A stretch of 64,000 nucleotides of DNA from contig CP000069.1 in the NCBI GenBank assembly GCA_000002445.1, positions 544,001 through 608,000 of the forward strand. The letters run 5' to 3'. The position numbers and the translations under genes are program-made. The notes beneath the pieces were generated by a model. The model ran no database searches and was not told the origin of the DNA. It was given only the letters and a program-made list of their open reading frames with translations. Of this stretch, positions 1-64,000 are shown piece after piece. The stretch comes from Trypanosoma brucei (Eukaryota). Position 1 is the stretch's first letter, and each line of letters opens with the position of its first letter.

Positions 1-399
1 ACCGTTGCGGGCACCGATGTCTCCACCTGAAACGGGAGCGTCAAGGCACGGTACTTGTTTCTCTTTCCACAAACGTTCCGCAATTTCCCGAGCGGTGCTT
101 GGCTTGATGGTACTGTTATCAACAAAAATGGTGCCCGGACGAACGCCGCTGTAGACGCCGTTTTTTCCGAAGACAACTTCATACACATCTGACGAATCAG
201 ACAAGTTGGTGAAGACGACATCGACGACCGCAGCCAATTCGGCAGGGGAGGCCGCCTCTTTGGCGCCACTTGCCACCAACTCAGCCGCTTTCGATCTGGT
301 GCGGTTAAACACAACAAGTGGGAAACCGGCTTTAAGAATGTTCGCCGCCATGGGTTTCCCCATTAGCCCGAGCCCGATGTAGCCAACTCGCAGCGACAT
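1..399 (-). CDS. NAD-binding 3-hydroxyisobutyrate/6-phosphogluconate dehydrogenase-family protein; N-terminal 133 codons only, the gene continues beyond the window start
   Basis: The reverse-complement of 1..399 is open in frame and begins with ATG at 399..397. It translates to MSLRVGYIGLGLMGKPMAANILKAGFPLVVFNRTRSKAAELVASG..., the classic GxIGLGxMGxxMAxNL Rossmann N-terminus of HIBADH/2-hydroxy-3-oxopropionate reductases. It is not in the ORF track because it runs off the window edge. Confidence 0.6.
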   Translation of the reverse strand, partial: MSLRVGYIGLGLMGKPMAANILKAGFPLVVFNRTRSKAAELVASGAKEAASPAELAAVVDVVFTNLSDSSDVYEVVFGKNGVYSGVRPGTIFVDNSTIKPSTAREIAERLWKEKQVPCLDAPVSGGDIGARNG

Positions 400-745
400 G
401 ACTTTATCCCTCACCGTATGTGCGTAAGTATATGAAACTTTAAGAATGTACTTGCAGTCTGTTAAAAGTATTAGAAAGTTGTGAAACAAGACCCACGGAG
501 AAAAATAAGGGAAACCAGACACGGTCAAAAAACGCAGGAGTAAAGAGAATACCAAAAGTGGATGCGGACGTAGAAACAAATGAGGCGCGGAGGGGGGGGG
601 ACGGACCAACGCTTGCCAAAAACAAATTGGAGATAAACCAAATGTCAAATCCCCTCGGTTCCAGACCGATTACGTGTGATTTCCTACACGATGGGAATTG
701 GCGCGAGCGCCTGTCTCGGGATGGGCTTTGTGGGAACTTAATTCG

Positions 746-2176
746 TCATGAGAGCAGGAAAAACTCCCTCTTGCTGTCTTTGGGAAGGCCATCAAAGGAT
801 GCAACAGGTGGAATTTCCACCAATTCTTCGATTCCCATTGACCTCACCGAATCAGCCGTCCAACTATCAAATTTAGACTGGTACACGTTATAGGCCACTC
901 GGCTAATCTTGGGGGCAACGCCAAGCCGCGCGCGAACGTTTGACATGTGCATGGACATTTCCTTTGATATTCGAAAAAGGAATAACCGCACGGGGAGCGG
1001 TGACCTTCCTGATCCATCCTGCTTAACCACCTCCACGAACACCCTGCAATCTTCATGCGAGGGATTTGTATTGTCAATCACAACACTCTTCCCAGCTTTC
1101 CACCACCTTCTTGCCTCTGCAAGACACTTCTCCCTCGTCTGAAGTTTGTCACGGTTTACGTGAGCGTATCCATGTGGCTCGAAGAAGCGCTCAAAAAAAG
1201 TCGTCTTTCCACAACCTGGATAACCCACGAACACAATCATTTCCTGAGAAGCTCTATGGAACGCTGCAGGCGACGAGACTTCTATGATGTCTTTTGTTCC
1301 ATTGGCTAAAATGCGATGGATGGTAAGACCACTATATGATTTTGGCAGCTTGCTAAGCTCAGTTGGCCCAACCCCTCCCCAATCCACAGTACATGAGGCT
1401 TGTGCCACATTCAAAAGACGGTGAGAAACCACCTTGCCGTCGACAGACGGCGTGTCATCACTGCCCTTCTTCCTTTCTTCAAGTAGTTTGTCCTCTGGGC
1501 ATGAGTAGAACTCTTCAGGAGTGAAGAATGGAATGCCGATATTATAGGCGAATTTCCGATCGGAGCAGCTGAAGTCTTTCTTCCGACCCGCAAGTGTTGT
1601 TATCTTGCGACCAGCGGCATCGCCGACATAAAACGCGTACCCGCAAGTGTCACTGCCGATCACTACCTTTTCCTTCAGGATATCACTCGCGTGCTCTTGC
1701 AACATAGTCCACATGCCAACATTCGGTTTCCTCCAAATATCGTCTTTTGTCGAAAGGAATGCTGTTAAGGGAATATTGAGCCCCTTGCTTAGACGTACCA
1801 CCTTCTGCTTCACAACGTCCGCCTTCTTTTCGTTCCACTGCTTCCCTCCTATCCCAGCCTGGTTACTGAAAATCACTACCATAAAACCTCCATCGTGTAA
1901 GACGCGTAGGTGAGTGGGAACCAACGGTGTCAGCCACTTCCAGTCAGTTGGATCGTCACGAGGAAACACCGCCCCGGTCTTTGGCATGATGAGTGTGTCG
2001 TCCAAATCAAAGGCTGCCACTTTGAGACACAAATTCTCCCCTGGTAGTGAGGTTATCGACCGCTTCAGCTGCTCAGCGGATGGAAGGAGTGCTAATACGG
2101 AATTATGCAAGAGCTTCCAATCGGCAATGGTTGCAAGTGAAAGGCCCTTTGGTGATGGGCTCCTTGCGCGCTTCAT
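746..2176 (-). CDS. PNKP: bifunctional polynucleotide kinase 3'-phosphatase
   Basis: A 476 aa ORF. The HAD phosphatase motif FDLDDTLI lies in the N-terminal half. A Walker-A P-loop GYPGCGKTT plus a kinase fold lie in the C-terminal half. This matches the PNKP architecture. Confidence 0.8.
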   Translation of the reverse strand: MKRARSPSPKGLSLATIADWKLLHNSVLALLPSAEQLKRSITSLPGENLCLKVAAFDLDDTLIMPKTGAVFPRDDPTDWKWLTPLVPTHLRVLHDGGFMVVIFSNQAGIGGKQWNEKKADVVKQKVVRLSKGLNIPLTAFLSTKDDIWRKPNVGMWTMLQEHASDILKEKVVIGSDTCGYAFYVGDAAGRKITTLAGRKKDFSCSDRKFAYNIGIPFFTPEEFYSCPEDKLLEERKKGSDDTPSVDGKVVSHRLLNVAQASCTVDWGGVGPTELSKLPKSYSGLTIHRILANGTKDIIEVSSPAAFHRASQEMIVFVGYPGCGKTTFFERFFEPHGYAHVNRDKLQTREKCLAEARRWWKAGKSVVIDNTNPSHEDCRVFVEVVKQDGSGRSPLPVRLFLFRISKEMSMHMSNVRARLGVAPKISRVAYNVYQSKFDSWTADSVRSMGIEELVEIPPVASFDGLPKDSKREFFLLS

Positions 2177-2484
2177 TAGCCTTTGAAGGAATACTCAACG
2201 AGTACCCCAGAGAATTGTGGAGAAAAGAGGCTTTTTTCTGGTATCTTCGTTTCTTTTTCTTTTTTTTGTGTGTGCGTGCAAGAAAGTTAGAAACGACGGA
2301 AGTTGGGGGGGGGGTGTCGACGACTTTTCAGTGGCCAATTATAACCTTGACGACTTAGTTAATCGCACTGTGTTAACAGACATATCGCCATCTCGATAAT
2401 CCCGGCCTCCTCACCCGCCACCTTTGCATACGCAGCGCGCCAGCATTTAGAAGTCTGTATTTTCACACACCGTTCCCTAACCCG

Positions 2485-4029
2485 TTATTGAGGTGGCGCC
2501 CTAAGTTCTTGCTGTAGTAATTCCATCTTTCTTACTACACCGAAGGTAGCCCTGAAAACTTTCTTAAAGTCCTCGGTATTCATGGCCAGGAACACCGTAA
2601 TGTCGATATCCTCCCTATCCAAAATGGGACAAAGCGACGCCATGCCGTGCTTCTCGAAGTGTTTCTTCAGCTCCTTCGTACCAGAGGTGTGGTTAGACAC
2701 TTTTGACGGACCTGAAGGCATGGGAGGTGTTGCCTCATGGGATGTATTCTTCACGACAGGGTCTGGCGGAAGTGTAGCAGCGGCGTGAGCCAGCGTGCGT
2801 GCAAGTCTTCCACAATAGGCGGCAGTGGCCCAACCCTTATATTCATCCAACACTTCCGGTGTAGTTTTTGTCGCTGCTTTCGTCGTCAGTAAGCACTCCG
2901 TAAATATCTTATCGCTCAGTAGCGCACTCCACTTCTCCATATCCCGTCCCGTATCCGTCGCAAGGCGGTGACCCAACCGGCTACGGAGCTCTTCCAGCTT
3001 CTGTGCCGATTGTCGCAGCTGCTCAAGATATCCGCCTGCCCCACCTGGAATCTCTCCGTAGCTTGTTGTTAACACACGTTGAGTCTCCGGAAACTTTTTG
3101 AGTGCGGTTACTATGCGGTGGAGTGACTCACGCAAACGCCAGACTTCCAGAAGAGAAGAACCATTAGACTTTTGAGCCGCAAAGTAGTCTGGTAACAACA
3201 ACAGCGCCGCAGAATCCACCTCTGGTACGATAAGTGGCACCCATGAGAGATGGACACCGACAGAACTGGGTACGTGCATAGCCTGGAAAGCGGGGTCTTG
3301 CACAAATAGCGCATAGGACTCGAAATGCTTCAGTTTGTTCTTGCGCTCCCGACGCCACCGCTCCCGCGTTTCAGCAAGGTCCCCCGTTACAACCTGAAGC
3401 TGCCTACCGGCTCCCAAAGTAGATATTACCGAACCATCTTCCAACGTCTGTAGGTTTTCTTGAGAGACGTTGGCAAAACTCATGGCTTCCTGCGGGATAG
3501 TCCTGTCATTCTCGCGGAGCGTCTTCACCACACCCTTGAAAAATTCCCCATCGGAGATGAAAGCGGCAGTCTGCGCATTACAGGCAATTTTCAGCCGTGG
3601 TAGCCGCGACAACAACTCTCTCACGGCATGCCCAATGAGAGGATGGAACTCTGGAATCACAAGCGTCTGTATGCCATCTAGTGGAAGTGCCATACCGTTA
3701 CGAGACAACGCCGTACGCAGTGCGGCATCCGCAAAATGCACCGCCTCTGATGTGTTGCGTGCCACGGGGCTCGCAAATAGGACGCTGCGTGCTTCACGGA
3801 AGGAGGTGTCGTCACAACCACTTGATGCAAGCAGGTAAGCGCCGTTGGTGAGTGGAGGTTCACTCTCCGAGGAAACATCCACCAGCATCGTTGCATGGCG
3901 CTGTTTGTACTCGTAATCACATGTAATATATAGGCCTGGAGGTGCACGCCGCAAGTACGCGGGTGTGCGGCTTACATTTCTAACTGACTGCTGCAGTGAA
4001 CCTCTGCGAATCAACGATAAACGCAGCAT
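2485..4029 (-). CDS. conserved hypothetical protein with a mitochondrial-type N-terminus and a C-terminal SAM-like domain
   Basis: A 514 aa ORF. The N-terminus MLRLSLIRRGSLQQSVRNVSR is arginine-rich and amphipathic. The C-terminal ~65 aa (ELKKHFEKHGMASLCPILDREDIDITVFLAMNTEDFKKVFRA...) resemble a SAM domain. No catalytic motif was recognised. Confidence 0.55.
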   Translation of the reverse strand: MLRLSLIRRGSLQQSVRNVSRTPAYLRRAPPGLYITCDYEYKQRHATMLVDVSSESEPPLTNGAYLLASSGCDDTSFREARSVLFASPVARNTSEAVHFADAALRTALSRNGMALPLDGIQTLVIPEFHPLIGHAVRELLSRLPRLKIACNAQTAAFISDGEFFKGVVKTLRENDRTIPQEAMSFANVSQENLQTLEDGSVISTLGAGRQLQVVTGDLAETRERWRRERKNKLKHFESYALFVQDPAFQAMHVPSSVGVHLSWVPLIVPEVDSAALLLLPDYFAAQKSNGSSLLEVWRLRESLHRIVTALKKFPETQRVLTTSYGEIPGGAGGYLEQLRQSAQKLEELRSRLGHRLATDTGRDMEKWSALLSDKIFTECLLTTKAATKTTPEVLDEYKGWATAAYCGRLARTLAHAAATLPPDPVVKNTSHEATPPMPSGPSKVSNHTSGTKELKKHFEKHGMASLCPILDREDIDITVFLAMNTEDFKKVFRATFGVVRKMELLQQELRAPPQ

Positions 4030-4574
4030 CTAACAGCGCAAGGAATAATGACTCCGATGTCTATGTATTTAAACCGAAAGGGGGCACAGATGGTGAAGCA
4101 GAGGTGAAATGGTGACGACTTTAAGCAGAGGCAGTATGTGGCAAGATGGCGAAAGCAAATAATAATTATGCAAAAGGAAGTTAAGGCAGTGGAAACGCAA
4201 GAGAATAAAGAGTCAACTCTTCGTGACCATATGCATGTGTATCCGCCCAACCATCCCAGCGCCTTGAAAGTAAGCAAGAGGCAAAAGAGATGGTGGCCTA
4301 ATGAGGACGTAGATAAAAGGAAGACAAGTGGTGGTGCCTCAGAACGATAAGAGGCGGAGCCTAGGCGAAAAAAAAATGAAGAGAAAGGAGATGCGAAAGC
4401 GACTAACACTACCAAGGCAAAGATAAGTTCCTACCCGGATAATTTTCTTGCATCCAAATGCGGGATCACGCTGCGCCAAAGGGTCAGACCTTCATATCAG
4501 TGTTTCCCCATATCCACCCTTCTCCCTTTCTTTGCACTACTAAAGCGCTTTCCCAAAGCCCAAGCACAGGGACG

Positions 4575-4612
4575 CACACACACACACACACACACAATCA
4601 CACAATCACACA
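4575..4612. repeat. (CA)n microsatellite, imperfect
   Basis: cacacacacacacacacacacaatcacacaatcacaca read directly. Confidence 0.9.
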
Positions 4613-4675
4613 AAAACGCCCCATTTTGATAATATAATTACCGTTAGATGGGAAAGTTGCACCTGCTTATTATCA

Positions 4676-5011
4676 TCATTTGCGCCAAGGTTCCTTAGAC
4701 GACTTCGCATAATACCCGCCAATACCACCGAAGACGACACCGAGGACAGCACCGAAGGCTGTGCCACTTGTGCTGCTGTCGCCCTCCAGAATGACGAGGG
4801 CACCACTCACTGCTGAGGCTGACAGAGTCGCTGCCGCAATGGTTCCACTGACAGGCGTTACAAGCAGGTGGAAGATGGCCAATATGGTTGTGCTTGTAGA
4901 GAGTGCAGAGCATGTGCCCAGAACAACTTTGTCGGTAAAGCGGCGTTGCGGTGTTCGCATGGATGGCACGGCATATGCCATCGCGGGAATCATTATCCGG
5001 CGACGCAGCAT
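4676..5011 (-). CDS. small hypothetical membrane protein (111 aa) with a glycine-zipper TM segment
   Basis: A minus-strand ORF in the same orientation as all its neighbours. It has a basic N-terminus (MLRRRIMIPAMAYAVPSMRTPQRRF) followed by a hydrophobic, GxxxG-rich stretch (GAVLGVVFGGIGGYY). It is short, so this is uncertain. Confidence 0.35.
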   Translation of the reverse strand: MLRRRIMIPAMAYAVPSMRTPQRRFTDKVVLGTCSALSTSTTILAIFHLLVTPVSGTIAAATLSASAVSGALVILEGDSSTSGTAFGAVLGVVFGGIGGYYAKSSKEPWRK

Positions 5012-5541
5012 TACGACTCGGAAATGTACACACGGATCGGTGCCCCACTGCTTAAGTGCACTCTAACAAACTTTACATCGAAAAGAGGTTTAGTAGGTGA
5101 AACGTATGACGAAAGAGAGGGAGAAAGAAGCAAACGAATAAATCAGCACATCCGTTTACTCAACGGTAAGAATAGCGAACCGCCTACCCACCTGCGTACG
5201 TTTCTGGGATACAAAATATTACCGTACTCAATGAAAAACAGTTAATACCAAATATTACTCGAAATTGAAAAAAAAGAAGTGCTACTTTTGTCATATCAGC
5301 ATGCTAAGTAACACCAAGTCCTCACAGGTTTGACTTGTAGAAGCGTCACAACGTCGTGAAGATGAACGTACACGCGACCACCGTCCTCATAAATTTGACA
5401 ACGTTTCCCCTCTTCATTATCCGTCATTTTATTCCCTCTGCTTTGCCGCATAGCGGATAAAGCTCCCTTTTCCACGTATGATGGCGACAGTGTCCAGTCC
5501 TTTTCGTCTCTCCACTCCCCGCTGCTGCTGCGTTGTTACAA

Positions 5542-6576
5542 CTACACAAAATGGATATCATTCTTTGTGAAGCAACAGAGTAATTCCATAATACTCTCCT
5601 GATCAAGCACTCGCGCCCGCTTATCAAAGATCGGTTCTTGAAGGATTGACTCAAGGTGCTGTCGAAACTCCTCAAAAGTTTTAACATCCTTCACCCCTTC
5701 CATTCTTTGGTAGCTACAGTACTTGTCATAAAGCGTGCGTACCGTGTTCTTTGTACGGAAGATGGAAGATACCTTCTTGTTCTTCCTATTAAAGATGTGT
5801 TTCACAAGTCCATCCCACTCCTCAAAGTCAACGCTCGGGGCGGGATGCTTTGGGTCAAGTCGAATGACGCTGGATTCTACTTTGGGTGGAGGGTTAAAGC
5901 TGTTCTTGCTAATTTTCATTAAGTGGCTGCATCGTGCTAAAAGCTGCGAGTTAACGGAGAGGCGGCAGTACGCCTCGGAGCCGGGTTGCGCGCATACACG
6001 GAGGGCGAACTCACGCTGAAACATCAACACGGCACATTTAAAGTTCGGCCGCTTAAGAAGTTTGAACACTAATGCGGATGATATAGCATACGGTACATTA
6101 GCTACGCATTTGTCAAAGTAGGGGAATTCATGATCAAGACAGTTTCCTCTTATAACCTGCAACTTAGGGGCTAAAGGAGAATTTTGAAACCTTTTGTTTA
6201 GTTCCGCAACCATACGAGGGTCCACCTCAAACGCAATGACCTTTTTGGCCGCTTGCAACAATTTCTCAGTTAAGTTACCAGTTCCCGGACCGATTTCCAA
6301 AACGATATCCGTTGGTTTCACCGCCGCCTTCTCCACGATAGCAGCAATAACGAGCGGGTTCTTCAAGATGTGTTGACCAAAACCTTTATTAAACACCATG
6401 CCGCTCTGACTTCCGCCAGTCTTAAGTCCTGTTGGGGCACTTTTCTTCGTCGCCTTGCGTACCTCAGGTTTGCCAAGGGTTGTAACTTTTGTGGTGAATT
6501 TTAGCTTTCGCGCCGCCGCCTGCAATGGTTCGGCAGAGATGACGCCCATTGGAACGCTGCGTTGTTCCTTCGGCAT
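5542..6576 (-). CDS. DIM1: 18S rRNA (adenine-N6,N6)-dimethyltransferase Dim1/KsgA
   Basis: Motifs FGQHILKNPLVIAAIVEKAAV, LEIGPGTGNLTEKLL (SAM-binding), NVPYAISSALVFKLL and MFQREFALR are diagnostic of KsgA/Dim1. The ORF track extends to 6654, but the first 26 codons read through a T-rich tract. ATG at 6576..6574 (MPKEQRS...) is the more plausible start. Confidence 0.85.
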   Translation of the reverse strand: MPKEQRSVPMGVISAEPLQAAARKLKFTTKVTTLGKPEVRKATKKSAPTGLKTGGSQSGMVFNKGFGQHILKNPLVIAAIVEKAAVKPTDIVLEIGPGTGNLTEKLLQAAKKVIAFEVDPRMVAELNKRFQNSPLAPKLQVIRGNCLDHEFPYFDKCVANVPYAISSALVFKLLKRPNFKCAVLMFQREFALRVCAQPGSEAYCRLSVNSQLLARCSHLMKISKNSFNPPPKVESSVIRLDPKHPAPSVDFEEWDGLVKHIFNRKNKKVSSIFRTKNTVRTLYDKYCSYQRMEGVKDVKTFEEFRQHLESILQEPIFDKRARVLDQESIMELLCCFTKNDIHFV

Positions 6577-6670
6577 CGCTTCTAAACCTTTTTTTTTGTT
6601 TCCTATTACCGACACAACTGATGCAGTAATAAAAATACAAGTACACGGAAGCAAGTCGGTATATCAAAAA

Positions 6671-6713
6671 TATATATATATATATATATATTTATTTATA
6701 TATTTATTTATAC
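6671..6713. repeat. (TA)10 followed by (TTTA)n
   Basis: tatatatatatatatatatatttatttatatatttatttata, upstream of DIM1. Confidence 0.9.
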
Positions 6714-7295
6714 ACATACAATTATTGTTGTTATTATCTACGCAGTGAGTCTTTCTTCACGTGGCAATAGAAAACAACACTTCCACACAACTACACGCTT
6801 GATCTACTACTTACAGAGCACGGTGCACGTTCGTTACAGCACCAAACGGTTATACGATTTTGTTCATTAGAAGGCGTATGAAGGGAAGAAAAAGACCACG
6901 AGGGCAATACCAGAGAAGAAAAGAATAAAACAAAGGGAAACGGTGTAATAAATGAAGGTTCCGTTGCACACCGCACAGGGCTTATTTCACCATGCAGAGG
7001 AATACACAAAAGCAGAGAGACACACACAGAGAGAGAAAAAAAAAGAGAGAGAGGGATAGGGATATATACAGATGAGCAACAAAATCCAAATGCTCGTCAC
7101 ATACGCACTAAGGGGAGAAAAAACAAAACAAAACAAAAAACACCAAAACTATTTGGCACACAATTTTTCTGCATTTTTTTTTCTTAGCATATGCTTCCCT
7201 CTTTCCCTCTTCTTTTTTTTTCTTCCTTTTCCGTTCCTTCCATGTGACCAAAGGAAGTAAAATATACTTTTAGATGTTTATGTTTTATATATTTG

Positions 7296-7318
7296 TATAT
7301 ATATATATATATATATAT
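7296..7318. repeat. (TA)n microsatellite
   Basis: Read directly from the sequence. Confidence 0.9.
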
Positions 7319-8483
7319 AGTTTGCGCCTTTGTTATCGTTAATATGATTCCTGTTGGTGCCGTCACATAAATATCGACTTGATGCCGAATAGGTAAATCG
7401 AACGGAAAAGAAGAAAAAAAAAAAGAGAAAAACAACAGAAAGGAAAGAACAAAGCAGCAACGTACAGTGGGTACAGAAAAAAGAAAAAAAAACACAACAA
7501 AGCAAAGCGAAGCGGAAAAAAAAAAGAACACAGCACAGAGGGGATCAAAAGAAAAAGTTTCATTTTTTTTGACCCTCATTTTTCCTCTCTTTTCTTTTTT
7601 TTTTCGTTTTTGCTACCGCCAACACCTTTCTCCCTCTCCCAGTGAAATTCGCAACCCTCCTTCTTTTTTTAAAGCGGTATTTTTCTTTTTTCTTTTTTTT
7701 TATATATCCGTTTCATGCTTTTTCTTTATTTATTTTTTTTCCTTCACAAGCGGGTTAAACGCATAAAACACTGCCAAAACGCGTGCACGGCCGACTGCCA
7801 CATCAAACATCAGTGTTGAGGGATGTTGTGGTACAAAAATCATAATGTTCCACACCCAGCTGTACGAAACAGACGAGAAAAAAAATTAAAAGGGAAACGA
7901 AACACGTAAACACTTCTGCTGATGCGAGTAAAGGCAGTGGAATAAACTAGGTAAATGTGTTCCCTATTGATGGGAAGTAAAAGAAAAGAACCAAATAAAA
8001 ACAAAAAACAAAAACAAACTTCAACATTTAACATAAGAGGGGAGGGGAAAAAACTGGACAAGAATGAAAAGGAAAAAAAAAAGAAGAGAGGGAGAAAAAA
8101 AAAAGGAATATAGGAACAGCGTTTCCTATACGCACGCCCCTGGCAAAAAATGTGTGTGTATGTGGTGGTGGTGGGGGGGGGGACAAAAAACCTCCGAACC
8201 TTTTCTCAGAAGGTAAAGACCAACATTTTTTTTTTCATTTTTTTTATTTGTTGTTGGAAAGGGTATTTGAAGATATAACTAAACAATACGAGCAAAGAAA
8301 CACCTTGGTACATAATTCATTTTAATTGCTTCATATTGCTCTTGCATTATATAAATTTTCCCCCCTTTAGTTTCGGCTCTCCTGAAGCCTCTCTTCACTT
8401 ACTTTCCCCAATCCCTGTGTGTCACGCATTCGTTTCATTAAAAGGAAAAAAAAAAGGAAAAAGGAACATACAAAATGGAACAT

Positions 8484-9287
8484 TCACACGTGAGACACCC
8501 CACCTCCCTCCACACTAACACTTGGACAAGCCACTGAATTATTGACTTCACCTCCATCATCACTACACGTGTGCTTTTCCTTCTGGCCGTTCACCACAGC
8601 ACTTTTATTCCCAAGTGGAAATGTGTTACTATTCCTATACCTCGCCGCACCACATGCAAGACATGTCTCATCTGTACTGCGGTTAACTGATGTACAAATT
8701 GGACAGGGCCATGCTGCTGGCCCATCTGCTGAGGCGGCAGTACCCACCGTACTTTCTGTGGGACTATACACTACAATATCCTGAGGCCTGGGATCCACGA
8801 AACGAACTGATTTGTTTTCGAGAACAATCGCACGCAGAAGGTGACGGCCAGTGCGCTGTTCAACTTTACGAGCAAGTACCGCAAGTGACTGAAGTTCCGG
8901 TTCGTCAGCAAACATGCGAGAGTACTCCAACAATGTCAACCTTGCAAGATGCCGGGACCGACGCCGCTCTGATCCCTCCGCACGGCCAATCGCTAATGAA
9001 ACTAAATTTTCCTGCAAAACGCAGTCTTGAGCCATGGCGCTATGGAAGGAGGAGCTGCAGGAGTTGACAAGCCCTTCTAACAACACCAAATATCCATATA
9101 AATGCGCTCCAGAAGTTCTACCAAGGCCGTCACCGATAACAGATGCAACTAAGTGTGGATGTGCCTCCGCCAACTCCATACATTCCGTCGGCGGTACGGC
9201 GGGGGCTTTGCTTGCTTCGGAGCAAACTTTTGAAACATGTAAACGGAGCTTGATGTCATGAAACGTCCGCCGGAAGAATTCCATCAC
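8484..9287 (-). CDS. hypothetical protein with a RanBP2-type zinc finger
   Basis: A 267 aa ORF. WPCPICTSVNRSTDETCLACGA fits the W-x-C-x2-C-x3-N-x6-C-x2-C RanBP2 zinc-finger pattern. The rest is unrecognised. Confidence 0.55.
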   Translation of the reverse strand: MMEFFRRTFHDIKLRLHVSKVCSEASKAPAVPPTECMELAEAHPHLVASVIGDGLGRTSGAHLYGYLVLLEGLVNSCSSSFHSAMAQDCVLQENLVSLAIGRAEGSERRRSRHLARLTLLEYSRMFADEPELQSLAVLARKVEQRTGRHLLRAIVLENKSVRFVDPRPQDIVVYSPTESTVGTAASADGPAAWPCPICTSVNRSTDETCLACGAARYRNSNTFPLGNKSAVVNGQKEKHTCSDDGGEVNNSVACPSVSVEGGGVSHV

Positions 9288-9855
9288 TTTTCCTTCCCCC
9301 CCTTAAAAACTGTTCTTCCTCCTCTTTTCAATCCCTTTACCTGCTGACACACACACACACACACGCCAGTGTGTCAAAGTGTTAAGCCACAGCAGCAAAG
9401 CACGACTTAAAGTCTGAGATGGGCTGACGCCTCCCTTTCCCTCAATGAAGTAGCCTCACCACCTAAGAAAATGTGAGCTAATGTGGAAGAGTAAATACAT
9501 GTCGGCGAAAAAAAAAAATGCAGAAAAATAGAGTCGGCCACCGTCGAGGTTCGCGCGTGTGAGTCGGCGGTAAAGAAAGAAAAACAAAAACAGGGTGATA
9601 ACTAACAAATTAAAGGCATTAGGCTCCGTGAGCCATCGCACAAACACACAACTTCATAGTAGAGCAGCGTACGCCTTTCCAACCACCGCTCGTTGGTGCC
9701 ACTCAAACCAACTCAAAGTCACTGAAGGCAACTTATCATCCCCCCTTTCCCTCCCCCCCGAAAAAAAGTTGTGCCCTGTTTAAGGGACTTTCCTTCGCCA
9801 AGTGTGTGGACGCACCAAAATAAAAAAAGAGAAAAAAAAACAGGCGTAACTTTCC

Positions 9856-10905
9856 TCAACCCCGCTTAAACTCGTAGGTTGGAAGTGTTTCCGCGTACGG
9901 ACCTGCATGGGGGCTGTACAATGGTTGATTCACTTCCCCGTGCATCTTCCGCAGTTCCGGGTGAAGCTGCTCCGTCAAGTGCCTCGAACATAAATCATAC
10001 GTCACCAGCAGTAGTGCCGCAGGGATGGAATTTAGTATCGGGCGGCTAGCGAAAAAACCATCGTAAATTTTGGTGATTCCATGTTTCCTGCGCACCTCCA
10101 CTATGTAAGAACGGAATGTGTGCGGCCGTCCGCGTGTGTGTTGATTCCGAATACGCACCTGCTGTCGTATGGAAAGAAATGGGTACTGCAGTATTTTACC
10201 TAGCAGCGCACCGCCGTGACAGTAAAGAAACAATACGGGAGTCCCGTGATACACGCCATCATACCTCACAGCGTTATACACACCCCATGTAGTGCCTAAC
10301 AGCGCCACTTGACTACAGGCTGCTACAGATACGCCGCGGTAAATGCCGAGAAGCACATTTGGTTTTTCAGTCACCGCCTTCATGAAGACATCCCAAGCAC
10401 CCACAAACTTCATTGGACCCTTCTCTGCCTCTGCTGTCGCGAGGAGGACCTCATACGGATGACGGAGAACCGCGTACAACAAACCAGTTAAACAGCCAGC
10501 AGTAAAACCACAAGTAGTGTTGCTTTCACATGGAATCAAATCGCGAAGCTTTGTGAATGCGGTCAACTGAAACGCGTAGCTGGCAATCGTCCATAGGTTA
10601 GATGGACCTGCAAGCCATTTTATGCCAAAAAGAGTCCTAAAGAAATGTGCACGTTTGTCTGATGCGTAAATGCGACTAGATTCACCTGGGACGTCACAGA
10701 GAAAGTAAAATGCATGCAGTTTTTCAATTGGACGCCGCAACCACGCCGTGATAGTGGAAGCAGAAAGAATAACTGCCGCATGTTGTTGGTGACTTAGTTG
10801 CGGCTCCGTATACCCACGGACCCTTATTGCAGGGTCACAAAATTTCCCTACGGGACGGAATCCAAAGGAAGCATGATAACCAGTCGTGCCAGTGGACGTT
10901 TGCAT
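9856..10905 (-). CDS. divergent mitochondrial carrier family (SLC25-like) protein
   Basis: A 349 aa ORF with three ~100 aa repeats. Each repeat has two hydrophobic helices and GxxxGxYRG-like linkers (LLGIYRGVSV, ITKIYDGFFASRP). At the positions of the carrier signature PX[DE]XX[KR] it has PIEKLH, PYEVLL and PFLSIR. Confidence 0.5.
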   Translation of the reverse strand: MQTSTGTTGYHASFGFRPVGKFCDPAIRVRGYTEPQLSHQQHAAVILSASTITAWLRRPIEKLHAFYFLCDVPGESSRIYASDKRAHFFRTLFGIKWLAGPSNLWTIASYAFQLTAFTKLRDLIPCESNTTCGFTAGCLTGLLYAVLRHPYEVLLATAEAEKGPMKFVGAWDVFMKAVTEKPNVLLGIYRGVSVAACSQVALLGTTWGVYNAVRYDGVYHGTPVLFLYCHGGALLGKILQYPFLSIRQQVRIRNQHTRGRPHTFRSYIVEVRRKHGITKIYDGFFASRPILNSIPAALLLVTYDLCSRHLTEQLHPELRKMHGEVNQPLYSPHAGPYAETLPTYEFKRG

Positions 10906-11504
10906 AAATTTCGTTTCACCACTTTAGGTGACGAAATTTCCCGTTTTTTTTTTCCACTCCTATGTTTGTCTGGCACTTCGCGTTCGCAAATACAAGAAAA
11001 AGAGGGGTGGTGGCGGTGGTGGTGGTGGTAGTGAAAGAAAACGGAAGACAAATGGCCACAAGCACGACGTGTACGAGCTAAAAAACACGTACAAATAATG
11101 ATAATAATAATGATCCAGTTGTACAAATGCAACTGGGTTCCCCGGTACTGCCACCAACATCGTCGTCGCGTCAGACCCCAGTTCTCTTACGTCGGTAACG
11201 TACAACAAAAAAAAAACAGTAGTTAAGCAGCAAAACACCACTTTCGTTCCTTTTTCTTCCACCGCTAGTGGGAGCGCCCCCTGCGGTGTAATTTCATATC
11301 TGTGATGGTGGGGAAACATTTTCCACGAAGGCAAGAATAATGTAAATTAAAACCCGCCCTGCAAGTAGCAGATTATACTCGTGGCAAATAATACAGCATT
11401 TGCACCGTGCTGGTTATCTGTGACTCTTTGAGACAAACGCACAGATCAGCTGAATCATGACGTAACTTAAATGCATTTGTCCCGAGTGTTCATACAGATG
11501 CACA

Positions 11505-11505
<1 letters not shown>

Positions 11506-11553
<48 letters not shown>
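11506..11553. repeat. compound (TA)16(TG)9 microsatellite
   Basis: atatatatatatatatatatatatatatatatgtgtgtgtgtgtgtgtgt. Confidence 0.9.
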
Positions 11554-12534
11554 ACGCGTTGCTATCACCATTACTTTTCAGACAGCAAAGAAGAAAAGAG
11601 ACCGCAACATATTACAGTTCTATCGGTGGACCACCAATCTGAAAAAAAAAGGTGCAGTGAACATATTTGTGCACTATCAGCAACAGCACCTCCTCATTGG
11701 AACCGTAAAGATATGGTTAACTATCACCTCAACGATACGCTGAAGACAGCAGATTTTTAGCCTAGAAGTATGAAAGGGTCATATATCCTACAGTTATTTC
11801 ACCCTTATGATTGTTGCACTCGCTAGCGGGAGGCTACACAAAAAGACAACAGAAGAAATGTAATACAGAAGCCACAGAAATGCGCATAAAGGGTAGCGTA
11901 ACCGATAGATATTGAAAAAACAGCAACTGAAAGCTAAGGAAGCGTGTCCGTGTCTGTGTGATGGGTGAAAATGCCTCACATAATATAACGGTTAAAGAGC
12001 GTCGCACTGCCAGTTGATGTGGTGCTTGTACATTTAAACCCGCGTCCTCTATTTATTCTGCATTACTTGCAGAGTATCATTATCCACCACCAACTCACAG
12101 TCCCGCGCATTATTGCGCAGCGGGGGGGGGAGAGGGGAGTAGCGCGGCGAGGGATCACACCAGCAGAACTTAGGCCTAACAGCGCAGAGTGTTATTAAAA
12201 GAACACACGAAACAAGACCATAAGCACTGGAAGGTTTTTAAAAAAAATATCGATAAGAACAGTTAATCTTAGGGGAAAAAATAACGAATAATTTGATGTA
12301 TGGTTCATATACGTTACACACATTAAGTCCATCCATATCTAACAAGGGTAACAGGAACAAAGGGGAGTTTAAGTGACTACTGCCGCTAGTAGAATATTGC
12401 GTTAGAAAAATAAACCAGCGGACGTGGGCGGAGACAAACACATCACAAGTAGGGGAAATTTACCTGTCCTCTATGAGCCATCAGCCGATGCCCATGTTTA
12501 AAAAAATAAAACATTTCCCCACGGGATCGTCTAG

Positions 12535-13425
12535 TTATTTCCCCTTCTTTCGGAGCACGGTGTTGAGGTGTGTGGCCAAACGGTAACCTGCGAGCGTTAT
12601 GCGCTTTTCAGCCATCTCCTTGCATGCACTAATATACTCCTCTGACAATTCAGTTCCATTAACAACATTAGCGTACGCCACTTTCTTTGCAAAATTAGAG
12701 CCCTCCTTCGATATTGCGGTGGCGCCAGTTTTCTTTTTCTCGCCTTCTGAAAATTTGTACGTTGCAATCAGTTTAGTGGCAAAATCTCTAACTTTAGAGT
12801 AATCCTCCGTATTAAGGGGCCGCTCCAATGACTCTGAAGGACCCCGGCAAATGGAATCCCACACGGCATGGAGCTTCATTGGGACCCCTCTGAAATCCAC
12901 ATGCACCAAATTGCCACCCTGATCTCCTTCCGGATAATCAGCGGAAACCTGCGAAGTCGTATGCAGAGGTTGATGAATATCACCATAGTAATGTACGAGA
13001 TGGGCAAGGGCAAAGGATCGCACATATATGGGAGTATCTGTCCGTCTTAGTGCCTTCGACAAACCGTTGATAACACTTACAACATCGGACTTTTGTTTAA
13101 GAGTTACGTTCGGTTTAAAGCCATCCCTAATGTACATATTGGCCGTATAGTGCCAACCGTCCATGGCACCCATGCGGTAACGCTTCAAATCATCTGGCCA
13201 ACAGGCACTTTGAACGAAATCGGGAATATTCGGGAACGGCCCGCTTTCGCTCAAGTGTTGTATATATGTCTCAACCACCCTGGCTACATCATTGTCAAGG
13301 TTACGTCGGGCTATTTCAGCAACAACCATATGGCCGAAATCCCACCACCCATCAACAGCCGCTGGAATGAAGGAAGTAATCAGAGCCAAGGTTATGCAAA
13401 GTGATGAAAGTGATGGATTCTTCAT
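12535..13425 (-). CDS. S1/P1-type (class I) nuclease / 3'-nucleotidase-nuclease family protein, copy 1
   Basis: Signal peptide MKNPSLSSLCITLALITSFIPAAVDG, then WWDFGHMVVAEIA, the mature N-terminal Trp/His zinc ligands of P1/S1 nucleases. Further HxxxxH and DxH metal-ligand motifs follow (YYGDIHQPLH, HAVWD). The ORF track extends 36 codons upstream to 13533, but the paralogue starts at the MKNPSL methionine. Confidence 0.8.
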   Translation of the reverse strand: MKNPSLSSLCITLALITSFIPAAVDGWWDFGHMVVAEIARRNLDNDVARVVETYIQHLSESGPFPNIPDFVQSACWPDDLKRYRMGAMDGWHYTANMYIRDGFKPNVTLKQKSDVVSVINGLSKALRRTDTPIYVRSFALAHLVHYYGDIHQPLHTTSQVSADYPEGDQGGNLVHVDFRGVPMKLHAVWDSICRGPSESLERPLNTEDYSKVRDFATKLIATYKFSEGEKKKTGATAISKEGSNFAKKVAYANVVNGTELSEEYISACKEMAEKRITLAGYRLATHLNTVLRKKGK

Positions 13426-13444
13426 GGTGTTGAGATGTCTTCCC
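12554..13444. repeat. segmental duplication copy A (nuclease gene unit)
   Basis: Matches 14255..15146 at an offset of about 1701-1702 nt. The 590 nt at the 5' end of the CDS differ at only 2 positions. The ~140 nt at the 3' end of the CDS are also near-identical. The block 12700-12835 in between is divergent. Confidence 0.85.
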
Positions 13445-14176
13445 TTTTCGAGGTATTTCCCACTTTTCCTCTTTGTCAAGCGCTTACGGAAAACTGTATA
13501 AATTGTATCTGTAGTTTTTATTCGTGTGAACACCTACTACGGTCGGTTTGTATTCACCCTGATTGGTTTTCTACGAACAGTATCACATTGGTGAGACACA
13601 AGACAAAGAACCAAGGGTTAGGGGGCGTAAGTATTTGCGTTGACGATGAACGAATAGATAAAGGTAAAACAACCACAAAAAGGCAAGCCCCATTACAACT
13701 ACAACAGGTTATATTAGCATAACTTTTATAGTGGGGGGTGATTGGAGCAAACGAATATTTATATGGAAGTTGGCTTCAATAGACAAGCGCAAAAATTGAG
13801 CCACACTCCTAACGTGACGATGGCATTTGTACATGAAATCTACGGGATCCAGCAATCTCCACAATTCGGAGAGCGTCACCAAAAGGCCCACCACGGCACT
13901 GCACATCACAGCAGAGAGGAGAAGGCAACATAGGCAGGAAACCTGAACAACGAAGCCAAGAGGACAGCAACAGGAAACCCCGAGAACGGTCACAAATACC
14001 GTATCTGGTGTGCCCCGCAGCAGATAACGTGAGATGTACCAACGGTTTCGATTCCACCATATCCTTCACAAACCAGAGAACAACAAAGCGCAAGACAGAA
14101 AAAAGCATTAAACAAACATAGCAAGTGCTTACGCAACTTTTTCTTTACAAAATATAACGCACAAATTACGACTGCC

Positions 14177-15127
14177 TCACTGGTCTTCAGCAAACAGATG
14201 CTCATCACCTCCTACATAGTCCGGATTCGCTTCTCGTTTTTCCCCTCGCACTCTCAGCACGGTATTGAGATGTGTGGCCAAACGGTAACCTGCGAGCGTT
14301 ATGCGCTTTTCAGCCATCTCCTTGCATGCACTAATATACTCCTCTGACAATTCAGTTCCATTTACAACATTAGCGTACGCCACTTTCTTTGCTAACTCGA
14401 AACCCTCCCTTGACATGACAACTGGGTTGGTTTGTTCCTTCTCCTTTTGTGAAAATTTGTACGTTGCAATCAGTTTAGTGGCAAAACTCTTCAATCTTAT
14501 GTAATCTATTATGTTGAGGGGCCGCTCCAATGACTCTGAAGGACCCCGGCAAATGGAATCCCACACGGCATGGAGCTTCATTGGGACCCCTCTGAAATCC
14601 ACATGCACCAAATTGCCACCCTGATCTCCTTCCGGATAATCAGCGGAAACCTGCGAAGTCGTATGCAGAGGTTGATGAATATCACCATAGTAATGTACGA
14701 GATGGGCAAGGGCAAAGGATCGCACATATATGGGAGTATCTGTCCGTCTTAGTGCCTTCGACAAACCGTTGATAACACTTACAACATCGGACTTTTGTTT
14801 AAGAGTTACGTTCGGTTTAAAGCCATCCCTAATGTACATATTGGCCGTATAGTGCCAACCGTCCATGGCACCCATGCGGTAACGCTTCAAATCATCTGGC
14901 CAACAGGCACTTTGAACGAAATCGGGAATATTCGGGAACGGCCCGCTTTCGCTCAAGTGTTGTATATATGTCTCAACCACCCTGGCTACATCATTGTCAA
15001 GGTTACGTCGGGCTATTTCAGCGACAACCATATGGCCGAAATCCCACCATCCATCAACAGCCGCTGGAATGAAGGAAGTAATCAGAGCCAAGGTTATGCA
15101 AAGTGATGAAAGTGATGGATTCTTCAT
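14177..15127 (-). CDS. S1/P1-type (class I) nuclease family protein, copy 2 (tandem paralogue with an alternative C-terminus)
   Basis: A 316 aa ORF. Its nucleotide sequence is nearly identical to copy 1 over the first ~590 nt, but it has a divergent block and a 20 aa longer C-terminal tail (…RVRGEKREANPDYVGGDEHLFAEDQ). Confidence 0.8.
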   Translation of the reverse strand: MKNPSLSSLCITLALITSFIPAAVDGWWDFGHMVVAEIARRNLDNDVARVVETYIQHLSESGPFPNIPDFVQSACWPDDLKRYRMGAMDGWHYTANMYIRDGFKPNVTLKQKSDVVSVINGLSKALRRTDTPIYVRSFALAHLVHYYGDIHQPLHTTSQVSADYPEGDQGGNLVHVDFRGVPMKLHAVWDSICRGPSESLERPLNIIDYIRLKSFATKLIATYKFSQKEKEQTNPVVMSREGFELAKKVAYANVVNGTELSEEYISACKEMAEKRITLAGYRLATHLNTVLRVRGEKREANPDYVGGDEHLFAEDQ

Positions 15128-15146
15128 GGTGTTGAGATGTCTTCTG
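14255..15146. repeat. segmental duplication copy B (nuclease gene unit)
   Basis: See copy A. Similarity ends about 20 nt upstream of the ATG (catggtgttgagatgtcttc is shared) and at the divergent C-terminal codons. Confidence 0.85.
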
Positions 15147-16624
15147 CTGTGATATCTCTTCTCTTATTATTTGGTCTGAAATACGTTTTTTTGTGTTGCA
15201 ATAATATGTGTTTATGGATGTGTTTGCACGCTTTCGGCGGCGCAGCAGTATTTCCTCAGAACCCCGTTGACCCACAAGAGGAAGGGAATAAAGCAAGGAA
15301 TAGAGAGAAAAGGGTTTGCGGCGTACATCGCACAGTGTAACAGATTAAGGCCCAGCATCATCTCTAACAAAACAAACTCCAAACAAACCCTGGGCAAAGA
15401 CGGAGTGTGAACCATCATTCCGCCATGTACTCTCGGTGCTATCCCTGAGTACATGCAGCGGTACTCCCTCCATTAAAACATCAAGTGGAGTTTCAGAAAG
15501 TGTCGTACTCTTACGCACTGCATTCGTATTTCATTTTTTTTTTACCTGTTGGACAGCAAATCCTCAGAAGAGTTGTGAATCATCTACATTAGCACCGACT
15601 GCAACGCGTTATTTGAGGACAGGTTATAGTCGTTTCAACTTGTAAGCACAAGGAAAAGAACAGAAGAACAAAAGAAGAAACAACACAACGATGTTAGGAA
15701 TACGAAAGGTTGTCCCCTGTCGGATATATCGCAATTCCAACCAACCCTCCCTCACAACTTCTCATGATTTGGTTACACTATGCATGGCTCCTTTCATCAC
15801 CTTTTTTTCGTTTTTATCGATTTTTTTTTTAAACGCAAAAGGGACAGTAAAAAGCAACAGAAGAAAAAAGTCACTTGCGATTACATGGTATTCACTTGTT
15901 TCTTTCCATTGGACATGACGCACGTCACACGCGTTCAAGGCAGTTACTCTGTCATACACGTCTTAGTGGAGGTACGCTTGAGCTTTTTGTGTTGTCTTCG
16001 ACTAATAAAATAGTGTGTCACCCATCCCCTGCTTTATTCCCTTACACTTCCCGCACCATAAAACAAAGAGTAGAAGAAAGGCAAGAACACGAGGGTAAAA
16101 GAAAAGAGAATGGATGTGGTAGACAAGACAGGGTTTGAATTGTTACGCACACACATGTGAACGCAGAAAACACACACACATATATATATGTATATATTGA
16201 CGTTGCTTTCCCTCAATCGGTAACACTTTTGCACGTTAGCGCGGCCGCTCACAATAACCCAACATTATGAAGAGGGCACGACTAAAAGGAAAAGAGGGGA
16301 ATGGGGACGCAACAACAATTCATATAACCCCTCGCCTCCTCATGCACTTTTCGTCGCTTGCGCCGTTGATGCAACCGGAGTTTCTCCACCAAGGCGAGGA
16401 AAGTGAAGGAAGGAAGGAAAAAAAAAAAAAGAGACGAAGGAATATGTGTGCGTGGGATAATATAACAAGAATGTATGCCTTTTCCTCCTGGCGTTGGGCG
16501 GTCGTGAATTTCTACATGTACGCCAATCCCGTCAGGAGGTGTGCGACATGGCAAAAGGAAAGTAAGAAACGAATCAACTTTTTGAACATGTGTACGGGTC
16601 GGCTACGGAGGTTCGCACAGCCTC

Positions 16625-18337
16625 TCACCAAATCCATTTCTCTTCAGAGAGGCACCTCTGCACGATCTCCTCACCCCGTTCGGAGAAAATATCATCAAAA
16701 AAATTTCTCACATCGCGCTCTGCGTTGCTAAGCGGTCTGTCAAGTCTCTTACCAGGGCGAAGTAGCCCCAGTTTAACACGAAACGTGTTCGTTGGGGGAT
16801 CACCACCTGCCTGCCCAGTTTCTGCACCACCTTCACCTGAAACAGGAGCGGCAGAAGCTTTGGCGGTGGGCTCCAGTCCGAGAATATCAAGAAGGTTCCT
16901 GAACTCTTCCGGTTTCAGAACAACCATAAGTGGATCCGATAGTTCCACCAGTTGTGTTGGCATCTCATGTGGTCTCTCAGAGAGTGTGGAGGAATACACC
17001 TGATACCACGCGTCAAGGGCCATTGCAGTTAATTCATTCTTGACACGATCCTCCGGTTTATCTTCCAGTGAGGCGCCCGCATGTTTCTGTGCCATGGCAT
17101 CAAGCTCCTGCTGAGCGAGTGTCGGGGACGGGAGGCCGGAGTTTATTTCCAGGTTCCTCAAAGCATCCTCCAGTAGTGTGTCTGCGAAGTAGGTCATTGC
17201 GGGCCTGAGGGGATGTCTCAACGGAACCTTAAGGTTGTTTCCTGTCTTGGGTAATTTCTTTGGTGAAAGCCCAAGGCGCTTGGCCTCGCGCACGTGCGAG
17301 GCGTTACATTGATGGCCAAGATCATTGTCACGCGAAAGCTCGTACAGCTCTGTATCCATAATGAGCAGATGCCTCTGCCGATCCTGCCGTTTCTTTATCC
17401 GATCTTTTGTAGAGGAACCATTGTTCAGCATCTCCACGCGCATGGTGAGTGTGACTGGAATGCGGACGGTACGTGGATTTAAGCTATCACCAGACACACG
17501 CAGGGAGCTGCACCAGAGTAACCACGGTCGGTTATCATCATCTATACGGAAATGCAATACCATTCGGGTGATCAACTTGCGGTCAGTAAAATACACATGG
17601 TCAACCACCTCCCGACAAAGGAGGTCTAAACGACCCTTTGTTTCGTCGGCAACAAGGGATAGTTCACTCAGGTGATTATCGCCGTCAAAAGTTGCAGCGC
17701 GCATATGAACGGGCACGCGATGATCGTCTAGTCTGTACTTGTTTGTTCGTTTGTACACTACCGCCATGAGTGGTGACCAAGATACCTGTAGCTGCGCGTT
17801 GCGCCGCATCGTCGTCTCGCCCTTTGGAGGCACAAACTTCTGCAGGATGCCGTCGGGCTTTCGTGATTTATTAAAGAGAAATTCACGGAGCGTCTCGGCA
17901 GTGAAGATTTCCGAGTAAGAGATCAGTTCTCCATTTGGTGTGAGGGATTCTGGGTCGTCCACAGGGCAAGTGGTGAGGAATTGTGCCACAATCTCATACC
18001 CTGCTGTGGGCCGGCTGAAATGTTGGTAGATGGATTGGGCGTCCAGCATCTTTCCCGGATGTTTGTTAATCTCACGCGCTTCGGCGTCGTATGTGTACCA
18101 TGCTCGCGGGAAATTGTGTTCGTACACCACCGTGTCGGGTAAGCGCACATTCTTCAGGCGGCTCTCACTGCCTTTATTCTTCTTCCACAAATGAAGGTAA
18201 AGTTGTGGCCTCAGCCCGTCGCCCTCGAGTGGATGGTGCTTCGCCCAGTCTTTGCTGTACAACACCTTCACACCAGAAGGCGAGACGTACCCACGGCGAT
18301 ACGTTGGCACATCGGCAAACATGCGATTGCTCGACAT
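16625..18337 (-). CDS. conserved hypothetical protein (570 aa)
   Basis: A long, non-repetitive ORF with complex composition, on the same strand as its neighbours. No family was recognised by eye. The C-terminal third is acidic and Gly/Ala-rich. Confidence 0.55.
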   Translation of the reverse strand: MSSNRMFADVPTYRRGYVSPSGVKVLYSKDWAKHHPLEGDGLRPQLYLHLWKKNKGSESRLKNVRLPDTVVYEHNFPRAWYTYDAEAREINKHPGKMLDAQSIYQHFSRPTAGYEIVAQFLTTCPVDDPESLTPNGELISYSEIFTAETLREFLFNKSRKPDGILQKFVPPKGETTMRRNAQLQVSWSPLMAVVYKRTNKYRLDDHRVPVHMRAATFDGDNHLSELSLVADETKGRLDLLCREVVDHVYFTDRKLITRMVLHFRIDDDNRPWLLWCSSLRVSGDSLNPRTVRIPVTLTMRVEMLNNGSSTKDRIKKRQDRQRHLLIMDTELYELSRDNDLGHQCNASHVREAKRLGLSPKKLPKTGNNLKVPLRHPLRPAMTYFADTLLEDALRNLEINSGLPSPTLAQQELDAMAQKHAGASLEDKPEDRVKNELTAMALDAWYQVYSSTLSERPHEMPTQLVELSDPLMVVLKPEEFRNLLDILGLEPTAKASAAPVSGEGGAETGQAGGDPPTNTFRVKLGLLRPGKRLDRPLSNAERDVRNFFDDIFSERGEEIVQRCLSEEKWIW

Positions 18338-19440
18338 CCCGCTTTCGTTAGCCTACTAACTTTCCCTTGTCTTTCACTTTTCTACTTACAAACACAATTG
18401 CTGTTTGTTTGTTTGTCCTAACACTTGTCTTTTCTTCTTTTTCGTTTGTCTTCTACTAGTCACTTTTGCGTCTTTTCTCTCTTTTCTTTGGTTTTGTTCG
18501 CCTACTTCTTGGTTCCTGGTGCGCGTTTGTATAGCGTTGCACCCACCCGAGAGGCTCTAAAGTAATTATGCAAATAATCTACTTGTTGGTATAAGTAATG
18601 TAATAAGTATTAGTGCACTCTTTACCTTTATTTCTCCGCGCTTTCCCTCTCTAATGTGAACTTTTAACCCTGCTCTCTTTATCTATCTTTTCCCCTCACG
18701 CACTCGCTCCCCGACGGACGAGTTGTGTTTGTTGTTAAATTTCTTTATTTGCTGGGGAAGCTAACCAAAAAAAAAAAATGCCACAAGAGTGTAAATTTAC
18801 GAACGAAAACAACCGGCCGAACGACCAGTTTGGCCGGAGGAGATAAAGAGAAAAGGACAAAAAAGGGAAGAGAATACAAAAAAAACAGTAGTAGTGTTCA
18901 GTGAAGGGAAGTTCTCCTTTCAGCCGTTCCTGTAGCCTACTGGAAACGGGGATAGTCTACGAAAAGACACACATGCACAAACAGTGGAAGTGGGAGCAGA
19001 GATGTTGCAAAGAGCGGCTGAAACAACAGAACACTTCAAAGCACTCACACGTGCGTACAATATATATATATATATATTGTACGCACAGATTTGTATACAT
19101 TCTCTCACCACCTTCCTTTCTCAGCACCCGCAACTCCATGAACTCCACGTGCCGCACTCACTTGCACGTGCCCCCCCCCCACTAATCTTCACGTGCATAC
19201 GCGCACACAAACACAAAGGACGCGCAATGTCACCATACAACGCTCAAGGCTAAGGGATACAAACATTTTTTTTTTGAAAAAAGGAAGGCCAAGAAGAGTC
19301 CACACAACGACAAACCCCCCTCGACACATTGACCCAACACAAGAATCAGCTTTCAACAAAATACCCCCTCTTTTTTTTTCTTGCTCTCGGCTATTTATTC
19401 ACCTTGTCTTATTTTGTTCCCGACGCTGCTACAATTTCCT

Positions 19441-22400
19441 TTAGCAACCTCGCGCCACCGGCACAGTAACAGAAGCAGCAGTGTTCCCACTCCCCCCATC
19501 CCGTGATACGTCAAGGAACGGTGGTGGCGTTGGGGTGTGGACGGGTTCAAGAAGTGGTGAACTAAAAGAGTCCCGCCCTTCAGGAACGTACCAGCTGGTT
19601 TCCACACCGGTTGCCAGTAACTTATCCAACACCGTGTCAAACTTTCCCTCTTCCTTCAATTGCTGATATTTGCGATAGAGGCGAAGAGACGTTCGGGCAT
19701 CCTCTACAGAGTCGTGTTCACCTTCTTGCACACGCTCACCCAGTACATGATAGGCCAGGAAACGCAACGACAAATATCTGCCCCCAGGTCTGTGAAAGAG
19801 CGTGAGCGTATCAATCATCTGATTCGGAGGAACCGCAATATTACAAACACGGAAGTCCTGATGTAGACCATGACCAACAAATGTCACTGAACGGTCCACC
19901 AAAGCCCGCAGTTTAAGATAAGTTGCCTTGAGGCTTGTAAGACACTTGGATGACTCCAGTGGGTCAAGATCGCCTGGGTGGATGCCACTGTACTGAGTTC
20001 ACGTAGTCCAAAATTGCTTCCGGAGTGTGAACGTAGTCATCCACAATCGTTCGTTCGTCGCCTGGAGCACTGCTCAGTACGCAGCTCAGTCGTGCGAGTG
20101 CCATGTGTCGCTGTTGTGCCAAGTTACCGGGTGAATCCGTAACACATTGACGCTTGTTCCAATCAAGTACCACATACTCCGCATCAAGAGCAACAAGGTC
20201 CTCTGGCTTGATGTCGAGATGGGATCTCAGTGGCGACTTGAAACGCTGTATCGAAGGATTACGTTGCAGGGGCCTTGCCAGAACATCATTTATTAGTAGT
20301 GGACCCAACGTCTCAAACATATTTGGTGGTCGCTCACCATCCTCTGCGCTGTACAGTGGTGTGGACAATTTGTCAAGGGCATAAAACGAAACAACCGCAC
20401 GGTGCGAACGTAGGGCAGGCATGGATACCTCCAACTTTTGTTCATCATCTGACTTTGTTACGAGATAGTCGTTGACAAGGCTGAAACGATCATCCTCAAC
20501 GCGCTGGTGGCTAACGAAGTTCCCCGGGTCATCTGCGTCATTGGAAAGGTGGATGATATTGCTGCAAAGTAAATAATTGGAGTCATCTTTTGCATCACGC
20601 GAGATGCGGAGACACCTGGGTGGTTTTAGTGTTCCTCCCTCAGGGTTCAGTCGCAGTACGATGATGGGTGGAAGGCGCTTTATTTGTACGTTACTGTTGT
20701 GCCCCTCCAGTTGCTTCAATAAGTGCTGCAGTCCCTCATTGACCTTGATAGCAGACGCCGGAACATCCCAATAGAACCGAGGTTCCACATGAACTTTACC
20801 ACCAGATGAAAACTCCGTACCAAAAAGACTAGCTATCGACTTGTCAAAATCTCCACAAGGTTGCTTATGGTTCATAAATGGATACTCCTTCTCGTCCTGC
20901 AGACCACGATGTAATGCTTCGAGCAACACCAGTTGCGCCATGTGCATCCGCTTCACCGCTTCATCACGGGATTTTATTGGCTCGAAAAGTGGGGCAGCGG
21001 AAGGACACCTGTACATAGTACGGATGAGATTCCCCACTTGTACAATGGGATTAAGACCAGCTACTGAAGTCATCATCATGTTAGAAAACACGAATGCAAT
21101 TTCACAGGCGATGCAATACTCCTTCGCACAAATATGATGCACGACCACCCTACGGACAGGGAATTCCTTCGGGTGACACAGGTACAGAGACTGAAGCAAT
21201 GTTGTAATCCAGCACTCAGGAAAACTATTATCGAGCCCAACAACAACCTTCGGAATCCTATTGTACTTTTCCCACTCGAATCGCTGATGTGACCCATAAC
21301 ACACGAGGTTAGCGGCATCTTGCGGCACGTAGTTGTCGGCAACCCCTCCGCGAAAGGTGCTCTGCCGCCGCTTCTTCTCCTTGTTCAGTTCCAATAGCAA
21401 GTGCTGCACCGCTGCAGGATCGTTCCCCAACATTAAATTATACGGATATGGATTCGGAAGGAGTGGTGCGAGTTTGTCTCTTGGGTCAGGGAGATATGAA
21501 TCAGAGCGCCGGAGGCCCCATCGATTGGGCTCATAAGTCCACGACTCCCCGTTGACACAACACGTCGAAGGAGCCACTTGTAAGATCATGTAGTTTTCCG
21601 GTGGCCAGTTGGAGGCGAGTTCCTCAACAGGTACAGACTCGTCGAAGAACGCAAACGTGTCACCTTCCTTATCTTCCCAGCGCGCTGTAAAGACGGGGTT
21701 AACAGGGCGCTTCGGTTGTACGAATCGAGACATGACGTAGTCCTCACGTGTTGCTGGATGGCCAAGAGCCATGAAGTGACCCTTATCGTTCCCTATTGCA
21801 GCGCACATTGCGTTGGGCGATACGCTCACCGAGGTGCAGGCGTCGTCAAACAATCCACTTGAGCTGTAGACGGGTGTTGTTTGATCCATCTGGACAATGT
21901 GAAACCCGCGTGAAGTCAACACGAAAGCACGGTCGGGCAACACACCAAAAGGGTCACGATAACGACGAACTTGCGAAATACTGTCTGACGGTATACCATT
22001 AATGGTGTTGAGCGGTTCAGCCATCTTCCGTACATCATACACACGAACGCTACTCGTCATATTCCGCTCCACCACGGCAGCAATGACCGTTTCGTCGTCT
22101 GCGTCCATGGCGAGCACACGGTTGCGAGACGACGGTATGGAAGCAACCACCTGAAGTTCGTTTGCATCTCGTACCACGATGCCGCCTGACGTGGCGCCTG
22201 TAATAACCCACTTGCTTGTCTGTCTCAACGACACCACCTTGCCTTCCATGAGGGGAACGGTTACGTGATTACACGCGGTTCCGTCGCTGATGGACATTCG
22301 CGTTAGTCCAACATCACCAACGATACTCACCACACCTGTATCGCCGTTTGCCTGAAAAAGTTCAATATGGTCCTGTGACTGTGGTGGAAGAGGGCAATAC

Positions 22401-22696
22401 ATGCACTGCGCACCGCCTCGTTTGTAACCCCGAATAACATCATGGTCTGCCACCATTCCTACCGTCTCATTGCCCATCCTTAGGAAAAAGATCCCAAAGA
22501 TAGGCCTTGTGGATGCGGCAAATGAGGAATACACCGCCCACGAAAGAGTATCCGTTTGACTCTGCGTGGTGAAACTCATCAAGCGACCAAAACTGTCCCC
22601 GACCCATAAAAGTTCCACATCGGGGTCGAACTCAATCGCATTGACAATACCAACAAATGCTTGAACGCTACCTCGAACCTTCCACGGAACGCTCAT
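19441..22696 (-). CDS. PAN2: PAN2, catalytic subunit of the PAN2-PAN3 poly(A) nuclease, with its reading frame interrupted by a 1-nt frameshift
   Basis: The ORF at 19964..22696 (910 aa) has WD40-like N-terminal repeats and a ubiquitin-hydrolase-like middle domain. It then shows the start of a DEDDh exonuclease (…LVALDAEYVV…) and stops after …DYVNSVQWHPPRRS. The +1 frame from about 19998 continues TQYSGIHPGDLD…FVGHGLHQDFRVCN…HDSVEDARTSLRLYRKY through ORF 19441..19902. That is the remainder of the exonuclease domain, with the ExoIII motif H-x4-DA. A single extra A (coding strand) at about 19998-19999 breaks the frame. Confidence 0.7.
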
Positions 22697-22699
22697 TTA

Positions 22700-22790
22700 T
22701 ACGCTGCCAATACCCAGTGCAGCACCAGAGGCCGCAGTGATTGGGAGCGAAGCGAAAAAGAAAAAAAACAACGGTGGCGGGAAGAGGGAA
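22700..22790 (-). promoter_or_regulatory. candidate polypyrimidine tract plus AG trans-splice acceptor for PAN2
   Basis: The plus strand is purine-rich (gcgaagcgaaaaagaaaaaaaacaacgg), so the minus strand is poly-pyrimidine. The first downstream AG on the minus strand lies about 10 nt before the PAN2 ATG. Trypanosomatid mRNAs are trans-spliced at an AG following a pyrimidine tract. The exact site is inferred, not observed. Confidence 0.3.
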
Positions 22791-23710
22791 ATCCCCCGCC
22801 GCACGCGTCCGCCACGTGTCTCAGCTGACCGCTTCCCAACAACAACAAAAAATATATAGATTTTTTTACCTGCTACCCTTTCAACCGCCACGCGGGCTGC
22901 CCAAAGCAAAAGAAGATACAAGATCAAAATGAAGAAAATAGTAATATCTCTGAAGTTTCGGGTTGGTTCAATCCTTTTCCTTTGTTCCCTACTACTTATC
23001 CTCACCGACAGGTGATGTCGGCAACCCCTACCGCGCGTTTCTTCAAACCCCTATTTCCTCCAATTTACGGTCACTACTGGTGGAAAATAGACAAGGAAGG
23101 AAGAAAAAAAAAACAGCGATTGCCACCCCGTAGAAGGTAACGCAAGCAAACAATAAGGTCATATCCAACAGAGATAACTCATAACCACTTTTGTGTTTAT
23201 TATTATATTTTGTTTGGGATGGAGGTAAAAAAAAAATGGGAAAAGAACTGCACCGACCGCAACAGCCACAGTACGTCCCTTTCCCTTGTCCAACAACAAC
23301 AACAGCACCATAAATCGAACAGAGGCCTTTAACATGTGATTGTCCTTCGGCATATAATTGTGTAATTAATCCAGGAGGAAGCCACAATGGTGAAGAGGTT
23401 GTAAATATCCCGGTCACTAGAGCGCAACAGCTGTCGCAGGTGTTGATTGCGTTTGTTCATCCCACCACCGCACCCTTCCCCTTTAATGCACCTCCTCCAC
23501 ACGTAAATAACGGCTCGTTAAACAGTGTGTAATATGATGGAAATATAAATATTCCACATTACCGTACACTTTGTAACCGTGATGACCACCGCTATCTCAG
23601 GAGAGGAAAAAATAAAAACAACAACAACCGTAAATATATATATATATATGACCTGCATCCATTATTCAACGAACAAAACGGCAGTTGCGTTTCCTCCCCA
23701 AAGAGTACGT

Positions 23711-25285
23711 TTACGACGTCACCTCACTTACCTCCGTAGTTTTCTTTCTTTTTTTGACCTTACGAGGGCCTTGTGGTGATGCCGTTGCCTCCACCTCAGA
23801 AGGCACTGCTGCACTCGTTGAGGCCGCGACATGAGATGCCGAAGTCGGGGCTTCAAATGGTTGGGCGGGAGCGCGGGGGTCCTTTTTGTGGTGCTTTACC
23901 GCATGACGGTGCAGGTCCTCGTGACTAAGAAAAAAGCGCTCACATGTCGAGCACTTTACATGCGTCAGTAGTCCAATATCCGATAGTCGGATTGTCTTGT
24001 GTTGAAGACTCAGGTGCTCTTCGAGCGAATAAATATCGGCGAAGACACGCTTACATGCAGGACATGGATGAGTTTGTGAAGATAAGCCGTGCTTATTTTG
24101 CATGTGCCCGTGCAGCCCCTTTGCTGAAGAGAAACCCTTTTCGCAATCGTGGCACCACCAACAATTATTTGCCGTCACCCGCCCAACCACATTTTGTGCT
24201 TCTCCTTGTTCCGCATGCTTGCTATTAAAGTGTCCATCCAATGCAGCAGCGGAAGCGAAAGCCTTCTGGCAAACCGTGCAAACGAATGATGAGACCGTCT
24301 TCTGCTCGCGGATGAGGCGTTCAACATGAAATGCGGCGTCTTCGTTGGGGTGTTTAAAGCGAATGTGCGAAAACAAAGCAGACGGCATTTTGTAAACTTT
24401 CGATGATGACACGCATAAATCACAAATCACGTGCACACGCTGGTCTCCACCCGTAGTTGCTTCCTTTGCGGAAAATTGCGCCACATCAGCGATGGCGGCG
24501 GAGTCAACACCTGCGGGCCCCTCTGCAGTCCCATCGGGGTGTCGTGTTTCAAGGTGCTGCAAAAGATCAATTTCACTGTTGAACGTGCGGTTACACAACT
24601 CACACGGAAACTCTGTGTCGCTGAACTGCGCTGTTGCTTTCAGTGGTCTATCAACACCCCGAGGAAGGGAGATGCCGAGAATTCGGGGGACTGCATTAAT
24701 CGGTTCACTCTTCTCAGCCACAGCTACGACACCATTCAGGCGCCGCGTCGGTTGCGGTCCCCCATCCCCATTGCTTTTTTCCACAACTACTCCACGTGGC
24801 GGCAAGGGGACGTGCGGCTCCACCTCCTCTAAATCAATATCGGTATGCACGTCGGCAACATGTTTAAGAAATTTATCTCGCGTTGCGTACACATCACTGC
24901 GGCGATCACACCAATTACACATGTAACCTGTCGGCAACACAGTTGGCAAAAAATCCAGGACGCGGCGCCCAGATGACGTTAGTTCGGATTTCTTCAGAGG
25001 AACGCCAATTACCCGCTCGTACAAGGCAAGTCGTTCTGTGCACATTTTGCGGCAATGCGTTTGGTCAAGCTCACGGTGGGCCGTTATAAGGTGTGTGAGC
25101 ATATCGCACATATGAACGACGCGGCTACAGGCTGGACAAGAGGCGTATGCTATGTCCTCATGTGTATGAGAACGCGGCGCTGCAAGTTGCACAGATGGGA
25201 TGCGCAGTGGATGATGGCAACGCCGCACGGGTTGCAATAACTGATGGAGCTGCGGCGCCATTGAAGCCACCAACCAGCGCCGCAT
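23711..25285 (-). CDS. C2H2 zinc-finger protein with eight fingers
   Basis: Eight C-x2-C-x12-15-H-x4-5-H units, for example FPCELCNRTFNSEIDLLQHLETRH, FVCTVCQKAFASAAALDGHFNSKH, WWCHDCEKGFSSAKGLHGHMQNKH and HPCPACKRVFADIYSLEEHLSLQH. The start is probably MRRWLVASMAPQ… at 25285. The ORF track extends 33 codons further, to 25384. The N-terminus looks like a mitochondrial presequence. The eight-finger architecture and the remembered position next to PAN2 resemble the REH2-associated editing factor H2F1, but that assignment is from memory only. Confidence 0.65.
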   Translation of the reverse strand: MRRWLVASMAPQLHQLLQPVRRCHHPLRIPSVQLAAPRSHTHEDIAYASCPACSRVVHMCDMLTHLITAHRELDQTHCRKMCTERLALYERVIGVPLKKSELTSSGRRVLDFLPTVLPTGYMCNWCDRRSDVYATRDKFLKHVADVHTDIDLEEVEPHVPLPPRGVVVEKSNGDGGPQPTRRLNGVVAVAEKSEPINAVPRILGISLPRGVDRPLKATAQFSDTEFPCELCNRTFNSEIDLLQHLETRHPDGTAEGPAGVDSAAIADVAQFSAKEATTGGDQRVHVICDLCVSSSKVYKMPSALFSHIRFKHPNEDAAFHVERLIREQKTVSSFVCTVCQKAFASAAALDGHFNSKHAEQGEAQNVVGRVTANNCWWCHDCEKGFSSAKGLHGHMQNKHGLSSQTHPCPACKRVFADIYSLEEHLSLQHKTIRLSDIGLLTHVKCSTCERFFLSHEDLHRHAVKHHKKDPRAPAQPFEAPTSASHVAASTSAAVPSEVEATASPQGPRKVKKRKKTTEVSEVTS

Positions 25286-26112
25286 CTGCTCTGCTGGCAC
25301 TATAAACCTAACAAAGTTTTTTATGAAGTTTTTTTTTGTTGTATGAGTCCCGTCACATGCAGATATGAGCGCGTGTGTACACATGACATGTGGGATGAAC
25401 AGTTAGGAAGCCCATTATTTTTTTTTATTTTCAAAAAGGAGGTGAGTAGCGGGGTAGACTTAAACACTCAAGAGTTCCAGCGGACTATAAAAATGCCGAT
25501 GGCAATAGCGATAATTATTGTGATAATAGCAGTCAACCTATGCACCCGATTGATAGTCGCAAGATAATCACAAACCACCGTGTGTAACATATGGTTCAGG
25601 AGTTTATTGAAAGTGGCAAAAAGTTATAACCTCTTCCATGCGCAAAATTCCCCTTGAGTTCACCACTCTCCGGTTGGCCGCTGTCGCGGTGATAGAAACG
25701 GAAAAGGAATTTCTTTTTTTTTCTTCAAAAAAGGAAGAAAATACAACAACACAGGAGAGAGACCTCCGCTGTCACGGCAGCTGTAATGCTACAGACAGCA
25801 CATCCTCCAAAAAAGAAAAAAAGTCGATACAACTATTAACACTCATAGAAATAATCGTTTACAACGAACGAACACAACAAAAGAAGACGAATTAAAAAAA
25901 CCTCTATGACGAAGCTGAATGATTTGACAACCATTTCCTAAAATGATCGGTCATTCACAAAATCTCCATGGATACCACCGTCATCATATTTTCACTTGAC
26001 ACAGCAGAGAGGGAAAAAAGCAAAAGAGAAAGAAAGAAAAAGCAGGTCCCAGCAACAGTAAAGAAAGACTAAAACGTAAACAACTACAGTCAAAACCGAC
26101 CAGCACAAACAC

Positions 26113-27096
26113 TCATGGTTCAGTTGGCCACTCCATTACTAATGAATCCACTGGGGTATGGGGTCCACCACGATACACAGACACTATCGGATGCAGTTTC
26201 TGCTTTGAAAGTCCTTCGATTCGCTTTTGAAGACTTTCCCAACGCGATTGGGAATCAACAAAGAACCCTAAAAAAAATGAAGTGTCCACTTGACCATATG
26301 GAACAGACCGTAAGTTACTCGATGTTGGCTTCACAACCCCCGTTTCGCCTGGCTCACTCGACAACAAAGCATCTTGTGTCTTGCAGTGAGGATCCAAATA
26401 AAGCAATAATTCCTGTGCTCCAGTACCGATGATATAATACCCACGGTTAGGGACACCGCCCACCATTCCAACACTCTCCGGTGCAAGCAACAGATGCTCC
26501 AGTGAAAGAAACATTTTTTGACTCATGTAACGGCTTGCACCACAACGTAAGGGCGCGAGTATAAGAACGTTTCGCGACTCCTTCAGATGGCAACTTACCT
26601 CTTCTGCAGGAACAGCACCAGCCACTGTAATGACAACACTAAGTGGACTCGAAAGAATTCCCCTTTCCGTTGCTCTTTTAACGCAACCACTAATAGCCTC
26701 ACATCCCTGACTTGGTGCCCAGTAGACGGGTCGGAGCGACTCACCTTGCTTCAGTATGTGGCGCACCATGCAGTGTAATGAAAAAGGTGCTACTTGTTCA
26801 TCATCCAAATCGGCGAAGTATTGTAACTTACAGTCTTGTGCGCTGTGTCTCCGCAGACTGCAAGCCAAAAGCATTTGCGTAGCGCGTGCCAGGCAACCCC
26901 ATCCCTTGTCTGACGTAAGCGTAGAATAAGGAAGAGGATCGAAATACCTGCGGTAGGTGAAGAGGTAAAAGGAATTCTCAAGGTGCTCGTCCAACTGCTG
27001 AGGCTCCCTTTGGATCGTGCCAAGAACACAACACGGATACTCAATGTGTGCATCACAACCGACAACGGAGTGTACGAAATTTTTCAGACGCTCCAT
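26113..27096 (-). CDS. ATG4: autophagy-related cysteine peptidase ATG4 (family C54)
   Basis: YRRYFDPLPYSTLTSDKGWGCLARATQM contains the catalytic-Cys motif D-x-GWGC-x-x-R-x-x-QM of Atg4. The downstream LYLDPH carries the catalytic Asp/His. Confidence 0.8.
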   Translation of the reverse strand: MERLKNFVHSVVGCDAHIEYPCCVLGTIQREPQQLDEHLENSFYLFTYRRYFDPLPYSTLTSDKGWGCLARATQMLLACSLRRHSAQDCKLQYFADLDDEQVAPFSLHCMVRHILKQGESLRPVYWAPSQGCEAISGCVKRATERGILSSPLSVVITVAGAVPAEEVSCHLKESRNVLILAPLRCGASRYMSQKMFLSLEHLLLAPESVGMVGGVPNRGYYIIGTGAQELLLYLDPHCKTQDALLSSEPGETGVVKPTSSNLRSVPYGQVDTSFFLGFFVDSQSRWESLQKRIEGLSKQKLHPIVSVYRGGPHTPVDSLVMEWPTEP

Positions 27097-27608
27097 ACGA
27101 ATCTACGATATATATATATATATATATATATTTGTATATCTATGTATATTATATGTGCTTAGCGACACACTGCTTTGTTTCTTCGCTTCCTTATGGTGTT
27201 GTTTTCACTCTTCACTTTCCAACAATTAATGGTTATTAATGACGTCAGGTTGCGAAGTTGCGTCGCAGCCTCGCACAGCTCAGCAACGGAGTCTGGTGGC
27301 CGTCAGATGAACTCGTTTCGCCACTGCTATTCCCTTTTCCTATTGAAAAGGCGCTGTTCAGCGGGTGTAACCGCAATTCCCACCATAGAGAAGTAATAAC
27401 AAACAACAATTAAAAGGGAGAGGGAAGAAATGCAGTGAAAGCCAACAAACATTTAAAAGATAAAAGAAAAGAGGAGAAGCAATAAACCACGGGTAATTCG
27501 TTCGCGCGCACGTCAGCGACAACACGATAAGGGCCCCCAACCTCGTACCCACACACAGAAAGAACGGAAAGCACAGATTTCGTTCACATGTAGCCGTACC
27601 CAAATCGA

Positions 27609-28181
27609 CTAACTGTTTGGGTCGAACAAAAACTCCATTTGATGACTGTGCCGTGGAAAAAAGTGTCCCGTTAGGCGAGATCCCGTACGGTGCGTGTTAA
27701 CGTATGATGTGTGCCAACGACGCGTGGGAACCCGCACGTCCCTCCCGAGGGCGCATGGGATGCACCATGCTTTGCCATCTTTTGAGTAGAACTTGTTGTG
27801 TCCGAGCCTGTATTTACATCGGTTGCACTTGAAACAACCGAAGTGAAAAAAGTACCCCTGCGGCGTAGGCACTGTTGCGTTACCAGCAGGTATCCACACG
27901 TAGCTATTGACATCTCCCGCGTCAATGGGTTTGTCACAGTTAAAACAGATTGCATCAGGTGGCACAACCATGGGGCGGTCCACATCTTCATTATAAGCGG
28001 GAAAGTGCGGCCGTGACTTACATTCATCATGAGGCATTGCTGTGAGGTGCCGCGCCTTCGACTGCGTCCACCAGCGGCGGCTGTGTTGCGTGCGAACTTT
28101 ATGGGATTGCGTAGGTTTCCCATGCATTGCTCGGCACTGAACCAACGTTACAACAACACATGGGATACGTGACCGCAACAT
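27609..28181 (-). CDS. hypothetical zinc-binding (LIM-like double zinc finger) protein
   Basis: A 190 aa ORF. CFNCDKPIDAGD…HFGCFKCNRCKYRLGHNKFYSKDGKAWCIPC has C-x2-C…H-x2-C-x2-C-x2-C…C-x2-C spacing typical of a LIM-type double zinc module. The N-terminus is basic. Confidence 0.45.
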   Translation of the reverse strand: MLRSRIPCVVVTLVQCRAMHGKPTQSHKVRTQHSRRWWTQSKARHLTAMPHDECKSRPHFPAYNEDVDRPMVVPPDAICFNCDKPIDAGDVNSYVWIPAGNATVPTPQGYFFHFGCFKCNRCKYRLGHNKFYSKDGKAWCIPCALGRDVRVPTRRWHTSYVNTHRTGSRLTGHFFPRHSHQMEFLFDPNS

Positions 28182-29566
28182 ATATTGTTACTCGGCAGGT
28201 ATGGGAAGAAAAACAAAAAGATTGAAAAAGGAAGGATGGAGGCGAATGGAACTCCACCTTTCCTTTTCCTTCCCTTGCTATTACTTCTTTTTGTTGATGT
28301 TGTCCGAAGCCCTACTGACTGTACCAAGCACACTGTGCTTGTAGCACATATATGAGAGGAAAAGAAAAAAAAGTAGTTGATGAATGCAAGCTATCAATAC
28401 ATATACACATTAACACCAAAACAATTTGTGTCTTTTTCTTTTTTTGTTAATTTCTTCCCTTGCTGCCTATTTGCCACGTTCTAATAAATTCTAACGATGC
28501 ATTTCTGAGTTTTGCAGGAGAAAAACAATTGCTCATCCATTCAATCCTCTTCCCCTGTCGATACGGTTCCTCAAGTTGTCGGAAGCCGGAAAAAAAAAAT
28601 AAAAACAAATGCAGCAGGAAGTGTGTACTCAAATCTATGTGAAAGACTCCACGCATTGAATGGGAATCCGCATGAGGACCACATCATGAACCGGGAACTT
28701 GTGGTAACGAAGCACCACCAATAATAATAAAAAGGATAGCGAAACCGAAAAAATAGGCATCATGATTCCTTTTCTTTCTTCTTCACACTAACACGACCAA
28801 ACAAACACATTAGCTGTACTTAACAGGAACAGCATTTCATCAGTATTATCCACACGGCGACGGGCAACAAACACCAGTAATGGCGCCAAGAAAGGCGTGA
28901 TGAAAGCATCCGCTTGCCTCGGCAAACATAAACTGCGATCCGAAATAGTCACGAAAGAAAGAAAAAAACAAACAGAAGAGGAAACTCAGCCATACGTGTT
29001 AGGTACGGCTCTTTATTTTTCCCCCTTTCTCCCATCTCCTTACCTTTTCCCTTAAAAAAAAAAAAAACAATAAATTAAGGTTTCTGCCCCTGCATTTTAC
29101 CTTCAAAAAAAAACAATAAAAAGAATGGACAATATTAAAATAGATATGTGACAGAGCAACTCTTTCCTTATATTACATTTTCCCCGTATCAACGGACCGC
29201 ACCGGCACCGCATCCCCGGGACGTCTAACCTTAACTGTGAATTCATTATCAATCCCACATCCCTTTTACTCTCAAAGCATCAAAACAGCTGCTACAGTCG
29301 CTATATTTTGAGCACCCGACATGCATGAAAGATGTCTCTCAGCATCCGACGGCTTCATCTCATCTTGTCTCCAAACGCCCGCCATGTGTATTTGCGCACA
29401 CGGGGTGTTGGTAATCTATGGGAGCCTTCATGATTTAACATCGATGAGCATTAGGGCAAATCCACTCGTTACGCTCCCCTTTCCTGTATTCCCTCTTACA
29501 ACTATTCATTTATTCCTTCATTCTGTACTGTGCCATCTGTCCGTGTATACGTCTATATATGGATGG

Positions 29567-29896
29567 TTAAACCTTAAGAAATTCCTGCGAGAGCAAAGGG
29601 CGATCCTCCGGGTAAATGCTACCATAAATATCTGGACCCAACTCCTCTACCAGTTCTATTATCTCAACATCATAAGGTGAATCCACATCATCCCAATAGC
29701 GATGCGTTAAGCGATCGGCATCGACATCCTGTATGTCAAAATGGGTGCTAGTGCCGCTGTTACTGTTCTTTCTGTCATTCCCACCGTTGCTCGTACTAAA
29801 ATCCTGAGAACGGAAACCAATAGCGCCAAGAGGAACAGCAAATACTGAATTCCCTACTGCCCGCAGTGGCCTAAACGCAGCTAGCCGTCGTAACAT
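29567..29896 (-). CDS. small hypothetical protein (109 aa) with a mitochondrial-type presequence
   Basis: MLRRLAAFRPLRAVGNSVFAVPLGAIGF is Arg-rich and amphipathic. It is followed by an acidic C-terminal half. The ORF sits in the same orientation inside the gene array. Confidence 0.4.
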   Translation of the reverse strand: MLRRLAAFRPLRAVGNSVFAVPLGAIGFRSQDFSTSNGGNDRKNSNSGTSTHFDIQDVDADRLTHRYWDDVDSPYDVEIIELVEELGPDIYGSIYPEDRPLLSQEFLKV

Positions 29897-29918
29897 CCAA
29901 CACTAATAGTCCCCCCAC

Positions 29919-29965
29919 CTCACACACACACACACACACACAAACAAATAAACAAATATTTATTT
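29919..29965. repeat. (CA)12 followed by (CAAA)/(TTTA) repeats
   Basis: Read directly from the sequence, just upstream of the small ORF 29567..29896. Confidence 0.9.
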
Positions 29966-30494
29966 ATGTATGCAGGTAGAGAAAGGGAGCTGAAGCACGG
30001 CGGGAGAACGCCCGGAACTGCGAAGGCAACGGCAAATGATGGAAACAAAATACCGACAACAGGGAGTATAGAGAGTCCTCACTCCAAACCTTTACGTCAC
30101 TATGTAGTTTATTTTGCTATGGTGGAAGTACTCGTTAGATGAGCGACTGCGAGGGAACGGGGGAAAGCTATTAAGCTTTCTCTTGGTGCAAGTGTTCTGG
30201 ATGGCAAAAACCGAAGCAAAACGCTACAACTACGAATAAACAAGGAAAACAAAAAACAGTCAAAAAGGAAGAAACATCGCCTTTCGATGACACAGGTGTA
30301 CAAATGCATAACCGCAGGGAGAGACGTTTCTATGAAACAGCTTGTGATGTATAGTGTAGTTTGCATGATCAAAGAACCGTAAGAAGGGGGACAAAGAGTC
30401 TATACATGAGTAAACAACGAATGAACAAGGGGTGAATGGGCCTTTCCATTCAACTTCAGGTTCAACATTTCGTAAAGTGCCGAATCATACCGTA

Positions 30495-32789
30495 TTAATG
30501 TGCAGCGTTCATTAGGCGTGCCACTTCTTCCTTGCTCTGAGCTGATGAGTTACACGCTCCCTCAAGAAATTGTGTGGCCGCTGCCTCGAGACCAAGCGCT
30601 GAATTCGAGAGCTGGATGGAACGAAATCGGGCAGCTAAGGGGAAAACCATCCCTGATGAAAGGGTGTTGCTCAATACATTACCCGCGCCCATATGACAGG
30701 GTGCCTCTGCGGGCAGCTCCAGGGCAGCGATGTGTTCCTCATTTTGACGATAACGCGGCGCTAAGCGCTCCAGCACTTGGGCCAATGCATACGGTGTCAT
30801 TTGAGGAAAGTACTTAATCAATGTAGGGTAGAGGCTACGTAACAATCCATTCACGGTCAAGCACGCCACAGACCCGTTTGTGGTGGGCCACCACACAGCG
30901 TTGTCAGTGAATACGGCGCAAAACACTTCTTCTTTTTCCTGCTCCTCATACGGGGGCTTTTGCTGTTGTTGCTGCTGTTGTTGTTGACGCTGCAGCTGCT
31001 GTTGTTTTGTCAACCCCTGATACAAACCAGATGTTTGGCTCGTTGGCCTCAACTCGTATGTAACGACCTGCTGCAACGGTGGCAAGTCGTCTATCTTGGC
31101 GACAACACGGTTGTAGTGCACATCCCATAGGTAAGTGGCGTCTTCACAAATAAGCAACAAGAGTGGGAGGTCACCTAGTGGAACTGTTACACGCAAACCA
31201 TCGACCTCATGTATGGAATTAGCGGTCGCACAATTCATTAAATTTGCTAAATGCGGTCCTCTCACATGTGCCAACGTAGTGCAGCCTTTTGTCTTGAGCG
31301 CTACTGTGACTGATGGCACGTGACCATGACCACCATCAGAAATATAGGGTGTCACTCCTAGCTCGCACGGGCTTTGACAATACGATGGTGACCCGATGTT
31401 GCACACAGAGGCAATGCCTCTGGCATCCATGAAATACACACAACTGTTCTCACACACCACAGCAACCAGAGATCTGTCCCCAGCGGCCACTTCTGCAGCG
31501 ACAATGACACTAGGAAGTAGGTTTTTGTGGCTGCTGGGAAGTGAAAGATGATCCCCCGGGATGTTTACAGTGCTCGAAGCGCGCGACCGGCCTCTCCTAG
31601 TATGTCTCTCTGACGTTCGCGGTGTTCCTTTGGACTTGGAAGCAGAAGCAGCAAGCCTTTCAACATTGCTTTCTGTCCCTATAGCATCAACAGCTGCCAA
31701 CACGGCCGGTTTCCCCTCTGTACCACTCCTAGAGGGACGCAGAGGACAGCGGGAGAAAGCAGTACTACCTACCCACAGCAGTAACCCCAGTATGCAGTGC
31801 CTGCTGAACGATGAGTCCCCGGACGCCGGTGGCATGGCAAAACTCCCGGTGGTTGAATTCCTTAGGTTGTTCGCTGATGCGCAGTTACTAAAGGTTCCTA
31901 GTGACTGAGTTTTAACCCCAAACGAAACTCCCTGTCGTGACAGATCAGGGATGTAGAAAATGCGAACACCCCCGCCGCCAAAGGCTCCCTCGGCGTACGC
32001 AACACGTGCTGAGGCGCCCAAAACGACACGAGACACTTCCTCCGAATCAGTATCCCGTGGGATCTTTAATGGTGGAACCGATATAATCGTCACTCGCGAA
32101 TCGTTATTGTAGCACACTGAAATGTGTGCAGCGTTATGTGATAGTTTCAGAGAGCTAACAGTTTCTAGCATGGGAAAGCTTTCACATGCAATTTCCACCA
32201 CCTGCTGTTGGTACCTCCGCCGACGCGAAATGGAGTAGCACTCGCCCCTCTTCAGGGTCACTAGTAGTACAAAAACACTTCTACGGTAGCCCACGGCCAC
32301 GGCCCACTCCATGTTTGAAACGATTACGGCGTCAAGCGCCACCACGGGCCCACCGCCAGGATCTAAAGCTACAACTTCTGTCGATTCGAATTGTCCGCGC
32401 TCTACAGAGCTGGAATTGGGGTCCCCTTCAACACACGTTAAGTAACCACCGGCAAGCGTCACGTGGCCATCGATGTAGCCGAAAACCAGCGCACCGCTGT
32501 TAGCAAAGACGGCACTAATCTTGGTTGACACTCCCGCAGGGCTGTTGGGTGGGGACGGATATTCGACAGGTACAATCAGCTTCGGTAATGCGAAAGTACT
32601 CAAAACTTCCACTGGAACCTGAATTTGAGGTGGAGCTTCGTTGGCGAGTCGGATATCACATGTTTTGGTAATCTCGCGTATATGGCGTTGGGGTGCTGTT
32701 GCGTAGTCCAACGCGTCGTTAACGCAACGCATCACAATCTTCGTGAAGAAGCGCAAAGGTTGTACCGTATCATCGTAAAGGTACTGCAT
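30495..32789 (-). CDS. hypothetical protein (764 aa) with a poly-Q tract
   Basis: A long ORF of complex composition. An internal QQQLQRQQQQQQQQQ tract is encoded by the (CAG/CAA)n run at about 30960-31010. No known domain was recognised. Confidence 0.55.
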   Translation of the reverse strand: MQYLYDDTVQPLRFFTKIVMRCVNDALDYATAPQRHIREITKTCDIRLANEAPPQIQVPVEVLSTFALPKLIVPVEYPSPPNSPAGVSTKISAVFANSGALVFGYIDGHVTLAGGYLTCVEGDPNSSSVERGQFESTEVVALDPGGGPVVALDAVIVSNMEWAVAVGYRRSVFVLLVTLKRGECYSISRRRRYQQQVVEIACESFPMLETVSSLKLSHNAAHISVCYNNDSRVTIISVPPLKIPRDTDSEEVSRVVLGASARVAYAEGAFGGGGVRIFYIPDLSRQGVSFGVKTQSLGTFSNCASANNLRNSTTGSFAMPPASGDSSFSRHCILGLLLWVGSTAFSRCPLRPSRSGTEGKPAVLAAVDAIGTESNVERLAASASKSKGTPRTSERHTRRGRSRASSTVNIPGDHLSLPSSHKNLLPSVIVAAEVAAGDRSLVAVVCENSCVYFMDARGIASVCNIGSPSYCQSPCELGVTPYISDGGHGHVPSVTVALKTKGCTTLAHVRGPHLANLMNCATANSIHEVDGLRVTVPLGDLPLLLLICEDATYLWDVHYNRVVAKIDDLPPLQQVVTYELRPTSQTSGLYQGLTKQQQLQRQQQQQQQQQKPPYEEQEKEEVFCAVFTDNAVWWPTTNGSVACLTVNGLLRSLYPTLIKYFPQMTPYALAQVLERLAPRYRQNEEHIAALELPAEAPCHMGAGNVLSNTLSSGMVFPLAARFRSIQLSNSALGLEAAATQFLEGACNSSAQSKEEVARLMNAAH

Positions 32790-33315
32790 GTTATTAGCTA
32801 GAAATGTGATAATACAATATTTTGCGTCTTCGTTTTCGGGTTATACGACTCGCAGTATGCAAAGAAGAGAGAAAGAGATATATGTATATTTGCTGCACAG
32901 CCAAGCACCAACAACGACATGGAAGAAAGGGTAATATCTGTCCTTAGGGCACTTGCCAATGAAGATACAACAAATTATATTAAATACGTAGTAACGCGTG
33001 CAGATAGCAACATGATTATCTTTCGTGCTTCGCCACCCACCCCTTCCAAAGGATGGGAAAAATAGTTTATTCATTCTCAAGAAAAGGGGCTGATGATGAA
33101 CCACATGGATGAAAGGAGAAAATACTTTAAAATCTCCTTTTCTTGTGAATTTAAACTACCATTTCCCCCTACTATTATCTTCCTCCCCTGGTGATTTCAA
33201 ACAGCAGATAATTTATTTATTTTTTTTAAGCACACGGAACCGTAGGCGGTGTTACAACCTCCCGATTTTTTACTTCGCTGCCTTTTCCATGCTGGTGACG
33301 CTGGCACCCTTTAGC

Positions 33316-36300
33316 TCACCAATCACTATCACTGCTATCAAATGTGGGCAATTTTCGCTGGGGTACCTTCTTTGCAGGAGGCCCCTGAGCCGGCGGCTTC
33401 GCTTCCCCCCGGCGGATTTCGGCACTGTTCCCTTCACGCGACGAACCCGAAGACTCATTTCCAGCAGCACTACCCCCACTAATAACAGGGGGGTTGATGA
33501 CCTCAGCGGATCTCTGTAGGCTTTCATCGGTAATTGGTGGGGGTCCATCCGAGTCGCTATCTTCTTGCAGTGCTTCAGCGGCAATCGGCGGGGGTCCATC
33601 AAGTTCCGGTGATTCGTTAGGATTGTCAGCAACAACTGGCGGAGGCCCATCAAAATCATCGTTGTCAAACGGCGGAGGCCCATCAAGTTCCGGTGATTCG
33701 TTAGGATTGTCAGCAACAACCGGCGGAGGCCCATCAAGATCATCGTTGTCAAACGGCGGAGGCCCATCAAGTTCCGGTGATTCGTTAGGATTGTCAGCAA
33801 CAACCGGCGGAGGCCCATCAAAATCATCTTTGTCAATCGGCGGAGGCCCATCAAAATCATCGTTATCAATCGGTGGGGGTCCATCAAGATCATCGTTATC
33901 AATCGGCGGGGGTCCATCAAGTTCCGGTGGACTGTGTGAAGCTTCCAACGGGGCAGGAGGAGGCACACAACCACCTGTAGAAGAACTATGAGGTTCATAA
34001 AATTCAACTGGTGGTGGACCCTCGTCATCGGCGGATAATTGGGGGTCACCGGCTCCGGCACCCAACGTAGTAACAGCAGGTGGGGAGGAAATCACTTCGC
34101 CGTCATTCGGTGCGTCTTTTGGCAGTCCATCTGTTGGTACCTCCTCTCCCTCTTGAACGCCGTCTGTATCCGGAGCAGGTCGGAGTGATGGTATGTATTC
34201 AGCAAACATGTCAATTACAATTTGAAGAGTGGTTTCCTCCTCTGATACAATGCAGGCACGCATTTCACCCTCTCCCAACACGAGTGAGCGCTGTTCTGCC
34301 GCTATGGCAGCGATCCGTGTCACCAAACTCTTTTCATTTTCATAATCAAATAATAGCCCACTAAGTTCTGCACATTCCTCGGAGTCAATGGCATTGCGCA
34401 CGCCACTCTCCGTTGCAATTAAGTCATTTTGATCAGCGATGTGAACACTAGTTGTCGCATCCATAACGATAGAATGGAATTCGGCCTCTTCCTTCAGCAA
34501 AAGCACAGCGTACCCCCTGGCGCATTCACGGCGCAGCAATTGTCTTTCCTCCAACTCTGCAGACCATCTCGCTTCAAGGGCACTCAAATCTTCAGCGAAC
34601 TTTTCTAGCAACGTAGAAGCCAGGCGTTCTGCTTCGACGAAAAGCTGCTGCCGCTGCTCTGCCTCGCCCTTAAACATCAATGTAACTCTGTTGAAAAAGT
34701 CCTCCATTTGCATAACGATATCAAAACGGCCTTGCCTCTCTCGTGTGTTGAACTCACAAAGAGCTTCACCATCTCGCTCAATCATCAAAGCATACACAGC
34801 TTTAGCAGTCGACTCATAGCCCGTCTGTAGTGGCAACAGCCATCCGTTATATAACTCTTCCAAACTCTTTTTGTAGAGCATCAGCGTCGCTTCCTCGATC
34901 CACTGGAAGCGCCGCCGAGTTGCCGAAGCCAGTTCTGCAAGGTATTCCCGCTCCTGAAAGCTAAAATTAAGCGGTCTCCTCTTTCTTAGGTCTTCCAAAA
35001 GCGCCAACAAGTCGCTGACCTTAACCGGCCGCCGCAGTCGGTGGGCGAGAGCAGCAAAAGCAGCCATGATTTTGTCCCGACCACCTTGCAGCCTACCACG
35101 TGCGTTGCTAACCAACATTTCTAGTCGCCCGCGCCTGAAGTTCTCCTCGTGTAGCTGAGCGTTGAGACGTGCCGCCCTCGCGCCAGTGGTGCGCACCGTC
35201 ATTATACCGTCCTCAGCAGCCTGTCGAAGGTCCGCGCGACAGATATTGAGCTCCGCAAGAAGACGCTGTGCCTCCAGCGCGAGCTCCTGCTGCCTGTGCT
35301 CTGCTGCACTCCCTCGACTTTCCGCCTTTCCAATAGAGCGACCCTCTGCTTGACCGCGCCTGAAATTTTCCTCTGACGTGCGGGCACGATCCGCCATAAA
35401 CTTCGCCTCACGCGTTTGCAACTCCGTGATGAATTCTGTGCGCAACTGTTGCACCTCCATTGCGCGTCGTTGCCGCTCATCCTCAACAACCTGCGCATGC
35501 TGCGTCCGCTGCATGTCCGCCGCGCGCCGAACATCTTCAAGTTGGCCATTCTTCACGTGAAGTTCAGTTTTTGCCCTTGACAGCTGCTCTTGAAGTGTGG
35601 CTATAGTGGCCTCCAATGCCTTACGACGGGACCTTTCCTCTGACAGCGCATCTTGCAGATTATTAAGGGCACTAGCGGCTCTGTTTGTTTCTTCCGTGTT
35701 TAAGGAAGAAGTGCTACGCAAGTCTCGCAACTCTGTTTCGGATACCTGGAGAAGTTGCTTCACCGTCTGCAGATGTCGTTGAGCATCGTCCCGCTCCATT
35801 GCCGCCTGGTTAATTTGCTGCTGTACCTGCATGATAGCTCGCTCTCCCTCCAGTCTCACATCAGAAGCTGTTCGGGTGCACTTGTTCTTCTCGTCCAGCA
35901 GCTCCTGGGAGGCGAGGACCGCGCTGTCTACGCGCCGCTGCATTTCTTGATTACGGCGATCCAGCTCCCGTATTAATCCATCCCTTTGAGAGATAGAGTC
36001 GGCAACTCGGTCACTTTCCATGACGAGTTGCTGAACCGCTTCCAAAAGCGCTGCGTTTGTCAGCCTTGATGGCTTTGGTCTATTGATGGCGCGCCGCCAT
36101 TCGGCTGCTGTGGCCTCACTGATACTGCGGACGGTACGAGAATTTTCCACCGCCCCGTTAAGAAGCAGACCCAATCTCTGAAGGATTTCCATGTGTCCCT
36201 CTGGTACGCCAGCACCGGGCTCCACTGCAGAACTGCGTTGGGCAGATAATGCTCCCGGGGCCTCAACAACCCCCGCCCCACTGAAAGGCACGACAGCTGC

Positions 36301-37188
36301 CACGACATTACCACCCGAGCTACCTTCACTAGTTGGGACGATCAGAGCTCCGCTTCCTTCTTCGGCAACCGCTAAATCATCACCAACAGTCATCACCGTA
36401 GGTACACCGTCACTTTCCATGTTGAAAGTTTCGTCCTGAAGTATGTTTATCAACTGCACGACGAAAGCGGCACCATCGGCACCATACATGTTTCGGCGCC
36501 CATGCGGCAAGGCGGCAGCAGGCACCACAATGACGCGAGTGGAGCCCTCTCCCATACCGATCACTCCGCTTTCGAAGCCGTAGGCATCTGGAAAGTCACC
36601 CTGTAGGAGCGCTGCCGTGGACGCAACGGGTCTGAAGCAATACAACTCCTCCCCATTTGACTCCAGTAAGTCGCCCAGAAGTGGGAGCTCTGCACCACGA
36701 ACAGCATAAGCCGTATAATGAACACGCGCACGGTTATGCTGTTGGAGTCGAATGTCGACGCCGACAGGCATGAAGTCACTGGTATGTGCGGAATGTGTGG
36801 GTCGCCCTGCCAGCGCGTAGGTGGCTATTCCCAGAGCCGCGAGGAATGCCTTCTGTTTCTCTCCACTGAGAAACGCACACTTCCAATATTTTCCGGCCCC
36901 ATCGCGAAAACTTGCGTACATGCCGGTGTTCAACTGGAATTGTACGCTTTGCTCCAAACTTGAAGATATTGATGCCACACACAACGTTTCACGGCGGTCG
37001 TTGTAACACACAATACTGTACCTTGGCCGCCCTGCCGAGGTTGCTGCTGCAACAATGGCACACGCACAATTGCCACGTTCTATAGCCGTTCCATCAACCA
37101 CTTCAAATAGAGAAATCGGTGCGGCAATCAGTACCTTCTGCTGCATCACATTCAGCAGCAAAGGTTTTTTGTGGGTAACGTAAAGCAA
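33316..37188 (-). CDS. large coiled-coil protein (1290 aa) with a C-terminal tandem-repeat domain (DGPPP motifs)
   Basis: The central ~500 aa is heptad-rich and charged (…LQEQLSRAKTELHVKNGQLEDVRRAADMQRTQHAQVVEDERQRR…). The C-terminus carries about 11 copies of DGPPP within 11 aa and 17 aa repeat units (DGPPPIDNDDL / ESPELDGPPPVVADNPN). Confidence 0.6.
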   Translation of the reverse strand: MLYVTHKKPLLLNVMQQKVLIAAPISLFEVVDGTAIERGNCACAIVAAATSAGRPRYSIVCYNDRRETLCVASISSSLEQSVQFQLNTGMYASFRDGAGKYWKCAFLSGEKQKAFLAALGIATYALAGRPTHSAHTSDFMPVGVDIRLQQHNRARVHYTAYAVRGAELPLLGDLLESNGEELYCFRPVASTAALLQGDFPDAYGFESGVIGMGEGSTRVIVVPAAALPHGRRNMYGADGAAFVVQLINILQDETFNMESDGVPTVMTVGDDLAVAEEGSGALIVPTSEGSSGGNVVAAVVPFSGAGVVEAPGALSAQRSSAVEPGAGVPEGHMEILQRLGLLLNGAVENSRTVRSISEATAAEWRRAINRPKPSRLTNAALLEAVQQLVMESDRVADSISQRDGLIRELDRRNQEMQRRVDSAVLASQELLDEKNKCTRTASDVRLEGERAIMQVQQQINQAAMERDDAQRHLQTVKQLLQVSETELRDLRSTSSLNTEETNRAASALNNLQDALSEERSRRKALEATIATLQEQLSRAKTELHVKNGQLEDVRRAADMQRTQHAQVVEDERQRRAMEVQQLRTEFITELQTREAKFMADRARTSEENFRRGQAEGRSIGKAESRGSAAEHRQQELALEAQRLLAELNICRADLRQAAEDGIMTVRTTGARAARLNAQLHEENFRRGRLEMLVSNARGRLQGGRDKIMAAFAALAHRLRRPVKVSDLLALLEDLRKRRPLNFSFQEREYLAELASATRRRFQWIEEATLMLYKKSLEELYNGWLLPLQTGYESTAKAVYALMIERDGEALCEFNTRERQGRFDIVMQMEDFFNRVTLMFKGEAEQRQQLFVEAERLASTLLEKFAEDLSALEARWSAELEERQLLRRECARGYAVLLLKEEAEFHSIVMDATTSVHIADQNDLIATESGVRNAIDSEECAELSGLLFDYENEKSLVTRIAAIAAEQRSLVLGEGEMRACIVSEEETTLQIVIDMFAEYIPSLRPAPDTDGVQEGEEVPTDGLPKDAPNDGEVISSPPAVTTLGAGAGDPQLSADDEGPPPVEFYEPHSSSTGGCVPPPAPLEASHSPPELDGPPPIDNDDLDGPPPIDNDDFDGPPPIDKDDFDGPPPVVADNPNESPELDGPPPFDNDDLDGPPPVVADNPNESPELDGPPPFDNDDFDGPPPVVADNPNESPELDGPPPIAAEALQEDSDSDGPPPITDESLQRSAEVINPPVISGGSAAGNESSGSSREGNSAEIRRGEAKPPAQGPPAKKVPQRKLPTFDSSDSDW
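33587..33935 (-). repeat. coding tandem-repeat array of alternating 51-nt and 33-nt units sharing the core ggcggaggcccatcaa (DGPPP on the minus strand)
   Basis: Units read directly from the sequence: 33587-33637, 33638-33670, 33671-33721, 33722-33754, 33755-33805, 33806-33838, 33839-33871 and 33872-33904, plus a partial unit. There are only a few substitutions between copies. Confidence 0.85.
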
Positions 37189-38170
37189 GAAAATGAAAAA
37201 GTTACTAAGTTGTGTGTATATATATTTATTTATAACTGAATGGACGTTTCCGTTAGAGGATAGACCTTCCTTCTCTCTTTATCCTTCCTTGAGGAAAGGC
37301 AACAACTACTTTGCACAAAAGAAGAAAGTGTTTATGCGACGCCGTAGGCGCTAAGTTAGAGGCGCATACTGACTACTCAAGCAAGAATCGTATGACCGCT
37401 TAATTAAGACCGGGCGTGCACAGCGAGAAGGAATCGCAACCTTCTTCGTTGTTTTTATTTATTACTATGATCACCTCACTCATTCAACGCTTGCCCGTCA
37501 CCACCCCTATTCCGCGCCACTACCATTAACACACAAAACAATCCCAATGTCATTTCCATAACGGCAATATGGAAGCAAAAATGAGAGAAAATTGGAACAT
37601 AAGGAAGAGTTAAAAAACAAGAGATAAGTGACATCAAAGGAAAGAAGGAGGAAAAAAAGGAGTAAACTTCCACACCTTTTTTTCACACTTCACTTACCAT
37701 ATCCTCAACCTTTCCCCCTCTTCACTTGCAAAGCATACAGATGTTGTATTTGTTATTATTTTTTTAAATATATATCCTTTTAAACGCCGTCTCGCATCGT
37801 TATCAATCCGCACATATTCGGCAAGCACACATTCCCCATGGGCATATCAACAAAAGGACTCTTTAAAAAAACAAAAAAAAATATGTGCAATGAGATAAGT
37901 ATATGAGATGTTAGAATCAATGTCCATTATTATATTGTAAAGGCCAAGTGTGGAGGATGGAGGACTTTTTAAAAAAAAAAAGAAAATTGAAAAGCGGCCT
38001 CTCCTCCAAAACGAAACAAAGGGAATAATTTCTGTGAACGACCGAACTCGACGCGAACACCCACTTCAACAAACTCATCCCTCCATGCTCAACTCACACG
38101 TTAAGGCGCACATAAATTTTCAACATATTGCAAACAGCAGCAAAACAGAAAACTTCCTTGTCTTCCATCC

Positions 38171-39646
38171 TCAGCCCAAGTGAGTTGCGCTTGTGCGTCT
38201 GCGTGGCCGATAAAAGGTGCGAACGGTGATGCACGACAGCACCGACGAAAAAAGGGATAATGTCAACGAACCAACCACCATAACTCTCACTAACGAATCA
38301 TCCTCACAATTCTGTCCCAAGTGAAGCTGAAGAGACAACTTGGACTTGAGCACCTCTATCTGCTTCATGACGTCCTGTAATTTGTCACGGTTTTCGTTAT
38401 TACTCCGCTTGAAGTCCTTCACTTGCATCCCTAACCACTGCAACGTGATCTCCCTTTGTGCGGCTTTCAACTCCATATCCTTGTGGCGCGAATTCAAGTC
38501 TACTACCTCCTGCTGAAGCGTTTTTATCTGTTTACTCATTTGGGCAAGCATGAGTAATACCGAACTGCTGGTGTGTGGTTTGGAAAGAGCGGTAATTTTG
38601 TTTGATAGCGCGACACGAGATACGCAGAAACTGAGTAGGTGGATCACATATAGATTCCGTTCGTGTGGAAGACATGTTCGGGACGCATTTTCTGGTGGAA
38701 GAACGGTGGAACAGTAACGCTGGGCAATGGTATCTAAATACATGCTATTGAAGGTGGTGCCATTACACTTCTTGGTTTTACTTCCATCATCCTTGCAGCC
38801 ATTTAAGTCCACACAGAGATTGCCTTCATAATTTGAGTGCTTGAGTAGACCACCTCCTGGGGAGCGACTGTTGGTCTCGTGATGATCCTCAACAGTACTA
38901 ATAACAGCAGCAGTTACGCCAGCACCACTGGTACCGTAATCTATGCCAATGGCAGTGTGTTTGTCATCCTGAGGAGGGGACACAATTATTAGTGGCTCAG
39001 TTAACGGAGTGGGTGGAATAGAATGTTCCTGTTCCTGCTCGTGTTGTTGTTGTTCCTCTACGCTAACAGTGTAATCCTCCGTAAGAGTTTCAAGTACATC
39101 CACACCGAATACCTTGAAGGTGGTGAGCGCGCACCATGAATGTTCTCCGTATGAAGTTGCCCATAAGAAGCGCAGGAACCGCACAGGTTGCTGATTTGCC
39201 ACATCGAAATGTTGAGTGCCCCGCCACGGATCCGCTTTGAAGTGTCCCAGCACTCGCCATTCATTAGTTGGGTACCTGCTACTTCCAAGCACAGTAAAAT
39301 TTTTTACCCTGGAGCTGAAATGCTCTTGGCTCACAAGTGTCATGATGCGAACCTCGATACCACGTATAAGTTGCACGGTGAAGTATTTCCGCTGTGTATT
39401 GCAGGGACACAGCATATACTTCTCATTATCTTCATTGAGAACTGAAGATGCATCAAGGCATTCTGGACTAAAATCAGTCAACGTAGCACCCAAGTATGCC
39501 GATGCATAATTTGTTGTGAATCCTTTGCTCCGTTCGTGTGGCTTCTCATCACGCCACCCGGGTTCCGACGGTCTGAAAAAAGTCGATGCATACGCGGCAG
39601 CAACCACAACAACAAAAGCCGCCGCAGGTAAGTAGTACCGTTTCAT
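38171..39646 (-). CDS. SUN (Sad1/UNC-84)-like domain membrane protein with Slp1/SUCO-type architecture
   Basis: N-terminal signal peptide MKRYYLPAAAFVVVVAAAYAS. A ~150 aa domain with SUN-like conserved stretches (FTVQLIRGIEVRIMTLVSQEHFSSRVKNFTVLGS…VRFLRFLWATSYGEHSWCALTTFKVFG). Then a coiled coil (…LQQEVVDLNSRHKDMELKAAQREITLQW…) and a C-terminal TM (LVRVMVVGSLTLSLFSSVLSCITV). Confidence 0.6.
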   Translation of the reverse strand: MKRYYLPAAAFVVVVAAAYASTFFRPSEPGWRDEKPHERSKGFTTNYASAYLGATLTDFSPECLDASSVLNEDNEKYMLCPCNTQRKYFTVQLIRGIEVRIMTLVSQEHFSSRVKNFTVLGSSRYPTNEWRVLGHFKADPWRGTQHFDVANQQPVRFLRFLWATSYGEHSWCALTTFKVFGVDVLETLTEDYTVSVEEQQQHEQEQEHSIPPTPLTEPLIIVSPPQDDKHTAIGIDYGTSGAGVTAAVISTVEDHHETNSRSPGGGLLKHSNYEGNLCVDLNGCKDDGSKTKKCNGTTFNSMYLDTIAQRYCSTVLPPENASRTCLPHERNLYVIHLLSFCVSRVALSNKITALSKPHTSSSVLLMLAQMSKQIKTLQQEVVDLNSRHKDMELKAAQREITLQWLGMQVKDFKRSNNENRDKLQDVMKQIEVLKSKLSLQLHLGQNCEDDSLVRVMVVGSLTLSLFSSVLSCITVRTFYRPRRRTSATHLG

Positions 39647-40160
39647 GATAAATAAATGTGTCTACACGTATGTTTATTATATATCTCGCTTTAACAAAAA
39701 GAAAAAAAAGAAAATGTGTTATCCTACGGTATCCCTTGCGGCCTATCCAATGTGCCCCCTTCTGCTATTGAGGGAATAAAAACACATCAAAAGCAAAGGG
39801 GAGAAAAAAAAAAGGTCGAAAAGGAGGGAAACCAGATTGCCGTAAAGAAACCATGAGCGGAAGGTGATTACCTCCACACTCCACTCCGTATGCAACAGCG
39901 GTACCAAACATTTTCACCAGAGGGACAAACTTGCGTTGTTACGCACTCAACTATGCGAATGAGTTAAAGAACTTACTCAAACCGAGACCACAGCAACATG
40001 ATCTGCAAGGTGGAAGATATCGCCTTTTTTTTTCCTCCCATATCCCCACAACTTCTCTTTAATACTTTTTTTTTTAATAACGGTCGCACAACTAAAACAC
40101 TGCTTGGTCCTGTGTGTTGAAGTTGCAGCAAAACGTTACTACAATGCAAAAAAAAAAATG

Positions 40161-42266
40161 CTACGAAGAACCTCCAAAGAGTTCCTCAAATTCCCTGTCA
40201 ATCTCCATTCCAACATCACGGGTATCACCGGCAGCTGTGGCTGATAAATCCACAGTCGCCGTATCTGTTGGTACTGCAGTTGTAGTCAACAAAAATGTTT
40301 CGGACCCACCACCAGTTATCAAGGGAGAAGAGTTCGTCGTCTCCCCCAAATTTTCGACCTTCGGCTCCTGCTTGTAAGAGGGTCCCTTGTAAGCCGCAAC
40401 ACTCGTGATAAGATCAAATTCATCGTCGCTGCCGGTATCATCACCTCCTAAAGAGAAAGCGTTCTGGCGAGGAGCGGAGTCTTTGAACTCCTTGACTGAT
40501 TCAGCTTTTGCAGATGTCAAATATGCGGGTTGCGACTGGCAGCTCTTCACCAACTGCGCTGGTAACGACGCCGCCGTACCGGATTCTCCAAAAGTTGCCG
40601 TCGTATTTATGGTTTCGACACCACCTCTTGGCTTCAGTCGCTCACTAACACGTTTGAACAACCCCATTCCCCATGTTTTAACAGCTTCAACCTGTTCCTT
40701 CGCTTTGTTGCTAATTTCCTCAGCCTTTCGCCGCGCCTCAGTTCCATCAAAGTCCACACGAGGCACGAGTTTCGCGAGAACATTGTTTCGAAATGTGCCC
40801 GAGCCACTCAACAACACGGTGGTTTCACCGTTAGCAGTTGTCTTCACCATCGTGATTTCATTAGTTTTCATCAATGAAATGACAGTGCGAAAGCGGCCGC
40901 TACTCACATATGGGAGCCCGCCATGAACCAAACGGAGCGTTACTACATTCAATAAATTGATCTCCTCTGTTATTTGCCGCCCAGTGCCAAACACACAGAG
41001 GTGCCCTCCGCGTGTCGTCGAGAGTGTTAACACCAGTTTGTTGATCTTTTCCGTATCGAAGCCAATATCGTCTCCTGCATGAACTGCAGCGGGCAATCGG
41101 GCGGCATCGAAACTAACGCGAGCCCGGCAATCCACAATGGTGTAGTTTATGGGCGGGCATTCAGAAGGTTCAGATGTTGTAGTCGTAAATGATTCTAGAT
41201 AGTCACCGCGCTCTAATGGAAGGGCCGCAAATGACGAGTAATACTCTGCAAGTGCTTGCGGTGTCTTTTGGATGCTACTTGGCTGCCCTCTACCAAAATT
41301 ACCAGGGTACAGCAGTGTTCTAATCACGTGCCGTGTGACACGCGGTGTATTTCGCCGCACAACATCTGCATTTTGCACCAACGCACCTCCAGAAGAAAGT
41401 GGTACAAGAGCCGCCGACACACAACCATGAGGCTGAAAACTGACGTTGTTATCACCAGACACGGGCAGTTGAAAGATAATTGACTCCATTGCCATCTCCA
41501 GTTCCTTCTTCGTGTTCAGATTCAGGAAGCGTTTACGGCAGGAAATTAGATATGCCAGTATAAAATACACTGTGTATGTAGCATCACCTGTTACTAACAG
41601 CCAATCCCACACCTGCACAGCCGATTCAGAATTACCGCCCATTACAAAGAGACGCCGCGCCCAACGGAAAATATAAGCACCGATATCAATCAGATGCTGC
41701 CCAAGATGAAGAGACAACTGGGGATCGTGGTACTGAAGTAGAAGACGGAATAATGCTATAAGTGCGTCACCATACAGGGAGGAAGATTCAGGTGCCACAA
41801 ACTCTTTACAAAACGCTTCTAACAGAAAGAAAAACATGCTCAGCGTCTCCGACTCAGAGGGCAAATCTGCAGCGGCAACAACAGAAGCTAATGCTGTGGC
41901 AATGGGTGCAATTCGCTGATCAAACGCACACTTTGTTTCATTCGTGAAATGGTACATGAAACCCTGCAACTCGGCATCTTCCCACCTCTTGTTTTTGCTT
42001 CCCAACGTTTCCTTCAACTGCACAAGAGTGGAGTGTTGAATATTATCCGCAGCAGACGCGTACTTGGCAAACGATATTGTCCCATATTTCCTCTGCTTGT
42101 GTAATAGAAGCCCACAATACAAATTGTAACGCCGTCGTGCAGACAAAACATTTGACATTTGTTGGACTCGCATGCACGCCTCCCGGAGTGACTCCGTTGT
42201 CACATATTGCGACTCACATCCTACCTTGTCCAGCAGTTCAAAAAGTTTCTCAGTTGCTCCACTCAT
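40161..42266 (-). CDS. TBC (Rab-GAP)-like domain protein with a rhodanese-like domain
   Basis: A 701 aa ORF. LSLHLGQHLIDIGAYIFRWARRLFVMGGNSESAVQVWDWLLVTGDATYTVYFILAYLI matches the conserved C-terminal half of TBC domains (…W…lF…vlrvWD.ll.eG…). INYTIVDCRARVSFDAARLPAAVHAG further downstream resembles a rhodanese fold, giving an overall TBC1D23-like layout. No arginine or glutamine finger was identified. Confidence 0.5.
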   Translation of the reverse strand: MSGATEKLFELLDKVGCESQYVTTESLREACMRVQQMSNVLSARRRYNLYCGLLLHKQRKYGTISFAKYASAADNIQHSTLVQLKETLGSKNKRWEDAELQGFMYHFTNETKCAFDQRIAPIATALASVVAAADLPSESETLSMFFFLLEAFCKEFVAPESSSLYGDALIALFRLLLQYHDPQLSLHLGQHLIDIGAYIFRWARRLFVMGGNSESAVQVWDWLLVTGDATYTVYFILAYLISCRKRFLNLNTKKELEMAMESIIFQLPVSGDNNVSFQPHGCVSAALVPLSSGGALVQNADVVRRNTPRVTRHVIRTLLYPGNFGRGQPSSIQKTPQALAEYYSSFAALPLERGDYLESFTTTTSEPSECPPINYTIVDCRARVSFDAARLPAAVHAGDDIGFDTEKINKLVLTLSTTRGGHLCVFGTGRQITEEINLLNVVTLRLVHGGLPYVSSGRFRTVISLMKTNEITMVKTTANGETTVLLSGSGTFRNNVLAKLVPRVDFDGTEARRKAEEISNKAKEQVEAVKTWGMGLFKRVSERLKPRGGVETINTTATFGESGTAASLPAQLVKSCQSQPAYLTSAKAESVKEFKDSAPRQNAFSLGGDDTGSDDEFDLITSVAAYKGPSYKQEPKVENLGETTNSSPLITGGGSETFLLTTTAVPTDTATVDLSATAAGDTRDVGMEIDREFEELFGGSS

Positions 42267-43943
42267 CGTAAACTACAACAAGAAATAAATTATTATTATT
42301 ATTTTTTTTCCCCCACCCTTCCTTTCTCACCCAAAGAAATACAAAAGAAAAAAAGGGAATAAATTTGATTAAAAAACAAAACAGGAGAGAGAGAGAGAGG
42401 GAGGGGGAAAAAAAAGGTTTGTCTCCCGCGTATGTCCAATAGATTAGAGAAGTAGTTGATGAAAGGAATAAAAAGAATATGCCTTTTTTACTTCCACGTA
42501 CTTCCTATCGATTTCCTTCCCTTAAAAGTTGAAACATGTCCGGACGATGTATGACTCACATTCCTCATTCGCGTTAAATGCAAAATAAAAAGAAAAACGG
42601 GGTAATAACTCAATTACAGAGGACAGTCAATGCCTTACCTACCACACTACACCAAAAAAAGAAAAAAGCGAAAATCTGTCAGGAAAATAAAAAAAACGAA
42701 TTGGTCTTGTAATTTATGTGCAGTAACAGACCCGTTCACGCACATACATACATATACAAAAAAAAAGGAAATGAAAAAACTTTTTAAGTCGAGTAAGACT
42801 TAGCTACGACACCCTTTTTTTTTCTATGTAAATATTAAAGAGGAAAACATATAATAATTTATTGGTAGGGTTCCACGATTCCTTTCGCAGCCTCCGGCAG
42901 AAAAAAAGAAAAGGAAAGAACGAGACCATAAAAATAGGAAAGAAAACAATATTAATTCACCAAACTAGTGAAAAAGAAAGAAGGTACGAGGAAGGTAGGC
43001 TGTAGATACAATCTTTGTGGGGCACTTTTTCAACCAATCAATCAACCACTGGCGGAAGCAAAAAAAAAAACAAAAAGGAGTTGTGCATATACGTGTATTG
43101 GTACTTCTTGTGTTCGTGTTGTTGTTTTTTTTTTTGCGACACCGGTTGGATGAGGCGCACATAATCACGCTGTCACACTCCACAACTTCGCGCAGAATTA
43201 ATGAAGAAAGTTATGGAGGTACGCTTCTTCTCCCCTCTTCCCTTCTCAGTACACACACGCAGAGAAACGCACAGCGCGTGTTTCATGAGACTTTGGATAA
43301 AATAATACAGAAGGTAAAAGAAAAGAAAGAAAACAGTAAGGAGCCACTACCACCCGACATCAAATTCAACATATTCGAAAACACGGCAACGACTCAAAGC
43401 GTTAAAAAGATATATATATATATGAGATGTGGCGAACAGAGGAGTAGAGAAGGAAAGATAACCAAAGAAAATCATAAACACAAACGGGCGCACAGGGCAG
43501 TGCAGAGAGATATGCGGCCTACAATCACAGCCACCATCTTTCTCACTCACACGTGCCCCTTTTCGCTTCGTCTGTGTTTTCGCGCAGCTTCACCTTTTAT
43601 TGTTATTATTTTTTTTTCTTTTTTCATTCGTGCTCTCAAGATCCATCACTCTTGACTTTGGTGGAAATAACTCGGCACGTCACGTGCATCTTAAATGTCG
43701 CATGTAAGAGGAGGGGGGGGGGAAACGAAAGCAAAAAAGAAAATTTATGAATGAGCAACAAACCCACTCTTTTATCATGATACAAGAATAGTAACGATAT
43801 ATTTATATGTGACTTTGTTTCTCAAGAGAGTGCCGTTCTCTCGTTCTCTTGTCTTGTCTTGTTTTATCTTTGCTTTATTTATTTATTTATTCCCATTAAG
43901 AAAATATCTAGAGAGCACTGCTGTTAAACTCACTGTCCACGCA

Positions 43944-45851
43944 TTACGACGAGCCGCTCCCCAGAGGGTGTGCGACAGGATGAAACATAGTTCTCTTGTC
44001 TTGTATGAAACTACTAACCGCATCATGTGGTGGATTAGCACAAACAGGCCGGCATGTAACGGAGGATCCGCTTCCCAAGTGACACTGCAGAGTAGAAGGA
44101 GCCGCAGGTGATGCCACTTCCGTATTTTCAACTGTTTCAGATACCGGCGGTTGCCCAGCTGGAGTGCGCTCCCATAGGACTTTGCGTTCTGGAGAATGAC
44201 TGGTCGTCCTCGGTACATACGCGAAAACGCGACAACACGTTTCAAGCTTCTCACGGGTACGAGAAACAAGTTGCTCGACTTTGCATCCTGGCGAGGCGAA
44301 CCCTGCGGAAATTCCCCTCAGTTGTGGGAGAAGTGCGAGTTTTATATCGGAATCCTCATGGGCGCTGAGAGGGTTTTCCGCCGTTCGGGAACACCAGCGG
44401 TTCACCATAGCGCGCTGCGTGGCGTAGTATTGCTGCACGAAGGGATTAAGCACTCTATGTGGATGAAGCACCTCTTCACCTACCGTCATCTCCTCTACAA
44501 TTGATGAAACAAGCTCCTGTTCTCTCTGCGCATCGGCCTCCGGAATGTCGCATTCCATTTCCATCTCTTGTAGAGTGGGAAAGCGCAGACAGCGGATCTC
44601 TTCCATGAAAGGTAATCTGGACATGAAAAGTACATCTTCGTCACCTGTCGTTAACGGCACGCAGAGGAACATGTTGGGGTTTCCATCAGTCGATCGGACA
44701 TAACGCACCACCAAGGCTGAATCTTGAGCTGCCAGTGCCTTTACAATGCTTCGGAACGCCCTCGTCCCAACGGGGTCATCATCTAGCGGTGCTATCATGT
44801 ACGATGTATCGACCACCAGCACATGAACAGGAACCTGGTTTTGTGGAATGCAAGCAACAGCATCAATACCCCGTGACCCGCGTATCTTTGTAGCTTCAGA
44901 GAGGCGATTGCTGCTGGAGGCTGTCGGTTTGTTTACGGGAGTCTCCAGACACGTTTGCTGACTGTCCTCTTCCCCGCCTTCTAATCGGAGAGTTTCTTCG
45001 TCAAACAGCTGCGAGTGAGCTGCCTTTCTACTCCCTGGCACTCGTTCAGTCGGTGCTGGTGTCCGATTTGCTGGTACATGCATTCGTCTCACTTTACCGA
45101 GCACGTTCGTAGCTAAGCGCACTTCACCGATTGTGAATACCGTCTTTTGTGCAAGGCTGCGTACTTTTCGGCACACCAACTGCGCAGCGCTCACCAGGGC
45201 ATCACGTAATGTTATTACTCGACTGTCGTTACCCAAAGCCTTACACAAGGTGTACAGTACAGTTTCATTATCAACCTTCACACGGTTACTAGTGAGTGAT
45301 GGGGCTGATGCACCGGGAAGCAGGGAACCTTCACCTGTCACTTGGGAGAAATCAATCCCCACAACAATAAGTGTCACCCCCCGCGCTCGCAGAGCGTTCA
45401 GCACATCGCGGAAGACGCTCTTCCTGACCACCTCAGCATGCGCATCCGTTAAGAGATACAAAACCTCCCTGAATTGCTTTCTTCGTTTCTTCAAGTTAAA
45501 CACCTCTACACATAGAGTAAGAGTTTCAATGAAATTTGCACTGGATCCCACACCCTGTTGCTCCTCCCGGTCACGCAGGATTCGGTGCAGTATTGTGATG
45601 AACTCAACAGATGGTGGAGCCGGCAAACATGGGGCGGAAAGCTGAGCTGCGCTCCCACAAGTACTAACACTCGTTGATGTGCCCCCGCTGTAGCTTCTGC
45701 AACCACCAGCCACAACTAAAGCGACCTCATCATATGAAGAAGGGCACATGGTCTTCAGTACGGAAAGGCGACAGAACTCCACGGCCTGCGCAAGTGAAGA
45801 AATCGAGCAGTTTACGTCTAGGGCGAAAATAGTTGAGGTACGGAAAGCCAT
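43944..45851 (-). CDS. KU80: Ku80 (Ku70/80 family DNA-end binding protein)
   Basis: From ATG at 45851: MAFRTSTIFALDVNCSISSL…, the vWA-like N-terminus typical of Ku subunits, followed by the central beta-barrel region. The ORF track extends 15 codons further upstream, to 45896. The gene is positioned immediately upstream of a kinesin and a MAPK gene, as I recall for T. brucei Ku80. Confidence 0.65.
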   Translation of the reverse strand: MAFRTSTIFALDVNCSISSLAQAVEFCRLSVLKTMCPSSYDEVALVVAGGCRSYSGGTSTSVSTCGSAAQLSAPCLPAPPSVEFITILHRILRDREEQQGVGSSANFIETLTLCVEVFNLKKRRKQFREVLYLLTDAHAEVVRKSVFRDVLNALRARGVTLIVVGIDFSQVTGEGSLLPGASAPSLTSNRVKVDNETVLYTLCKALGNDSRVITLRDALVSAAQLVCRKVRSLAQKTVFTIGEVRLATNVLGKVRRMHVPANRTPAPTERVPGSRKAAHSQLFDEETLRLEGGEEDSQQTCLETPVNKPTASSSNRLSEATKIRGSRGIDAVACIPQNQVPVHVLVVDTSYMIAPLDDDPVGTRAFRSIVKALAAQDSALVVRYVRSTDGNPNMFLCVPLTTGDEDVLFMSRLPFMEEIRCLRFPTLQEMEMECDIPEADAQREQELVSSIVEEMTVGEEVLHPHRVLNPFVQQYYATQRAMVNRWCSRTAENPLSAHEDSDIKLALLPQLRGISAGFASPGCKVEQLVSRTREKLETCCRVFAYVPRTTSHSPERKVLWERTPAGQPPVSETVENTEVASPAAPSTLQCHLGSGSSVTCRPVCANPPHDAVSSFIQDKRTMFHPVAHPLGSGSS

Positions 45852-46573
45852 ATTGGAAGGTTTACCGTTATATAATCTTTTCGTTCTTACACACACACAC
45901 TTTCTTTTTTTCTTGGTAGTTTTATTATACTTTCTTTCAGTCCCCTACGCGAGCAGCAATCAGCGGTTCCCTGTGGTGTAAACTGTTGTGTACCTTTCCA
46001 GATTGATACCAGATGTCACCGTGTAAAGGTAATAATAAATGAGCACAAGCAAGCAAACAGAGGAAGAAGAAGGAAGAAAGCGTGAAAAATTGTTTGAAGA
46101 GATAAAAACGCTTTTTTTCTTTTAAAATGTGCAGGTGTATTTTCAGAAAGAGCAGCGGATTACTTTAAAGATTGGACGAAACCCGTCACCGGATCAAAAC
46201 ATATCGTAGATTGCTCATCTATCCGACATAAATATGTAAATAATTAAACAAATACATATACGAATATATATATATATATATAACGCAATGAAAAGAGTGT
46301 TGAGGGGTTGGAAGTCGGAATATTTACTGGCATATTGAAGCGCTGCTGGCTGGCAGAAGACGTAAAAGCGAATCGAAGAAAAGGCACGAAGGATGAGAAA
46401 AAGAGAAGTGTGTATTGTGGGGGTAGAAACATTTCAAGTTTATCCTTACGCTCCACGCACACATTTTTATGATTCTTATTGCTTCTTCACAAAACCCCCA
46501 CTATACGTACGAAACGAGAGAGAAGGTAAAAGAAAAAAGGGGGAAACGGGCGCCATTAAAACTTCTCTCAACA

Positions 46574-48460
46574 TTACGCTTTCAGTTTCTCAAGATGGTT
46601 AGCGAGAGACGTCTTCTCTGCATGTAACAACCGAATGGCCTTACTAGCCATCATTTGATATACAATTAACTCCACTCGCTCCTCATTAAGCACACGCAGC
46701 TGCCGGTTCGCCTTGTCAAGTTGCTCCTGCAGATACGCATCGCCTACATTGATTGACTGCGACAAGCCACTGGAAGGGGTCCCCCTTCTCGGTGAATCCA
46801 ACGACAATGGAAGGGCATCCTCACATGCTGCACTGGGCTGGAAACTGATATAATCGGTGCCCTTCAGCTTCGCGTTATCAATAGAAAGTTCAGTCACGCG
46901 CTGCGTTAGTTCTTTGTTCTCCATTATATGTTTCAGCGATTCCGCACGGAGTTTCTGCGCCAAGACGTTCACCTTGTTCTTCTCTAGAGCAAGAAATTGT
47001 GCAAGTTCCACACGCTCCTTATCAGTGCGCTTCAAGTCGGCATCAAGCTTCTCTATAGCACGCCTCATTTTCATTGTCAAAGATCGCCAGTCATTAGCAT
47101 CATCACCGCCCATCGCAACTGCTGCTGCTGCTGCACCAGACGCAGTGGAAGTGCCACTAACAGGTCCGGTACCGCCCAGCTGCGAACTCTCGCGCCGTAA
47201 CATATCGTTCTCAGATGTGAGAATCTTGATCCGTTCCTCAAGTACACGAATACGATCCTCGTAAGCTGTCCGCTCTTCCGACAAGGCGGTCTCCAGCGTC
47301 CTGTCATTCTTTGAGTCGAGATCGGCAAGCAATTGGTAATAGAGAGCTTTGTAGTCCAGAATCTCATGTCGCTTGGCATCCTGTTTAATCTGAATTGCCC
47401 TCTGACCAAACATAATAGCGCCCAAAGTCTCCTCAGTAGAATCATCGCAGGGGCTACAGTTTACAACAATGGACGTGTTGCCGTTACCAAGCAAAGAGTA
47501 TTGCAAAATACGAGTGAGTTTCGACTCGCGGAACGGGGCGTGCTGAGACCCACTTTCAGTCAACGCCGCAACAACCTTCCCCAGCACGAGCAGACTCCCG
47601 TTAATATGCGTTGCCTCATCCAGCGTTTTTCCTTCAGCATTGGTTCGGCTGGCACGCTCGCTTCCCGCTAAGTCACAAACGACGAGACGACCTTGTAGTG
47701 CTATTACTGGTTCATTGTTAGCCTTAGCACTGCTCAGATCCACCGTCTTCACCTTAGCAGACCGTGTGAGGTTGAAATTAAACACGGTGTGGGAACGGGA
47801 GCTGGTATTGTTCATTTTGGTGCTGGTCATCTCCTTACGGTCCATTCCCTCATAAAAGTACTTGAGACAATCTTCATAGCTTTCCACTTTCCTTTCGATC
47901 GACGCGCCAGACGCCTCCGTAACTAGCACCACATCACCGCGACCCTCAGGGCCAAGTTGAATTCGTACACGCCCTCCTTGGGGATCTAACAGATCCGTCA
48001 GCATTTCATTATACAATTGAACATAACTTACGGTGCAAGAGTAGTCGTATTCCGTATCAGCCTGGAAACGATCCCATATATCACGAAGACTCTGCTGTAG
48101 CACACCAGGTTTCTCTGGGTCATTATTACTGATGGTAAATGTTTTACCGGAACCTGTTTGACCGTAGACAAAAAGCACGCCATGCTGACCATCAAATGCA
48201 GCATCCACAGCCCCACGTGCAACCTCATTGTAAATCGTCTGTTGTGTGCATTCCGGATCGAAGACACGATTAAAAAGAAACGACTTTGTTCCTTTGCGCG
48301 CAGAACCTCCTCTTGTTATTGTAACGCGCTGCGGGTCAGAAGGATCACACACAAGATTATTGAAAGTTCCTCCCTTTAACTCACGCGGGACGGGCGGCCT
48401 CACTCGAAGAAAAACCGAAATGTTCTTCGGAGCTGCCTTGCCGCTGAGTGGTTTTGCCAT
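46574..48460 (-). CDS. kinesin (N-terminal motor domain plus coiled-coil stalk)
   Basis: P-loop GQTGSGKTFT, switch I SSRSHT and switch II VVCDLAGSER all lie in the N-terminal 350 aa. The C-terminal ~250 aa is heptad-rich. Confidence 0.85.
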   Translation of the reverse strand: MAKPLSGKAAPKNISVFLRVRPPVPRELKGGTFNNLVCDPSDPQRVTITRGGSARKGTKSFLFNRVFDPECTQQTIYNEVARGAVDAAFDGQHGVLFVYGQTGSGKTFTISNNDPEKPGVLQQSLRDIWDRFQADTEYDYSCTVSYVQLYNEMLTDLLDPQGGRVRIQLGPEGRGDVVLVTEASGASIERKVESYEDCLKYFYEGMDRKEMTSTKMNNTSSRSHTVFNFNLTRSAKVKTVDLSSAKANNEPVIALQGRLVVCDLAGSERASRTNAEGKTLDEATHINGSLLVLGKVVAALTESGSQHAPFRESKLTRILQYSLLGNGNTSIVVNCSPCDDSTEETLGAIMFGQRAIQIKQDAKRHEILDYKALYYQLLADLDSKNDRTLETALSEERTAYEDRIRVLEERIKILTSENDMLRRESSQLGGTGPVSGTSTASGAAAAAVAMGGDDANDWRSLTMKMRRAIEKLDADLKRTDKERVELAQFLALEKNKVNVLAQKLRAESLKHIMENKELTQRVTELSIDNAKLKGTDYISFQPSAACEDALPLSLDSPRRGTPSSGLSQSINVGDAYLQEQLDKANRQLRVLNEERVELIVYQMMASKAIRLLHAEKTSLANHLEKLKA

Positions 48461-49484
48461 AATGGTGATATCCTGTTGCCTTTTCTATCTCCTTCCCCCC
48501 CCTCAATTCTTATGCACAATATACCGAGCAACTGAACGACTAAATGGATCCCAGTTTTTCTTCTTTAAAGCGGAGGAAAGTCAACTCCCTTCCTGTATGA
48601 TCCACCCTAGCAATTGAATTCTCACAAATTTTAAAGCTGAAGAAAAGCAACGACGTATATATGTATATTGACCTGTGTTTGTGCTTACGTAAATGCCTAA
48701 AAACAGATCAAGGCGCCACCTGTAACTCACCTAATACTGTTTGGTCTCCGATACTTTTCTGTCTTGTTTTTTTTTCCCCACTGCTGATGTTGCTCTATCT
48801 TACCTTCTGTATTTCTACCGACAGTACACACGGCAATATTTCGATATATGTATGTATATATGTATATATGTACTCGCCTGTGTTTGTACCTATTCGTATA
48901 TTCCGTTTAACTCCCTTTGCTTTGCCTTTTTTTTCTTTTCTTCTACACTTTGCTTCCCCCTTTTCTTTACTCTATTTCAATTAACCTTTGCGTACAACTT
49001 TTGCTTGTCCACCACCTTTGGTTTGGTACACTACAAATATATGTATACAAATATACGAAGTAGCGCTTGATATATATTTATATATTTATATATGTGTTTA
49101 ATGAGCAGCTAGTTTATAACGACGGTATTTACACGTGATGCAATTCGTATTCGTTTCTCCTCGCGCCTTTCCTTTCCTTTTTTTTCTCCCCCCTTCCCCC
49201 CACCCCGCAGGAAAGAAAAATTTCTCCCTTTACGAGTTATATATGTGTTTGTATTTGTATTATTTTCCCTGTTTTACTTTGTTCAATTTCGGCTTAGTGG
49301 AAGGGAGCGCCTTACGTTAGACGCTGTACCCCAGTAATAAAATAAAACAAAGAAAAACAAGTGCGAATATTAAATAATAATAATAATAGTAGTAGTAGTA
49401 AACTTAAAGGGGGAAAAGAAAAAAAGAGACAATGCTGAACGCTTAACCTTTGAAAGGATACGAAGCACCAAAAATGTAACAATA

Positions 49485-49570
49485 CGAGAGAGAGAGAGGG
49501 AGGGAGAGAAAGAAAGAAAGAAAAACAAAAAAAAAAAATAAATAAGGAAAGGAAGGAAGGAAGGAACATG
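49485..49570 (-). promoter_or_regulatory. candidate polypyrimidine tract in the MAPK-kinesin spacer
   Basis: A long plus-strand purine run (gagagagagagggagggagagaaagaaagaaagaaaaacaaaaaaaaaaaataaataaggaaaggaaggaaggaagg), which is a CU tract on the transcribed strand. It is a plausible signal coupling polyadenylation of the MAPK mRNA with trans-splicing of the kinesin mRNA. Confidence 0.3.
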
Positions 49571-50317
49571 GAGTGAAGTGCAGGTAACATTTAAAGGCGT
49601 ACGAGAAAACAGAAAGATAACAACAAAGTAACGATAGAAGCGACAATATTAAACATCTCTACAAACATGTGGATGCGTACGTTTACACTCTTATATATTA
49701 TATATTATATATCATATATAATATAAACACCTCGACAGACACAGTTGCAGCAACACCACATCCCGCCAATGAAAACTTTATTTTTATTTTTTTCAGTGAA
49801 GAGAGGAATGAAAAAAAAGAAAGGGAAAGAGCCTGCCCCAAAAAAAAAAAAAGTACAAAAGCATCACAAGCATAATACGACAAAAACAAAAACACGTGAA
49901 CACAAGCTTTTAGAACAACCTCTTAATGTTATTCATAAAGGTGAGGAAAAGAAAAGGTTGCCGTACACAAGTGAAAAAGTGAACCACATAAGTATTTTGC
50001 ATGTGTGATGATATTTTTAAAAACCTACGCAAGCATCTATAAAAATTTTCACAAGAAAAATAAAAAAAGAAAAAAAAAAGGCACCTTTGCAACTGCATTA
50101 CTTCACGACAGTTTGGCACTCAAAATGTGTATGGACAGGAGTAAGAAGAAAGGAAAGGTAAAACAAGCGACGCGTAATAAGTTCTCCATCTAAAATAACG
50201 ATTTGATAACAGAAGAAAAAAAAAATGAAAATCACGTTAGACAAAAATACATGTAGCAAAACACCACCACTACCACCATCATCAACAGCGTCAACAGTAC
50301 AAGGCCAAACAACATAA

Positions 50318-50330
50318 CAACAACAACAAC

Positions 50331-50380
<50 letters not shown>
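50318..50380. repeat. compound (CAA)6(CA)21 microsatellite
   Basis: Read directly from the sequence, about 60 nt downstream of the MAPK stop codon on the transcript. Confidence 0.9.
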
Positions 50381-50438
50381 AACATACATACATGTATAGA
50401 TATGCGTATGAACACATGTACATGCATTTACCGCAGCA

Positions 50439-51674
50439 TTACCGTCTCGAAGCACTGAAATCTGCAATCTCTGCTTTCATCACTGCCCGAAGCACAGGTT
50501 CAGTGAACTCAGCACTATCGAAATTCCAGTGAAATCGATTGCTTGGCTGTATCTCTAAACCCTCATCCTCACATTTCTTCCGTATATCTCGCAACCAAGG
50601 GTGCGTCACAGCCTCCGCCGCCGTCATGCGTTCCTTTGGGTTGTACAACAACAACTTGAGGAGAAAATCTTTAAATAACGCATACTCCTTTTCAGCAGCC
50701 GCGGCAATATCCGCTTCGGAAGCAGCACTACCGCCATCCTTCGCATTACCATGAGTTGTTGTACCTTCCATTTCATAATCATCCTCCGTTCCGTAACTAA
50801 ATGCAGTTAAGTACGCCTGTTTCAGTGTTGGATGAACGCCCTCCAGTCCTAATGGTTTCCTCTTGGGTAATGAACGCAAATAAGCCAACGCTTCAGGTGA
50901 GCGTATGTGCTGCAAGTCCTGCTCAACTTGTGGCAAACCCAACGCATCCACTAAAAGGTTTAGTTGGTGGATGTAATCCCGACCTGGAAAAAGAGGACAC
51001 CGCAATACAATTTCCGCTACAAGACATGCTACGCCCCACATGTCTACCGCTCCATCACAGTCATCACCAACCAAAAGCAGTTCAGGCGGCCGGTACCACC
51101 GCGTAACGACGTACGATGTCACATTTACACCGACACCTCGCGCCAGCCCGAAGTCGCACACCTTCACAACACAATCCGAGTCTGTCAATATATTCGCTGG
51201 TTTCAAATCACGGTGAATAATGTCCGCGCTGTGCATGTACTGTAGCGCACACAACAGCTGATACGTCAAATATTGACAATGAATACTCATCAATTGTACG
51301 TTAGGGGATTTAACCACCGTTTGCAAATCCGATGACATGAGCTCTGTTACCACATAAACATCAGAAAAGTCCTCACTCACTGGGCGAAAGACATCCCTCA
51401 TCGAAATGATATTCGGATGTTTCAGGAATCTCAAAAGCTTCACCTCACGCAGCGTACGTTTGCCATCCACAACATCCGCAAACACGTTGCCAATTTTCTT
51501 AATAGCAACCTTATCGCCCGTTTCCGTGTCAATGGCACTACATACAATTCCATATGCACCGCGGCCAACGACATTATTCACTTCATAACGCCGTGGTACC
51601 TCCACCTTCCACTGGGTATTAAAAGTGTACGTCACTCGACCGTCTGCATCGGGACTGGACACATGCGTCAACAT
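50439..51674 (-). CDS. mitogen-activated protein kinase (ERK-like)
   Basis: VGRGAYGIVCSAID (Gly loop), VAIKKI, HRDLKPANIL and DFGLARG are present. The activation lip is TSYVVTRWYRPPELLL (a T-x-Y-type motif read as T-S-Y). A ~45 aa insert lies between subdomains X and XI, and there is a short C-terminal extension. Confidence 0.85.
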   Translation of the reverse strand: MLTHVSSPDADGRVTYTFNTQWKVEVPRRYEVNNVVGRGAYGIVCSAIDTETGDKVAIKKIGNVFADVVDGKRTLREVKLLRFLKHPNIISMRDVFRPVSEDFSDVYVVTELMSSDLQTVVKSPNVQLMSIHCQYLTYQLLCALQYMHSADIIHRDLKPANILTDSDCVVKVCDFGLARGVGVNVTSYVVTRWYRPPELLLVGDDCDGAVDMWGVACLVAEIVLRCPLFPGRDYIHQLNLLVDALGLPQVEQDLQHIRSPEALAYLRSLPKRKPLGLEGVHPTLKQAYLTAFSYGTEDDYEMEGTTTHGNAKDGGSAASEADIAAAAEKEYALFKDFLLKLLLYNPKERMTAAEAVTHPWLRDIRKKCEDEGLEIQPSNRFHWNFDSAEFTEPVLRAVMKAEIADFSASRR

Positions 51675-52796
51675 TCCCTCAACCTAATGGATTATTTATT
51701 TTAACAACGTTACACTACACACAAACACACAAACACACACAAACACAACACAGATACACACAGAAATAAATAAATAAAAATATATATATTTGTGTAATTA
51801 TGTGTGCAGCAATAAATTCCAACTCGCTACTGTGAGCCAAATAAAAACGAGTGCTGACAGTACTACTGAAGCCTCCTTAACGCTCAATTCCACCTCTTTG
51901 GGGCTGCCTTTTTTTTTTTTAAATCACGCGGCTAAGCCAAAAAAAAAAGGAAAAAAGGGATGCGGGAAACAAAAGAAATTGCAAGAAAAAAAAAACACTG
52001 ACCCTTTTCCTTTTTTTTTTGAACCTGCCGCTGACGTTCCTGATATCTTCTTGTTTATCACTCGCTAAATCGCTCACCTTCTGTTTGCGGAGATGTGCGG
52101 ATGATTATGTTTTCGTTTATTAATTGTACCTCCCTATTCGATATGTTTTCTTTAATTAATTTTTTTCCTCCCCTTTCCCTTACCTAAATGTATTCACCAA
52201 AGAAATTTTCAAAAGAAAAAAATAATAAAAGGAACAACAACAAAAACAACAAAATGGAGTGAAGGAAACATTCAGTACATTTTATCAATCTTTTTGATCA
52301 TATATATATATATATATATATTATTTATTTATTTTTTTGAATTTCTCACACGATCCCAAGAAACAATCCAACACATACACACACACACACACACAGAGAG
52401 AGGATTGCGAATGGAGAAATAAACATGAAAGCAAACTAAAACCCACCCTTTTAAAATTAATCAAATATATCAGGCATCTTAACATGTTTCATACGCTTTT
52501 GTCACACATGTCACTGAAACACAAGTGTCTGCATATGAATTTATTTTTCTATTTTATTTATTTTTATTTTTTTGGAAGAGGGAGGAAAATGGGATCTTTT
52601 ATTTTTTTTTTTTATTATTTAATTAAAAGCCTGTAAATGGAGATGTGAAAGACACATAAGTGTTAATAGCATTGAGAGTACAAACAAGAAATACAACAAA
52701 AACCCTCATGCGTAGATGTTTATTTACCTAAACGTACGTACATATGCATATGTGTAAGCATTCATAATTATGTTACTGCTCTCCAGCTTTTTTTAA

Positions 52797-52827
<31 letters not shown>

Positions 52828-53486
52828 TGCATATACAACAGCAGAAACGAATCATTTTAAATTCCTTTCGACACATCATTCATTCATTTATCCTTGACGA
52901 CTACAGTCACAACAAAACAATATCAAATTCAACATCATCAAAATGTTTCGTTAGCACTTCCCCGTCTTCCTCCAGTCCTTTTCCTTCTTCTTTTTTACAT
53001 ACCTTCATATTTTAAAATAAATGAACCTTTACTCTTCTTCTTTGTTTTTTTTCTTTGTCCCCCCCCCCTATTCCTACATTAAATGCTCATATCGAAACTG
53101 TTTCAAATCCTTTTTAATACTGCCACGTGTTTATGTCGATACTTTTTAAAAAAAATTTAAAAAATTCTTCAAATGGAATTATTTGGTACCGCTTCTCTTT
53201 TTGCCTCGCTTCATTGACTCATAAGAATGTAAATGTCTAAACATACTAAATATTGTATACATATATAAATAAATAAATAAATAAATATATATATATATAT
53301 ATAAATATTCTGTGTGTCTGTTCGGTGTCTATATTAAATGCTATGGGTGAAAGAAAGCAAGAAAAAGATAGAGGAAAGAGAAGAGAACAGAATACATTAT
53401 CCTCGTAGCGAAAGAATTTTTAGAAAAAAAAAACAACATCAAAAAAAAATAAATAAATATAATTAAGTAAATAGAGCAAACACATA

Positions 53487-53524
<38 letters not shown>
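53487..53524. repeat. (AT)19 microsatellite
   Basis: Read directly from the sequence, inside the 6.6 kb ORF-free region. Confidence 0.9.
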
Positions 53525-53528
<4 letters not shown>

Positions 53529-55789
53529 GTGTGTGTAGATAATTATTTATATCATATTTATAGATGTAAATACGAGTATGCATATGCGCATATATATATA
53601 TATATATTTGTTTCTTTTTTATTTTAATATTTATTTATTTGTGTGTATCTGTGTTGTGTGTTGGTGGAAGGAGGGGAGGGGAAAAATGCGGCCTAAAGAA
53701 GAAACAGCAGGGATTTTGTATTTAACAGTTATACGCACCCGCATGGAATTTGGTGTCAATTTCAATAATGAGACAGAGAAGAAGGAAAGAAAAATAAGGA
53801 AGGGGTGAAAATAAAAAAAAGAAAAAAAAGAAAAGAAGGGAAAGAGACAAGGCGGAGTGGAACGAGAGGAAGAAAAAAAAAGGAGGAAAAAAAAGCAACA
53901 AACTATTATTTGAGAAACAGAAAAAAAAAAAAGAGAGTCGAAGCAGTCAACTTTTAAAAACCTCAGTCCCGCCGCCACCATTTACCCATTTACTTCACTC
54001 TCCTTTACCGCCAAATCTACACACTTTCCCTCTTGCAGGGAATTTATGTTTTGTTTTCGTTTATCCTTTTCTTCTTTCTTTTTTTTTCTTCTTGTTTTTT
54101 CCCCCGTTATATAATTAGCAATAACAAAAGTAATAATTTTTTTTAATTTTTACTTGTTATTACTTTTTATTTTTTGTTTACTTTCCTTCCCTGCTTCCCT
54201 TAGCACACAAGCATCCATATATATATATATATATATATAAACAAAAAAACAAAAAAACAAAATACATACGCACGCAAACATATACAAAAATGTTGGTACG
54301 TACACATATACAACTCACACCATCCGTTATTTTAGGCGGAGTCAAACAAAACAAAACAAAAATAGTAGCAACTGTGACAATAACAAAACGAAAAAAAAAA
54401 ACAACAACAGGAAGCGAAACCTGAGACACGAATAGAGACAGAGTAGCAAAGGCAATAACAATAACAATAACAACAATAATAATAAAAGGCTGTAATAACG
54501 CCAACACTGACAAAAATCATAATATATATATATATATATATATATAGATGTATGCATTGTATATTAGTAAAGATTGTTGTGGAAGCAGCAACTATAGTAA
54601 AAAAAAAAAGAAAAGCGTACACACGAAACGCAAAGTAATTGCTGTTGCCCTAATAATAATAAGTAATAGTAACAATATTGGAAGTTATGGGAAAGAGCAA
54701 GCGAGCGAGTAAAGGGACGGAGAGGTGCGAGTTTTGTAAACACACACACAAAAAAAATTAAAACAAAGAAGAGAAAATCAGACGGCAAAAATAACTGGAT
54801 CTTCAGCGATGCACATGATTTGACATTGGTATAGCGATGTCTCCACTTAGTTCAGTTTACGTTTGCAAGCTTACATCTCTTTCTCTCTCTCTCTTCCTCT
54901 TTTTTTAAAAAAAAAAATTATCGTCATTATTATTATTATTATTTTTTTTATTACTGGACGTGACACAACTATTCTTTTTGTTTTCTCCCCATCCTCTCTT
55001 TCTATCTTTTACCAAATTGAACCATCACATGCCCCATTTATATTTTTCACTTTCTTTCACTTCTTATTTACTCACTACCGTTACGTAATGGAAAAGTCTC
55101 TGCCGATGGATTTGCACCAAAAGTGATTAAATTCAAAGAGGAAGAGAGAAAAATAAGAATAAAAAGTGAAATAAAATGAAAGAGGCTTATAAAACTAAAT
55201 AAATACATATTTATTCATATATAAGTAAAAATATAAATAAATAAATAAATGATATTCTTTCTATTTTTCAAGTTTAAATAGAACCCTCTCCCTTCTTCTC
55301 CCCATCTCATGTCTTCTCTTCGCTGCATCTCATCCCGCACTTCACACACACAACATATACAAACACACATATAAATACATGAAAATACCAATATATAAAT
55401 ATATAAATATATAGATATATATAGATATATATAGATATATTTATATATACACGAATTTATATAAACCCCAACCCATTCTCCAACTTTCTCCCCTCTTTTA
55501 ACTACTGCCACCACTGTTCTCATATGCCTCTATATTTTATTTTATTTTATTTTTTAGTTGCTGTTTTCGCTTCTTGTGAAGAAAAGAAAACACATGAAAC
55601 ATAAATAAATAAAAATAAAATAAAAAAGAAGTTTGTTGCCGCTTGATCTCTTTCTCTCTCTCTCTCCCCTCCCCTTCCGCTCCACCGCGCGTTTACGCGT
55701 GAGCAAAACATGTGCACTTGTCCATTTGCCTCTACGCATTGCTAAACAAAACAAAGCATTTAAATTGCAAAATAAAACACAAAAAACAA

Positions 55790-55853
55790 AACACACACAC
55801 ACACACACACAAACACAAACACACAAACAAACAAACAAACAAACAAACAAACA
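55790..55853. repeat. compound (CA)11(CAAA/CAAAC)n microsatellite
   Basis: Read directly from the sequence. Confidence 0.9.
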
Positions 55854-55913
55854 GACGCACAATTGTACCTACAAATCATCAACACCAACAGAAATAGTAA
55901 CAACACTGACACC

Positions 55914-55944
55914 GACAACAACAACAACAACAACAACAACAACA
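55914..55944. repeat. (CAA)10 microsatellite
   Basis: Read directly from the sequence. Confidence 0.9.
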
Positions 55945-58097
55945 GGGATGATCATAACGGTAAAGAAACATAAACCAGAAAGAAAACAAAACAAAAAGGA
56001 AGAAGGGGACAAACAACAAATGTGTGAGCCTTGAACATGTTACTCTCTTCCTTATTCACGGGTGGTACAATGTCTTGTTTCTCTTTTTTTTTCTTTTTTA
56101 TTTGCGATTTTTTTTTTAAAAATAAATTTCATTTTATTTACGTGCGATGCTGAGGTTGCCGCTTGCTGCCATCTGCTTAAGTTGCGGTTTAATTATTTTT
56201 CCATACTCTCAGTATCCCTCAAACACACACAATCACACAAATACAGATGATTGTCCTTTTTCCTCTTTTAATTTCCCAAATAAATTACTCTATACAATAC
56301 ATAAATACAAATAAAAATAATATGAATGTTTGAACTTTTCTTTAATTTTGTCTTTTGTAATAAAAATATATATATTTTTTCACCCCCTCCCCCTCTGCTT
56401 TATTTCTTGTCCACTTGATCTCTGTTTATGCATTACTGTTATCAATATTATTTATTCATTTACTTATTTATTTTTCTTGCTTGTAAGTAGTATTTGACAT
56501 TGCTATCACTTACTTACTACATCTATTTGCTCTTTTACTCTTTTACCTTTCACTCTTTCTTTTCTTTCTTTTCTTTTCTTTTCTTTGCTTTGCTTATAAT
56601 TTATTTGTTTTGTTTTAGTGCCCTCCTCTCTCTCTCTCTCTCTCCTTTTTTTAATTTTTTTCTCTTTTTTTTTCGGTCATTAACTTCTTCCTTTTCTTTT
56701 GCCTTAGCATTTTTTTCCCTCCCGCTTTATTATTAGATATATTACATTTATCTCTTGACTTTCATCCATTTGCTCACTTCACCCACTTGTTTATTTTCTC
56801 TCCCTTTCTTTTGTTGGTTTTGTTGGTTCCCATTTTATTCGAATCCACACTCCATTCCATTCCATTCCATTTCTCTTTCCTTTCCCTCCTTTTTTTTTCT
56901 CCTTTTTATTATTATTATTTTAAAATTATTCTTCCTTTCCATCTCATACAAAATACGTCACTTTTCCTCCCCGTCCCAACAACAACAAAAAAAGAAAAAA
57001 AAAAGCACACCTCCGATGAATATATATATATATATATATTTATTTATTTTTATTTATTTATTTATTTATTTTTATTTATTTATAAATATATATATGAAAT
57101 AAAACAAATCAAACAAAAAAAGAATGAACCATGAGAAACATGAAAAATAAAAAATCAAAAGAAAAGATATCATACGCTCCTCTTACTTTCCTCCAAATAT
57201 TTTTTCCTCTCCCGTTGAATAGTGATGTTTTATACTTTTCTTAAAGATAAAAGCGTTAATTCCCTTTTCCTTTTTTCCTTTTTTCTTTCGTTTTTTTTTT
57301 AAATCTCATGTCTTCTCGCCTCCATTCCTTTTTTTCATTTTGTTTGTTTCAATTTTATTCTTTCCTCATCTTGTCATTTATATTTCATATTTCTCTCTCC
57401 TCTTTTTTTTTTGTTTTTACCCCCACACGAATATTCACCACCGACACTTTTATGAGGGAGGGAAAAAAAAAAAGAAAACTCAACTTACAATGAAAGAAAA
57501 TTCCTCACATTGGTTTTTCTTTTTTTTTTTATTTTTTTTTTGGTACATGAGAAATATAAAAGAAAACGATCAGCATCGCCGCCGTGACTCATGTTAAAAA
57601 AAAAGGAAGTAAAAAAAAAAAAGGAAGTGAAAAAAAAAAAGGAGAAAAAAAATGAAAAAATGAGTTCGGCGGAACGAGGACCAATCAGCGAGGAACACAT
57701 ATTCATTATTATGGAATAATTTAGTTTGGTACACACACGAAAAGTAAATAATAAACAAATAACACAAGAAGAAAGAAAAAAAAGAAAAATGAGAACAATA
57801 TTTAAGAAATGGGTATGGATAATTATGGTCACAAAGAAAGCATAAAATATTGAAATGGTATTTTTTTTTTCAAAAAAAAAAAAGCAAGAAAAAAATTCTA
57901 AGGAGAAGCCACTGCTACAAGCAAAAAAAACAAAAGTAGCAATTACGGGAAACAAACAAACAAACAAACGAAAGTAACAAGGAGCATAAAAGAAGAGATG
58001 ATACAAACTCATCTCCACTCCACCCCCACAGAAGGAAGAAGAAGGGAAAATGGAAGAAGGGGAAAATGGAAATGGAAAATGGAACAAGCGGAAAAAT

Positions 58098-58124
58098 AAC
58101 AACAACAACAACAACAACAACAAC
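58098..58124. repeat. (AAC)9 microsatellite
   Basis: Read directly from the sequence, about 140 nt downstream of the PP2C stop on the transcript. Confidence 0.9.
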
Positions 58125-58261
58125 GCAAAGACACAAATAAGCAAGCACACGAAAGAAACAAAAAGGAAGGTATTAAATGGGACATGGCAGACGTATGGGG
58201 AGAGAGGGAAAGAAAGAAAGAAAGGTAAAGAGACAAAGGAGGAGAATACAGCGCAACTATT

Positions 58262-59410
58262 TTATTTGTTGCTTTGCTCTGCTAGCGACCTGAAAAAGGC
58301 GGCTTCATTGCCCGGGGCCGGACCCCAACCGAAAAAATTCTTTTCCGCTTCAATATCCGTCTCATCACTCATCTCAAAGGCAGTTTGCTCCAATGGTGAC
58401 TTTGTCGAAAGAGTTTTATTCTCGTGAGCCGTCAACAGTGCGTAACGGGCGGCGAGAGCATCTGCGTGAGTTACTTGTGCCATTTGTGCCATTGCCACAT
58501 AAGCTGTGCGAGAAAGATCATGCATGCGAGGATATGGGGCACCAGGAAGGAATGAATGCGCTCCATAAAGGCGGGCGGCGGAAGCGCCATCCGACAACCG
58601 TGCGATGAGGCACGAAACGTTATCTTTGCTTCCACGTCGTATGGCCTCATCACATACACGAGCTGCCGCGACGGCAAGGTCAGGGGATTTGGAAGCTTGT
58701 TCATTAACAAAAGCAGCAACCTCTTCATTTGAGAAATTCCCCTCAAATACACCGTCACAGGCGAGTATGATAATATCACCTTGCCGGCAGGCGTGGGTTG
58801 TAACGTCAGGAACAGCAACAACTTTATGTGACTTGTAGTCATCCAGCGCATCTCGGCGCTTGAAGGATGCATCACCGAAGGAGCGAGACACTGCGAGATC
58901 GCCATCAACACGTCCACTCACTACACAACCTCCACATGCCTCAATGCGCTGACGCTCTTCACCTGCTGTTGGTTTATGATCTTCCGTGACGAATACGAGG
59001 CGACCTCCACGCGCAATAATGGTGCGGGAATCACCTACGTTGCAAATGGTCACATTGTAATCACGTGTAACAATGCAAAAGGTCCCTGTGCTCCCACTAG
59101 CATCACTCTGATTCAGAATGAAGTCGCGATCAAGAGAAACACACACCTTTTCCAACTCCTCCTGCGTGTGTTTACCATTTAATGCCTTCACCTTTTGGGG
59201 AAGGTGGTCGGCAATATATTTACTGCAGCCACTACCATTGTGACCATCAAATATTCCAAGAAGACTCATTTCGCTCTCTACCAACATTACATGGGCGTCT
59301 TCCATGCTCACACGATAGCCGTTGACGCAAGCGGATGCAACTCCAATGTTGTAGTTTCCCGCCCTATCAACGACTTTACTTAAGACCGGTTTCGGTAACA
59401 TAACCCCCAT
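58262..59410 (-). CDS. protein phosphatase 2C
   Basis: From ATG at 59410 (MGVMLPKPVLSKVVDRAGN…): GIFDGHNGSG, VGDSRTIIARGG, DHKP and GDLAVSRSFGD are the PP2C motifs. The ORF track over-extends to 59722 through 104 low-complexity F/L-rich codons. Confidence 0.8.
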   Translation of the reverse strand: MGVMLPKPVLSKVVDRAGNYNIGVASACVNGYRVSMEDAHVMLVESEMSLLGIFDGHNGSGCSKYIADHLPQKVKALNGKHTQEELEKVCVSLDRDFILNQSDASGSTGTFCIVTRDYNVTICNVGDSRTIIARGGRLVFVTEDHKPTAGEERQRIEACGGCVVSGRVDGDLAVSRSFGDASFKRRDALDDYKSHKVVAVPDVTTHACRQGDIIILACDGVFEGNFSNEEVAAFVNEQASKSPDLAVAAARVCDEAIRRGSKDNVSCLIARLSDGASAARLYGAHSFLPGAPYPRMHDLSRTAYVAMAQMAQVTHADALAARYALLTAHENKTLSTKSPLEQTAFEMSDETDIEAEKNFFGWGPAPGNEAAFFRSLAEQSNK

Positions 59411-60124
59411 CTTTGACTGCGCAAAGAAGTACAACGACCGAAATCGAAACAGACAAAGCAAAGGAGCACAAATTCCTATTAGAACGAACACCGTGGTGGC
59501 GTTGATGGGAGCTTCATTGATTACAAGAAAAAAAAAAGAAAGAAAGAACGAAAGAAAATGGAGGAAAAGAAGAGAGAAAAAAAAGAAGAAAGAGGTGATA
59601 CGCAGCAAATGCAACAAACAAACAAACAAACAAACAACTAGCATATGTGAAAACGCACACTGAAGCGCGAGAACCACAGCGTTCTCCTCGTTTTCCAACC
59701 AGCACCCCTTCAACTGTGCCATGCAATTAGTTTAAGTACGTGCAGCTATGAATCAACCTCCTTTTGGTAGCCCGCTCAATCCAACACGAAGTCATATACC
59801 AACGGCAACAGTAAAGTGTACAGAAAACACAAACCTCACAACCAAACGGGGTAAATATATAAATATATATAAAGGTATTTTCTAACAACAGCGGTATATC
59901 AAACTCCCTCACACACATACGTGCAAGCATGCGTCATACTTTTTTTTTTTTAAAGACCCTTTCCCCATCTCTTCCGCACACTATTCTCATCGTATTTGCT
60001 TTCATATTTTCCTTCATTACATGCGCTTTCCACTCAAGCACACATTACCTCAGACACACTTATTACCGCATTGAAGCAAATTTCCCATAAATTCATGTGA
60101 TGGACTAAAGGGAAGATGAAATCT

Positions 60125-60158
<34 letters not shown>

Positions 60159-61393
60159 TTATTTATTTATTTATTTATTTATATTCGCAGACAAGTGAAA
60201 TCATGCATAAATACAAAATATATATATACACAAAGAAAGCGCGAAAAACAACAACAACAACAACACAAATGACAGGAAGTGCACCCCTTTAAGCAGACAC
60301 GCTCATAGACAGGCAGATACGCACGTGCACTTTGGGGGTAGGGTTGGAGTTAGGGAGATGAACGTTAGGATTACGAACAGAGAACCAAATTAAGAGGAGG
60401 AGAAAAATAAGAAAAAAAAAGACCAGAAGTAAAAATAGAAAAGTAAAAATGAGTTTATTTCAAACCCTCCTTTCAAAACCCCGCACTCTGCCGTGTGCAC
60501 ATACCCGAATGTGGCTACGTTGCGGCGACTAGATTTAGAAATGCATATATCAATATATGCAGTGGGAGACCAAAGGAGTAGGATGAAAGGGCAAAAAAAA
60601 AAAAGACAATAAATAAAGAAAAAGAAACCGGTAACTGACACAAAAACAAAAGAACAAGAGCACATATTCACTCTCAAACTATCTTCTGCCTCACCGGTTT
60701 AAGATAATAACACTGATATTTATCCTTCAATCTCTCCTCACTTGCTTGCATTGCACACATTCACATGTGGTTTAAACCTAATACTCCACATATGGAGTCT
60801 TGAACATGTGTACATGTGCGGTCAAGCGGTGGGAAACTGTGAGGAGCAATCACCAACGAGCGTTAGATACCTTTTTTTCTTCTATTTTTTTTTTAAATGC
60901 TTTTCTGCGTACCCTTTCAAAGGTATGAGTTCACTCATATAAATATAAATATATATACAGGTATATATGCATGTATACGTGCTCTTTTTGTTCGCTGACT
61001 TGCATCGAAGTTGTCGCTATAGCGCCAAGCATGAGGATGACGAAACTATCGAACCGCTATTCAAACATATGGCGGGTCAAACGGTGCAAAACAACGACTA
61101 CGACAAACACCATTTATGAGAGGAGCTTTCACCTCAAATCACTCGGTCCGATTGGGAACGGAGGAAAAAAAAAAGTGAAACAAGGCGTTGAGGCACGAAA
61201 CCACCTACACGTGCAGATATACGCGGACAACCTTTTCTCCCCCAAGAAGATACGGAACTAGCGGGGGGGGGCGAAGAGGTAAATAAGCACGGCGGTTTCT
61301 TGCATTCAGTTAGCGAAGCACAAGAGCAAAATAATGGGGGAGGGGGAAAGGAGGACACCAAAGTCCAAACATACGCTACTTCAAACTTATTTA

Positions 61394-62635
61394 TCAATCT
61401 TTTCTCTCTAACAGCAAATCATTTGGATCATAAAACCATGGTTTTGTAACCCTGACAGGTGCTAGGGATGCAGATAGCGGACGGCTGGGAGCTTCATCTA
61501 TTGGTTCCTCCTCATCCCCTGATCCCTCGAGACCGTGCACCTCATCGCTGGTTGAAGAATTTCCCCCATCATCAACACTGACATCACCACTACCGCCAAC
61601 ACCACTATTATTATCATTATCATCACCGTCTCTCTCAGGTGATGACGAAACATCGCCTGAATCCACTCGTGGAATATATTCCCTGGGCACACGATTCGTT
61701 GCATCTTGCATTAAGTGTGCTACCGGGCGTCCATTTTCCCGCTTGAGAACGAGGTAGAGCGAGAAGAAACCTTTAATAGTGTTTCTCACATCTTCGCCGC
61801 GTTCATCATTATGTCCTCCATCCACTAAATGATGTAAACATGGACCCATAAAGTAGTTACTCACATCAATTGAATTCCGTGGGAAGACGAAATCATCCTC
61901 CCTGCCGTGAAATATGAACGCAGGAACGGTGCACTCCGAAGCGTACTTTAACGTATCCAAATCATCAATATTAAAAGCCGCACGCGCGGCGATGCGTTTG
62001 CGCATGCGATTCACAATTTTGTTTATGAGTGAACTAGGAAATCGCTTGGAGCCGTGCTGCTTCACCAAATCATTTACAAGACTCCGCAGCGTAGAAAAGG
62101 GCGAGTCGCAAACGATACATTTGATGGAGTTATCTTTTGATGCATACATGATGGAGGTGACGGCTCCCATACTACGGCCCCAGAGCCCAATGCCATCCAC
62201 TTCCTCCTGATCCTCAAGGTAGTCCACAACCGCGGCGAGATCCTGTCGTTCATAGAAACCAAGTGATATGTATTCCCCATCCGATAATCCACTACCCGCT
62301 GCATCAAAGCAAAACAAACTGTACCCTTCCTTAAGCAGAAAGAGTGCCTCTAATGCGTCGTAACGTGAACCACAGTTGCCATGAATATAGACAATACACG
62401 GTTGTTTTTCATTACTTAAGGTACGAAACCATGAACATTGCAAGGTTAGCCCCCGCATGTTCTCTATCGTTAGGTCCGTGCGTTTGTACCGCTGAGGATC
62501 ATCGGCGTCAAGGCGGAAAATCGTTGGACCCAAATCTGTTCGAGGATCATATACTGCTCGCTGTGGGCGTATAATAAGATCGCAAATACTGTTAAAAATA
62601 CCTTTTCCCGACACTAGGTAACGTATCGTATTCAT
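61394..62635 (-). CDS. alpha/beta-hydrolase fold serine hydrolase (ABHD/BEM46-like)
   Basis: IVYIHGNCGSRYD…FCFDAAGSGLSDGEY…IGLWGRSMGAVTSIMYA has the HGN…D-x-G and G-x-S-x-G nucleophile-elbow layout of the ABHD12/13/17 and BEM46 family. The C-terminal tail is acidic and Ser/Asp-rich. Confidence 0.7.
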   Translation of the reverse strand: MNTIRYLVSGKGIFNSICDLIIRPQRAVYDPRTDLGPTIFRLDADDPQRYKRTDLTIENMRGLTLQCSWFRTLSNEKQPCIVYIHGNCGSRYDALEALFLLKEGYSLFCFDAAGSGLSDGEYISLGFYERQDLAAVVDYLEDQEEVDGIGLWGRSMGAVTSIMYASKDNSIKCIVCDSPFSTLRSLVNDLVKQHGSKRFPSSLINKIVNRMRKRIAARAAFNIDDLDTLKYASECTVPAFIFHGREDDFVFPRNSIDVSNYFMGPCLHHLVDGGHNDERGEDVRNTIKGFFSLYLVLKRENGRPVAHLMQDATNRVPREYIPRVDSGDVSSSPERDGDDNDNNSGVGGSGDVSVDDGGNSSTSDEVHGLEGSGDEEEPIDEAPSRPLSASLAPVRVTKPWFYDPNDLLLERKD

Positions 62636-63177
62636 AGCAGATGCTATTCTAGCTTAACTTGTTTTGCCCCTCTTTTCCTTGAAATTTACCCCTTTAGTGT
62701 ACGGTAACCGCTAATTTTTAAGGGTGTAGATTCTAAGGAAAAGTATGTTGGGCCTGATAATGTTGTCCACGTCCTCTCCCTTCGCCCAACGCCAAAACAA
62801 AAGAAAGGAAAAGAGAGAAAACTAATGTCAGGATGCAGGAAGAAGCGTAAGCACGGTTTGGTTTTCTTGAATTTGCCTACAGAAAAGGGAAAAAGGAAAT
62901 ATGAGGGGGGAGGCAGAGGACTAGGCAGGGCAAATGTGTGAAACTTGAGGCCAAATACCACAAAAAGAAATTAGAAAACAAATACACATAGAGAAAAGTA
63001 AAACAAGAACAGATTTTGAATTAAGTGAAGGTTTCCTTCCCCTTTTTCCAGCATTCCCCTCTTTTGTTAATAGATTGAACATGGTTACAGGAACGAATTA
63101 GCATGAGCGAGTTATAAAGAACGAAATAAAGAGAGCAATAATGTTGCTCGATTGCGGAAAGTAACACTTTCCCTCAC

Positions 63178-63780
63178 TCATAATCGGACATACGTCACCC
63201 ACGATGTGAAGAAGTTCCTCACAGGTGACAATCTAAACATCAGCCAGCGCAACACTCTTTCCAGTGTAGGCGTGGTGGAAGCGTATGCATTTATCACGCC
63301 AACAGCAGCTCCTACAATCACCTGATCAGTGGAATGATAAGAGTTGTACACACGGCCACATGCAACAACTGTAGCTGATACTAGGAAGAATAGCCACATG
63401 CCCCATGAAACGGGTATATGGTTCGCGCTCGCTTTGCGCAACAGCCATGTAATGAAGAAAAACATAAACTGTGAGTGATTGCTCGGCATGCCATAATTAC
63501 TCGACGAGCTCATTGGTACCATTATGTACATGCTACTTATCGGCCGCGGGCCCTTAATGAAAGCCTTCAGGAAAGTGTTCAGTGCCGTGTTCTGGCACAA
63601 CCCAACGAGTAGCAGCAGCGCGGCATCTCTTTGATGAGAAGTCGAGGAACTTGCGAGCCCCGCAATGAATATGACAATAATAGAAGGGAGCAAAGAGGAT
63701 AAAGCAAACACAAAGCTTATGGTGTCCCCTGCATCGTAGACCACCGTACTAGCTGCCCAAGTAATCCAGTTGGCGTGCAT
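63178..63780 (-). CDS. dolichyl-diphosphatase (PAP2 superfamily, DOLPP1/CWH8-like)
   Basis: From ATG at 63780 (MHANWITWAASTVVYDAGD…): the PAP2 motifs KAFIKGPRP (K-x6-RP), YGMPSNHSQFMFFF (PSGH) and GRVYNSYHSTDQV (SR-x5-H-x3-D) are present. Its ~200 aa size and these motifs fit dolichyldiphosphatase better than lipid phosphate phosphatases. The ORF track extends 70 codons upstream, to 63990. Confidence 0.7.
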   Translation of the reverse strand: MHANWITWAASTVVYDAGDTISFVFALSSLLPSIIVIFIAGLASSSTSHQRDAALLLLVGLCQNTALNTFLKAFIKGPRPISSMYIMVPMSSSSNYGMPSNHSQFMFFFITWLLRKASANHIPVSWGMWLFFLVSATVVACGRVYNSYHSTDQVIVGAAVGVINAYASTTPTLERVLRWLMFRLSPVRNFFTSWVTYVRL

Positions 63781-64000
63781 CGCTTTTCTCGGAGGCAACG
63801 AGCAACAAGCAGTGTAGAGGTTAAATCTAACGAGACGATGTAAAGGTGTAAAGAAGAGAAACGATTCGACTACAATATGTTTCACCCTTCGGCAAATGCG
63901 GAGGGCTTGCTGTTGTTTTCGTTTTACTAAAAGAGAGCATAACAAAAAGAGAAGGAGGGAGAAGTGGAGAGAGCTATCGTCTGAAGCCACGCAAAGTCAA

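What the first reader, a model, noticed from the sequence alone, without database searches (positions are those of the whole stretch)
12535..15147. Tandem S1/P1-nuclease paralogues that are near-identical mosaics with different C-termini
Two head-to-tail genes 1.7 kb apart. Their first ~590 nt differ at only 2 positions, and the last ~140 nt of shared CDS are likewise near-identical. An internal ~135 nt block (12700-12835 versus 14402-14537) is strongly divergent (…TEDYSKVRDFATKLIATYKFSEGEKKKTGATAISKEGSNF… versus …IIDYIRLKSFATKLIATYKFSQKEKEQTNPVVMSREGFEL…). Copy 2 has a 20 aa acidic C-terminal extension. Similarity stops abruptly about 20 nt 5' of the ATG and at the 3' end of the CDS, so the flanking UTR/spacer sequences are unrelated. 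This pattern suggests recent gene conversion confined to coding sequence, superimposed on an older duplication. The two secreted or surface class I nucleases would then share a catalytic core but have distinct tails, with possibly different anchoring or localisation. They also sit behind different UTRs, so expression may differ.
Basis: seen in the sequence. Interest (0 to 1): 0.5.

Follow-up and report, generated by a model that had tools for sequence, protein, structure and literature searches.

The report
Tandem nuclease genes homogenised by gene conversion
Two neighbouring, already annotated Trypanosoma brucei genes for zinc-dependent S1/P1 nucleases are kept almost identical by repeated copying between them, apart from a few old leftover patches and unrelated ends; this is a clear but ordinary case of how tandem genes evolve in this parasite.

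Summary
The window is T. brucei brucei TREU927 chromosome 6. Both genes lie on the minus strand: downstream copy A at 12535-13425 (296 aa, Tb927.6.1640) and upstream copy B at 14177-15127 (316 aa, by position Tb927.6.1650). Both are complete S1/P1 nucleases with a signal peptide and all nine zinc ligands.

Identity starts 17 nt before the ATG. CDS 1-611 has 2 differences. The 51 differences cluster in three patches (CDS 612-641, 679-735, 858-end; permutation p<1e-5). Synonymous sites are saturated inside the patches but show dS 0.015-0.04 outside them. The flanks are unrelated.

Two other assemblies show the process at work:
- In T. b. gambiense, copy A is B-type through the whole CDS. The tract ends in a GGGGAAA motif, which shifts the frame and creates a new 306-aa tail.
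- T. equiperdum has three copies, including an A-5'/B-3' hybrid of the kind unequal crossing-over produces.
- Strain-specific substitutions are shared by both paralogues.

The gene-conversion reading is therefore supported. "Confined to coding sequence" does not hold for T. equiperdum. The suggested difference in anchoring is not supported, because neither tail is hydrophobic. Mosaic tandem arrays in T. brucei are well documented, so interest is low.

The parts
14177..15127 (-). Copy B, the upstream gene (316 aa). S1/P1 nuclease, XP_845287. Tb927.6.1650 by position.
   Evidence: ORF. PF02265 E=6e-68. Exact match to XP_845287. Numbering inferred from Tb927.6.1630.1640.1660 and .1670.
12535..13425 (-). 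Copy A, the downstream gene (296 aa). S1/P1 nuclease, XP_845286, Tb927.6.1640.
   Evidence: ORF. PF02265 E=1.3e-67. Exact match to XP_845286. Tb927.6.1640 is listed as 'single strand-specific nuclease' in the S1 table of PMC8648117.
12815..13442 (-). Homogenised tract 1 in copy A: 17 nt of 5' leader plus CDS 1-611. The partner in B is 14517-15144. There are 2 synonymous differences. The tract includes the signal peptide (codons 1-26) and all zinc-ligand motifs.
   Evidence: dS 0.015, dN 0.
12785..12814 (-). Relict block 1 in copy A (CDS 612-641, aa 206-214, TEDYSKVRD against IIDYIRLKS). The partner in B is 14487-14516.
   Evidence: 17 of 30 nt differ. The A-type is also kept in T. equiperdum copies 2 and 3 and is erased in T. 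b. gambiense.
12748..12784 (-). A 37-nt identical stretch between the blocks (CDS 642-678, FATKLIATYKFS). The partner in B is 14450-14486.
   Evidence: 0 differences, including at synonymous sites.
12691..12747 (-). Relict block 2 in copy A (CDS 679-735, aa 227-245). The partner in B is 14393-14449.
   Evidence: 27 of 57 nt differ and pS is 0.74. Among the three assemblies the A-type is found only in TREU927.
12569..12690 (-). Homogenised tract 3 in copy A (CDS 736-857). The partner in B is 14271-14392. There is 1 synonymous difference.
12535..12568 (-). Relict 3' end of copy A (CDS 858 to the stop, tail ...RKKGK*). The counterpart in B is 14177-14270 (tail ...RVRGEKREANPDYVGGDEHLFAEDQ*).
   Evidence: 4 synonymous differences in codons 286-292, followed by an indel and unrelated sequence.
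13443..14176 (-). Spacer between the genes (B 3' flank plus A 5' flank). It is unrelated to the sequence upstream of B or downstream of A.
   Evidence: No blastn similarity apart from the trivial self-overlap. A-type and B-type flanks are each conserved between strains.

Best explanation
The finding is the annotated tandem pair Tb927.6.1640 and Tb927.6.1650 on T. brucei chromosome 6. It encodes two soluble, signal-peptide-bearing, zinc-dependent S1/P1 (class I) nucleases.

The duplication is old. Wherever the copies have not been overwritten, synonymous sites are saturated and the non-coding flanks cannot be aligned.

Homologous recombination between the copies repeatedly overwrites the coding sequence, through gene conversion and occasional unequal crossing-over. 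Tracts stop where homology runs out: 17 nt before the ATG, near the stop codon, and at internal patches that have already diverged.

In TREU927, copy A still carries three un-overwritten relict patches. In T. b. gambiense they have been erased. In T. equiperdum an unequal crossover has produced a third, hybrid copy.

The different C-termini are by-products of where homology ends rather than anchoring devices.

Function is inferred from the family. After the signal peptide is cleaved before Trp27, the enzymes would hydrolyse single-stranded nucleic acids and 3'-nucleotides in the secretory pathway or outside the cell. This would feed purine salvage, mainly during and after differentiation to the insect form.

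Shown here: the sequence anatomy, the strain comparison and family membership. Inferred: the recombination mechanism, enzyme activity, location and role.
For: Identity and family:
- Exact protein matches to XP_845286 and XP_845287.
- PF02265 at E about 1e-67 for both.
- PDB relatives AtBFN2, S1 and P1 by sequence.
- AF2 model with pLDDT 91.3, with Foldseek top hits all S1/P1 nucleases.
- W27, H32, D78, H92, H145, D149, H155, H186 and D190 are present in both copies and conserved in 72 homologues.

Mosaic:
- Searches give p<1e-5 for clustering.
- dS is 0.015-0.04 in the tracts, against pS 0.74-0.87 in the blocks.
- dN/dS is below 1 in the blocks.

Ongoing exchange:
- Strain-specific bases are shared by both paralogues at CDS 333, 336, 678, 822 (TREU927) and 851 (gambiense).
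- The A/B diagnostic-site maps differ in the three strains.
- The gambiense tract ends in GGGGAAA and shifts the frame to give a 306-aa product.
- T. equiperdum has three copies. Copy 2 is identical to copy 1 over CDS 642 to the end (0/310 differences) and differs from copy 3 at 3 of 912 positions over -300..611.

No outside donor: in the blocks A and B are as far from each other (48-55% nt identity) as either is from the unlinked paralogue Tb927.6.2890.

Expression: Tb927.6.1650 and Tb927.6.2890 proteins rise from 2 h of bloodstream-to-procyclic differentiation (PMC4765897). Tb927.6.1640 mRNA is detected in PMC8648117.

Background: mosaics and concerted evolution in T. brucei tandem arrays (PMC1855330; PMC2854126).
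Against: - Only three assemblies were available. The haplotypes could be old segregating alleles rather than independent recent events.
- The third T. equiperdum copy carries single-base deletions, and that assembly is long-read based, so its copy number and the state of copy 3 need read-level confirmation.
- The age of the duplication is not resolved. T. congolense shows only one sequence type, equally distant from A and B in the block.
- No experimental data on activity or location of these two proteins were found in the searched literature.
- The proteomic 'Tb927.6.1650' signal cannot distinguish the two copies, because most peptides are shared.
Confidence: 0.85

Rival explanations
1. The divergent patches are kept different by selection. 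Copy A of TREU927 would be a functionally distinct isoform (different surface, partner, substrate preference or antigenicity), and conversion is purged whenever it erases the patch.
For: The patch is the fastest-evolving part of the protein across trypanosomes: about 50% identity between T. brucei and T. congolense, against 71% in the core. It covers parts of three predicted helices. 20 of 43 residues differ.
Against: - dN/dS in the patch is below 1, with saturated dS.
- The patch is fully erased in T. b. gambiense, and block 2 is erased in all T. equiperdum copies, without loss of the ORF.
- No zinc ligand and only one near-invariant residue (E241, kept in both) lies in it.
Confidence: 0.1
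2. The A-type patches were imported recently from another locus or species (ectopic conversion or introgression) into an otherwise young duplicate.
For: The patches are as divergent from B as a different paralogue would be.
Against: - The only other paralogue found, Tb927.6.2890 (locus L003), is no closer to A than to B in the patches: 17/33 and 32/60 against 17/33 and 37/60 nt.
- T. congolense is equally distant from both.
- The unrelated A-type flanks are conserved in all three strains, which fits an old duplicate.
- Codons 286-292 differ only synonymously, as expected for old orthodox divergence.
Confidence: 0.04
3. One copy is an assembly duplicate or collapsed-repeat artefact.
For: The long identical stretches (up to 506 nt between differences) are the kind of sequence that assemblers mishandle.
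Against: Both copies have unique, unrelated flanks and unique internal patches. The same B-then-A arrangement, with a spacing of 1702-1704 nt, is present in the independent T. b. gambiense and T. equiperdum assemblies.
Confidence: 0.01

Closest known systems
Mosaic or concerted evolution of tandem gene arrays in T. brucei (Jackson 2007, PMC1855330; Jackson et al. 2010, PMC2854126)
   Same: Tandem duplicates in one polycistronic unit. Gene-conversion tracts produce sequence mosaics. The mosaics are subspecies-specific between T. b. brucei and T. b. gambiense. Copies with remodelled, unalignable UTRs tend to keep distinct termini.
   Different: Those surveys covered arrays with more than 3 copies. 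A search of both papers for 'nuclease' and for these gene IDs found nothing, so this two-copy pair was apparently not analysed. Here non-coding flanks are completely unrelated while the CDS is almost identical. The 2007 paper describes that pattern for only a minority of arrays.
Leishmania major p1/s1 nuclease cluster LmjF.30.1460-1510 (PMC13232948)
   Same: A tandem array of class I (S1/P1) nuclease genes in a trypanosomatid. It shows very high identity between coding regions but different protein ends. The product is a secreted enzyme with 3'-nucleotidase and endonuclease activity, linked to purine salvage.
   Different: There are six genes, and they differ at the N-terminus (TM domain against signal peptide). 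Intergenic regions are also highly similar. Activity and secretion were shown experimentally there and not here.
Leishmania P4/LmaC1N and LdNuc(s) soluble class I nucleases (review PMC8554303)
   Same: About 315 aa, with an N-terminal signal peptide, no C-terminal membrane anchor, and the conserved class I motifs. L. pifanoi P4 (Q9NJY3) is 41% identical over 97% of copy A.
   Different: P4 is reported as ER/perinuclear and LdNuc(s) as secreted, and both are amastigote-expressed. The location and stage pattern of the T. brucei pair are not established.
Leishmania/Crithidia surface 3'-nucleotidase/nuclease (3'-NT/NU)
   Same: The same S1/P1 catalytic domain and signal peptide, and a presumed purine-salvage role.
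   Different: 3'-NT/NU is anchored by a C-terminal transmembrane domain. Neither tail here is hydrophobic.
Tb927.6.2890, the third T. brucei S1/P1 nuclease (P0008 is its T. b. gambiense orthologue)
   Same: Same chromosome and same family. It is about 61% identical at the protein level and is co-upregulated early in differentiation.
   Different: It is single-copy and lies about 300 kb away in the T. b. gambiense record, between a kinesin gene and an HD-domain gene. It has a hydrophobic C-terminus typical of a GPI or TM signal. It takes no part in the exchange.

Membership tests
S1/P1 nuclease family (Pfam PF02265, nuclease S1 type) | Full-length match to the family profile above the curated cut-off | tested here: met
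   228.8 and 229.9 bits against a cut-off of 29.5, with profile positions 1-257 of 258 covered in both copies.
S1/P1 nuclease family (Pfam PF02265, nuclease S1 type) | Nine ligands of the trinuclear zinc site (P1 nuclease W1, H6, D45, H60, H116, D120, H126, H149, D153) | tested here: met
   W27, H32, D78, H92, H145, D149, H155, H186 and D190 are present in both copies. They are invariant or nearly invariant in the 72-sequence alignment. The mapping onto P1 numbering uses motif correspondence from my own knowledge of 1AK0.
S1/P1 nuclease family (Pfam PF02265, nuclease S1 type) | All-alpha phospholipase C/P1 nuclease fold | tested here: met
   AF2 model with pLDDT 91.3 and pTM 0.88. The 21 best Foldseek hits are AtBFN2, TBN1, SmNuc1, S1 and P1 (TM normalised to target 0.72-0.78), followed by bacterial phospholipase C.
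S1/P1 nuclease family (Pfam PF02265, nuclease S1 type) | Mature N-terminus is the zinc-binding Trp, exposed by signal-peptide cleavage | tested here: inconclusive
   A hydrophobic N-terminal segment (KD 2.15) precedes ...AVDG|WW. No signal-peptide predictor or cleavage data were available.
S1/P1 nuclease family (Pfam PF02265, nuclease S1 type) | Zn-dependent hydrolysis of ssDNA, RNA or 3'-nucleotides | not testable with these tools
   No biochemical data on Tb927.6.1640 or Tb927.6.1650 were found in the searched literature.
Membrane-anchored trypanosomatid 3'-NT/NU | C-terminal transmembrane anchor | tested here: not met
   The maximum 15-residue hydropathy in the last 45 aa is 0.58 for both copies. 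It is 2.2-2.5 for Tb927.6.2890, T. congolense TcIL3000_6_1210 and a Leptomonas 3'-NT/NU.
Concerted evolution of a tandem array by gene conversion and unequal crossing-over | Differences clustered into blocks, with discordant synonymous divergence between segments | tested here: met
   Permutation p<1e-5. dS is 0.015-0.04 against saturated values.
Concerted evolution of a tandem array by gene conversion and unequal crossing-over | Paralogues within a genome share substitutions that distinguish genomes | tested here: met
   CDS 333, 336, 678 and 822 are shared by both TREU927 copies, and CDS 851 by both gambiense copies.
Concerted evolution of a tandem array by gene conversion and unequal crossing-over | Tract boundaries or copy number differ between related genomes | tested here: met
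   There are three different A/B mosaics, and a three-copy array with a hybrid middle copy in T. equiperdum. Caveat: there is one assembly per strain and no read-level check.

The most novel reading that the evidence does not exclude
The A-type patch (aa 206-245) and the alternative tails are not just leftovers. They would form a swappable surface module that segregates in T. brucei populations, giving strains different nuclease isoforms (for example different antigenicity, partner binding or substrate preference). Each isoform would be tied to one of two unrelated 3' UTRs that set stage-specific expression. Recombination between the copies would then reshuffle isoform and regulatory context, as in the T. 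equiperdum hybrid.
Probability: 0.1. Interest if true: 0.4.

Novelty: new member of a known kind. Interest (0 to 1): 0.2.

Why it matters
The main value is as a clean, small worked example. A two-gene array in which three genomes show three different conversion or crossover outcomes illustrates several things:
- how coding sequence is homogenised while flanks stay insulated;
- how already diverged patches resist overwriting;
- how tract endpoints can create new protein termini.

Practically, the near-identity of the two CDSs means that RNAi, CRISPR guides, proteomic peptides and short-read mapping cannot separate Tb927.6.1640 from Tb927.6.1650. Only the about 125-nt internal block, the tails and the UTRs allow that, and even these markers are strain-specific.

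The finding does not change what is known about S1/P1 nucleases or about recombination in trypanosomes.

Tried and rejected
- Looked for a third copy in the window with tblastn of the paralogues. None was found.
- Tested the unlinked paralogue Tb927.6.2890 as donor of the A-type blocks. There was no excess identity.
- Tried to polarise the A and B blocks with T. congolense, T. vivax and other trypanosomes. The result is a star-like, uninformative pattern: 23/43, 21/43 and 23/43 identities.
- The second T. congolense entry is 99.7% identical to the first, so it gives no evidence of an A/B pair in that species.
- Exact-protein look-ups for the two TREU927 proteins in the assembly index returned nothing, so no further strains could be added.
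- Searched the differentiation-proteomics supplements for per-gene data. The files held do not contain the IDs.
- The acoziborole RNA-seq table is truncated and lists Tb927.6.1640 but not Tb927.6.1650, so the two 3' UTR contexts could not be compared for expression.
- Considered an RNA-mediated (retroposed) duplication because homology starts close to the ATG. I rejected it for two reasons. On reading the sequence upstream of copy A I saw no spliced-leader sequence (this rests on my memory of the SL sequence, not a pattern search). The likely polypyrimidine/AG splice signals also lie about 130-150 nt upstream of both ATGs, inside non-homologous sequence (inference).
Only its secondary-structure position is given.
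- Rfam and tRNA scans of the window found nothing.
Full report
**What is in the sequence**

The interval holds two open reading frames on the minus strand. The upstream one, which I call B, runs 15127..14177 and encodes 316 aa. The downstream one, A, runs 13425..12535 and encodes 296 aa. The mechanical ORF list extends A to a GTG at 13533, but the alignment with B and with all homologues places the start at the ATG at 13425.

Start-to-start spacing is 1702 nt. A blastn of the two genes with 600-nt flanks finds one alignment, from 17 nt before the ATG to about CDS position 872. The base-by-base alignment and an ungapped codon comparison of the 292 shared codons show 51 differences, distributed as follows:
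- CDS 1-611: 2 differences (positions 78 and 105).
- CDS 612-641: 17 differences.
- CDS 642-678: none.
- CDS 679-735: 27 differences.
- CDS 736-857: 1 difference (position 765).
- CDS 858-874: 4 differences, followed by an indel and unrelated sequence.

In 100,000 random placements of 51 differences, none reached the observed 506-nt identical run or 44 differences within 135 nt. Its block coordinates are shifted by about 10-20 nt, and its single block is really two sub-blocks separated by 37 identical bases.

**What the genes are**

Both proteins are exact matches to XP_845286 and XP_845287, 'single strand-specific nuclease, putative', of T. brucei brucei TREU927, on a 1,618,915-bp record.

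The neighbours fix the position on chromosome 6:
- The 349-aa mitochondrial carrier at 9856-10905 corresponds to the 39-kDa MCP Tb927.6.1630.
- The PAN2-like ORF at 19964-22696 corresponds to Tb927.6.1670.
- Tb927.6.1660 is a flagellar protein. By position it is the 570-aa ORF just upstream of B.
- Tb927.6.1640 is listed as 'single strand-specific nuclease, putative' in a published RNA-seq table.

A is therefore Tb927.6.1640 and B, by position, is Tb927.6.1650.

Both match Pfam S1-P1_nuclease end to end at E about 1e-67, and both hit AtBFN2, SmNuc1, TBN1, S1 and P1 nuclease chains in the PDB. An AlphaFold2 model of A built on 72 homologues has pLDDT 91.3. Its 21 best Foldseek matches are all S1/P1 nucleases, followed by zinc phospholipases C.

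The nine zinc ligands of P1 nuclease have counterparts in both copies: W27, H32, D78, H92, H145, D149, H155, H186 and D190. The numbering correspondence with P1 comes from my own knowledge. A hydrophobic N-terminal segment precedes AVDG|WW, so the zinc-binding Trp would become the mature N-terminus after signal-peptide cleavage. This step is inferred.

**The tails**

After R292, A ends KKGK and B ends VRGEKREANPDYVGGDEHLFAEDQ. Neither contains a hydrophobic stretch. The maximum 15-residue Kyte-Doolittle mean in the last 45 residues is 0.58 for both. The same measure is 2.2-2.5 for Tb927.6.2890, for T. congolense TcIL3000_6_1210 and for a Leptomonas 3'-NT/NU, all of which end in hydrophobic segments.

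Neither tail therefore predicts a C-terminal transmembrane or GPI anchor, and the suggestion of different anchoring is not supported. Both proteins look like soluble secretory-pathway enzymes. In this respect they resemble Leishmania P4/LdNuc(s) rather than the membrane-anchored 3'-NT/NU.

**Old duplication, recent homogenisation**

Nei-Gojobori counts give dS of 0.015 for codons 1-203 and 0.039 for codons 247-285, with dN of 0 in both. The two blocks have proportions of synonymous difference of 0.87 and 0.74, which is saturation. Their pN values are 0.43 and 0.37, so dN/dS is below 1. Codons 286-292 differ at four synonymous sites and at no non-synonymous site. The 12 codons between the blocks are identical even at synonymous sites.

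This is the signature of an old pair of sequences most of which has been overwritten recently. It is not a young duplicate with a hypervariable patch.

At the DNA level the A and B blocks are 48-55% identical to each other. That is no closer than either is to the unlinked third paralogue, for which I fetched the T. b. gambiense orthologue, lying between a kinesin gene and an HD-domain gene exactly as expected for Tb927.6.2890. The third paralogue is therefore not the donor of either block.

Outgroup proteins do not polarise the blocks. Identities over 43 residues are 23 for A against T. congolense, 21 for B against T. congolense, and 23 for A against B. The duplication is about as deep as the divergence between T. 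brucei and T. congolense, but its age is not resolved.

**Comparison with other genomes**

The 90% cluster holds six proteins from TREU927, T. b. gambiense DAL972 and T. equiperdum. Their alignment already shows shifting mosaics. I fetched both loci, aligned all copies with flanks, and scored every site at which TREU927 A and B differ.

The A-type and B-type 5' flanks, and the homology boundary at -17, are the same in all three genomes. The copies are therefore positional orthologues.

*T. b. gambiense.* Copy A is B-type at all 17 diagnostic sites of block 1, at 26 of the 28 in block 2, and at 7 of the 9 in block 3. It then switches to A-type sequence within the shared GGGGAAA motif. B has one more base than A upstream of that motif. 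The A-type TAA stop is therefore out of frame, and the ORF reads through to give VRGEITRRSRGEMFYFF, a 306-aa product.

*T. equiperdum.* There are three copies, at L001 4297, 6001 and 7701:
- Copy 1 is B-type.
- Copy 3 has A-type flanks, an A-like block 1 and B-type blocks 2 and 3.
- Copy 2 has the A-type 5' flank and block 1, then B-type sequence through the stop codon and at least 760 nt of 3' flank.

Copy 2 is identical to copy 1 over CDS 642 to the end (0 differences in 310 nt). It differs from copy 3 at 3 of 912 positions over -300..611. The two spacers differ at 5 positions. This is the product expected from unequal crossing-over between an A copy and a B copy.

*Shared substitutions.* Several substitutions that distinguish strains are shared by both paralogues within a strain: CDS 333, 336, 678 and 822 in TREU927, and 851 in gambiense. 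That requires exchange between the copies after the lineages, or the haplotypes, separated.

**Mechanism**

The best explanation is concerted evolution by homologous recombination. Conversion tracts and crossovers can form only where the copies are similar. They therefore end at the edge of the unrelated flanks and tend to end at patches that have already diverged. Heteroduplex rejection of diverged sequence by mismatch repair is established for T. brucei; I state this from my own knowledge and did not test it here. A tract that starts and ends in homology on both sides can still erase a patch, as in gambiense.

'Confined to coding sequence' is thus a consequence of where homology exists, not a special property. 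It fails in T. equiperdum, where a crossover carried the whole B 3' flank into the middle copy.

The C-terminal differences are most simply by-products of the 3' homology boundary. The gambiense read-through tail shows how easily a new one arises.

**Function**

This part is inferred from the family and from the literature. Class I nucleases of trypanosomatids hydrolyse extracellular or lumenal nucleic acids and 3'-nucleotides for purine salvage (PMC8554303; PMC13232948).

For T. brucei, a quantitative proteome groups Tb927.6.1650 and Tb927.6.2890 among proteins that rise from 2 h after induction of bloodstream-to-procyclic differentiation (PMC4765897). Tb927.6.2890 and, more weakly, Tb927.6.1640 mRNAs rise in a procyclic-like drug-resistant line (PMC8648117). 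Most peptides and reads are shared between A and B, so these data do not separate the copies. Whether the unrelated 3' UTRs give the two genes different stage profiles remains untested.

**Comparison with what is known, and novelty**

Mosaic, concerted evolution of tandem arrays is documented genome-wide for T. brucei, including subspecies-specific mosaics between T. b. brucei and T. b. gambiense (PMC1855330; PMC2854126). Those surveys used arrays of more than three copies and mention neither this pair nor any nuclease. The specific description here seems to be new, but the kind is not.

A tandem array of six p1/s1 nuclease genes with near-identical cores and different ends exists in L. major.

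The genes themselves have been annotated since the reference genome. I rate the finding a new member of a known kind, with low interest. It has practical value for anyone who needs to tell the two genes apart experimentally.

**Rivals**

- Selection maintaining the patch as a distinct isoform is not excluded, but it is disfavoured. The patch is lost in other strains, dN/dS is below 1, and no catalytic residue lies in it.
- Import from an outside donor is disfavoured and by the conserved A-type flanks.
- An assembly artefact is excluded by three independent assemblies.

Noticed in passing
window 51700-57500: About 5.8 kb of AT-rich sequence (GC 0.25-0.35, strongly negative GC skew) with no ORF of 200 aa or more. 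It lies between a protein-kinase gene and a 221-aa ORF/PP2C gene, inside a run of genes that are all on the minus strand. It contains ACAC, ACAA and T/A-rich microsatellites. There are no Rfam or tRNA hits.
   Followed up: partly
window 19964-22696 (-): The PAN2-like ORF (UCH_1 domain plus a beta-propeller hit) is only 910 aa. The literature says Tb927.6.1670 (PAN2) is annotated as a pseudogene in strain 927 but is intact in other kinetoplastids.
   Followed up: partly
window 33582-33920, inside the ORF 33316-37188 (-): Tandem repeats of 84 nt (3.2 copies, 95% matches) and 33 nt (3.6 copies) lie inside a 1290-aa ORF that has no Pfam match.
   Followed up: no
L002 6001-6921 (T. b. gambiense copy A): One unit of the 9-nt direct repeat CATCACTTT in the signal-peptide codons is missing, which removes 3 aa (SLS). 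It looks like replication slippage.
   Followed up: partly
L001 7701-8595 (T. equiperdum third copy): The third nuclease copy has single-base deletions (one at CDS column 470 and several in block 1) and was not called as a gene. It is either a pseudogene or carries uncorrected long-read indels.
   Followed up: partly
window 11488-11557 and 16170-16197: (AT)n(GT)n microsatellites lie about 1 kb outside each end of the nuclease pair, in inverted orientation relative to each other (96% complementary over 28 nt). This is probably a coincidence of simple repeats.
   Followed up: no
L003 2501-3481 (T. b. gambiense orthologue of Tb927.6.2890): The third S1/P1 paralogue ends in a hydrophobic segment (…YGAILILGVLFCCHF) that resembles a GPI or TM signal. 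Within T. brucei, an anchored form and soluble forms of this enzyme family may therefore coexist.
   Followed up: partly
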